Shown: in pieces, positions 1-38,158 of the stretch
Position numbering within the stretch: position 1 is the stretch's first letter
Layout: every line of letters begins with the position of its first letter
Assembly (NCBI GenBank): GCA_046757025.1
Contig: JBHHXN010000031.1
Location: 1 to 38,158, forward strand
Length of the DNA stretch: 38,158 nt
Direction of reading: 5' to 3'
Source of the DNA: a bacterium
GTDB taxonomy: Bacteria; Zhuqueibacterota; Zhuqueibacteria; Oceanimicrobiales; Oceanimicrobiaceae
The notes under the pieces: generated by a model
What the model was told of the DNA's origin: nothing
Seen by the model: the letters and a program-made list of their open reading frames with translations, nothing else
Databases searched by the model: none
Made by a program: the position numbers and the translations under genes

Positions 1-139
1 TCAATTGTCCGGATTCTTCCAATATAATTGACGGCACTGGCAACTTATTAAATACATTTTCGAAGAGATTGTGAGAGTCCACAACAACGGGGGTTGTTGA
101 ACTGTCAATATTGGTATATCCAGGTGTATCGCTCATCAT
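1..139 (-). CDS. 5' end of a gene running off the window; probably a PAS-domain protein (partial)
   Basis: Manual translation from ATG at 139: MMSDTPGYTNIDSSTTPVVVDSHNLFENVFNKLPVPSILLEESGQL..., open to the window edge. LFENVFNKLPVPSILLEESGQ resembles the start of a PAS domain. Confidence 0.55.
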   Translation of the reverse strand, partial: MMSDTPGYTNIDSSTTPVVVDSHNLFENVFNKLPVPSIILEESGQL

Positions 140-514
140 CAACCCATTCCAAAATATTGTTAATTATCAAATTGTGGCAGACTTTGACTTTTTTTGATTT
201 GTAAAAGCTAACGTATCTTTCATCGAAATGCAAGCAATAAAATTGATATTACTGCTTTTTAATATTTAAATGCGTCTCTCGCTTTAATTCTGACAAAAGG
301 GTCATTTGTAAATATCTGATCAGGATAATTTTGATTTGATAATTCCGGGAGATCTTGAATTGCAGGACAATTATATTTTTACAAATGGCATGATTAAGTT
401 TTTAACGCATGGCGTAAATTGACGCAGGCAATGGCAATGGGTAATGCAGTACCACAATCCGGGCAGTTGCGGTTTACGATTCGGATGGGACAGACTGCCG
501 CTTGTTGAATTTGA

Positions 515-1690
515 CTATTTTTGCGAATAGTGCATGACCGCGAGCGCCAACATTTTGATCGCCTGGAGAATCAATCGTTCCAGGACCTCCGCGCGGGCGC
601 CGAGACTTACCTCTGCGCCGGCCGGCAAATTATTCACACCGGGTTCCAGAACCGCACCCGGCACCAGGCGCAGATACTCAGCGAATCCGTCTAAATTAGA
701 AGAAGGAAATTCTAATTGTCGCACATGGGCAGCGCCCAACACTTGCCGGGCCGCTTGCTTTAAAGACGAAGCAGCTCGGGAATCGGAAAGGAGAATGGGC
801 AACGACTCGTGACAATCGAATTCATATTCCATCTCATGTGAACCGGAAATTTCCTTAATGAGCTTCTTAAATAACTCCGGAATTTGCGCATGAATTGATT
901 CATTGGCAGTGCGGATGAGGCCGTGAATTATTACCGGTTCGGGCACCTCGGAGCCGCTTGCATACCCCTGAATGGATGAATACGCCAACTCCACGGGAGT
1001 CAACGGATCGACTCCGCGCAGGGTGGCTTGTGGCAATTCGATGAGCAGGTGAGCCGCATTTTGAATCAAATTGTCCCCCGCCTGCAGAGCCGTACGGCCC
1101 GCCTTTTTAGCGAACAGCTTCAGTACAAATTCATGACGGGACGCGAGCAACGGACCAAACTTGATGCCCACACTTTCCACAGGTAAGGCGGGATTCAGCT
1201 TCATACCAAACACCGCTGACACCTTTTGTAACATTCCTTGTCTGATTAAGATTTTCGAATTGTGTGCATCTTCTTCATCGCGTACCTGAAACAGGAGTCG
1301 CGGCCGGGTACTTAATTCGTGCGAGTGTACTCTCAAGACTTGCGCCATCCCCAGCCCGGTCAGCGACTCAACCAGGCCATCCAACGCATACGACCGGTTT
1401 TCGTACCTCTCAGACGAATGCGCCTGCCCCAGCTCAAAACGCAGGGCGATGGCACGGTTGCAATCCGGGCTTCCTGGCAAATCCGCGGCAACGCCCGCCT
1501 GCTCTATTTGCCGGGAATGCAAGCCCAGGGAATTCAGCTCATTGTGCACGTACTCCAGGAGGTTGGCATTTGATGGATCGGAAGTATGAAACGCGATCAA
1601 TTCATCCTTGATTTGGCGTAAATAAGGCTGAAGATTTTGTGTAAGTTCATTTATGTTTAAAATGGAATCGGACATGGAGACAAGAACCAC
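515..1690 (-). CDS. M20-family amidohydrolase homolog with degenerate active site
   Basis: 391-aa ORF collinear with M20D enzymes (GVAADL...ALR, LLFQ..EE, G.L..V.AVFG, DPL.P, LVPGA). The HACGHD, ADMD and GxEDF motifs are replaced. Start may be the ATG at 1675. Confidence 0.75.
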   Translation of the reverse strand: MVLVSMSDSILNINELTQNLQPYLRQIKDELIAFHTSDPSNANLLEYVHNELNSLGLHSRQIEQAGVAADLPGSPDCNRAIALRFELGQAHSSERYENRSYALDGLVESLTGLGMAQVLRVHSHELSTRPRLLFQVRDEEDAHNSKILIRQGMLQKVSAVFGMKLNPALPVESVGIKFGPLLASRHEFVLKLFAKKAGRTALQAGDNLIQNAAHLLIELPQATLRGVDPLTPVELAYSSIQGYASGSEVPEPVIIHGLIRTANESIHAQIPELFKKLIKEISGSHEMEYEFDCHESLPILLSDSRAASSLKQAARQVLGAAHVRQLEFPSSNLDGFAEYLRLVPGAVLEPGVNNLPAGAEVSLGARAEVLERLILQAIKMLALAVMHYSQK

Positions 1691-1707
1691 AAGGATGACA
1701 TTTTGTT

Positions 1708-2700
1708 TTATCTTCTGAACAGGTAGGACACTTCTTCCAGAATTTTGGGTCTGTATTCTTTTAAGCTGCCTTCAATGGAAACGCCCGCGGCAAAGGGATG
1801 GCCGCCGCCGCCAAATTTTTGAGCGATGCCATTGATCACAAAATTGCCGCTAGAGCGCAGGCTCACTTTTATTCTGCTCTTTTGTTTTTCAATAAACATG
1901 ATACTGACTTCCACGCCGTTAATCACACGGGGATAATCAGCTAAACCGTCGGTCTCATACGACTTGGCGCCGATTTCCTCCAGCACTTTTTGCGTTACCT
2001 CTACCCAAACTACCCGGTCATTTTGTTCAAAATGTAAATTGTTTAAAACATACGCGAACAGTTTAATTTTGCTTTTGGTTTGGTGCTCATAAATTTGCTG
2101 GTAAATTTTTTGTGGATTCACACCGGCTTCCACCAGCTCACCAGAGATGGTGTATGCGCGAGCATTGGTATTTGAGAATTTAAAAGAGCCGGTGTCGGTG
2201 ACGATACAGGTGTAAAGAGCCTCAGCAATCGTCTTTGAAATTGGGGCGCAACAAAATTTTATGAGATCATAAACGATTTCGCCGGTGGAACAGGCCTCGA
2301 TGTTGATCAAATTAATATCGCCAAACTTTTCCATGGGTGGATGGTGGTCGATGCAGATTTTTTTGGTCTTCAAATCCCGCATGTCCTCGCCGATCTTCCG
2401 CAATCGATTCCAGTCACTGATATCGAGAATGATGATGTAATCGGCAGAAAAGAGAATTTCCCGGTGCAGATGGGGTTTGTAAACGATCATCTTATTGGAA
2501 GAATCCAAAAATCGGTAGTTGGCCGGCACCGGCCCGCTGTTGAATATATAAACATCTTTCCCGAGCTCGTTCAAGAAAGCCGCCATGGCCGCTTCCGAGC
2601 CCAGGCCATCGCCATCAGGGTTGACGTGGGTTGTTAATACAAATCGATTACCTCTTCGGATACAGTCCTTTACCTTTTCCAACGATGCTGCGGAAACCAT
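1708..2700 (-). CDS. nrnA: DHH/DHHA1 bifunctional oligoribonuclease / PAP phosphatase (NrnA)
   Basis: THVNPDGDGLGS, IDHH, TDTGSF, SLRS and GGGGHPFAAG motifs. Confidence 0.9.
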   Translation of the reverse strand: MVSAASLEKVKDCIRRGNRFVLTTHVNPDGDGLGSEAAMAAFLNELGKDVYIFNSGPVPANYRFLDSSNKMIVYKPHLHREILFSADYIIILDISDWNRLRKIGEDMRDLKTKKICIDHHPPMEKFGDINLINIEACSTGEIVYDLIKFCCAPISKTIAEALYTCIVTDTGSFKFSNTNARAYTISGELVEAGVNPQKIYQQIYEHQTKSKIKLFAYVLNNLHFEQNDRVVWVEVTQKVLEEIGAKSYETDGLADYPRVINGVEVSIMFIEKQKSRIKVSLRSSGNFVINGIAQKFGGGGHPFAAGVSIEGSLKEYRPKILEEVSYLFRR

Positions 2701-2725
2701 GCGTGTTCACGTATCCTTTCTAAGC

Positions 2726-2761
2726 TAAAAGCCGAAAACCGTTACCCAATTTCGGCTTTTA
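2726..2761. terminator. Hairpin with A/T tails, likely intrinsic terminator after the S55/beta-propeller pair
   Basis: TAAAAGCCGAAA (2726-2737) and TTTCGGCTTTTA (2750-2761) form a perfect 12-bp inverted repeat, with a rather long loop. Confidence 0.55.
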
Positions 2762-2808
2762 ATCGTAAAATTCTAAGTTCAGACTTCACACTAATTTAGC
2801 GGTGTGAA

Positions 2809-5001
2809 TCACAATTTCAGATTTTTTTTGCCAAAACCGGTGTTTCCAAGTTCATCTTTCGCTTTCACCACTACTGTGTTATCTCCCTTCAAAGCCGGTT
2901 TAATCTGGATTTCGAAGCGTTCGGTTTTAGAATCGCAAATCCCGTCCACAGGATAAATCAGCTTCCAGTCCTCGGCATTCACGCCGTACTCCACCGTGCG
3001 TACACTCATCAATTCATCGGTTACGGTAAAAGAAATCGTGGTGTGGTTTTTTTTCGAGCTTACGCGCAGGTCGGACACCCGGGGACCGGTATTATCTACC
3101 TTAAAAGGCTGGCTGATTTTTTGCGCCGATAGGGATAAGGATTCCGGATTTGACACATCGTCCGATGCCACAATTTTGATGAAATACCGTCCGTCGGCAA
3201 ACAATTCGCTGTCCCAGGAGTAAAGGAAACCCAGATGGTTTTCCACCAAAGTCTTCCAGCTTTTCTCGTTTTCACCTTTGTAAAAGAGATCAAACGATAG
3301 TTTATCCCCATTACCGTCGCGGGCTTTCCAGCTAATAGAGCGGAACCCCTTGCGGAAGGTTTTGCGGCCAGGATACGAATTCGGTACATTATTTTGACCG
3401 GGGGCGTGCTTGTCATTTATGTGTGAATTGGAAGCCACGTTGTTTTGAGACGACGGATAATAATCGCCAGCAGGGTGAATCGTAATCTCCGTGATCTTTG
3501 GCGGCATGTTCTTTTGCAAATACGAAAGGGTGACTTCTTTTAGTACGGGCGTCATTTTCCCGTTGACCGAAGATAGCGCAGCTTTAAACTGGATAAACCT
3601 TGCCGGTGGGCTGGTTATGTTGTGCCCGGTCAAATCGGTGTATTTCTTTGACCAGTCACTCCAGGTTTTATCGGGCTCCTCTGTGTTGCCGCTGCGGGTA
3701 TAAAATCCAATTCTCGTGTCTTCGGGAACTTCGGCCTCCCAGTTTAAAGCTCCCCATTGAGACTGCGCCTTGGCGTCGATTACTTCTGAGGTGTACTCCC
3801 CTTCCGCCTTGTTGCCGGCTTGTACGCGATAGATCTTTCCTGGATTTGAGCATGAGACGAAAATTCGCTCGCTGGAAATTCGCAACAGATTGGTAATTTG
3901 AAGCTCATCAAATTCAGTAAGCAGGGTGTGCTCACCCACCTCGTTTATCCGATAAAGGCGACCGGGCGCGCCCGTTCCCACAACGACTTCGCCGTTTTCG
4001 TTTTGAACGATGGCATGAATTCGCGCTTTGTTGGAGGTCCAGACGGTTTTTACGGAACCGTCCGGCTCGATTTTGTACAAGGCACTACCTTGCTTGCCAA
4101 AACTGCCGCCCCCGCTGGAAATATTTTGCACAGGCAAATCGAGCACGTCATCTTCAGGACGGGCATTTTCACTACTTTCATTCAAGTTAGCAGCCGGGGG
4201 CGTCGGAACGCTGGGCGTACGCCTTTGAATTCGAGATTCCCCAGCAGCCGCCGCGAAAATGTCGCCGCCTGATTCCACGAGCAAATCGGTGATTTCAACC
4301 AGAGGTGAATCGTACAGAACAAACGCTTTACCAGTGGCATCAATTTGGATAATCTGGCCTTTATTAGCCGTACCCGCGATGAGATTGCCGGCCGAATCGA
4401 GCACGATTTTACGAATGTGGGCGTCTTCGCTCGCAAAAAACAAACTACTCTGTTTGTTTTGATCGATTTTATAAATGTTGCCTTTTTCACCGGTGGCGAC
4501 AAATAGATTATTGCGGTTATCCATCGCCATCGACCAAATGTAAACTTCTTGGGGGTCAAAAAATACCGCATCCTCGAGTATACCGGCGCTGGTTACTTTG
4601 TAAATTTTTCCTTCGGGAGAAGTGCCGATAAAAAGGTTGTTCTTTTTGTCCACTGTCAGAGCGTAAATCTGCTGTTCCTCGGAATCAAATGCCATGGAAG
4701 AATTGCTGTCTTTATCCACTTTGAACACCTGACCCGTATTCCCGCCAGCCAAATACAGATTGCCCTTTCTATCGGCCACGGCGGACCAGATAAACGGCAA
4801 ATCCGGCTTAAAAATTTCCTGGATTTCCGGCGCCAAACGCAACTCACCGTAACTGTTGATGGAAACGCCTTTGGGTTTGCCCTTTTCAAAATCTTTTTGA
4901 GATTTATAGGTATGTATTTTGGGACCGCCGGATAGAAGCGCAAACGCGCTTGCAAACACCAATATGAAAATCAGAAAAAAGGTTGTTTTTGTTCTCTCCA
5001 T
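2809..5001 (-). CDS. Exported beta-propeller (WD40/NHL-like repeat) protein with C-terminal Ig/FN3-like domains
   Basis: N-terminal hydrophobic signal; repeated blades (IWSAVADRKGNLYLAGGNTGQVFKV, IYALTVDKKNNLFIGTSPEGKIYKV, IWSMAMDNRNNLFVATGEKGNIYKI); C-terminal DGRYFIKIVASD and VDNTGP. Confidence 0.8.
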   Translation of the reverse strand: MERTKTTFFLIFILVFASAFALLSGGPKIHTYKSQKDFEKGKPKGVSINSYGELRLAPEIQEIFKPDLPFIWSAVADRKGNLYLAGGNTGQVFKVDKDSNSSMAFDSEEQQIYALTVDKKNNLFIGTSPEGKIYKVTSAGILEDAVFFDPQEVYIWSMAMDNRNNLFVATGEKGNIYKIDQNKQSSLFFASEDAHIRKIVLDSAGNLIAGTANKGQIIQIDATGKAFVLYDSPLVEITDLLVESGGDIFAAAAGESRIQRRTPSVPTPPAANLNESSENARPEDDVLDLPVQNISSGGGSFGKQGSALYKIEPDGSVKTVWTSNKARIHAIVQNENGEVVVGTGAPGRLYRINEVGEHTLLTEFDELQITNLLRISSERIFVSCSNPGKIYRVQAGNKAEGEYTSEVIDAKAQSQWGALNWEAEVPEDTRIGFYTRSGNTEEPDKTWSDWSKKYTDLTGHNITSPPARFIQFKAALSSVNGKMTPVLKEVTLSYLQKNMPPKITEITIHPAGDYYPSSQNNVASNSHINDKHAPGQNNVPNSYPGRKTFRKGFRSISWKARDGNGDKLSFDLFYKGENEKSWKTLVENHLGFLYSWDSELFADGRYFIKIVASDDVSNPESLSLSAQKISQPFKVDNTGPRVSDLRVSSKKNHTTISFTVTDELMSVRTVEYGVNAEDWKLIYPVDGICDSKTERFEIQIKPALKGDNTVVVKAKDELGNTGFGKKNLKL

Positions 5002-5007
5002 GATATT

Positions 5008-6870
5008 TTATTTATCCTTTGCTTGAACTTTCAGGAGAATATTCCTGCCACCAGAAATGGAATAATCGACTTTTATTTTATCCTCAAAAACCACCCGATC
5101 CCTCAAAGAAACGACATTGCCCGAAGATCTTTGGGAATTCATTACCGAAAGAATGGACGGCGGTAAGCCGGGGAGCTCTTCTCCTTCAATCAACACCCCT
5201 TTATCTTCCTGTCGAATTTGAAAAAACAGGTAGTTATTATTTCTTTTCTTTTTGAGCATCTCAACCAACTGCTGAAATGACTTAGGCCGAAACTTTTGCG
5301 GTGAAGCTCTGAATTCGAGTTGCGTCAACCTGCGCCCGCTGCCAGCGTAAACTACTATCCGTCTCGAGCGGATATGCTCCGATACCACCAGGGAGTGACG
5401 AATTTTATGCTCTGCGCCCTGGTATTCTTTCACCACTACAGATAGATTGATCTCATCACCGGGTTTTACCACGGTTCGGTCCAATTGGATTCGTTTTACG
5501 TCGGCGAGAAATTTTTTGTGTCGGGAAATGAATTTCAACTCCACCTTTTCGATTCGCGGCGTTTCAAAATCATTGGACAGCAGCGTGCCCAGAACGGAAG
5601 CGATTTCGCCCGTGGCTTCCTGAGCATCGGTAAAAAACGTCGCTGGCGAACCGCCTGAAAAATAATTTTGTAACAAAATGGGCTTTTGCCCTTTTAAAAA
5701 TATCTGACCTTCCATCTGCAAAGTGTGATTGCTGTTGGACAATCGAGCCGATTCCAGGGCGTTCGAAAGTACGATGGCAAAAATCAGCGGCGTAAAGGAA
5801 TGCAGACTGCGATCTTCGGCGATGCGAAAGTTAAATTCGGTAAAATCCTGAAAGTCGGACTGTAAAGTCAATTTGAACGGAATCAGCCCGGGGGGGTCAC
5901 CGCTCACGCCCAGAATGCCGGTGGTGCGATCTTGATGTAAAGTGCCGATAATTTCCGTCAGCGCCGCCATCTTGGTGGAAGCCATCAGACTGGCGAGGGT
6001 AGTCAAAATTTTGGCTTTACCGAACGGCATACCCACGGCGCCAAAATTGAGAAACGGGTGTCCCCAGCCCAAAATCTTATCGCCATCTACATACGTCACG
6101 GTGCCGGTGCCCTGCAGCCCGAAATCGCCCTCAACCAAAACCACCGAACAGGCTGCGCCCGGCTCCAGAGTTGGGTTGTTGTTTTGCTCAATATTCGAAT
6201 AGGTGCCGCCGACGTTAAAAATTTGAAATCCCAGGCCATCGAACAGAGTGGATGAAAGCTGTATAGCCGCGTTTTCGAAACCGGAAAAAAACAGCGGAAT
6301 TTGCAATGGCGCAATTTCATTGATTGCAGAGGTTTGAGATTTGATTTTCTGCAATTGTGGCGGAATGAAATTCGTCCATTTAAAATCACGCACACCAACG
6401 GCCATTTCCAAAAACAGGGGATTGAATCCTCGATTGTCGGCCAGCTCTTCTTTGCGAACATTCTCTTTGTCGATAATTTCAAACATTTGACTTATGGGGG
6501 TAATCCCGGCGATGGGATCTTTTAAAAACAGACCCATGCTGTAAGACAACGCCCCGATGAGTTTGCCATCGATGTAGGTGGGACTGCCGCTCATTCCAGC
6601 AACCACGCCGGTCTTCTCGACGTTTTCCCCCACAAGTTTCACCAGAATCAAATCGCGTTTCGCTCGGAAATTTGGAATGATGTCCAGGACTTCGAAATGG
6701 AATTCTTCGATCTTCTCCCCGGCAAAAACCGTTTTCCCGACACCGCGCATGCCTGGTTTAATCTGTTCAACCGGCATGAACTCTTCGCCAGCCCGGCAAA
6801 AGCTGGCAAAGCAAAATACAATTAACAGCTTGTTTATGATGATTTTTGAGCGCATGTTCTGAATTATCAT
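5008..6870 (-). CDS. SpoIVB-like serine peptidase (S55 domain), exported
   Basis: PVEQIKPGMRGVGKTVFAG, GVVAGMSGSP (catalytic Ser motif), GTGTVTYVDGDKILGWGHPF; signal peptide. Start may be the ATG at 6855. Confidence 0.85.
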   Translation of the reverse strand: MIIQNMRSKIIINKLLIVFCFASFCRAGEEFMPVEQIKPGMRGVGKTVFAGEKIEEFHFEVLDIIPNFRAKRDLILVKLVGENVEKTGVVAGMSGSPTYIDGKLIGALSYSMGLFLKDPIAGITPISQMFEIIDKENVRKEELADNRGFNPLFLEMAVGVRDFKWTNFIPPQLQKIKSQTSAINEIAPLQIPLFFSGFENAAIQLSSTLFDGLGFQIFNVGGTYSNIEQNNNPTLEPGAACSVVLVEGDFGLQGTGTVTYVDGDKILGWGHPFLNFGAVGMPFGKAKILTTLASLMASTKMAALTEIIGTLHQDRTTGILGVSGDPPGLIPFKLTLQSDFQDFTEFNFRIAEDRSLHSFTPLIFAIVLSNALESARLSNSNHTLQMEGQIFLKGQKPILLQNYFSGGSPATFFTDAQEATGEIASVLGTLLSNDFETPRIEKVELKFISRHKKFLADVKRIQLDRTVVKPGDEINLSVVVKEYQGAEHKIRHSLVVSEHIRSRRIVVYAGSGRRLTQLEFRASPQKFRPKSFQQLVEMLKKKRNNNYLFFQIRQEDKGVLIEGEELPGLPPSILSVMNSQRSSGNVVSLRDRVVFEDKIKVDYSISGGRNILLKVQAKDK

Positions 6871-7003
6871 AAATTTTATTTTTTAAAAAACTTAAACTAC
6901 CATTTTTTTAAAATAATTTCAAGGAAAATAATTGTCACAATTATTCCTGAAAAAATTCAAAAAAGGGTAGCTTTTTAGATCACACCAAATCCAACCATTC
7001 CTT

Positions 7004-8392
7004 TCAGGAGGCCACTTCAAAATCGGCGTCAGAAAATTTAACCGCGGGATATTTTTTTAACTGCGTTTTGAAAATATCGATGATTTCATTTAATCGCTCT
7101 CTATTTTTGGCTTCGAATCGCAGTACCAGCACCGGCTGGGTGTTGGAAGCGCGCACCAGACCCCAGCCATCCCCGAACAGCACCCGGGCACCATCGATGT
7201 CGATGGCGTCATAACGCTTTTTAAAATGATCAGCCAGAGCTTGAACGATTTTGAATTTATCTTCATCTGTAGTTTCGATGCGTATTTCGGGAGTCGATTC
7301 AAAGTGAGGAATTTCATCGGCGATTTCAGACAACTTTTGGCGGCTGTTCGACAGCATCTGCAAAAGTCGCCCCGAGACGTAAATGGCGTCGTCAAAACCA
7401 AAATAATCATCCGCATAAAAAATGTGGCCGGACATTTCGCCGGCCAACGGCGCATGGATTTCTTTCATCTTGGCTTTTAAAAGCGAATGGCCGGTTTTCC
7501 ACATCAAAGGCTTGCCGCCGGCTTTTTCAATTTCTTCTGCCAGGGCTTGTGAGCATTTGACGTCAAAAACGATTTCAGACTCAGGGTGTCTTTGCAACAC
7601 TTCCCGGCTTAAAATAGCCAACAGTTTGTCGGCAAAAATAATACGGCCCTTGTCATCAATGGCGCCGATACGGTCGCTGTCGCCGTCGTACCCGATTCCC
7701 ACATCCGCTCCAACTTCCAGCACCATTTTCTGCAGGTCCACCACGTATTTGGGAACCGTGGGATCCGGCAGATGATTCGGAAACCGGCCGTCCGGCTCAC
7801 AGTACAAACACGCCACCTCACAGCCCAATTCCTGCCACAATTGCGGCATCAATAAACCAGCGGTGCCGTTGCCGGCATCGATGACTACTTTCAATTTTTT
7901 CTGAAAGGTTAATTTTGATTTTAACATTGCGATGTATTCATCCATCACTGGTTTCTCCACCACTTCACCAGAGCCGATGTCGTAATTTTCTTGCATAATG
8001 ATTCGTTTGATTGCCTGAATTTGCTCACCGTAAACCGGTGTTACATCCTTTTTCGAAATCTTCAGACCGTTGTATTCGATGGGATTGTGGCTGCCGGTGA
8101 TCATGACGCCGCCATCGGCCTGAAAATGCACGATCCCGAAATATTGCACGGGTGTGAGCACCAGTCCGATGTCGATCACATTCATGCCAGTGGAAAGCAA
8201 GCCTTTCACCAACGCATCACGAATTCGTTGCGAAGACAGCCGCACGTCGCGTCCGATAACCATATTTTTAGCGCCCTCCCGCCGCAAAAACGTTCCAATG
8301 CCTTTGCCCAGCAGCAATACATTTTCATCTACCAAATCTTCATCCGCAATACCTCGAATGTCGTACTCACGAAAAATCGTTGGCTTAATCAT
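7004..8392 (-). CDS. Phosphomannomutase/phosphoglucomutase (AlgC-like)
   Basis: IFREYDIRG, TGSHNP phosphoserine loop, DGDSDR metal loop, GEMSGH, RASNTQP. Confidence 0.93.
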   Translation of the reverse strand: MIKPTIFREYDIRGIADEDLVDENVLLLGKGIGTFLRREGAKNMVIGRDVRLSSQRIRDALVKGLLSTGMNVIDIGLVLTPVQYFGIVHFQADGGVMITGSHNPIEYNGLKISKKDVTPVYGEQIQAIKRIIMQENYDIGSGEVVEKPVMDEYIAMLKSKLTFQKKLKVVIDAGNGTAGLLMPQLWQELGCEVACLYCEPDGRFPNHLPDPTVPKYVVDLQKMVLEVGADVGIGYDGDSDRIGAIDDKGRIIFADKLLAILSREVLQRHPESEIVFDVKCSQALAEEIEKAGGKPLMWKTGHSLLKAKMKEIHAPLAGEMSGHIFYADDYFGFDDAIYVSGRLLQMLSNSRQKLSEIADEIPHFESTPEIRIETTDEDKFKIVQALADHFKKRYDAIDIDGARVLFGDGWGLVRASNTQPVLVLRFEAKNRERLNEIIDIFKTQLKKYPAVKFSDADFEVAS

Positions 8393-8405
8393 CTTGGCCT
8401 CCTTG

Positions 8406-9317
8406 TCATGCTAAACAATTAACTTCACAACAAATAGTTCGTTCCATTCCGTTTAAGTCTTTAAATATTTGAAAATTAGTCATATTTTGACGGTGAAACA
8501 TGTCTGCCACTTTGCTCGCCTGCCCTGCACCCAATTCCATTATCAGAAATCCCATTTCAGCCATAAAACCTCCCACACTGTCAAGTAAAGCGCGATAATA
8601 GCTCATACCGTCACTTCCATCCTTTAGCGCACAATTTGGCTCATATTTTTTGATCTCCGCGGGTAGGTGTTCAAAATCCTGCTCGGAAACATAAGGTGGA
8701 TTGGACACTATCAAATTAAATTTTTGTGAAAGCGGGTTTTCAGCGGAGAGTTTAAAAAAATCGGCCTTTAAGAATTGTATTTTACTTTCGACCCCGTTTA
8801 TGCAAGCGTTTTCGCGCGCCACCTCCAAAGCCGCCTCCGAAATATCCATGGCGACAATTTGCGTGTTTTCCACATATTTTGCCAGACTGATGGCAATACA
8901 CCCCGAGCCGGTCCCCACGTCCAAAATATGAATGGTTTGCAAATTGGGCAAATCGCTCTGGCATTTCTGAATGGCCGTTTCCACTAAAATTTCTGTTTCA
9001 GGTCTCGGTATCAGCACTGCAGAATTCACCCTAAACGGCAGGGACATAAATTCGGTTTGACCCAGAATGTATTGCAGGGGCTCGTTTTGGAGACGTCGTT
9101 TAAGGAAGCGTTTGTATCGCGCCAGCTCAGCGGTGCTCAAGGGACGGTCATAATTGAGATAGAGCGCCACGCGATCCATGTTCAAAGTATGGCCGAGTAG
9201 CTGCTCAGCATTTAATCGGGGGCTGGTAATGCCCTTTTGCAACAAATAATTCGAAGACCAGTCGATGATTTCCAAAACATGCCAGGTTTTATTAGCAACA
9301 CTCATCGAAATGATCAA
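8406..9317 (-). CDS. prmC: Release factor glutamine N5-methyltransferase
   Basis: [31 protein letters not shown]; directly downstream of prfA. True start may be the ATG at 9305. Confidence 0.95.
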
Positions 9318-10381
9318 CCTGCTTTTTTCATTTTCTCGTTCTGGTCTGCCAGTCGCAGCTGTTCGATCACTTCGTCTAAATCACCCTCCAGAATTTCTTC
9401 CAGTCGATAAAGCGTTAAACCGATGCGATGGTCGGTGAGTCGTCCTTGTGGATAATTGTACGTTCTTATTTTTGCGCTGCGGTCGCCGGTGCTCACCATG
9501 GAGCGGCGGCTTTCGGCCAATTTTTCCTGTTCCTCTCTTTGTATTTTTTCAAGCAAACGGGCGTTAAGCACTTTTAACGCTTTGGCGCGATTTTTATGCT
9601 GCGATTTTTCATCCTGGCAGGTCACCACCATGCCAGTAGGAATGTGCGTGATTCTCACCGCCGAATCCGTGGTGTTTACACTCTGACCACCCGGTCCGGA
9701 GGAACGATAAACATCGATCTTTAATTCGTTCGGGTCGATTTGAATTTCGACTTCTTCCGCTTCCGGCAACACCGCCACCGACGCTGCCGAAGTGTGGATG
9801 CGGCCGCTGGCTTCGGTTTTCGGTACCCGCTGCACTCGATGCACCCCGCTTTCATACTTCATGATGCCAAAAGCATTTTCCCCCTTCATCATGAAAATGA
9901 TTTCTTTGAAACCGCCAATGCCCTGTGGGTTCGAGCTCAGAACTTCGAGACCCCAACCGCGTCGTTCTGCAAATCGGTTGTACATACGGAACAAATCGCC
10001 GGCAAAGATTCCGGCTTCCTCCCCACCGGTACCGGCGCGAATTTCAACAATGGCATTTTTACGGTCATTTGGATCCTTAGGCAACAATAGTAATTTAAGC
10101 TCTTCTTCAAGCACTTTGATCTTCTCTTGCAGCTCAACAAGCTCCAATTCCGCCAGCTCGCGCAGCTCTTCATCATTTTCCTGCCGTAGTAAAGCTTCAT
10201 CTTCTGCGATGATTTTTTTCACCTGTTTGTATTCCTGGAACTTCTCAATGGTTTTGTCCAGACTGCTTTTTTCTTTAGCAATGTCTCTAAACTTCAAAGG
10301 ATCCTGCGCAATTTCCGGATCCATCATCAAATTCGATAGTTCATCGTAACGAGATGCTATTTTCTCTAACTGCTCTTCCAT
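9314..10381 (-). CDS. prfA: Peptide chain release factor 1
   Basis: [17 protein letters not shown] (RF1 PxT motif), [23 protein letters not shown]. Confidence 0.97.
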
Positions 10382-10518
10382 GTATCATAAACTCCAGTAC
10401 ATTTTTAACACCCCTGTGGCGTACTTAACATTTTTTGCTGTGTCATGATTTTCACAAAACCAACCAATTAAATGCGGTAAATGTGTAAGTGATCTGGAAA
10501 GGGTGGCTGCGATTACAC

Positions 10519-11502
10519 CTACACTGCTTGCAACCGGCGAGGGGCTTGTTTTTCGAACACCACACTCGGATGTTCAGAAACATCCTCGTCCAGAGCGGCT
10601 TTGAGTGCGACCATCGCGACTTCGAGCTGCTGCTCATCCGGCTCTTTGGTGGTGATTCTTTGCAACCAGAGACCCGGAACGATGAATGGCCGCCAAAAGC
10701 GAGATTTCGAGCCGCTATCTGATAACCGGATGAGCTCATAAGAAAGCCCCCCGATTAGAGGAATAAAAGCCAGTCTAAACAAACGATCACCCACATCGGT
10801 CGGTTTGCCCAGAAACATAAACACGAAAATACTGACCAGCATCACGATCAGTAAAAAACTCGTGCCGCAGCGTGGATGAAATCGCGAGAGGGGTTTTGCT
10901 TCCGCCGGCATCAATTTCTTTTTCAATTCAAATGCGAAAATACTCTTATGCTCTGCGCCATGATATTCGAATATTCGGCGAATATCTTTCATCATGGTTA
11001 TGGCCAAAAGATAAACAAGAAAAATCACCATACGCAAAACGCCATCTACCAGATTAAACATAATGCCGGTTTTAGCACCCAGCAAGTCGGTCAAAATCAA
11101 GGGCACGTAGAAAAAGATCAGCAAGCCAATGGCAAAGGAAAATAAAACCGTCAACGCCAGCCACACTTTGGACAGAGCAGATTTATTTGAGGTTTTTTCG
11201 TACTCTTTTCCGTTGCTTTGGCCGTTTTTTTTCTTCTCATCTTCTACTGCCACATCCCCGGAAAAGGACAAGGCTTTTACCCCCAACACCAGAGATTCAA
11301 TTAAAACCACCGCGCCGCGCAAAATCGGCCAGGATAAGATTTTACTTTTCTTCGACAACGAAGTAAACGGTTGTTTGCGTACATAGATGCTGCCATCCTG
11401 TCTGCGTACGGCCACAGAGTAAGCCTCGTTAGAACGCATCATCACCCCTTCGATGACTGCCTGCCCACCAACTTGTATTGTTTTTTTACTCATAACGAAC
11501 AC
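10519..11502 (-). CDS. DUF1385 family membrane protein (YqhQ-like)
   Basis: VGGQAVIEGVMMR, FEYHGAEHK, HPRCGTSF, PGLWLQRITTKEP; typical position between rpmE and prfA. Confidence 0.92.
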   Translation of the reverse strand: MFVMSKKTIQVGGQAVIEGVMMRSNEAYSVAVRRQDGSIYVRKQPFTSLSKKSKILSWPILRGAVVLIESLVLGVKALSFSGDVAVEDEKKKNGQSNGKEYEKTSNKSALSKVWLALTVLFSFAIGLLIFFYVPLILTDLLGAKTGIMFNLVDGVLRMVIFLVYLLAITMMKDIRRIFEYHGAEHKSIFAFELKKKLMPAEAKPLSRFHPRCGTSFLLIVMLVSIFVFMFLGKPTDVGDRLFRLAFIPLIGGLSYELIRLSDSGSKSRFWRPFIVPGLWLQRITTKEPDEQQLEVAMVALKAALDEDVSEHPSVVFEKQAPRRLQAV

Positions 11503-11531
11503 GACTTAAATTATTGCAATTTACTACAGAC

Positions 11532-11572
11532 AAAAAAAACGGAATGGGCCAAAGTCGGCACACATTCCGTTT
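11532..11572 (-). terminator. Intrinsic terminator after rpmE
   Basis: Minus strand AAACGGAATG...CATTCCGTTT stem followed by a run of 8 U. Confidence 0.75.
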
Positions 11573-11591
11573 GTATTTTTCACAAGAATCG

Positions 11592-11882
11592 CTAAGCTTC
11601 GGTTACGACATCTTCTTTATCTTCTACTTCAGAACTGGTTTTCTTAGGGGTTTCCGTGGTTTTTTGCGTCTTCTTTTTTTCGTCGCCCAAACCATACTTT
11701 TGCATAAATTTTTCAACCCGACCTGCTGAATCAACTAATTTTTGCTTGCCTGTGAAAAACGGATGACAGGCAGAACAAATTTCAACTTTAATATCGCCAA
11801 CGGTGGAGCGAACCTGAAAAGAATTGCCGCAAGCGCATTGTACCATTCCCAATTTATATTCTGGATGAATATCGGTTTTCAC
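11592..11882 (-). CDS. rpmE: 50S ribosomal protein L31, zinc-binding type, with C-terminal extension
   Basis: [14 protein letters not shown]...[27 protein letters not shown] start with an AAGGAG RBS. Confidence 0.96.
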
Positions 11883-11955
11883 TTTGTTCTCCTTAAAAAA
11901 TACCAGATAATTTTCTTAATACACTTTCTTACTTACCCATAAATATCAAACGCTT

Positions 11956-11984
11956 AATATACAGAAAAATGTGTTCAAAAGCAA
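11956..11984 (-). promoter_or_regulatory. Putative sigma-70 promoter for rpmE
   Basis: Minus strand TTGCTT-17 bp-TATATT, about 75 bp upstream of the start codon. Confidence 0.5.
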
Positions 11985-12159
11985 GATATTTATCCGTCAG
12001 TTCTTAAAACTCACTAACGATGAGGAGGCCTGTCAGACTCTTTGCAACTGCCTCAAAGTCAAATCTGAGAAAAGCATGTCAGACTGGAACGGCCCACCGA
12101 ACAGCGACTCTTTTGCATGTAAAAAACAGGAATAAGGGAGAATTTAAATCGGTCAATAT

Positions 12160-13407
12160 TTAGGTATTCATGGACTCCAAAAAATCTCGGTTGGTTTTTG
12201 TACCGCGCATTCTTTCCAGGAGAAATTCCATGGCTTCGACTGGTGTCAGCTCGGCCAGGAATTTGCGCAGAATCCAAACACGATTCAATTCAAATTCGTC
12301 CAAAAGCAGTTCCTCTTTTCTGGTGCCCGATTTGTTGACATCGATGGCTGGGAAAATTCTGCGGTCAGAGAGGCGGCGGTCTAATTGCAGCTCCATGTTG
12401 CCGGTGCCTTTGAATTCCTCGAAAATCACTTCGTCCATTCTGCTGCCGGTGTCGATGAGGGCGGTGGCAATGATGGTTAAACTACCGCCTTCTTCGATGT
12501 TTCGAGCGGCGCCGAAAAAACGCTTGGGTCGTTCCAGAGCCGTCGCGTCTAAACCACCCGACAAAATTTTACCGCTGTGCGGTACCACGGAGTTATGCGC
12601 ACGCGCCAGACGCGTGATACTGTCCAACAAGATAACGACATCCTGCTCAAATTCGACCAGTCTTTTAGCTTTTTCCAGCACCATATCGGCAACCTGTACA
12701 TGACGATCCGGTGGCTCATCAAACGTCGAGCTGATGACCTCCGCTTTTACAGAGCGTTCCATGTCCGTGACTTCTTCGGGGCGTTCATCTATCAGCAGCA
12801 CGATCAATTTAATTTCAGGATGATTGTCTGTGATGGCGTTGGCGATTTTTTGAAGCAAAATGGTTTTACCGGTTTTGGGCTGCGCCACGATCAAGCCACG
12901 TTGCCCTTTGCCAATGGGGGTTAATAAATTCATTACTCTGGATGAATAATCTTTTCTCACGTGTTCAAGATTTATTTTCTCATCCGGATAAAGCGGTGTC
13001 AGATTATCGAATAGGATTTTCTTTTTGGCTTCCTCTGGATTTTCAAAATTGACAGCTTCAACTTTTAAAAGCGCAAAAAACCGCTCACTTTCTTTGGGCG
13101 GCCGAATCTGCCCGGAAACGGTGTCGCCCGTGCGCAGACCAAATCTTTTTATCTGGGAAGGAGAAACATAAATATCATCCGGACCGGGCAGATAATTGTA
13201 ATCGGGCGATCTCAAGAAACCGTATCCATCCGGCAAGACTTCAAGAACGCCCTCGGCAAAGATCAGTCCCTCCTGTTTGGTTTGCTCCTCCAAAATACGG
13301 AAAATCAACTCTTGTTTTTTTAATCCCGAGGCTCCTGTCACATTCAGCTCTTGCGCCATTTTTGTAAGTTCAGAAATTTTTTTCGATTTCAGTTCAACAA
13401 TTTCCAT
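12160..13407 (-). CDS. rho: Transcription termination factor Rho
   Basis: [66 protein letters not shown]; compact 415-aa form. Confidence 0.98.
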
Positions 13408-13486
13408 AATAATCCGTCCTCAAATTGTTAATTTTATTAATTTGAAATTTGATATACAAAAAATTAGTTACAAAACTATCTATTTA

Positions 13487-13641
13487 GTGTCTGAACGAAA
13501 ACTACCCAATCTTCCCGAAGACCTCCTGGTTGAGGGTGAATTCCTGCTTAGCTCGGTGGAGCCTGTCCTGAGCTTTGTCGAAAGGACGCCTTCGCGAAGA
13601 GGTTTAGAAATCGTGCATTTTTCGAGTTTTCATTCAGACAC
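13487..13641. mobile_element. MITE-like element, family A copy 1, with 6-bp target duplication TATTTA and a 25-nt internal insertion
   Basis: Ends GTGTCTGAACGAAAACT and AGTTTTCATTCAGACAC (17-bp inverted repeat, 1 mismatch). TATTTA lies at 13481-13486 and 13642-13647. Homologous to 26417-26546. Confidence 0.8.
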
Positions 13642-14161
13642 TATTTATGGTTTAAAAAAGAGCGCTGGGCTTAAAGGCTTTTGCGTAAGTTGAGGTTTTA
13701 CTTAAGGCAGTGACGATATTAAATCTTTTGCTACGGTCCAACCTTTAAATGTGCAATTAACATGTTAAATTCCTGGGAACTCTTCTCAAAATAAAACTCT
13801 TTATTTTGAAGTTTGTTGCAGAGGCAGGAGCAGACTTAAAGTATATTTTATTTCACTTCACTCAATAACGGTCAACCCCAATTAAACGAATCATTTTGCT
13901 TTTAAATTACCCTAAAATCTATCACATTCAGTGAAATGATAACAAAAATACCACTAATTTATTCCAGAAGTGTCAGTCAGGTATCAATTTATTATTCGGT
14001 AAATTTAATCTCAACTGAAATTCACACATAATTCTTTAATAAAATTTCAATAGACTGCAGGTAAAATTGACAAGAATGGTTGACGGGAATAATAATCGTT
14101 GGGATTACTTGAATAGACCAGGTTTAACTTTTCACGAATGTAAAAAATAATATTTAATTTG

Positions 14162-15433
14162 TCAAGCGTTTTTGTAAAAATTTATAAATTCTCCCACTGT
14201 ATAGTGCGAACCCGTGACACAAATCACATTGTTTTCGCTGGAAACGGATTTGACCAAAGAAAAAGCCTCTTGCATTCTCTCACAAATCAGGAAAGATGAG
14301 GTATGTTTGGCCATTTCCTCGCCAAGATGTAAAACTGAAAGTGCACGGTCAGCCTGCGGACTCACTACCACGGTATAATACGCAATCGCAGCAATTTGTT
14401 TAGCAATGTCCCGATAGTTTTTGTCTTGTAGCATACCGAGCACGAAGATCAATCGGCGGTCTTCATAAAATGATTTTAATGCGGCAATTAAGCGGATTAT
14501 GGACGGCAAATTATGTGCAACATCCAAAATAATTTTGGGCGCCTCACTCCAGATTTGAAATCGCCCTGCCCATTGAACATTTTGCAAACCGGCTCGAACA
14601 TGCTCATCAGTAAAGACGATTTTTTCCGCCAACAGGCTGACCGCGGTTACGGCCATGGCCGCGTTTCGAATTTGATGTTCGGTTGCCAAGGCAATTTTGA
14701 CTTCCTCTAGTACCCGGTTCGTCAGTTTCAAGTTTGCGATGGAATACTTTTCATCAACTTCATCTATGGTAACCTGACAGAGCTCATCTAGCTGAACAAA
14801 TTTAGAGCCGGTTACTCTGGCCTGCTCCAGAATTACACTCTTGCTTTCGGCGTCTTCAACCCCGCATAAGCAAGGAATATGTGGTTTGATTATACCGGCT
14901 TTTTCGGCCGCTATCATTCTTTTAGTCTGGCCCAGATGTTCTGTATGGTCCAAATCAATGTTGGTAATCACGCTCAATAACGGGCGGATGACATTGGTGG
15001 CATCAAATCGCCCACCCAGGCCGACTTCAACGATAGCCAAATCCACTTCGGAATCTGCAAAACATTGAAAGGCAATGGCGGTCATCACTTCGAAATACGT
15101 ACAGCCATACTCTTCTACTTTTGGTTTTATCTTCTGGAGAACATCCACGAACGTGCTCAGTGAAACCGGCACCGCGTTGATCTTGATTCGTTCGGTAAAA
15201 TGACAAAGATGCGGTGAAGTAAACAGGCCGGTTTTGTAGCCAGCTTCACTTACGATAGATTCGATCATCGCCGCGGTGGAACCTTTGCCGTTGGTGCCGG
15301 CGATATGAATACTTGGAAATGTTTCATGCGGATTGCCCATATCCGCCAAAAGTTTCGAAATATTCACCAGGCCCAGGCGCCAGCCAAATCGGTGAAGCCC
15401 GTCAAAAAATTTGATTGTATCATTTTTACACAT
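14162..15433 (-). CDS. folC: Bifunctional folylpolyglutamate synthase / dihydrofolate synthase
   Basis: IHIAGTNGKGST, FTSPHL, EVGLGGRFDATN, DHTEHLG, EKAGIIK, WAGRFQ, DVAHN, VTGSHY. Confidence 0.96.
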   Translation of the reverse strand: MCKNDTIKFFDGLHRFGWRLGLVNISKLLADMGNPHETFPSIHIAGTNGKGSTAAMIESIVSEAGYKTGLFTSPHLCHFTERIKINAVPVSLSTFVDVLQKIKPKVEEYGCTYFEVMTAIAFQCFADSEVDLAIVEVGLGGRFDATNVIRPLLSVITNIDLDHTEHLGQTKRMIAAEKAGIIKPHIPCLCGVEDAESKSVILEQARVTGSKFVQLDELCQVTIDEVDEKYSIANLKLTNRVLEEVKIALATEHQIRNAAMAVTAVSLLAEKIVFTDEHVRAGLQNVQWAGRFQIWSEAPKIILDVAHNLPSIIRLIAALKSFYEDRRLIFVLGMLQDKNYRDIAKQIAAIAYYTVVVSPQADRALSVLHLGEEMAKHTSSFLICERMQEAFSLVKSVSSENNVICVTGSHYTVGEFINFYKNA

Positions 15434-15458
15434 ATTGCATGGAAACCATTCATGCGCT

Positions 15459-15495
15459 GTGCAATATTTTACCTAATTGAGGTAATATTTTGCAC
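15459..15495. promoter_or_regulatory. Dyad-symmetric site, candidate enhancer (UAS) for a sigma-54 activator
   Basis: GTGCAATATTTTACCT-aattg-AGGTAATATTTTGCAC: 16-bp arms with 2 mismatches, about 185-220 bp upstream of the -24/-12 element at 15679. Confidence 0.55.
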
Positions 15496-15678
15496 TTTAG
15501 CAACAAAAGCGCAATTCTATTGTAATTAAATTAAATAATAAAGAGTTATTTCAAAAAGTTCATTAATATTTTCATCTGTTAATTTCATTAAACTTAGAAT
15601 AAGAAATATCGACCGATTTCTTTGTGCGTCCTCCTCTGCTTTATCCAAAAGGGCATAATGCTTAATAAAATAAGTAAT

Positions 15679-15694
15679 TGGCATATATTTTGCA
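15679..15694 (+). promoter_or_regulatory. Sigma-54 (-24/-12) promoter upstream of the TonB-dependent receptor
   Basis: TGGCATATATTTTGCA, i.e. GG-N10-GC, closely matching TGGCAC-N5-TTGCW. Confidence 0.75.
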
Positions 15695-15728
15695 AAATTT
15701 TTATCACATCCCATGAAGTAAAAACCTT

Positions 15729-18254
15729 TTGTTTGTCAGGACGAATTCTTTGGTTAAGAGAATCTACAAATCGATATTGTTGCCATTCCTTTCCCTGGCG
15801 GTTGCCTTTCCACTATTTGGGGGAATTACCGGCACCATTTCTGGATCCATTTCGGATAAAGAGACCGGACTGGCTTTGCCCGGCGCCGCCATCTTAGTGG
15901 AAGGTACGACTATGGGCGCCATGGCCGATAAAAACGGATTCTACATCATCCAAAATTTACCAGCCGGCACCTATGATGTCAGCGTCAGCATGATCGGCTA
16001 TTCAAAATTTACCGTCAAGAACGTCCGTGTAAATGTTGACCGGATTACCGAACAGAACTTCTATTTGACTACCATCGTGCTTCCGCTGGAGGAAGTGGTG
16101 GTCATTAAAAATCGCGAGCTCATTCAAAGCGACATCACCTCATCCACTTATTTTATTTCCGGCAGCGAAATTACTGAAAAGCTACCTGTGGATTCGTACC
16201 AGGATGTCATCGGTTTGCTGCCCGGCGTCGTAGGCAATCATTTCAGAGGCGGCCGGGAAACCGATGTGGTTTACATGCTGGACGGGCTGCCAATTCAAGG
16301 CGGCCTGTCACGGGAAATTTCAAGCTCGTTTCCCAACAGCTCCATCGTTGAAATGATGGTGCAAACCGGAGGTTTTACCGCTGAATATGGGCAAGCGTCT
16401 TCTGGCATCGTGAATGTGGTAACCAAAGACGGCCGCAACAAAGTTGAAGGGGAAGTTAAAATTTATTCTGATTTCATCGACACCGGTTTAACCGGTAACG
16501 ACAACACCCGCAGACTGGATTTTAACATCGGCGGCCCGCTGACCATGGGACTGGGCGGTCCGCTGATAAATGCCAATTATTTTATCTCGGCCGATCTGAA
16601 TCTCAGCGATACGCCGTTTGGTGATCAAATGCGCAAATCGTTCGACTCGCCAATTTTTCAAAATTACAACTTCAACTCCAAGCTCTCCTTTGACATCGGC
16701 AAAAGTACGATACTGACATTTCAGGGATTGCTCTCCAACTGGAGATGGCGCAAGTTTGATCCGCAGTGGGAACTGAACCTGAGCGGCCTGGCTGAGCACA
16801 GACATTACAGCCATCGCCTAAGTGCCTCGTTAACTCATACTTTTAGTCCAAGTTTCTTTACTTCCTTGCGAATGGCCAACTACTCATACAAACGTACCAT
16901 TTCCGGCGACGTTGAACAGGATCCACCGGATCTGATTTTTGAAGATCCGAACGATCCCACCAGTCGCATTGTAAGCGGTGCACAGCCCTGGCAGGAAACA
17001 ACCCATGAGAATGTGAGCATCGTCAAACTCGATCTGGTAGGAAAAATCAACTCGCACCATTTTGTCAAAACCGGCATCGATTTTCAAAGTTACCATTTGA
17101 ACTCGAGCAATACGCGTTTCAACGCGCTTTCTTCACTGGGCTCAATCCCAGGCATCACGTTCAATAAATTCACCGATGACTTTGAGTTTTCTCCGAGATT
17201 TTTTGGCTTTTATGTTCAAGATAAAATCGAATTCAATGGAATTACAGCCAATCTCGGTTTACGTTATGATATCTTTGCTCCCAGAATAAAAGTCAAAGAA
17301 ATTCCCCAGGAATTTCAGGATTTGCGGAACGCTTTGCGTGCCCCGGCATCCAAAACCCGCACCGTCCAACATACCCCTTTTTCACCACGGTTGGGGATTT
17401 CCATTCCGCTTTCGGACTTGGAGCGGTTACATGTCAACTACGGCTGGTATTATCAAATGCCGCCTTTGTACTACCTCTATACGAATGCCGAACACTCAAT
17501 AAACAGCTATTTGCCATTTGTCGGCAATCTCGGTCTGGAGCCTTCCAAAACCACTTCTTCCGAGTTCAGCTACAAGCGAATCGTGGCCAATAACCTACTC
17601 CTGGTGATCACCGGGTTCACCAAGCAGTTCGAGAATTTAGTGGACACCCGCTCATTTTTACTGTCCGATAGTTTGATCACCTCGGAAACCAAAACCGTGG
17701 GTTTCACGCGCTACACAAATTCAGCCCGCGGGCGTGCTTCCGGCTTCGAAATCACTCTGCAAAAGCGGTTTACGACGGCCTTTTCTGGCCGAATCAGTTA
17801 CACCTATATGAAAGCAAAAGGCACGAGTTCCCAAGCCGAAGACCGATTTAATCTGGCCATTACCGGCGCACCGCCTCCGGAAGAACAGGAATTTCCTCTG
17901 AGCTGGGATCAGCGTCATTCCTTGATCATGGATGCTGATTTTGAAAACGTAAAAATGAAAATCAACATCCTGTATCGATTATTCAGCCCTTTGCCATTTA
18001 CCACACCCGGTAGCGAAACGCCCAACAATGAGCGCCTGTCGTGGCGGAATCTTTTAGATATAAAAATAAAACTCAAATCTTTGAATATTTTGCAGGGCAA
18101 ATTGCAGCCATTTATTGAAGTTCGAAATCTGTTTAACGAAAAAAATATCATCAATCAGATCGACGATTCCGGAATCCGAGCTTACAGATTGTTCGATCCC
18201 ATCAATTCGGATCACGGCCGGCGGCTCCGAATTGGCGTCACGCTACGCATGTAA
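15729..18254 (+). CDS. TonB-dependent receptor with N-terminal carboxypeptidase-regulatory-like domain
   Basis: GTISGSISDKETGLALPGAAILVEGT, plug motifs LPGVV..FRGGR..V.YMLDG and GGFTAEYG.ASSGIVNVVTK, barrel motifs NLGLRYD, FSPRLG, PLSWDQRH and RNLFN. Start may be the TTG at 15750 (AGGA upstream). Confidence 0.92.
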   Translation: MFVRTNSLVKRIYKSILLPFLSLAVAFPLFGGITGTISGSISDKETGLALPGAAILVEGTTMGAMADKNGFYIIQNLPAGTYDVSVSMIGYSKFTVKNVRVNVDRITEQNFYLTTIVLPLEEVVVIKNRELIQSDITSSTYFISGSEITEKLPVDSYQDVIGLLPGVVGNHFRGGRETDVVYMLDGLPIQGGLSREISSSFPNSSIVEMMVQTGGFTAEYGQASSGIVNVVTKDGRNKVEGEVKIYSDFIDTGLTGNDNTRRLDFNIGGPLTMGLGGPLINANYFISADLNLSDTPFGDQMRKSFDSPIFQNYNFNSKLSFDIGKSTILTFQGLLSNWRWRKFDPQWELNLSGLAEHRHYSHRLSASLTHTFSPSFFTSLRMANYSYKRTISGDVEQDPPDLIFEDPNDPTSRIVSGAQPWQETTHENVSIVKLDLVGKINSHHFVKTGIDFQSYHLNSSNTRFNALSSLGSIPGITFNKFTDDFEFSPRFFGFYVQDKIEFNGITANLGLRYDIFAPRIKVKEIPQEFQDLRNALRAPASKTRTVQHTPFSPRLGISIPLSDLERLHVNYGWYYQMPPLYYLYTNAEHSINSYLPFVGNLGLEPSKTTSSEFSYKRIVANNLLLVITGFTKQFENLVDTRSFLLSDSLITSETKTVGFTRYTNSARGRASGFEITLQKRFTTAFSGRISYTYMKAKGTSSQAEDRFNLAITGAPPPEEQEFPLSWDQRHSLIMDADFENVKMKINILYRLFSPLPFTTPGSETPNNERLSWRNLLDIKIKLKSLNILQGKLQPFIEVRNLFNEKNIINQIDDSGIRAYRLFDPINSDHGRRLRIGVTLRM

Positions 18255-18338
18255 CCCCAGGCACGCCGGAGCCTTCGCATAAATTAAGATCCGCGTTTTA
18301 AAATTTCAGGCGTATTTAGAAATAAAATTAAACAATCA

Positions 18339-18373
18339 AAAAAGCCTATCAGCGAAAAGTTGACAGGCTTTTT
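18339..18373. terminator. Bidirectional intrinsic terminator between the convergent receptor and sod genes
   Basis: AAAAAGCCTATCAGC-gaaaa-GTTGACAGGCTTTTT stem with A/T tails on both sides. Confidence 0.75.
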
Positions 18374-18401
18374 CAGTTTTAAAGACTTTCTATGGTGGAG
18401 G

Positions 18402-19028
18402 CTACTTTACAAATTTATTGTAGCGGTCGTTAATTCGGCCCCAATGCAAGTTATTTAAAAAATTATCGATGTACTTTGCCCGGCCTGGACCGTCTTTGTG
18501 ATAATAAGCGTGTTCAAAGACATCACAGGAAATCAGCGGGATGCCGCCCCAGATGGCGCCGTACTGGTGCTCATCCACTAACACATTGATGAGTCTTTGA
18601 GAATACAGTGCGTCATAAACCAACAAACCCCAACCGCTCAATTTCGCGGCGAAAGCCGTGGCTTTGAAGTCCGCTTTCCAATTGTCCACGGAGCCAAAGT
18701 GATTTTCAATGGCTGCTTTTATGGCGGGACCTTTGTCCACATCGCCATCGCCCCCCATCACTTCCCAATAAACATCGTGCAATAAAGCACCGGCATGATT
18801 CCAGGTGAATCTTCTCTTTAATTCGCCAAACTCACTCCAATTGCCATTGGCGGCGCCGACATCCGCGCCAGTCAGCCCTTGTTCAATTTTATTTAAAAAA
18901 GTGACATACCCTTTGTGATGTGTATTATAATGCCAATCCGTGGTCTCTGGAGACACGACCTCTTTCAACAGCTCCCTGGCTTCCTCATCCGAATAAGGCC
19001 TTGCATTGAATTTCCATTCATATGCCAT
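18402..19028 (-). CDS. sod: Fe/Mn superoxide dismutase
   Basis: HYNTHHKGYV, LLHDVYW, FGSVDNWKADF, SGWGLLVYD, DVFEHAYY; AGGAGG RBS. Confidence 0.9.
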   Translation of the reverse strand: MAYEWKFNARPYSDEEARELLKEVVSPETTDWHYNTHHKGYVTFLNKIEQGLTGADVGAANGNWSEFGELKRRFTWNHAGALLHDVYWEVMGGDGDVDKGPAIKAAIENHFGSVDNWKADFKATAFAAKLSGWGLLVYDALYSQRLINVLVDEHQYGAIWGGIPLISCDVFEHAYYHKDGPGRAKYIDNFLNNLHWGRINDRYNKFVK

Positions 19029-19314
19029 AATTTTACCTCCTTTGAAAATGTATTTAAAAATGAAAAATTTTTAGTTTAATTAAAATCCTTTTAAATATAA
19101 CAGATATTTCCACTAAATCAATTAAATAACTCAATTTTCGTACTTATCTGAATTTTTGTTTTTTTTTACTCGATTTACTGGAGAAATATCGACATAAATT
19201 TGTAAATAATAAAATGATAACGATGCATTCCATTTCGAGCAGTTTTGCCGTGGGATTAAGTTTTTCCATCTGTTTCGAGCTTTTTGGCCCTGCTTGAAAA
19301 AGACGAAAATAATC

Positions 19315-19396
19315 TGGCCACTGATTATCCCGGATGAACGCGGATTTTTAAGCAGAAAAAGAGAATCCGTGTTCAATCTGTGTCAACCCGTGGCTA
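19315..19396. repeat. Imperfect inverted repeat built from ~10-bp CACGGAT-like subunits
   Basis: TGGCCACTGATTATCCCGGATGAACGCGGAT pairs imperfectly with ATCCGTGTTCAATCTGTGTCAACCCGTGGCTA. Confidence 0.55.
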
Positions 19397-19758
19397 AAAA
19401 TTAATCGTTCTATAGATTCTATAGTGTTTGATTCTTAATAATATTCTATTTTGAATGTTTTTGGAATTATTGTCATAAAGAACATAAAAATAAACTATTA
19501 TCTATGGAGAAATACATTCATTTCATATTGTCCGCAAGCTCAAATATCTTCTGCGAAACTTGAGTTAAATAATAACACACAACGATTCCAATTGTAGTGG
19601 AGCAAAAGCAAAATAAAATGGCAGCGTGAAGATGTTTGGCTAAAAAAATAGAATGGAAAAGATAAAATATCTCTGAGAGCGAAATCAATAAATCCGATTT
19701 GAGATCGATGGTGCAAGGCAACAATTCAGGCAGGCGCGATGCATTCCCCCCCGTTATT

Positions 19759-20028
19759 TTAACTTACTCTTTTGAGCTTTTTTTTGAATTCGTTTTCTTC
19801 GACTCGAAATTTGAACGCCTTGCGGCCATTGATGAAAATCACCGGAATTTGTTCTTTATACTTTTCAAACAAGTGTTTATCTTTAGTGATATCCACTTCT
19901 TCAAGCACAAATGGCCATTGCCCCTGAACCTTTTTTATAACAGCTTTGGCTTCGTCGCAAAGATGGCAGTCGGGCTTGGAGAAAATCTCAACCTTTGCTT
20001 TTACTTTCTTCCTGCTTAGCAAAGTCAT
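19759..20028 (-). CDS. Glutaredoxin-like protein (DUF836 type)
   Basis: FSKPDCHLCDEAK, EEVDIT, KYKEQIPVIFING. The ATG at 20028 lies inside the upstream gene. Confidence 0.85.
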   Translation of the reverse strand: MTLLSRKKVKAKVEIFSKPDCHLCDEAKAVIKKVQGQWPFVLEEVDITKDKHLFEKYKEQIPVIFINGRKAFKFRVEENEFKKKLKRVS

Positions 20029-20533
20029 CAAATTTCATCTTATTGTACCAGTTGCCAGAAATGTATTTGAGAATGACGACAAATTTATCCGCGGGAATGT
20101 AACCGGGCACTCGAGTTATGGGCTCCCCTTTTGAATCGATGAATACCGTGGCAGGAAAACCCGTAATCCCAAATTTGCGGGTCAACTCACGCCCGGAATA
20201 TTTGCCATCTAAAAACTTGAACTTTTTATTGGTTTCCGCATCGATCTTGGCCATGATGACATTTTCTGAGGCAAAATCAATGACTGCTTTGTTACCATAG
20301 GTCTCCTTGTCCATCACCTTGCACCAGTGGCACCAGTCGGTATAAAAATCCACCACCAGTACTTTGTTTTCTTTTTGTGCCTGCTCGAACCCTTTGTCAA
20401 AAGTGTACCATTTAATCTTTTCAGTTTTGGCACTTTTTGCGCCATCAGGTTCTTCAGAAACATTGGCCATCAACACCAGAGTAACTGCCGCTAGGACGGT
20501 CACTATGCTGATCACGATCGAAGTTTTTTTCAT
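19988..20533 (-). CDS. Exported thioredoxin-fold protein (SoxW/DsbJ-like)
   Basis: N-terminal hydrophobic anchor, IKWYTFDKG, DFYTDWCHWCKVMDKETY, FGITGFPAT (cis-Pro loop), VPGYIPA. Confidence 0.88.
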   Translation of the reverse strand: MKKTSIVISIVTVLAAVTLVLMANVSEEPDGAKSAKTEKIKWYTFDKGFEQAQKENKVLVVDFYTDWCHWCKVMDKETYGNKAVIDFASENVIMAKIDAETNKKFKFLDGKYSGRELTRKFGITGFPATVFIDSKGEPITRVPGYIPADKFVVILKYISGNWYNKMKFDDFAKQEESKSKG

Positions 20534-20559
20534 TGTAATTCCTTAACTTTTATTTCTTT

Positions 20560-23500
20560 TCATCTAACAATGGCTAATCTGCCAATTTTTTCATTTTGCA
20601 AGGTTCCGTTGGAGCCTTGTGACCTTGCAATGATCTTATATAAATACACACCATTCGCTGGCACATCGCCATCTTCGTCCCTTCCATCCCATTCTACCAT
20701 GTTAAAACCGCTGCGGGCAAACGGATATTCCAGTGTTCTGATCAATTGTCCGGATACGGTGTATATTTTGATTCGAACCTCGGCATCCAGATTTGAGATG
20801 AACGTGAAAGTCGTGTTCTCTGTGAACGGATTGGGGTAGTTCATGATGTCTTGCAGCACCAAACCCTCCTCATGAATAATCACCACTTCCACTGAAGCCG
20901 TTGTGGAGTTATTGGAATTGTCCCAGGCTTTGACCTCTAAAGTATGTCGGTCCTCGCCGTCAGAAGTGATACACGTAATAACTCTACCTCCCACGTCAAC
21001 TTCTTGAGGAAAATTTAAAGGCAATTTTACCGTTCCTCGCAGGTGACTTCCTTCATCAAACTCAAACAAGTCGGTTAAATCGATGCTACTGATTCCCTGA
21101 AATCGGTTCAATTCCGATAAACAGGTTTCTTCATCCGGATCGATTTTTAAAGTCAATTTGTGCCCGATTGCACCGGCGATGTTAATTCCGCTGACCGAAT
21201 CGACTAAATCCACCACCAATGTCACGTTCTCCCCTATTATATCGCCCGATGTAAAAGTTTCATAACCCTGAAAATAAATGCGCACCTCCGGCCCTCTGGT
21301 GTCCACCAGATTTGACGAAGAGCTGCTGACGGTGATGCTGTCTTTGACACCGACGCCGTCGATGGATTTATTTTCATCCCAGAAATAAGCGCTGACGCGC
21401 GCCAGTTTGCCGCCATAAGAAATATCTTTCGGTACGATAAATTTTGCCGTAAAACGGCCGTTTTGCACTGGCACGGTTCCTCGATAAATTGAGCTGCCCG
21501 GCAAAAAATATTCCTGCACTGAGCCCGCTTCCGGTACGTTCCGAACAAACTTTTTTGAGTCAAACGTGTTTATGAGGGCGGTGCCGTTAAAATCGCTCGC
21601 AAATTGTCCATTCTGCCTGACTTCGCCGGCAATTTCAATGGTGCTGAGCGCTAAAATGGAATCCGGCTGCAGCGCAGTAATTTTCGCTTCCAGCTTCGGC
21701 ATGGCCAGGCGCAAAGTGGGATCGCCATAGATGTGAAATTTTTCGTCGTTGGTGAGATTGCTGGTTCGGCTGCGAGCAGAAATAAATGCGGCGCCCAGAC
21801 GGTTCGTTTGACCAGTCGAGTTGAACAAATGATTATAATAAAACCGATTAAATCGGAAATTGGAATTTGAAAAAACCAGTCGCGCGGATGACAGGATGGC
21901 AATGGCGCCGCGATTTTCAGCCAACAGCAGTTCCTCCGCTTGGCTTTGTCTTTCCGGGTTATCGTAAAGCGCCCAGTCGCAGGTAGCGGCTACAAAAAAG
22001 ATCAACATATCGTGGTTTTGCACGCGATCGTTGTCCGATTTGTGAAAGACCACTTCGTGCGCCCATTGTGTGGAATTGCCGTGGCCGATAAAATTGACGA
22101 TAAGCGTCCCTTTATTCATTTGCTGAATCAGCGCTTCTTTCGCCGCGGGCTTGGTCACCCCGGCATTAGAGGCGCTGATCACCTTTGGAAATTCGGAAAG
22201 ATAAATCTTTTCCACATCAAAAAATCCGGGGATAGCGTTGCGATCCTCTGCAATGCTTTCGATCTGTTTAATGTGCACATCATCAGCCAAATTCGGCTTA
22301 CCGCCTCGCACCAATTCGTCGTCGCCTACCATGGTGATGGTGTTGCGCCAGTTATCGTACAAGGGATCGGTTTCATAGGCGATGATTTTATCCACCGCCA
22401 TCTTCGCTTCCGTATTCGATTGCACATTGATACGGCCGATGGCCAGATCCATGACGCGGTCTTCCCCCGAAATATACGTGTACCAGCTATCCATGGTACG
22501 GCTTTCCAACTCACGCAGCCGATCATTGGAATTCGACTGTAGCAGCTCATTGGTTTGAAAGGTGGGAATCCAATTATTGTCCCCACTGAAAATAATATTC
22601 TTGGGATCGTAATCGCCGTCGCCAAACAGCAAAACATAAGAGGGTTTCAGCGTCCAATTTTCGAAGGCAAATTTAAGATAGTTTCGTATGGCGCCCACAT
22701 CCATCAGCCCGCCTGAAAAATTGTTGTAGATATCCGAAATTCGTACCACTTCGGTGACCATGCGATTGTCCGGATTGAGAGTTTCACGTAATCCTTCCAG
22801 AGGCAGCGCGGCCGAATGAAAATCATCGTGGGTGATGATGATGTACTCGGCACCCGGTTCCACATTTCGAATGTCGGCGATCTCCGATCGTTCGAGACTT
22901 TCGATGGACTTATATTTGGCGGGATTCAATGCGATAAATCTTTTAGGTTGATCAGGTAATTGCGTCGTCGTGAACGTGATGCTGCCCTGGGATATTCTTG
23001 GTTCCGCAATTCTTTTGACGCGCTCAAACTGGCTGATATCGAACAATTCGATATCGTTGCCGGAGAAATTGCTGACTCGATAAGTCTGCTGACCGGCTTC
23101 GGGGATCAGCGTAAAAGTCAGCTCATCTTCCCGGGCGCGCAGCGGCGCTGTGTAAAAAAATTCGAACCAGTCCAGCAAAACCTGGCTGAAACTAGTCGGC
23201 GGCGTATAAGAAATCGTCAAAGTGTTGCTTTCGGAGCTCAAACTGGCGGGCGCGTTGAAGTTGAAATCTTCCACTCGCAGAACCAAATACTGCCCCTGTT
23301 CAGATGAAGATCCAAAAAATTGCCGGCTGCCGAGATCGGTGCCGTTCACGGAAAACGTAAATCGGTGATTGCCAGAGCTTTTCGAGGCCAGGCGGACTTT
23401 CAGCTCCACGGTGCTGGTTTCGTTTTGTGCGTTCAAATCCAAACCGTAGCTCTGGGTGCGGCTGTTGGCATCAAATTGCCGCCCGAAGAAATTGAGTCCT

Positions 23501-24708
23501 GATCGCAGCGGATTGTCGATCTCCTCTTCCAAAAAAGTCATGCCCTGGTAAACTTCACGCACGCTGCCACTTGCCGGGCCGGCGCTAACGGCTTTCATCC
23601 TGAGGCCGTTTTGTTCCCCCGCCAGAGCTAACCAGTAGATATTTTCTTTTTCGTAGTGATGGATGTAATGTGCAAAACTCTGTGTTCCGGCATCGTACTC
23701 CCAGCCGCTCACACCCCGGCCATAAAAGAGAATGTAATCGTCGCGGTCAAAGCGACCGTCGCCTCCGTCCACAATCAAGATGGCGTTTTCTACCAATCCT
23801 ACCGAGTGAGGCGCCGAAAGACTTTGCGGCAGCTCTTTTCCGCCGTTGTTATAAATTTGGATTTTCGCCGGATCGATTTCACTCAGATTCAGGTTATTGA
23901 TAGCGGACTCCAGAAATCGGCCGTCTATTTTGTAAATCCCTTCATCGCGAATGCGAAACTTGTAGAGAGTCGTATTTTGAAATGATTTCCTGGAATAGCT
24001 GGTTTTTTGAACCGAACGTTTGTGGGTGCGCCACCGAATGGCCTGAGAGTAATTCAACAGTAAGTCCTCATACATTTCTTCCTCTGCCCGTGAAATAACG
24101 GAAGCGGAAACGTTTGAAGCCGCCCGGCCACCCACAAAATCTAGTCTCAGCACAATTCGGTCATACTTGCGCACCTGTCTCGTACCCGGCAAAAACTGCA
24201 GACCCGCCACCTGAATCCTGACAATTTGCTGATGGCGAAAAAAAGCCGGTGCATCGATTTGCACCAAGTCTGATGGAAAATTTAGCGCTTTGCCATAAAT
24301 TTCGGCATTCAACTGGTACTCCATTTCCGGTCCACCGTCGCTCTGCTCGATTATGGGATACGGGGCCAAACGAGTGTTCTGGATGACTTCAAAATCGCTC
24401 TCAAGCACCTGGTAGTTCACGCGCGCTCCCTCAGGAATACCCAGAATCGCTACGTGATACGGAATTTGCGGTGCGCCCGGTTGATCTGCCAGATTAGCCG
24501 CAGAAAAATCGAGTTTTGTATGTTCCACCCCGTTGATCATCACGGATTCCGTCTGCCAGTTGGAAACAGAAAACTCCAGGGTCAAGCTGCGTTCAGCCGC
24601 GTTGACGATTCGAACGGTTTCGTCTTTTTTAACAGCGCTCTTCACGGGTGAGAAACCAGTTGAAATGCACCACAAAAACCAACAGATAAAGAGATATTTT
24701 AACTTCAT
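20560..24708 (-). CDS. porU: PorU-like C25 (gingipain-family) peptidase / type IX secretion sortase homolog
   Basis: Signal peptide, C25 propeptide-like N-terminus (GAPQIP), DYILFYG, YVLLFGDGDYD, IGRI, NFIGHG (catalytic His), AATC (catalytic Cys), YGDP, FIVPKDISY, KAWDNSNN, and a C-terminal NYPNPF...IKIYTVSG...WDGRD...NGVYLYK sorting-type domain. Confidence 0.85.
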   Translation of the reverse strand: MKLKYLFICWFLWCISTGFSPVKSAVKKDETVRIVNAAERSLTLEFSVSNWQTESVMINGVEHTKLDFSAANLADQPGAPQIPYHVAILGIPEGARVNYQVLESDFEVIQNTRLAPYPIIEQSDGGPEMEYQLNAEIYGKALNFPSDLVQIDAPAFFRHQQIVRIQVAGLQFLPGTRQVRKYDRIVLRLDFVGGRAASNVSASVISRAEEEMYEDLLLNYSQAIRWRTHKRSVQKTSYSRKSFQNTTLYKFRIRDEGIYKIDGRFLESAINNLNLSEIDPAKIQIYNNGGKELPQSLSAPHSVGLVENAILIVDGGDGRFDRDDYILFYGRGVSGWEYDAGTQSFAHYIHHYEKENIYWLALAGEQNGLRMKAVSAGPASGSVREVYQGMTFLEEEIDNPLRSGLNFFGRQFDANSRTQSYGLDLNAQNETSTVELKVRLASKSSGNHRFTFSVNGTDLGSRQFFGSSSEQGQYLVLRVEDFNFNAPASLSSESNTLTISYTPPTSFSQVLLDWFEFFYTAPLRAREDELTFTLIPEAGQQTYRVSNFSGNDIELFDISQFERVKRIAEPRISQGSITFTTTQLPDQPKRFIALNPAKYKSIESLERSEIADIRNVEPGAEYIIITHDDFHSAALPLEGLRETLNPDNRMVTEVVRISDIYNNFSGGLMDVGAIRNYLKFAFENWTLKPSYVLLFGDGDYDPKNIIFSGDNNWIPTFQTNELLQSNSNDRLRELESRTMDSWYTYISGEDRVMDLAIGRINVQSNTEAKMAVDKIIAYETDPLYDNWRNTITMVGDDELVRGGKPNLADDVHIKQIESIAEDRNAIPGFFDVEKIYLSEFPKVISASNAGVTKPAAKEALIQQMNKGTLIVNFIGHGNSTQWAHEVVFHKSDNDRVQNHDMLIFFVAATCDWALYDNPERQSQAEELLLAENRGAIAILSSARLVFSNSNFRFNRFYYNHLFNSTGQTNRLGAAFISARSRTSNLTNDEKFHIYGDPTLRLAMPKLEAKITALQPDSILALSTIEIAGEVRQNGQFASDFNGTALINTFDSKKFVRNVPEAGSVQEYFLPGSSIYRGTVPVQNGRFTAKFIVPKDISYGGKLARVSAYFWDENKSIDGVGVKDSITVSSSSSNLVDTRGPEVRIYFQGYETFTSGDIIGENVTLVVDLVDSVSGINIAGAIGHKLTLKIDPDEETCLSELNRFQGISSIDLTDLFEFDEGSHLRGTVKLPLNFPQEVDVGGRVITCITSDGEDRHTLEVKAWDNSNNSTTASVEVVIIHEEGLVLQDIMNYPNPFTENTTFTFISNLDAEVRIKIYTVSGQLIRTLEYPFARSGFNMVEWDGRDEDGDVPANGVYLYKIIARSQGSNGTLQNEKIGRLAIVR

Positions 24709-24726
24709 ATTTATTTGTGATAAAAC

Positions 24727-24900
24727 TTATTGAATGTTTTTTTCTTTAAGAAGAAAAATACAAAATAATCCGATGGCGATCACCACACTGTACATGAAAA
24801 GGAGAAATAACCGCGAGGGGTGATTAAAAAAAACTTCATAACCCAAACCTAAACTGCTAATGGCAATAAAAACAATACCGCGAACGGTGTACGCATCCAT
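24727..24900 (-). CDS. Small two-helix membrane protein, 57 aa, absent from the ORF track
   Basis: Manual translation MDAYTVRGIVFIAISSLGLGYEVFFNHPSRLFLLFMYSVVIAIGLFCIFLLKEKNIQ*. AGGT upstream of the ATG, two hydrophobic segments, stop codon 18 bp before porU. Confidence 0.65.
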   Translation of the reverse strand: MDAYTVRGIVFIAISSLGLGYEVFFNHPSRLFLLFMYSVVIAIGLFCIFLLKEKNIQ

Positions 24901-25171
24901 GGGAATCTACCTGATATAACATATTCAAAATCAATTATCTTCCCCTCCTGCCCAATGAAAATGAATTACCGAATATAAGCATTTTTTGTCAAACATGTAA
25001 ACGAAATTTTAAGGAATTATAAGATGCTACAGAAATCGGATTCAGGATTTGCCAAACCGACTCAAAAGATGCCATCCCCGATAGGTTCAGGATTCTGCAC
25101 GTGCTGAGGAAATTTCATAGAGAAGATAATTTAACCGAAATGAAATCCAGCAATCACACCACAACCATCAT

Positions 25172-25987
25172 TCATTCTTGCATGAACGCCGCTTCTTTAC
25201 GACAGGCTTTCTGATTTTTCAAGGATTCGTGCACGGCTTTCATGGCTTCAATGCTGTCCATCACGCGATTCATGATTTTTTGAGCGACTTCCCTTTTTTT
25301 GTGATTTCCGTAAAATTCAGAGAGGTCGAGAGGTTTGCCGTAATAAACATAAATCTTTTTGAACAGCCGCGGAATCACGGAACCGATGGGAAGCAGTTTA
25401 TCCATACCGTCGATGTAAACGGGAATGACCGTGGGGTTCGTTTCCAGAATTAACAACCCAGCGCCGCCGCGCGCTTTGCCAATGGAGCCATCCCGCGAGC
25501 GTGTGCCTTCCGGGAACAACGTCATGGTGCCGATTTTTAAGGCCTCAGCCATTTTGAAAATGGCGCCCACGTCTTTGCGGCCGCGTTTTATTCGGATGCA
25601 TTTCCAATTATCTGCAAGCCACGCCAGAATCGGCGTACGAAAAAAGTTTTCTTCCGCCGCCGGATTCCAGGGAATCACATACGGTCGTATAAGCGACATC
25701 GGGTAAAAAGCAAAAAGGCCGACTAAAAAACTGTCGATCATACTTTGATGATTCGACAGCAACAATGTGTTTCGCTTCTGCGGTACGTTTTTTTTCCCCT
25801 TCACCACGGTTCGATTTAGAAATTGAAAATAAATGTAGCCGATGGTGACGGATATGTTGGTGATGAGATAGTGTGTAAATGGCCAGGTTAATCTGAACAA
25901 CCAGCTGTGCTTGCGTCCAGCCACTATCTTCAATTCATTTTTACACAGATTAAAAACCATGACGATTTTTTTCAAAATGAATAGCAA
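25172..25987 (-). CDS. Lysophospholipid / 1-acyl-glycerol-3-phosphate acyltransferase (PlsC family)
   Basis: SNHQSMID (NHX4D) and FPEGTRSRDG motifs. Start uncertain, probably further downstream. Confidence 0.88.
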   Translation of the reverse strand: MLFILKKIVMVFNLCKNELKIVAGRKHSWLFRLTWPFTHYLITNISVTIGYIYFQFLNRTVVKGKKNVPQKRNTLLLSNHQSMIDSFLVGLFAFYPMSLIRPYVIPWNPAAEENFFRTPILAWLADNWKCIRIKRGRKDVGAIFKMAEALKIGTMTLFPEGTRSRDGSIGKARGGAGLLILETNPTVIPVYIDGMDKLLPIGSVIPRLFKKIYVYYGKPLDLSEFYGNHKKREVAQKIMNRVMDSIEAMKAVHESLKNQKACRKEAAFMQE

Positions 25988-26132
25988 TTATTTTCATAAA
26001 ATGCAACCAGAATATCACAAAAAAGAACGAATACAGACAACTTTTTGCGTTTTTATTCAACTTCGTGAGGGCTGTTTAATCGCGCAATTTTTATAACGGA
26101 AAACGTAAACCCGGGAGAGAAAGTTCCCCTTA

Positions 26133-26294
26133 GTGCTCCATTTCAGAAATGGTTGTAGGGTTCACAAGAGATAATAGCAGCTACCGATCTTCACCCTTTG
26201 ACTCCCGCTCAGGGTGAAGATCATGGTTTTCCGATTTTGAATTAGCACTCAGCATGAAGACAAGTACCCGACAATCAATTTTGAAATGGAATAC
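26133..26294 (+). mobile_element. MITE-like element, family B copy 1
   Basis: ~30-bp imperfect terminal inverted repeats GTGCTCCATTTCAGAAATGGTTGTAGGGT and ACCCGACAATCAATTTTGAAATGGAATAC; central 12-bp hairpin GATCTTCACCCT...AGGGTGAAGATC; homologous to the reverse complement of 36513-36673. Confidence 0.75.
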
Positions 26295-26416
26295 TTAGCC
26301 ACAAAAGCATAGAAAATTGCGTTGACGCGCCAGTGGCTGTTTCCGCAAACCGTCATTCAACGTCAGCAACAAGGATACGATCGGCAACGACATCCGCTTT
26401 GCTGAATCTCTACATG

Positions 26417-26546
26417 GTGTCCGAACAAACACGACCCTATCTTCGCGAAGTCCTCCTGGCCGAAGGTGATTTCCTGCTCAGCTCGATGGAATGCCGTCAC
26501 AAAGAAGTTTATAAATCGCGCATTTCTCTAATTTTCGTTCAGACAC
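26417..26546 (+). mobile_element. MITE-like element, family A copy 2 (lacks the 25-nt insert)
   Basis: Ungapped 130-nt alignment to 13487-13641 once 13561-13585 is removed (24 mismatches by hand count); ends GTGTCCGAAC and GTTCAGACAC. Confidence 0.78.
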
Positions 26547-26827
26547 AAAATAACTTCACCGTTACCGGTCCATGTCACTTCTTCTTTTGCCGACAATCAG
26601 GTGAGGGCAAAATTATCACAAATAAATGGCTTTGTCAAGCAATAAGTCAGGAGGATGGTGATGAAATCAAATAAACACGGTTGCTGTAGCGCAAACGAAA
26701 GGTTGGCTGGGAAATAAAAAAGGGGACAACTCAATCAGTGGTGTTTAAAAGGCGGTATAAACAGGCGTTTTCTGTGCAAAAAATGTCTGTTTCAAATAAT
26801 GTGTGCAACTTATTTTAATTTCGACGA

Positions 26828-27646
26828 TCAAGTCAATTGATCGAGAAACGGCGCAATTTTTTCGATGATTTCAGCGTGACGGGTACCGTTGCTGGCAACA
26901 AAGCCTTTGTCGTTGTACACGTTTTCTTTGTTATATTTTAACGGCTGGCCCCAACAGTCGGTGAGGGTTCCGCCCGCTTCTTGCAGGATGATTTCAGGAG
27001 CGCAGGTGTCCCATTCTTTGGTTTTCGAATTGGGATGCAAATAAAGGTCGCACTTTTTCTGCGCCAGCAAACCGACTTTTAAGCCCACACTTCCGGAGGC
27101 CACTTCCTTATGAATGCCCAGGGCTTCTTTCATCGTGTCCACCAGTTCCGCCCGATGCGACCGGCTTATGACCAACTTCAACTGGTCAATCTCAGTAACA
27201 TTTGAAACATGTAATTCCGATTTTTGGCCATTTTGAATCATGTACGCACCTTGGTTTCTTACGGCCCAATAAAAGATGGCTGAGGTCGGCTGATAAACCA
27301 GACCCAATACGGGGCGACCGTTTTCAACCAATCCAATCATGGCCGCAAACTGGCCGACTTTGTCGATGAATTCTTTGGTGCCGTCCATGGGATCCACTAC
27401 CCACACCCGGCTCTTCTGCAGTCGTTTGAAGTCATCTTTGGATTCTTCCGCTAAAATGGCATCATCCGGAAACTGCCGGGCTAGCTGTTCGGTAATAAAC
27501 GCATTGGATGCTTTATCTGCCTGTGTCACGGGCTCGCGTTCATTTTTTAATTCCACATCGTATTTTCGATGGTAAAAATCCAAGATTATCTGCCCTGCTT
27601 CTTTAATTATTTCAGTTGCCACATTCAGTTCTTCTGTCAGCATCAT
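26828..27646 (-). CDS. cysQ: 3'(2'),5'-bisphosphate nucleotidase CysQ / inositol monophosphatase family
   Basis: PVTQAD, ILAEES, WVVDPMDGTKEFI, SRSH, GSVGLK, EWDTCA. Start moved to the ATG at 27646 because it has an AAGGA RBS and the longer ORF start crosses a terminator. Confidence 0.88.
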   Translation of the reverse strand: MMLTEELNVATEIIKEAGQIILDFYHRKYDVELKNEREPVTQADKASNAFITEQLARQFPDDAILAEESKDDFKRLQKSRVWVVDPMDGTKEFIDKVGQFAAMIGLVENGRPVLGLVYQPTSAIFYWAVRNQGAYMIQNGQKSELHVSNVTEIDQLKLVISRSHRAELVDTMKEALGIHKEVASGSVGLKVGLLAQKKCDLYLHPNSKTKEWDTCAPEIILQEAGGTLTDCWGQPLKYNKENVYNDKGFVASNGTRHAEIIEKIAPFLDQLT

Positions 27647-27689
27647 TTCTATCCTTATGTAATTAAAAATGTTCCATCGCAATGATTTT

Positions 27690-27721
27690 AAAAAGCCTGT
27701 CCCCCTAAACGAGGAACAGGC
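27690..27721 (-). terminator. Intrinsic terminator after the TolB-like gene
   Basis: Minus strand GCCTGTTCCTC-gttta-GGGGGACAGGC-TTTTT. Confidence 0.7.
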
Positions 27722-27756
27722 CGAAGGGGCACAAACCACAAAAAAGGTTTTGAAAT

Positions 27757-28887
27757 TTACTCACTTGCTACACGAAGAAAATATTCACGGTCTAAATCGG
27801 CCCGTAAAATATCAAAGTTGTTGTTCATCAATCTGGTAAAAACAAAGCTGCGGCCGTCATTTGAAAATCTCGGCTCTCCTAAGTCACCGTTCACCCAATA
27901 AACCAATTCGGCGCCTTTAAGTAAAAGGTTTAATTTCCATAATTCTGCGGTGCCTTTTTCTGCATTCGCTTTTTGAAAATACAATTCAGTTGCAGTTGGA
28001 TTTAACACAAACTTTGGAAATGGCCTGATTTCCGCATCTGAATATAAAATTTCTTGTGATGCATTTTGCAAATCAATCCTTACTATAGAAAACAACCCCT
28101 CACTTTGCGGAAAACGAGCCTGTACATTGCTCACAAATCCAAGCGTGATAAAATGGCTTTCATCCAGCCAGATCACCGATGGCTGCCATTCCAAATCCGA
28201 ATAAGATTTCCAGCATTCTGTGCGAAATATTTCCTGTTCCATTCCATTCGATTGAATCAACGTAAACGTGACTCGCAGGGAACCGTCCGATTGCGTTCGT
28301 CGCAAAACCATCTGGAAAGTGTTTTTCGGGGAGGTCGTTCTGAATTCCGGTAACTGGCCCGCAGGTATTTCGCTCCGGCCCAGTATGCGGTAGCCTTCTG
28401 AAAGCGGCAAACCCGAAGACGACTCCAATAACACTTTTTCGCCGTTTAACAAACTTAGATTCCAGATTTCCCAATCGAATATGCTGCTTGCTAAATCGTC
28501 GTTGCTGGTAAACTGCACAGCAGTCGGCGATTTGAGCAAAAGCACGGATTGATCATCTGGTCGCACATTATAATCGATCACCCCCGTGGTCTCTAATGCG
28601 ATTTTATCGGAACCGTCCTGATTCACCATCACCAGTCGATAATCCCAGGGTTGGGGTGCGAAAGGCTTACCGACAAATTCCAGATACAGAATTCGACGGC
28701 CTTTTTGAATAAACCGGGGGTTGACTTCCATGATCCGGTTTGAATTTGTCACATTTGTAAAATGAAAATTAGCGTTGGGTCTCAGAGGTTGGGAATGAAG
28801 TTGCTGACCAAAAACGAGTACGGCCAGAGACAGAAGCGAAACGAGCGCTCTTAACATGTTTTGCAGTATCTCCATATTTTTTTGCAT
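27757..28887 (-). CDS. Exported hypothetical protein with TolB/PD40-like propeller repeats
   Basis: Signal-like N-terminus, AAGGAGG RBS, PRFIQKGRRILY, DGSDK, EPRFSNDGRSFVFT...FDILRADL. Confidence 0.7.
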   Translation of the reverse strand: MQKNMEILQNMLRALVSLLSLAVLVFGQQLHSQPLRPNANFHFTNVTNSNRIMEVNPRFIQKGRRILYLEFVGKPFAPQPWDYRLVMVNQDGSDKIALETTGVIDYNVRPDDQSVLLLKSPTAVQFTSNDDLASSIFDWEIWNLSLLNGEKVLLESSSGLPLSEGYRILGRSEIPAGQLPEFRTTSPKNTFQMVLRRTQSDGSLRVTFTLIQSNGMEQEIFRTECWKSYSDLEWQPSVIWLDESHFITLGFVSNVQARFPQSEGLFSIVRIDLQNASQEILYSDAEIRPFPKFVLNPTATELYFQKANAEKGTAELWKLNLLLKGAELVYWVNGDLGEPRFSNDGRSFVFTRLMNNNFDILRADLDREYFLRVASE

Positions 28888-29011
28888 TTGAAAACCCCTC
28901 CTTGTCCTATCATATTAAGACAACTTTTTCACTAAAATCCTCTCACACTTTTTTAATAAAGCAATTTTTTTTGAGTTTTATTTCCAGCAAATTCTAAGGA
29001 TATTTTTAATT

Positions 29012-29027
29012 AGCAATTTCAATGCCA
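29012..29027 (-). promoter_or_regulatory. Sigma-54 (-24/-12) promoter for the TolB-like gene
   Basis: Minus strand TGGCATTGAAATTGCT (GG-N10-GC), 125 bp upstream of the ATG. Confidence 0.75.
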
Positions 29028-29227
29028 GTATTTTTTGCACTCTGTCACTTGCATTTAACCATTTAAAATATAGTAAATTAAGAGTACACTAAATTTCTTG
29101 CAAATGCATCACGGATCAGAAAAAATTGCCTAGTGCGTACAAAGTTTACAGTCATTTCACCACACCGGTCTTTTACTGTGGATTGAATGCGCCGAAAAGA
29201 AAAGATATTTAGTTGGTTTGTATTGGC

Positions 29228-30595
29228 TCAAATCAACCTCAGGGTTTTGTAATGATTGAGCTTGTTGTGCAGAGTTTTGAGACTGATGCCCAGAATTTGC
29301 GCGGCGTGGGTTTTGTTGTTATTGACATATTCCAACGTTTTCAGAATCAGCTCTCTTTCGGACACTTCCAGGGAAGTCCCAATCGGGATGTGAATATCAA
29401 TTTTACTGCCATCGGGATTGATAATTCTTTTGGGCAAATCCGAAACCTCAATCGTGTCTCCCTTACACAGCACGATGGCGCGTTCGATGGTATTTTTTAA
29501 TTCACGCACATTTCCAGGCCATTGGTAGCGATTCAAAATTTCCAGTGATTGTTGTGAAAAGTGCATCACGGGCTTTTGGTTCTTTTCGCTGAAGTATTGA
29601 CGAAATTCATTCATCAACAGCGGAATGTCGCCGGTTCTATCTCGTAGCGGCGGCAGCTCAATTTCCACAACACACAGCCGGTAATACAGGTCATCGCGCA
29701 GCAGTTTTTCCTCCAGAGCTTCTTCGAGATTTTTGTTGGAGGCCGAAATTACCCGCACATCCACCTCAATTTCATGTTTGCCACCCAGGCGCCGAAATCT
29801 TCTTTCTTCCAGAGCTCGCAACAACTTAGCCTGAATTTCGATGGGCATTTCGCAGACTTCATCTAAAAATAACGTGCCATTGTCCGCCAGCTCAAAGCAA
29901 CCGGCCTTTTCTTTAAGTGCCCCGGTAAAGGCTCCCAGTTCATGACCAAACAGCTCGTTCTCCAGAATTTCCATTGGAAACGCCGAGCAGTTCACCGCCA
30001 CAAACGGTCCATCACAGCGGTTACTGGCTCTGTGAATAGCTCGCGCCACCAGCTCTTTGCCGGTACCGCTTTCACCGGTGATGATAACGCTGGTAGTGGT
30101 ATCGGCCACCGCTTCGATGAGTTTATAAATTTCCTGCATTTCGTTGCTTTGTCCGATCAAATCATCGAAGTGGGTAAGATTTTTAAGCTGCTGCTCCAAC
30201 CTCTTGTGTGAAACCACCAGACTGTAGTGCTTTAATGCCTTGATAATAATGGTTTTCAATCTGTATGGATCAACCGGTTTCTCGATGTAATCATACGCGC
30301 CTTTTTTGATGGCTTCCACTGCGCTGGAGACAGTGCCATTGCCGCTGAAGATGATGGTTTCGGTGAGTATTTCGTTTTCCTTCATTCGGCTCAACAACTC
30401 AATGCCATCGATTTCCGGCAAGGTTAAATCCACCAGGATGACGGCAAATTTATCGGTTACCAGCTTTTGCAGGGCATCCCGCCCACTCGATGTGGATTCT
30501 ACCTCGTATCCTTCGGAGGTTAAAAGCTCTTTAAGCTGTTCAACTATCAAATTATCATAGTCCGCGATAAGAATTTTACTATTATTGAACGTCAT
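29228..30595 (-). CDS. Sigma-54-dependent response regulator (REC-AAA+-Fis HTH; NtrC/AtoC/ZraR family)
   Basis: Receiver domain (VILVDLTLP...KP), GESGTGKE, ELFGHELGAFTGA, LFLDEV, WPGNVREL, NKTHAAQILGISLKTLHNKL. Start moved to the ATG at 30595. Confidence 0.95.
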   Translation of the reverse strand: MTFNNSKILIADYDNLIVEQLKELLTSEGYEVESTSSGRDALQKLVTDKFAVILVDLTLPEIDGIELLSRMKENEILTETIIFSGNGTVSSAVEAIKKGAYDYIEKPVDPYRLKTIIIKALKHYSLVVSHKRLEQQLKNLTHFDDLIGQSNEMQEIYKLIEAVADTTTSVIITGESGTGKELVARAIHRASNRCDGPFVAVNCSAFPMEILENELFGHELGAFTGALKEKAGCFELADNGTLFLDEVCEMPIEIQAKLLRALEERRFRRLGGKHEIEVDVRVISASNKNLEEALEEKLLRDDLYYRLCVVEIELPPLRDRTGDIPLLMNEFRQYFSEKNQKPVMHFSQQSLEILNRYQWPGNVRELKNTIERAIVLCKGDTIEVSDLPKRIINPDGSKIDIHIPIGTSLEVSERELILKTLEYVNNNKTHAAQILGISLKTLHNKLNHYKTLRLI

Positions 30596-30649
30596 TTGAA
30601 GTTTGAGCCAGTTGAGGTTTGTCAGGATTGCAGTTCTAACCGGGGTCGA

Positions 30650-30665
30650 TGCGAAAACTATGCCA
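30650..30665 (-). promoter_or_regulatory. Sigma-54-type promoter upstream of the activator gene itself
   Basis: Minus strand TGGCATAGTTTTCGCA (GG-N10-GC), 55 bp upstream of the ATG at 30595. Confidence 0.6.
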
Positions 30666-30874
30666 CCAGCAGGACACAAAGCCATTTTTTAAATTTATAT
30701 AAATATCGAGTGATTTACTCTATAAAATCTACACTTCAATCAGGTAAATTAAATGAATTAATTACATCCAGCGCCTGTGAAATGTTTATATGTGTTTCGA
30801 TGTGAAACAAATGTGCCTTTTTGAACAAAGCGATCTAAGCCAGGGAATCCACTTTCATAGTTTTTATCCAAATA

Positions 30875-31017
30875 ACTTTCTTAGAGCCTGCCCTGAACCT
30901 GGCGAAGTGATTAACTCCGCAACGGCAAAATCTATTCCCCTCAAGCTATTTTATTTTCTCAGGTTAAGTGACGTATGATTCTTCGCCCGCCCGCTCAGCA
31001 GGATCGCTCAGAATGAC
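30875..31017. repeat. Decayed GTCATTCTGAG-type REP doublet containing a hairpin mini-element
   Basis: The right unit is GATTCTTCG...GCTCAGAATGAC (30977-31017). 30884-30931 resembles 37173-37219, including GCCTGCCCTGAACCTGGCGAAG. Confidence 0.6.
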
Positions 31018-31189
31018 CATATTGGATGAAGGTTGCGTTAAAATGGATAGCCGTACGTTTTAAAGTGCAAATGACTGTGGTAGATGGCGAGTTACCTGAG
31101 GGAATTTATTGGTGAGAAATTTACAAAAAAGATGAACCGGCAAAAAATTCTGCAAGAAGGTCGATTACTTTCACCTTGGCATTTTTTCC

Positions 31190-34100
31190 TCAATTCAATT
31201 GGCTCTCCGCACTCCATTTTTCAACTAAACTCAAAATATCCTTGATCATGAACGGTTTGGCGATGTAATCATCACAGCCGGCTAACAGCACTTTTTCGCG
31301 ATCTCCTTTCATGGCTTTAGCCGTCATGGCAATAATCGGAATGTTTTTGAAGTTCTCATCCGCTTTCAATCGCCGGGTTGCTTCATAACCGTCCATGCCG
31401 GGCATCATGATATCCATTAAAATCAAATCCGGCTTGATGGCCTCGGCTTGTCTGATGGCGTCCTGTCCTTCGTTGGCAAAATATACGCGATACCCTTGCA
31501 CATCCAGAATATACTTGATGGCATATTGCGTATCCAGATCATCGTCCACGATCAAAACCCGCGGCATGGTTTGGCTAGCATCATCGCTTTTACCAGAAAA
31601 GTTCAGCAATCTTTTACTGGCGAGTTTTTTAATATTGAAAAATAACGGCAGATCTAAAACCGCTCTTTTCTTTTTTGAGCTAATTTCGAGATTTTTCAAG
31701 ATGGTCACCAGGTTTTGAGGCTTGAATGGCTTAACCAAATATTCAGTCACTCCCATATCAAATGCCCGTTCTTGCTCAGACAAGATGGACGTGACCACGA
31801 TGGGAATGTCTTTGGTGGCGTCATCCTTTTTAAGGGATTCCAAAACCTCCCAGCCGCTGGTTTCTGGCATGATCAAATCCAGAGTGATGGCGAAAGGATG
31901 AAATTGTTTTGCCAATTCCACGACATCTTCGCCATTTTGTGGGAATACGATCTGGAAGCTGTTCTCATGCAAAAACTGGCACATAATGTAGATGGCTTCT
32001 TTTTCATCATCTACCACCAAAATGGTTTTTTTGTTTTTGTCCAGCTGTTCACGGTCGTCGTCAAGGTCTAATTCATCGTCGAATTTTTGCTCGACAAAGC
32101 TGACCGGGGCAGCGGTTTCCAGCTCTTCCGTGACCGCTTCGGTTTTGGTCTGAAATGGAATGATCAGGGTGAATGTGGAGCCTTTACCCAGCTTGCTTTC
32201 TACCGAAACCGAGCCACCAATGATGGCCAAGACATTGCGTGTAATGGACAACCCCAATCCGGTTCCGCCAAACTTTCTGGAATCGGAGCTGTCGATTTGC
32301 TGAAATTCGTTGAAGATTTCATCTAATCTGTCTTTGGGAATGCCAATGCCAGTATCGGAAATTTTTATCTGCAGTACGGAGGCACTTTTTAAGGCCGCTG
32401 CTACATGGATACGTCCCTTGCGGGTAAATTTCACGGCGTTGCTGAGCACATTGACCAGCGCTTTGGTCAATTTATCTTGATCGGTGTGAATGTAGTCCGG
32501 TACATCCTCAGAAAATTCATGATCCAGCTTCAGGTTTTTCTCGATGCAAAGGGGTCGAATGTGTTCAATGGTTTCCTCAATCACGGCACGAATGGGAATC
32601 ACCGAGTACCTGAGCTCAGCGCGGCCGGACTCGATTTTAGAGAGATCCAGAATGTCGTTTATCAAGGTCAATAAATTGCGCCCGCTGCGTTGAATGATCT
32701 GCAGTTGCTTGTTTTGTTCCGCGTTTAAATCACCGGAAATACCTCGAATGAGTATATCTGAAATTGTGATGATGGCGTTCAGCGGCGTGCGCAGCTCATG
32801 CGAAACATTGGCCAAAAACTCGGTTTTCAATTTATTGGCCTTCTCCAGCTCCCTGGCCTTTTCTGCGGCCTCTTTGAACAGCCGCGCATTTTCAATGGCA
32901 ATGGCCGCTCGGTCTGCCAGCTCCTGCGCCAATTTAAGATCGCTTTCTTTATATTTTCGTCTGGAATGACAAACCAGATAGACCATAATACCGATGATAC
33001 GGTCGCGTACTCGCAGAGGCAGCAGCATCAGCGAGGAGATATCGTATTTTTTTTGAACGTAGTAAAACGGCGTTTCGCTAAACTCGTTGATCGATTCAGA
33101 AAAAGGTTTGGAAGTCCGCAGCCCGTTGCCGGTAAAGGCCACATTCCCGATGAGGCCCTCGCCAATGCGGCTGGGAAATTCTTCATATCCTTTGAGAAAA
33201 AGATCCACAATTGCCTGGCTTTCGTGGTAAGATGCGTACGGCTTTAAAATATCGCCGGTGTCTTCCAGCAAAAGTAAACTGCAAAAATCACCGATGGCTT
33301 TGCCGCCCTTGTTCACGATGGCCGTCAACACATCTTTCATCTTCAAACTGGAATGAAAAATCTGGCTGATTTCAGCAAGCAGCGTGGCATGTTTCTCATT
33401 CTCTTTTTGCACTTGAAAAAGCCGGGCATTTTCAATAGCCAGAGCGGCGTTGTCAGCAAAAATTTCCAGATCGCGAATTTTATTTAAAGTGGGCTTTTTG
33501 TGGTCATCCGGCGCATCCACGCTAATGACCCCCAAAACTTTGTCTTTTGTGCGGATGGGTACCAACAAGGCGTCCAGCGCGTGCCATTCATCCTCAGCGC
33601 TCTTCCCCAGCTCTGTGTACAGAGAAAACGGCGTATTTTCATGAATCAGATTCGCGTTGTGCGGCACATAATAGGAATTGCTGATCTGGTACTCGGGATT
33701 GAAATACTTTTCAGTGTGTTTGAAAGGAATGTCACCCCAATTCATCACTTCTTCAACCTGGCCAGGTTCCAGCCCGGCCGTAGCCACTACGCGGGAGGTT
33801 TGTCTTTTGTAATCGCGTAGAGAAATGATCGCCTTTTTCCAACCAAGCGCCTGCACCGCTTCACAAATGCGGTTTAATATCACATCGATATCCACATTCA
33901 GTCGAATCTCTTCCCCGATTTCCAGAAGCCTGGCCAGCTGATTGACCTTTTTTTGAAGTTCCTCTGTCCTTTTCTTGACCTTAAACTCTAAATTTTTCGC
34001 ATACTCCTTTAGCTCGTTTTGCATGCGCTTGTATTCAGAAATATCTCGCCCCACCGCCATGGCCCCGATACGGCGATTGTAACGGTCAAATAATGGCCGG

Positions 34101-36043
34101 GCGTTCCAACTGCACAAAATCGATTTGCCGTCTTTGGTGTTGATCTGCGATTCAAAGTCTTTAATTTCTACGCGCATGGCCGGGCCATAATTTTTTTCCA
34201 ATCTCTTCAGATCGTCAAAAAAGATCGGCAGATGTTGTTTTGTGAGCTCCTCGGCACGGTATTGCAGCAGCTTGCGGCCATATTCGTTTATGAACGTGCA
34301 ATTGGCATCGTTATCCACCACCAGCAGAATATCCGACATGCCGGAGATCAAAGTCTCATAATACGAAGTCGTGGCCTGCAGCTCGCTGGTTTTATTGGTG
34401 AGCTCTTCTGCGTATTCTTCCAGGCTCCGTTCCAGCGTCTTTCGGCGGGTGACGTCTTTTTCAATCCAGAGATAATTGACGGTCTGACCTATCTCCTGTT
34501 TGATGGGTACCACCGACAGTTCACCGATGATGGCGCTGCCGTCTTTTCGTTTCGTGTCAAATTCCCCCCGCCAGATTTTGCCTTCGCTAATGGTGCTCCA
34601 GATATTTTTATGCACGTTTTCACTGCGCTGGTCGTATTTCAAGATATCGGTTTTATGGCCGATAAGCTCTGATTTTGCATAACCGGTCATGATCGTGAAG
34701 GTCCGATTCACATAGGTGATTTGTCCCTCCAGATCCGTAATCAGGATGCCGTCGGTGGAATTTTCAATGCTTTGTTTGAAAATCTCGATGTCTTTTGTCT
34801 TCTCCTTGACCAGCTTCTCCAATCCCAGCTCGATCCGTTTCCTCTCAGTCAAATTGGTTACCACCGATTGGATGCCGGAGTAATCGCCACGGGCATCGAT
34901 TATGGGCACGGTGTTTATCAGTACCGGCACCTTTTCACCGTCCCGAGACAGCATTTCCAGCTCCAACTGCTCTGCGGTGCGGTAACCATTGTGCATGTTT
35001 TCCAGACCGAGCTTTTCATAATTTGCTGGATCAAAAAATACCGAAATATGTTTACCCAGCAAGGTCTCGGTATCGTAATGCAGCATGTCCGCAATGGCCT
35101 GATTGGTAAAAATCAAGGTGCCTCTTTTGTCGGTGACGATGAATCCGTCGGCCATTTTTTCCACCAGGTTCTGGAAGGTTTTTTCACTTTTTTCCAGATC
35201 TTTTTTTGACTTTTCCAGAGACTCGCGCAGCTCTTTTTCAATTTTCAGAAATCGCAGTTGATCGGCAAAAATACCCACCAGAAATGACGTAATAAACAAA
35301 CCTTTCAGGGCGTGCCCAAAATCAAATGAAACATCGAACAGCGTATTCCAGAAACTGAGGTAAACATTGGTGAACACCCCAAACACAGAGGCCACAATAA
35401 ACCAGAAATAGAGCGCCCTGCGATCTTTATGAAATCGCCACAACAACATTGCCGCCGCGCAGAAGATCAAACAGGCTGAAAATAGATCCAGACCCTTTTT
35501 TAGCAGCGTGGTGTGGTCCTGCTGGTAAAGAATTGGCGGTAAAAAATTGAACAGAGAAACCACAATAAAAAATACAAATGCCAGCGCATTCAGGTAGATT
35601 AACGAGATGTTGCGAAAGGTGGGCTGCAACATCGGTTTGTTGATATTGAAAATCCCGATGAGAAAATAAACCGAAAATAACATTCTGCCGATTATTTCAA
35701 ATGCCAGACCCGTGTTGACGGAAGGCGGCAGCCAAGCGATATCATGGAATCCCGGGAAAGCAAAACTCTGAAAGATTTGGAAAATGACAAAAGTTAGAAA
35801 AGCCAAACCAAAAAACAAAAACTCTTTGGTGCGCTGCAGGTGAAATCTTCGTAGGCAAATAAAAAACAAACAAATCCCGATGTACGCCACGAAGTATTCC
35901 AGAAGGGCGTGTCGTTCGGGCAGATATTTCTGGTTTTGCGCCAAACCAGAAATGATGGGGATGAGATACGTTAGAATGACAACGATAAGCCCGATGGCAA
36001 AGTAACTGACTATGGGCGAAAAAAATGACTTGCGGGAAGGCAT
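31190..36043 (-). CDS. Hybrid sensor histidine kinase: membrane sensor (MASE3-like), 3 PAS, 2 GAF, HisKA, HATPase, 2 receivers
   Basis: Multiple TM segments in the first ~260 aa; PAS starts MADGFIVTD, STDGILITD and MSDILLVVD; GAF ends ALAIENARL and AIAIENARL; FLANVSHELRTPL, NVLSNAVKFT, DTGIGI, GGTGLGL; receivers ITLDLIMP and ILMDIMMP. Confidence 0.93.
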   Translation of the reverse strand: MPSRKSFFSPIVSYFAIGLIVVILTYLIPIISGLAQNQKYLPERHALLEYFVAYIGICLFFICLRRFHLQRTKEFLFFGLAFLTFVIFQIFQSFAFPGFHDIAWLPPSVNTGLAFEIIGRMLFSVYFLIGIFNINKPMLQPTFRNISLIYLNALAFVFFIVVSLFNFLPPILYQQDHTTLLKKGLDLFSACLIFCAAAMLLWRFHKDRRALYFWFIVASVFGVFTNVYLSFWNTLFDVSFDFGHALKGLFITSFLVGIFADQLRFLKIEKELRESLEKSKKDLEKSEKTFQNLVEKMADGFIVTDKRGTLIFTNQAIADMLHYDTETLLGKHISVFFDPANYEKLGLENMHNGYRTAEQLELEMLSRDGEKVPVLINTVPIIDARGDYSGIQSVVTNLTERKRIELGLEKLVKEKTKDIEIFKQSIENSTDGILITDLEGQITYVNRTFTIMTGYAKSELIGHKTDILKYDQRSENVHKNIWSTISEGKIWRGEFDTKRKDGSAIIGELSVVPIKQEIGQTVNYLWIEKDVTRRKTLERSLEEYAEELTNKTSELQATTSYYETLISGMSDILLVVDNDANCTFINEYGRKLLQYRAEELTKQHLPIFFDDLKRLEKNYGPAMRVEIKDFESQINTKDGKSILCSWNARPLFDRYNRRIGAMAVGRDISEYKRMQNELKEYAKNLEFKVKKRTEELQKKVNQLARLLEIGEEIRLNVDIDVILNRICEAVQALGWKKAIISLRDYKRQTSRVVATAGLEPGQVEEVMNWGDIPFKHTEKYFNPEYQISNSYYVPHNANLIHENTPFSLYTELGKSAEDEWHALDALLVPIRTKDKVLGVISVDAPDDHKKPTLNKIRDLEIFADNAALAIENARLFQVQKENEKHATLLAEISQIFHSSLKMKDVLTAIVNKGGKAIGDFCSLLLLEDTGDILKPYASYHESQAIVDLFLKGYEEFPSRIGEGLIGNVAFTGNGLRTSKPFSESINEFSETPFYYVQKKYDISSLMLLPLRVRDRIIGIMVYLVCHSRRKYKESDLKLAQELADRAAIAIENARLFKEAAEKARELEKANKLKTEFLANVSHELRTPLNAIITISDILIRGISGDLNAEQNKQLQIIQRSGRNLLTLINDILDLSKIESGRAELRYSVIPIRAVIEETIEHIRPLCIEKNLKLDHEFSEDVPDYIHTDQDKLTKALVNVLSNAVKFTRKGRIHVAAALKSASVLQIKISDTGIGIPKDRLDEIFNEFQQIDSSDSRKFGGTGLGLSITRNVLAIIGGSVSVESKLGKGSTFTLIIPFQTKTEAVTEELETAAPVSFVEQKFDDELDLDDDREQLDKNKKTILVVDDEKEAIYIMCQFLHENSFQIVFPQNGEDVVELAKQFHPFAITLDLIMPETSGWEVLESLKKDDATKDIPIVVTSILSEQERAFDMGVTEYLVKPFKPQNLVTILKNLEISSKKKRAVLDLPLFFNIKKLASKRLLNFSGKSDDASQTMPRVLIVDDDLDTQYAIKYILDVQGYRVYFANEGQDAIRQAEAIKPDLILMDIMMPGMDGYEATRRLKADENFKNIPIIAMTAKAMKGDREKVLLAGCDDYIAKPFMIKDILSLVEKWSAESQLN

Positions 36044-36070
36044 CCTGTTTCCCTTAACATAAAACCAAAA

Positions 36071-36086
36071 AGCAATTCATAAACCA
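36071..36086 (-). promoter_or_regulatory. Possible sigma-54-type promoter for the hybrid kinase
   Basis: Minus strand TGGTTTATGAATTGCT (GG-N10-GC with a perfect TTGCT and a weaker -24 box), 28 bp upstream of the ATG. Confidence 0.45.
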
Positions 36087-36512
36087 ACTTCACGAACACA
36101 GAATAAATGATTTTAGTTCATCTGGCCCGTACTAAATTTCTTTTCTTATCTATCTGTTTCCACTGCAAGATTTTAAGATTCCCGAAATTTAGTGTTCATT
36201 GTACCAAAAAACGAGGATTAACACAGTAAGTTGATTATTGGTATCGGAAGATTCAGGCGTCTTAAAGTCCCTTGTCAAAGAAATTTACGCAATTAATTCA
36301 TGGAATTCAAACAAAAATACAAATTTAACCATAATTTTACATTTAATTAACGACTCAAATTGTCACGTCATTTCTCCATCCATTGGCAGAATTTCTGGAG
36401 ACCCGACAGAGTTTGAGACGGCCGTAAATACCGCGGAGGCAAACCATTTCGGAGCGCACTTCAAAACGACGGCTAAATTTACCGCCGACTTGAGTGACGG
36501 CAGGATAAATTT

Positions 36513-36673
36513 GTGCTCCATTTCAAAATTAATTGTCCGGCACCTGGCTTCATGGTGAGTCCCAAATCAAATTCGGGACACCAATAAATTCACCCATCGA
36601 TTTTGCTCAGGGTGAAGAGCGGTAGCTTCTACTGGCTCTTGGGAATCCTGCAATCATTTCGGAGATGGGGCAC
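36513..36673 (-). mobile_element. MITE-like element, family B copy 2 (opposite orientation to copy 1)
   Basis: The reverse complement aligns along 26133-26294 (left 65 nt with 12 mismatches by hand count); ends GTGCTCCATTTCAAAATT and TTTCGGAGATGGGGCAC; lies 6 bp after the DUF948 stop codon. Confidence 0.75.
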
Positions 36674-36679
36674 TCCGAT

Positions 36680-37063
36680 TCAACGTTTGATGACATTTTG
36701 CCAGAAAACTTGCCCGCCTTTTACCAGAGCCGAAATGATAGCGGTCAAATCCAGCAGCGGGCGCTCGATGCGTTCCTGGATGAGCGCTTCAAATTCTTTG
36801 ATGTTGCGCGTGGTATCCCGAACTGCCGTCAAGCTGTCCTCAATTTTCACCATCTCCTTCTCAGCCGTGCGAACGATGGAACGCACATCGGTCAGTATCT
36901 GCGTCAAATCATGAATGATGGGAGAGATTTGCAATCGCACCATTTCAATAAGCTTTTGAAATTCACCCAGAACTTTTAAGGCTCGTATCAAAACCACTAT
37001 AATAAAAAGCGTGTTTATAAACAGCAGACCCGCAATGATCGCAACACTTATCGAAGTAACCAT
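36680..37063 (-). CDS. DUF948 (YtxG/YoxC-like) membrane-anchored coiled-coil protein
   Basis: N-terminal TM followed by amphipathic heptads; adjacent to the YtxH gene. Confidence 0.7.
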   Translation of the reverse strand: MVTSISVAIIAGLLFINTLFIIVVLIRALKVLGEFQKLIEMVRLQISPIIHDLTQILTDVRSIVRTAEKEMVKIEDSLTAVRDTTRNIKEFEALIQERIERPLLDLTAIISALVKGGQVFWQNVIKR

Positions 37064-37115
37064 AATTTTATTTCAACTTTTTTGACTTTGTAATTTAATG
37101 AAACGTTTCCAACTA

Positions 37116-37363
37116 TTGTCTGAAAGAAAACCCCCTATTTTGACATTTTGAGGAGTCCTTCGACGTTGCTCAGAGCTTGACCTGAACCTGGCGAAGGGAT
37201 AAATTCCACGACGAATAATCGCATGTATCTCAGATTACTAAAATGCAAAAGTGGTGAATTCGTGCAGAGGGTTCGCTCCTTGAACAAACAGACTCCGAAG
37301 GAAAAGATTCTTCGGTCTCCCGGGTAGCGGAATTCCTCAGAATGACACTTTCTGTCCAGACAC
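37116..37363. mobile_element. MITE-like element with family-A-type ends, 6-bp target duplication CAACTA, carrying a GTCATTCTGAG-type REP doublet and nested mini-elements
   Basis: Ends TTGTCTGAAAGAAA and TTTCTGTCCAGACAC. CAACTA lies at 37110-37115 and 37364-37369. Internal TGACATTTTGAGGA...TCCTCAGAATGACA. Confidence 0.72.
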
Positions 37364-37382
37364 CAACTAACTGCATATTTTC

Positions 37383-37781
37383 TCAGGCTTTTTTCTTTTT
37401 AGCGGATCTTTCTTCTTTATAAGCGTTGACACCGGCATCGATGGCGCTTTTAAGTTTATCTTTTTCCTTTTCAATGGTGGTTTTCCCCTGTTGGATCGCT
37501 ATGGCCGCTTTGTCGGAAACCCCGCTCACCGCAGTCTGTGTTTCTTTGCGCAGCTCTTCCAATTTCTTTTTCGTTTCCTCCAGAATCGCCTCGGCTTTTT
37601 TCTGCGCTAACTGCAGTTTGGCTTCGGCATCACCCCGCAGCTCCAGGGATCGCGTGCGCAGATCTTCGCGAACTTCTTTACCAGATTTGGGGGCATATAA
37701 AATCGCGATGACGGCGCCCACAATACCACCAAATAAAAAACCCTTAAAAAAATTAAAACCGCTGTCGCCGTTGTCAGACAT
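37383..37781 (-). CDS. YtxH-domain protein
   Basis: FLFGGIVGAVIAILYAPKSGKEVREDL followed by coiled coil; AGGAGG RBS. Confidence 0.92.
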   Translation of the reverse strand: MSDNGDSGFNFFKGFLFGGIVGAVIAILYAPKSGKEVREDLRTRSLELRGDAEAKLQLAQKKAEAILEETKKKLEELRKETQTAVSGVSDKAAIAIQQGKTTIEKEKDKLKSAIDAGVNAYKEERSAKKKKA

Positions 37782-37823
37782 AATTTCCTCCTTGTTTAAA
37801 GTTTGTTAGTAATACTCTAATTA

Positions 37824-37968
37824 GTCCATCCGGAATCGTCATTCCCGAATGCTCCCTGCTTAAAACATGCAGGGACAAGCTCATCGGGAATCTCATGCCT
37901 AATGGATCAATGGATTCCCGATTAAAGATTGCGGGAATGACAAAAAAAGGTTCCTTACGGATGGACAC
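37824..37968. mobile_element. MITE-like element with GTGTCC-type ends, 6-bp flanking repeat TAATTA, carrying a CGTCATTCCCG REP doublet
   Basis: Ends GTCCATCCG and CGGATGGACAC. TAATTA lies at 37818-37823 and 37969-37974. Internal units CGTCATTCCCG...CGGGAATC and GATTCCCG...CGGGAATGAC. Confidence 0.72.
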
Positions 37969-38112
37969 TAATTACATGCGAATTTTTTAAATAAAAATAA
38001 CTCAAGTTTCGTAGCAGTGTAATCAATGGTTTCTAACGCATAATTATTAACCTGAATTCAAATAATTCTTTACACAAATAGTTAGTGATTGACCGAAAAG
38101 TCCATATTTCTA

Positions 38113-38157
38113 CACCTTGAGCCCTTCGACAAGCTCAGGATAAACTGCGTCGAAGGG
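38113..38157. repeat. Nested CCCTTCGAC...GCTCAGG hairpin mini-elements at the window edge
   Basis: CACCTTGAG[CCCTTCGACAAGCTCAGGATAAAC]TGCGTCGAAGGG; CCCTTCGAC and GTCGAAGGG form a perfect 9-bp inverted repeat. Confidence 0.7.
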
Positions 38158-38158
38158 T

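What the first reader, a model, noticed from the sequence alone, without database searches (positions are those of the whole stretch)
13481..13647. One MITE shell (GTGTC...GACAC ends, 6-bp YANNTA target duplication) carries three unrelated cargos
Seen: three elements have related ends and exact 6-bp flanking direct repeats: TATTTA (13487-13641), CAACTA (37116-37363) and TAATTA (37824-37968). A fourth copy (26417-26546) has the ends but non-matching flanks. The interiors are unrelated: a long CTTCGCGAAG hairpin, a GTCATTCTGAG-type doublet and a CGTCATTCCCG-type doublet. No transposase is in the window. Inference: a trans-acting DDE-type transposase with a YANNTA preference moves non-autonomous shells that have captured REP doublets, linking two normally separate repeat systems. 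I cannot assign the IS family.
Basis: partly seen in the sequence, partly recalled or inferred. Interest (0 to 1): 0.75.

Follow-up and report, generated by a model that had tools for sequence, protein, structure and literature searches.

The report
Transposon shells carrying Ssn hairpin doublets
The flagged repeats are real miniature transposons with the ends and 6-base target duplications of ISNCY-family insertion sequences, and most carry paired DNA hairpins of the kind cut by Ssn nucleases, which likely spread through this genome by riding in the ends of several unrelated transposon families.

Summary
Largely confirmed, with corrections. The genome holds at least 174 such MITEs; 69 of 174 have exact 6-bp duplications (17 expected), target TAWWTA, and five have single-hexamer empty paralogous sites. 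There is not one shell but three related end types, all matching full-length ISNCY elements (NF033593; ISRm17-like) in relatives; this genome keeps only a 3' transposase remnant. 93 of 174 enclose a head-to-head CGTC-REP/SRM doublet, the target type of Ssn GIY-YIG nucleases. The flagged element itself (13487-13641) does not: it and the 'fourth copy' form a 57-member family with a weakly folding interior. The wider result: 115 of 154 SRM doublets in the genome sit inside matched IS-type ends (ISNCY, IS1182, IS66, a likely IS4 type and others), and ISNCY-shelled hairpins turned up in 41 assemblies of many phyla. Both components are known; the coupling was not found in my paper searches, beyond an unexplained remark by Di Nocera 2013. 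This scan noted the ISNCY ends (e1-949082) and an SRM doublet in two MITEs in another genome (e1-5450234) before. How capture happens is inferred, not shown.

The parts
13481..13486 (.). Left copy of the 6-bp target duplication (TATTTA)
13487..13641 (.). 155-bp MITE with A-type ISNCY ends; member of the 57-copy family F0 (131/155/179-bp forms); interior is a weak imperfect hairpin, not an SRM doublet
13562..13585 (.). Optional ~24-bp block (CTGAGC...GTCGAAG type) that separates the 155-bp from the 131-bp form; resembles an arm of the F3/F6 doublet
   Evidence: sequence against short forms
13642..13647 (.). Right copy of the duplication (TATTTA)
26417..26546 (.). Decayed short-form F0 MITE, same family as 13487-13641; flanks no longer match
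37110..37115 (.). Left duplication copy (CAACTA)
37116..37363 (.). 248-bp MITE with decayed A/B-type ISNCY ends enclosing a decayed GTCATTCTGAG-type SRM doublet (about 37142-37346); related to family F5
37364..37369 (.). Right duplication copy (CAACTA)
37818..37823 (.). Left duplication copy (TAATTA)
37824..37968 (.). 145-bp MITE with C-type ISNCY ends (left end two bases short) enclosing a CGTCATTCCCG-type SRM doublet (37837-37942); family F1
37969..37974 (.). Right duplication copy (TAATTA)
38085..38158 (+).

Best explanation
These are non-autonomous miniature elements with the ends and 6-bp TAWWTA duplications of ISNCY-family (NF033593) insertion sequences, likely moved in trans by that family's DDE transposase, and most enclose a head-to-head pair of SRM/CGTC-REP hairpins that likely spread as passengers. 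Shown: the ends, the duplications, empty paralogous sites, matching autonomous elements in relatives, the identity of the cargo, and the same arrangement with IS1182, IS66 and other ends. Inferred: the doublets descend from SRM-ssn-SRM cassettes or their gene-less derivatives; one came to lie inside an IS, the IS interior was lost up to 15-70 bp from each end, and the short composite was then amplified by the transposase. Speculative: Ssn nicks just outside each hairpin would start those deletions. The expansion looks mostly past, since no intact ISNCY gene was found in the assembly.
For: 69 of 174 exact 6-bp repeats vs 17 shuffled; middle bases identical in 67 of 80 elements with TANNTA on both sides. 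19 of 22 back-to-back end pairs are exactly 6 bp apart. Single-hexamer empty copies for five elements, e.g. C11:52206-52349 (94% over 87 bp) and C253:176-306 (93% over 84 bp). 14 full-length ISNCY elements in relatives (1.79-2.02 kb) carry A-, B- or C-type ends; 5 of the 11 with complete flanks have exact TANNTA duplications. Own genome: a 3' NF033593 fragment (E 1e-29) followed by an A/B-type end at C83:13870, 68% identical over 100 aa to the B-ended element L056. Cargo matches the published NTS motif class; 83 of 110 ssn loci have such tags on both sides. 115 of 154 doublets have matched inward IS-type ends, 2 outward, 35 +/- 4 when flanks are re-paired. IS66-ended SRM-ssn-SRM cassettes (C129:9742-10204, exact 8-bp duplication) and a shorter gene-less form (C90:17474-17739) coexist. 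An intact ssn lies inside decayed ISNCY ends in L228.
Against: No transposition or strain-level empty site was seen. Only 2 of 110 ssn loci lie in a full IS shell, and none of 16 autonomous ISNCY elements carries a convincing subterminal SRM, so the proposed intermediate was not caught. The largest family (57 of 174), which includes the flagged element, has no doublet, so the doublet is not needed for success. End patterns for the census were drawn from the same flanks, which inflates 115 of 154. 105 of 174 duplications are imperfect.
Confidence: 0.8

Rival explanations
1. The doublets move on their own (REPIN-like, through Ssn nicking) and land in existing MITEs, so the shells are targets and not vehicles.
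For: SsnA cuts a few bases upstream of the hairpin, which in a head-to-head doublet is both outer edges. The same doublet type occurs in ISNCY and TAACATT shells (89% over 95 bp) and in ISNCY and TAGTAG shells. Unshelled doublets surround the intact ssn at C173.
Against: Copies of a family share shell, arms and spacer and have different duplicated flanks, so the unit copied is the whole element. No doublet-free version of the F1-F7 shells was seen among the 174 elements. This route may explain the first capture but not the amplification.
Confidence: 0.12
2. Cargo passes between shells by nesting: a doublet-bearing MITE of one IS family inserts into a MITE of another and later loses its inner ends.
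For: Nested insertions are seen directly: ISNCY in IS66 shell (C11:52150-52422), TACGG in ISNCY (C180:597-981), IS66-ssn cassette in ISNCY (C28:25998-26833).
Against: No inner-end remnants were evident in the family consensus arms (by eye). It is compatible with the best explanation and addresses only how capture repeats.
Confidence: 0.2
3. The mover is an IS630-type (TA duplication) or an IS5-type enzyme with look-alike ends, and the 6-bp repeat is only target preference.
For: An IS5 element (NF033580, L036) has a GTGTCTGACCGAAAA end; TA flanks nearly all ends.
Against: L036 has a 3-bp TTA duplication, and 0 of 174 elements show 3-bp duplications; the variable middle bases match in 67 of 80; ISNCY elements have both the ends and the 6-bp repeat.
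Confidence: 0.04

Closest known systems
ISNCY-family insertion sequences, NCBIfam NF033593 (ISRm17, ISRle10, ISRtr6, ISMlo5; ISDol1 group from memory) and MITEs derived from IS ends
   Same: GTG-start terminal inverted repeats of about 15 bp, TA...TA target, 6-bp duplication (7 bp for ISRm17), non-autonomous derivatives.
   Different: The interior is not deleted IS sequence beyond the first 15-30 bp; in 93 of 174 it is a foreign hairpin doublet.
CGTC-tagged REPs (Di Nocera et al. 2013, PMC3733652) and NTS/SRM targets of Ssn nucleases (Chenal et al. 2025, PMC11893778)
   Same: GTCAT-tagged oriented hairpins, head-to-head dimers, association with small GIY-YIG genes.
   Different: Those papers describe no dedicated transposase. 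Here most dimers are enclosed in DDE-type ends with target duplications. Di Nocera noted H. neapolitanus CGTC-1 dimers inside 41-bp palindromes but did not call them IS ends.
REPINs with RAYT transposases (PMC3116915, PMC3337134; seen as search listing and abstract start only)
   Same: Non-autonomous REP doublets amplified in trans.
   Different: The likely mover is a DDE enzyme acting on outer ends, not an HUH enzyme acting on the hairpins; none of the 3 Y1 transposase matches in the genome is flanked by these SRMs.
Integron mobilization units and passenger-carrying MITEs (as summarised in PMC3184786)
   Same: IS ends moving unrelated DNA in trans.
   Different: Single short element; the passenger is another selfish repeat, occasionally the ssn gene.

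Membership tests
MITE | Short, non-coding, multi-copy, terminal inverted repeats | tested here: met
   174 paired elements of 77-385 bp in 8 families of 3 or more
MITE | Target site duplication above chance | tested here: met
   69 of 174 vs 17.1 +/- 3.5
MITE | Empty site with one target copy | tested here: met
   Five elements in paralogous repeats; orthologous empty sites not found
MITE | Mobilisation in trans shown experimentally | not testable with these tools
   needs a transposition assay
ISNCY (NF033593)-dependent element | Same ends as autonomous elements above the model cut-off | tested here: met
   A: L053, L057; B: L056; C: L070
ISNCY (NF033593)-dependent element | Same target and duplication length | tested here: met
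   5 of 11 autonomous elements with exact TANNTA
ISNCY (NF033593)-dependent element | Intact partner transposase in the same genome | tested here: not met
   Only a 3' fragment on C83; the assembly is 94.8% complete in 374 contigs, so absence is not shown
ISDol1 group of ISNCY | ISfinder group assignment, 6-7-bp duplication | tested here: inconclusive
   ISRm17-type hits at about 25% identity and 7-bp duplication; the group name and its 6-7-bp trait are recalled; no held paper confirmed them
CGTC REP / SRM doublet | GTCA-tagged oriented hairpins in head-to-head pairs | tested here: met
   93 of 174 elements, including the families of 37116 and 37824
CGTC REP / SRM doublet (flagged element 13487-13641) | GTCA-tagged hairpins at both sides | tested here: not met
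   0 of 57 F0 members have both tags; weak folding
CGTC REP / SRM doublet | Cognate ssn gene flanked by such hairpins | tested here: met
   Intact 98-aa GIY-YIG gene at C173 and broken copies, all hairpin-flanked; CDD cd10448 itself was not searched
CGTC REP / SRM doublet | Cleavage by Ssn as single-stranded DNA | not testable with these tools
   needs a nuclease assay
REPIN/RAYT | RAYT gene flanked by the same REPs | tested here: not met

The most novel reading that the evidence does not exclude
DDE transposon ends are a general vehicle for CGTC-REP/SRM doublets, the repeats that seemed to lack a transposase: at least three named and several unnamed IS families captured them independently in one genome, and Ssn nicking at the outer edges of a doublet is what trims an IS down to a MITE. 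Ssn would then be a MITE-making enzyme and its cassette would occasionally travel inside IS ends.
Probability: 0.3. Interest if true: 0.72.

Novelty: new variant of a known kind. Interest (0 to 1): 0.5.

Why it matters
Di Nocera 2013 concluded that CGTC REPs lack a dedicated transposase and asked whether other transposases move them; Chenal 2025 proposed that SRM-ssn-SRM is a mobile element but showed only nuclease activity. Here three quarters of the doublets of one genome lie in IS ends with family-specific target duplications, and the ISNCY version recurs across phyla. This gives a concrete, testable route for their spread. It also questions the default view that prokaryotic MITE interiors are plain IS deletions. 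No effect on the host was shown.

Tried and rejected
Rfam: no match in the window. The five DDE_Tnp_1 matches in the genome have none of these ends. Viral-contig scans for the ends gave 14 and 18 loci, mostly chance matches plus IS5-type elements; one for the TACGG end gave 0. Contigs of four runs from one study laid on 24000-38158 showed no joint that skips an element exactly, among 15 of 35 joints displayed; no RNA holder listed. No IS66 transposase in this assembly. No relative scanned carried the TACGG, TAACATT, GTGCTCC, GACTT or TAGTAG ends exactly; IS4 elements with an 11-of-15 similar end and a 9-bp duplication are the best lead for TACGG. Promoter and terminator counts at 36900-38158 equal chance. 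The origin of the F0 interior was not found: whole-length matches occur only in G013, inside the same ends. My first loose census put 52 doublets under ISNCY; six belonged to other shell types, mostly IS1182, and the count was corrected to 46. Paper searches found no description of REP/SRM doublets inside IS-derived MITEs; subscription journals and supplements were not seen. No structure prediction was run.

Full report
Observation. The window is contig C31 of a 5.96-Mb assembly in 374 contigs. The three elements and their exact flanking hexamers are present at the stated coordinates, and the fourth has unmatched flanks. BLAST shows each belongs to a multi-copy family. A scan for three end motifs gave 578 ends, of which 348 pair into 174 elements and 230 stay unpaired (decayed or cut by contig ends). 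Exact 6-bp direct repeats flank 69 of 174, against 17.1 +/- 3.5 after re-pairing flanks; other lengths show no excess. Among 80 elements with TANNTA on both sides, the middle two bases agree in 67, so the duplication is 6 bp and not a TA duplication in a preferred context. The target logo is TAWWTA, and 19 of 22 back-to-back end pairs are separated by exactly one hexamer. Reconstructed empty sites match uninterrupted paralogous repeats with a single hexamer for five elements. These are paralogues, not orthologues; four public runs of one study showed no strain-level empty site.

There are three end types. A and B mix freely (32 hybrids), C seldom (4). 13487 and 26417 are long and short forms of one family, F0 (57 members). 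Its interior folds weakly (z -0.79 and +1.85; median -1.5 over 8 members) and never has SRM tags on both sides. It also occurs with the same ends in G013. The other two cargos are head-to-head hairpin doublets, as described. A fifth element starts at 38085.

The mover. The five DDE_Tnp_1 matches in the genome lack these ends. The ISNCY model NF033593 found a C-terminal fragment on C83 with an A/B-type end about 180 bp past its stop. In 167 genomes of the phylum, 16 have a match above the cut-off. Of the 30 loci returned, 14 gave both ends: 1.79-2.02-kb elements with A-, B- or C-type termini; 5 of the 11 with complete flanks have exact TANNTA duplications and the other 6 have one or two mismatches. 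Thirteen aligned transposases keep invariant D161, D375 and E426 and score weakly against IS5 and IS1182 models, consistent with a DDE enzyme. Named relatives at about 25% identity are ISRm17, ISRle10, ISRtr6 and ISMlo5; the ISRm17 copy examined has a GTG-start end of the same pattern and a 7-bp duplication. That this is the ISDol1 group is recalled, not confirmed. A tblastn with 16 full-length transposases found only the C83 fragment in this assembly. Nearest-neighbour identities of 88% (F0) to 96% (F2, F3, F6) suggest bursts of different ages.

The cargo. 93 of 174 elements have GTCA-type tags near both ends, 14 near one, 57 are F0 and 10 others have none. These tags and hairpins match the NTS/SRM motif bound and cut by Ssn nucleases (passages and sections 8 and 10 of PMC11893778) and the CGTC REPs of PMC3733652 (passages). 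The genome has an intact 98-aa GIY-YIG gene among unshelled doublets (C173) and several broken copies. Among 110 related loci, 83 have SRM tags on both sides of the gene and 2 lie in a full IS shell: L228 (decayed ISNCY ends) and L283 (GTAA ends, exact 8-bp duplication).

The coupling is general. Of 154 head-to-head doublets away from contig edges (13 at edges were dropped), 115 have the same IS-type end facing inward on both sides, 2 facing outward, 35 +/- 4 after re-pairing flanks, and 16 of 3000 random positions pass. By type: ISNCY 46, IS1182 24, TACGG 17, IS66 11, TAACATT 8, others 9. Each has its own duplication length: 8 bp (6 of 25 vs 0.3), 9 bp (17 of 26 vs 0.8), 7 bp (9 of 14 vs 0.7), 4 bp (36 of 174 loosely paired vs 4.9). 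The IS1182 and IS66 ends were matched to autonomous elements in relatives. The motifs came from these same flanks, so 115 is not an independent estimate; the orientation control and the duplications are the safeguards. A scan of one genome per species for an ISNCY end followed by an SRM tag stopped at its limit with 116 stretches; the 80 listed come from 41 assemblies labelled KSB1, Calditrichaceae, Desulfobacterales, Chloroflexota, Bacteroidota, Fibrobacterota, Latescibacterota, Gammaproteobacteria and others. 41 of 80 gave a partner end, 37 within 400 bp, and 24 of those 37 have exact hexamers against 6.9 +/- 2.0.

Mechanism. Shown: the unit that was copied is end-doublet-end, with a target duplication set by the ends. 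Inferred: transposases acting in trans amplified it. How capture occurs is open. The tags lie a median 15-70 bp from the ends depending on the shell, and autonomous ISNCY elements carry no subterminal SRM. My preferred reading is that a doublet or SRM-ssn-SRM cassette entered an IS and the IS interior was deleted up to it. IS66-ended cassettes with a broken ssn (463 bp) and a gene-less 266-bp form coexist here. SsnA cuts a few bases upstream of its hairpin, which would put nicks at both outer edges, but nothing here tests that step. Nesting of one MITE in another, seen three times, is a second possible route.

Against this reading. No intermediate ISNCY element with both transposase and doublet was found; shelled ssn genes are rare; the largest family lacks a doublet; no movement was observed.

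Comparison and novelty. MITEs, ISNCY elements, CGTC REPs and Ssn are all described. Nine paper searches and term look-ups in PMC3184786, PMC10969869 and PMC11602168 (passages only) found no account of REP doublets inside IS-derived MITEs. [quoted passage not shown] Earlier notes of this scan report the ISNCY ends in this genome and a doublet inside two MITEs in another genome; both were read after my own result. I rate this a new variant of known kinds, of moderate interest because it offers a testable answer to how CGTC/SRM repeats spread.

Noticed in passing
window 26133-26294 and 36513-36673: Two MITEs of another family (GTGCTCCATTTC ends, 3-bp TTA-type duplication) enclosing a TCACCCT/TCATGCTGAG-type doublet; about 20 copies in the genome; partner transposase not found.
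   Followed up: partly
window about 30780-31055: Decayed TACGG-ended element with an SRM arm; the family has 9-bp duplications and may be IS4-dependent.
   Followed up: partly
G000 C28:25998-26833: ISNCY MITE interrupted within one hairpin by an IS66-ended cassette carrying a broken ssn gene.
   Followed up: yes
G000 C129:9742-10204, C28:34307-34769: Two 463-bp IS66-ended SRM-ssn-SRM cassettes share the same internal stop, so the cassette was likely copied after the gene broke.
   Followed up: partly
L228 (G018:C484) and L283: Intact ssn genes enclosed in ISNCY and IS66-like ends.
   Followed up: partly
families F0, F1, F3 genome-wide; window 13562-13585: Optional 23-28-bp hairpin blocks give length ladders (131/155/179, 121/147, 121/144); how they insert is unexplained.
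   Followed up: no
G000 C73:22291-22411, C271:3579-3700: ISNCY shells with a different inverted-repeat cargo (GCGTCCTCGCCTG-like), possibly RAYT-type REPs (type recalled, untested).
   Followed up: no
L036 2220-3151: IS5 element with an end almost identical to the A/B type but a 3-bp duplication: convergent or shared end sequence between IS5 and ISNCY.
   Followed up: partly
window 20560-24708: PorU-type type IX secretion sortase above the NCBIfam cut-off.
   Followed up: no

What the first reader, a model, noticed from the sequence alone, without database searches (positions are those of the whole stretch)
13561..13585. A ~25-nt mobile-looking hairpin element caught as filled versus empty allele
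Seen: family A copy 1 differs from copy 2 by a single clean block, GCCTGTCCTGAGCTTTGTCGAAAGG (TGGA^ACGCC versus TGGAATGCC); the other 130 nt align without gaps. Related units occur at 30886 (GCCTGCCCTGAACCTGGCGAAGTGA), 37175 (GCTTGACCTGAACCTGGCGAAGGGA) and, on the minus strand, 37853-37880 (GCTTGTCCCTGCATGTTTTAAGCAGGGA). All four follow GA, start GCYTGNCC, fold into an imperfect hairpin and end at GA. Inference: this is an ultra-small insertion unit, much shorter than typical MITEs, possibly moved as ssDNA by an HUH enzyme (IS200/IS605 TnpA or RAYT type) or by another REP-associated nuclease. This is the best candidate for an undescribed system in the window.
Basis: partly seen in the sequence, partly recalled or inferred. 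Interest (0 to 1): 0.8.

Follow-up and report, generated by a model that had tools for sequence, protein, structure and literature searches.

The report
Tiny 24-base jumping DNA hairpin
A 23-25-base piece of DNA, apparently cut down from a common bacterial hairpin repeat, sits with sharp edges inside other repeats and in frame inside core genes of many bacterial groups, which makes it one of the smallest insertion units known, likely moved with the help of a small single-strand nuclease that has not yet been identified.

Summary
The block is real and is an insertion unit. Its host is a TIR MITE with a 6-bp target duplication. Of 90 scorable copies, 20 are empty, 58 carry one unit, 11 carry two and 1 has a unit inside the unit. 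A sister genome has 200 empty copies and 1 independently filled copy, so the change is a gain. The same 23-mer occurs in many phyla with sharp ends and adds exactly 24 nt in frame to MutL, HemN and an M48 peptidase. Corrections: the copies are paralogues, not alleles; net gain is 24 nt; there is no GA duplication; ends vary by about 1 nt. The unit is a truncated form of a CGTC-type REP that flanks small GIY-YIG genes. An HUH mover fits poorly. A GIY-YIG cut plus host repair is my best guess (0.45), but co-occurrence does not separate it from Y1 enzymes. It resembles cyanobacterial small dispersed repeats (paper not held). This scan noted similar units in other genomes before. New variant of a known kind; interest 0.62.

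The parts
13561..13585 (+). Insertion unit, 3-nt-loop variant: leader GCCTGT, core CCT-GA-GC-TTT-GTC-GA-AAG (one change from AGG), closing G. Net gain 24 nt.
13487..13641 (+). Host MITE-A, filled copy. Terminal inverted repeats begin GTGTCTGAACGAAAA; 6-bp target duplication TATTTA at 13481-13486 and 13642-13647.
26417..26546 (+). Host MITE-A, empty and more diverged copy, one G short at the site
30886..30909 (+). Unit inside a decayed copy of the same composite repeat as at 37175
   Evidence: (D4)
37174..37198 (+). Unit with the extra 5' A, inserted into a minus-strand unit
37157..37204 (-). Older unit of the GTTTAT-leader type, split by the 37175 unit; it sits in a CGTC-type REP at about 37141-37220 (three nested levels)
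   Evidence: (spacer states of 6, 30 and 50-54 nt)
37853..37880 (-). 28-nt sister unit: same leader GCTTGT, different hairpin core, inside a CGTC REP at 37837-37893. 33 filled and 11 empty of 48 anchor hits in the genome; net gain 26 nt.
38122..38145 (-).

Best explanation
This is a non-coding micro-insertion unit, (A)GCYTGY-CCT-GA-GC-N2-3-GYC-GA-AGG-R, that lands without target duplication in other repeats, in itself and in genes; it is likely a cut-down form of the REP hairpin that flanks small GIY-YIG nuclease genes, and it is likely copied in trans by such a nuclease together with host repair. Shown: the boundaries, the gain polarity, the spread over phyla, the in-frame insertions, the element-borne closing purine, and the link between the parent hairpin and one GIY-YIG subfamily. 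Inferred steps: (1) a single-domain GIY-YIG enzyme cuts single-stranded donor DNA just 5' of the leader, which fixes the 5' end at the G or at the A before it; (2) a broken or nicked target end anneals by 0-2 bases at the foot of the donor hairpin and is extended to the cut end; (3) repair joins it to the other target end. Once inside MITE-A, the unit was multiplied passively by MITE transposition (inferred).
For: Sharp ends: no flank conservation beyond about -3 and +1 at 125 and 129 distinct sites. The +1 base follows position 6: G 78, A 46 with T6; G 121, A 7 with C6 (p 3e-10, sites not independent), so it belongs to the hairpin. Net gains of 23, 24 or 25 nt arise by including or omitting the 5' A and the 3' purine. 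That suggests microhomology joints, not precise strand transfer. The core equals the parent REP (Y)GTCACCCTGAGC-N2-3-GTCGAAGGGTG, whose outer stems show compensatory changes. The parent lies within 350 nt of 14 of 18 top loci of one small GIY-YIG subfamily, against 2 of 12 weaker GIY-YIG hits (the query was chosen because it had the repeat, and five other loci had been fetched). Sister units here keep the leader on other REP-like cores. SsnA cuts single-stranded DNA 4 nt 5' of its CGTC tag, and homologues differ in cut position (PMC11893778). The unit starts 3-4 nt 5' of its TGYC. This genome has an intact Ssn-like gene flanked by CGTC REPs.
Against: No enzyme is tied to the unit itself: 1 of 251 unit loci has a GIY-YIG hit nearby, and none has a hit to the Y1 probes (many loci extend only 300 nt). 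Co-occurrence in 133 genomes does not discriminate: Ssn-like 30 of 37 unit-positive against 37 of 96 unit-negative (OR 6.8); Y1_Tnp 36 of 37 against 78 of 96 (OR 8.3) (kin are not independent). The GIY-YIG subfamily that goes with the parent hairpin was not found in this genome or in the unit-rich G002, G018, G122 and G127, and 7 of 37 unit-positive genomes had no Ssn-like hit. The cut-distance match holds only if TGYC is the tag; measured from the shared core, the unit begins where the parent's tag begins, 4 nt inside an SsnA-type cut. SsnA is a hydrolytic nuclease; no joining activity is reported in the parts read. Target sites seen are in loops and arms, not at the SsnA cut position of the host REPs.
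Confidence: 0.45

Rival explanations
1. No dedicated enzyme: the unit arises and spreads by polymerase template switching at hairpins and by slippage between short G runs.
For: Joints use 0-2 nt of microhomology. Tandem doubles occur in 11 of 90 MITE copies and arrays occur elsewhere. G runs flank the unit in MITE-A. 42 of 130 sites share a 13-mer with three or more other loci, against 6 of 846 controls.
Against: It does not explain a leader that differs from the parent stem yet is kept letter for letter across phyla and across different cores. It does not explain insertions into genes with no likeness to the unit, or an inverted unit inside a unit (C206). Members of doubles share no more derived changes than permuted pairs (4 against 2.6, p 0.23).
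Confidence: 0.2
2. One reading: an HUH (Y1) transposase of the IS200/IS605 TnpA or RAYT type peels the unit off as single-stranded DNA and pastes it in.
For: Hairpin with a short leader, no target duplication. A^G is the commonest joint (48 of 125) and reads C^T on the other strand, the dinucleotide cut by E. coli TnpA-REP (PMC8266576). Y1_Tnp is present in 36 of 37 unit-positive genomes. This genome has an intact TnpA and a RAYT-like gene.
Against: The A and the purine are often carried by the unit, so A^G is not a real target rule. About a third of sites lack A at -1. Ends vary by about 1 nt. There is no GTAG tag. The three Y1 hits in this genome are not flanked by the unit. Di Nocera et al. 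found no tyrosine transposase gene flanked by CGTC repeats (PMC3733652). Y1_Tnp is also in 78 of 96 unit-negative genomes.
Confidence: 0.15
3. The unit moves through RNA: a processed hairpin RNA is reverse-transcribed at a nick.
For: T6 pairs with either A or G at +1, a wobble that RNA tolerates. Template jumps would give 1-nt slop (established behaviour of reverse transcriptases, recalled).
Against: No Rfam match in the window. No reverse transcriptase was searched for, and no RNA data were examined. G-T pairs also form in single-stranded DNA.
Confidence: 0.1
4. The block is an original part of MITE-A, and the empty copies are deletions.
For: 70 of 90 scorable copies here are filled, and the states are not clustered on a poorly resolved tree (empty: 16 changes against 17.3 shuffled). 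Some empty copies may be secondary losses.
Against: G013 has 200 empty sites and 1 filled site with a different variant. The unit occurs in unrelated hosts and in genes whose orthologues lack it.
Confidence: 0.03

Closest known systems
Small dispersed repeats (SDR) of Nostocaceae, Elhai et al. 2008, Genome Res 18:1484 (not held; seen only through passages in PMC4390886, PMC3116915 and PMC2884548, otherwise recalled)
   Same: Very small (about 20 nt), dispersed or tandem, apparently mobile, precise insertion (SDR5 into HIP1), no known enzyme.
   Different: This unit occurs across many phyla, has a tagged leader shared by several cores, and traces to a REP tied to GIY-YIG genes. Sequence identity with SDR1-8 could not be tested.
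CGTC-tagged REPs (Di Nocera et al. 2013, PMC3733652; part 2 of the text and passages read)
   Same: The parent hairpin has a YGTC tag and a short stem, and many hosts are CGTC-type REPs. Intragenic in-frame copies are described.
   Different: The unit lacks the outer 3' arm and tail, has a GCY before TGYC, inserts singly rather than as dimers, and nests in other REPs. The family consensus figures are not held, so the parent's family number was not assigned.
Ssn nucleases with NTS/SRM repeats (Chenal et al. 2025, PMC11893778; parts 1-4, Discussion, one supplement search in which files 13-14 were not searched)
   Same: Small single-domain GIY-YIG genes framed by hairpins; cut just 5' of a tag in single-stranded DNA. 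An Ssn-like gene is intact in this genome.
   Different: No mobility of the repeats is shown there. The unit does not frame GIY-YIG genes. The parent's partner gene is a more distant GIY-YIG subfamily (about 41% identity to the Ssn-like probe); CDD assignment was not possible.
REP/BIME/REPIN with RAYT (TnpA-REP), and IS200/IS605 (PMC8266576 part 1; PMC3116915 passages)
   Same: Short hairpin with a leader, no target duplication.
   Different: No GTAG, no doublet needed, no fixed cut dinucleotide or target motif, variable ends.
Rickettsia palindromic elements (RPE; via passages in PMC3733652)
   Same: In-frame insertion into conserved proteins.
   Different: This unit adds only 8 residues and is not lineage-specific.

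Membership tests
Very small mobile repeats (SDR-like) | Length about 20-30 nt with filled and empty homologous sites | tested here: met
Very small mobile repeats (SDR-like) | No target duplication; insertion into other repeats and itself (feature recalled, paper not held) | tested here: met
   (C206)
SDR1-8 of Nostoc | Sequence match to a named SDR family | not testable with these tools
   paper not held
CGTC REP / SRM | YGTC tag followed by an 8-9 bp stem and a short tail | tested here: not met
   The unit has only a 4-bp outer stem and no tail; the parent has the tag and longer stem
CGTC REP / SRM | Flanks a small GIY-YIG gene | tested here: not met
   Unit: 1 of 251 loci. Parent: 14 of 18
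Ssn substrate | Cut about 4 nt 5' of the tag in single-stranded DNA | tested here: inconclusive
   The unit starts 3-4 nt 5' of TGYC, but the stem register differs; no biochemistry
RAYT-mobilised REP/REPIN | GTAG tag at the hairpin foot | tested here: not met
   absent on both strands of the unit
RAYT-mobilised REP/REPIN | Cognate Y1 gene flanked by the repeat | tested here: not met
   three Y1 hits in G000 not flanked; 0 of 251 loci hit by three Y1 probes
IS200/IS605 non-autonomous element | Fixed 4-5 nt target motif and precise ends (feature recalled) | tested here: not met
MITE (DDE type) | Terminal inverted repeats and target duplication | tested here: not met
   Not met by the unit; met by its host MITE-A
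Rfam RNA family | Match at gathering score | tested here: not met
   0 matches in the window

The most novel reading that the evidence does not exclude
A pan-bacterial class of leader-tagged micro-elements (GCYTGY plus an interchangeable REP-derived hairpin core, 19-28 nt) is mobilised with no transposase at all: a stand-alone GIY-YIG single-strand nuclease defines the donor end and host repair writes the copy into a break. This would be a new route of DNA mobility, a source of recurrent 8-residue insertions in core proteins, and a concrete answer to how CGTC-type REPs spread.
Probability: 0.35. Interest if true: 0.85.

Novelty: new variant of a known kind. Interest (0 to 1): 0.62.

Why it matters
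How REP-sized repeats spread is an open question, and CGTC REPs were reported to lack a dedicated transposase (PMC3733652). This unit gives a minimal 24-nt substrate with mapped ends, a defined leader, known empty targets and candidate enzymes, so mobility can be tested directly. It also explains identical 8-residue inserts (PSTSSGQA, FDKLRTG, PVLSLSK, LRQAQDR) in unrelated proteins, which could mislead annotation and indel-based phylogeny.

Tried and rejected
GA target duplication: rejected. Strict A^G (C^T) target: rejected, because both bases can come from the unit. Strict hairpin-tip targeting: weak. Folding energy of rebuilt empty sites was close to random positions (-4.9 against -4.4 kcal/mol). 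Near-perfect hairpins centred within 4 nt of the joint are enriched but rare (16 of 253 against 24 of 1126 at 8 of 9 pairs). The C95 GIY-YIG cassette, whose inverted repeat happens to contain AGCCTGT: rejected as mover (5 of 37 against 9 of 96; its relatives have TTYACCCYGTGA ends). Tree of 88 MITE-A copies without the unit: unresolved, 6 of 85 branches well supported, so origins cannot be counted. Doubles as local duplications: not shown. Population polymorphism: only assembled contigs from one study were available; uninformative. An unbiased genome-wide indel scan timed out twice. One search gave an empty-site match for 82 of 285 sites, most of them single 16-mer hits that may be chance; only repeated matches were used. 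could not see filled copies (gap too short) and was replaced. One search used a mis-registered structure and was discarded. No autonomous IS with MITE-A ends was found. NCBIfam gave no name for the GIY-YIG subfamilies. Literature searches found no description of this unit; the library lacks most subscription papers and Elhai 2008.

Full report
Observation. The 25 bases at 13561-13585 are as described, and the copy at 26417-26546 lacks them. The host, family A, is a MITE at 13487-13641 with terminal inverted repeats and a 6-bp TANNTA target duplication. BLAST found 121 loci in the genome; 90 had both anchors and 31 were dropped. Of the 90, 20 are empty, 58 carry one unit, 11 carry two in tandem, and 1 (C206) carries an inverted 23-nt unit inside its unit. 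The spacer steps are 17, 41 and 65 nt, so the net unit is 24 nt. Window copy 2 is one G short. A fuzzy pattern gave 188 hits against 5 in one shuffled genome, but it also counts full parent hairpins.

Polarity. Among 167 genomes of the phylum only G013 shares the MITE. With the same exact anchors, G013 has 200 empty sites and 1 filled site, while G000 has 13 empty and 21 filled. The filled G013 copy has a 2-nt loop and an added 5' A, so it looks like an independent insertion at the same site. The gain is therefore the derived state. The high fill rate in G000 probably comes from amplification of a filled founder (inferred); the tree cannot count origins.

Spread and ends. At 125 distinct sites, +1 is a purine in 124, -1 is A in 78, and little else is conserved. 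For the variant with C at position 6, 129 distinct metagenome sites have G at +1 in 121 and A in 7. With T at position 6 the split is 78 to 46. The +1 base therefore pairs with position 6 and belongs to the unit. Comparison with empty hosts gives net gains of 23 nt (unit alone), 24 nt (unit plus 3' purine, or 5' A plus unit) and 25 nt (both, in tandem arrays). No target duplication is seen. The 28-nt sister unit gives a net 26 nt against the empty copies present, so its joints are not exactly additive.

Targets. Sites are strongly enriched in other repeats (42 of 130 against 6 of 846), with only a modest preference for hairpin tips. Both orientations relative to host REPs occur. The window shows three nested levels at 37141-37220. 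Units also lie in frame in coding regions for MutL, a radical SAM (HemN-like) enzyme, an M48 peptidase, an MFS transporter, a protein kinase and a phage portal (gene names beyond Pfam are my reading). I checked three of these against the 15 best orthologous loci each. MutL: 2 filled, 13 empty. HemN-like: 5 filled, 10 empty. M48: 3 filled, 1 partial, 11 empty. The alignment gap is 24 nt in all three.

Origin. The core equals that of a longer REP, (Y)GTCACCCTGAGC-N2-3-GTCGAAGGGTG, which is common in this genome. That REP flanks one small GIY-YIG subfamily: 14 of the 18 best loci against 2 of 12 weaker hits, with compensatory changes in the outer stem (the query was picked for this property). The unit lacks the outer 3' arm and has a new leader. 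The same leader heads at least two other units in this genome, built on other REP-like cores. ViennaRNA does not predict the main hairpin. The core holds tandem GA/GA mismatches, which may form sheared pairs that the energy model underrates (recalled).

Mover. The genome has 11 GIY-YIG hits and 3 Y1 hits. Of the 12 whose flanks I printed (9 GIY-YIG, 3 Y1), none is framed by the unit, and 1 of 251 unit loci has a GIY-YIG gene nearby. In 133 genomes, 37 carry the unit. Ssn-like genes occur in 30 of 37 against 37 of 96. Y1_Tnp occurs in 36 of 37 against 78 of 96. The parent-linked subfamily (E below 1e-20) occurs in 10 of 37 against 7 of 96 and was not found in G000. Co-occurrence thus shows only that repeat-rich genomes hold many such enzymes. 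The choice rests on anatomy. Variable ends, the lack of a target motif and the lack of GTAG argue against HUH transfer. Descent from a GIY-YIG-linked REP, and a 5' end 3-4 nt before TGYC, point to a GIY-YIG cut. SsnA cuts 4 nt before CGTC, which I derived from the 20-nt product and the NTS75 oligonucleotide in PMC11893778. The register is ambiguous, so I give the mechanism 0.45.

Comparison. It works like the small dispersed repeats of Nostoc, but membership could not be tested. It fails the tests for RAYT-REP, IS200/IS605 and MITE, and is a derivative rather than a member of the CGTC/SRM class. Searches for its DNA words and peptides found no paper, nor did the concept searches. Earlier notes of this scan describe similar units in other genomes; these are leads, not support.

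Verdict. A real, very small insertion unit of wide distribution; new variant of a known kind; enzyme unproven; interest 0.62.

Noticed in passing
G000:C95, about 17310-17610 (L003): An intact 84-aa GIY-YIG gene bounded by a 15-bp inverted repeat sits inside another reading frame (GxxExxY-like by eye, label recalled). Most of its 14 relatives have matching TTYACCCYGTGARATA-type ends, with the stop codon inside the right repeat, so it looks like a mobile cassette.
   Followed up: partly
G000:C28:34433, C129:9868, C28:26462, C109:10245, C337:243: Five broken copies of one Ssn-like cassette with CGTC-type hairpins at both ends; four share the same premature TAA, which suggests copying after inactivation.
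   Followed up: no
G000:C59:26963-27172 (L002); L334, L337: Small GIY-YIG genes directly after tRNA-like genes, followed by a repeat of the tRNA 3' part in which a short hairpin stands in for the middle.
   Followed up: no
window 26130-26298 and 36510-36674: A second MITE-like family with about 33-nt inverted ends that carries the full parent REP inside.
   Followed up: no
window 30977-31017 and 37306-37346: A different GC-rich hairpin makes a 21-nt spacer in the GATTCTTCG...CTCAGAATGAC REP (18 of 78 hits), against 5-nt and 11-13-nt states; probably another micro-insert.
   Followed up: partly
G000:C40, C50, C164 and others: A third sister unit of 19-20 nt, GCYTGTCCCGCAAGGCGGG(G), sits in the 3' part of AGATTCCTCCTGAATGAC-type REPs.
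   Followed up: partly
L061, about 1500: A protein kinase gene carries the unit and, next to it, a second related in-frame insert reading PTTGSGYP.
   Followed up: no
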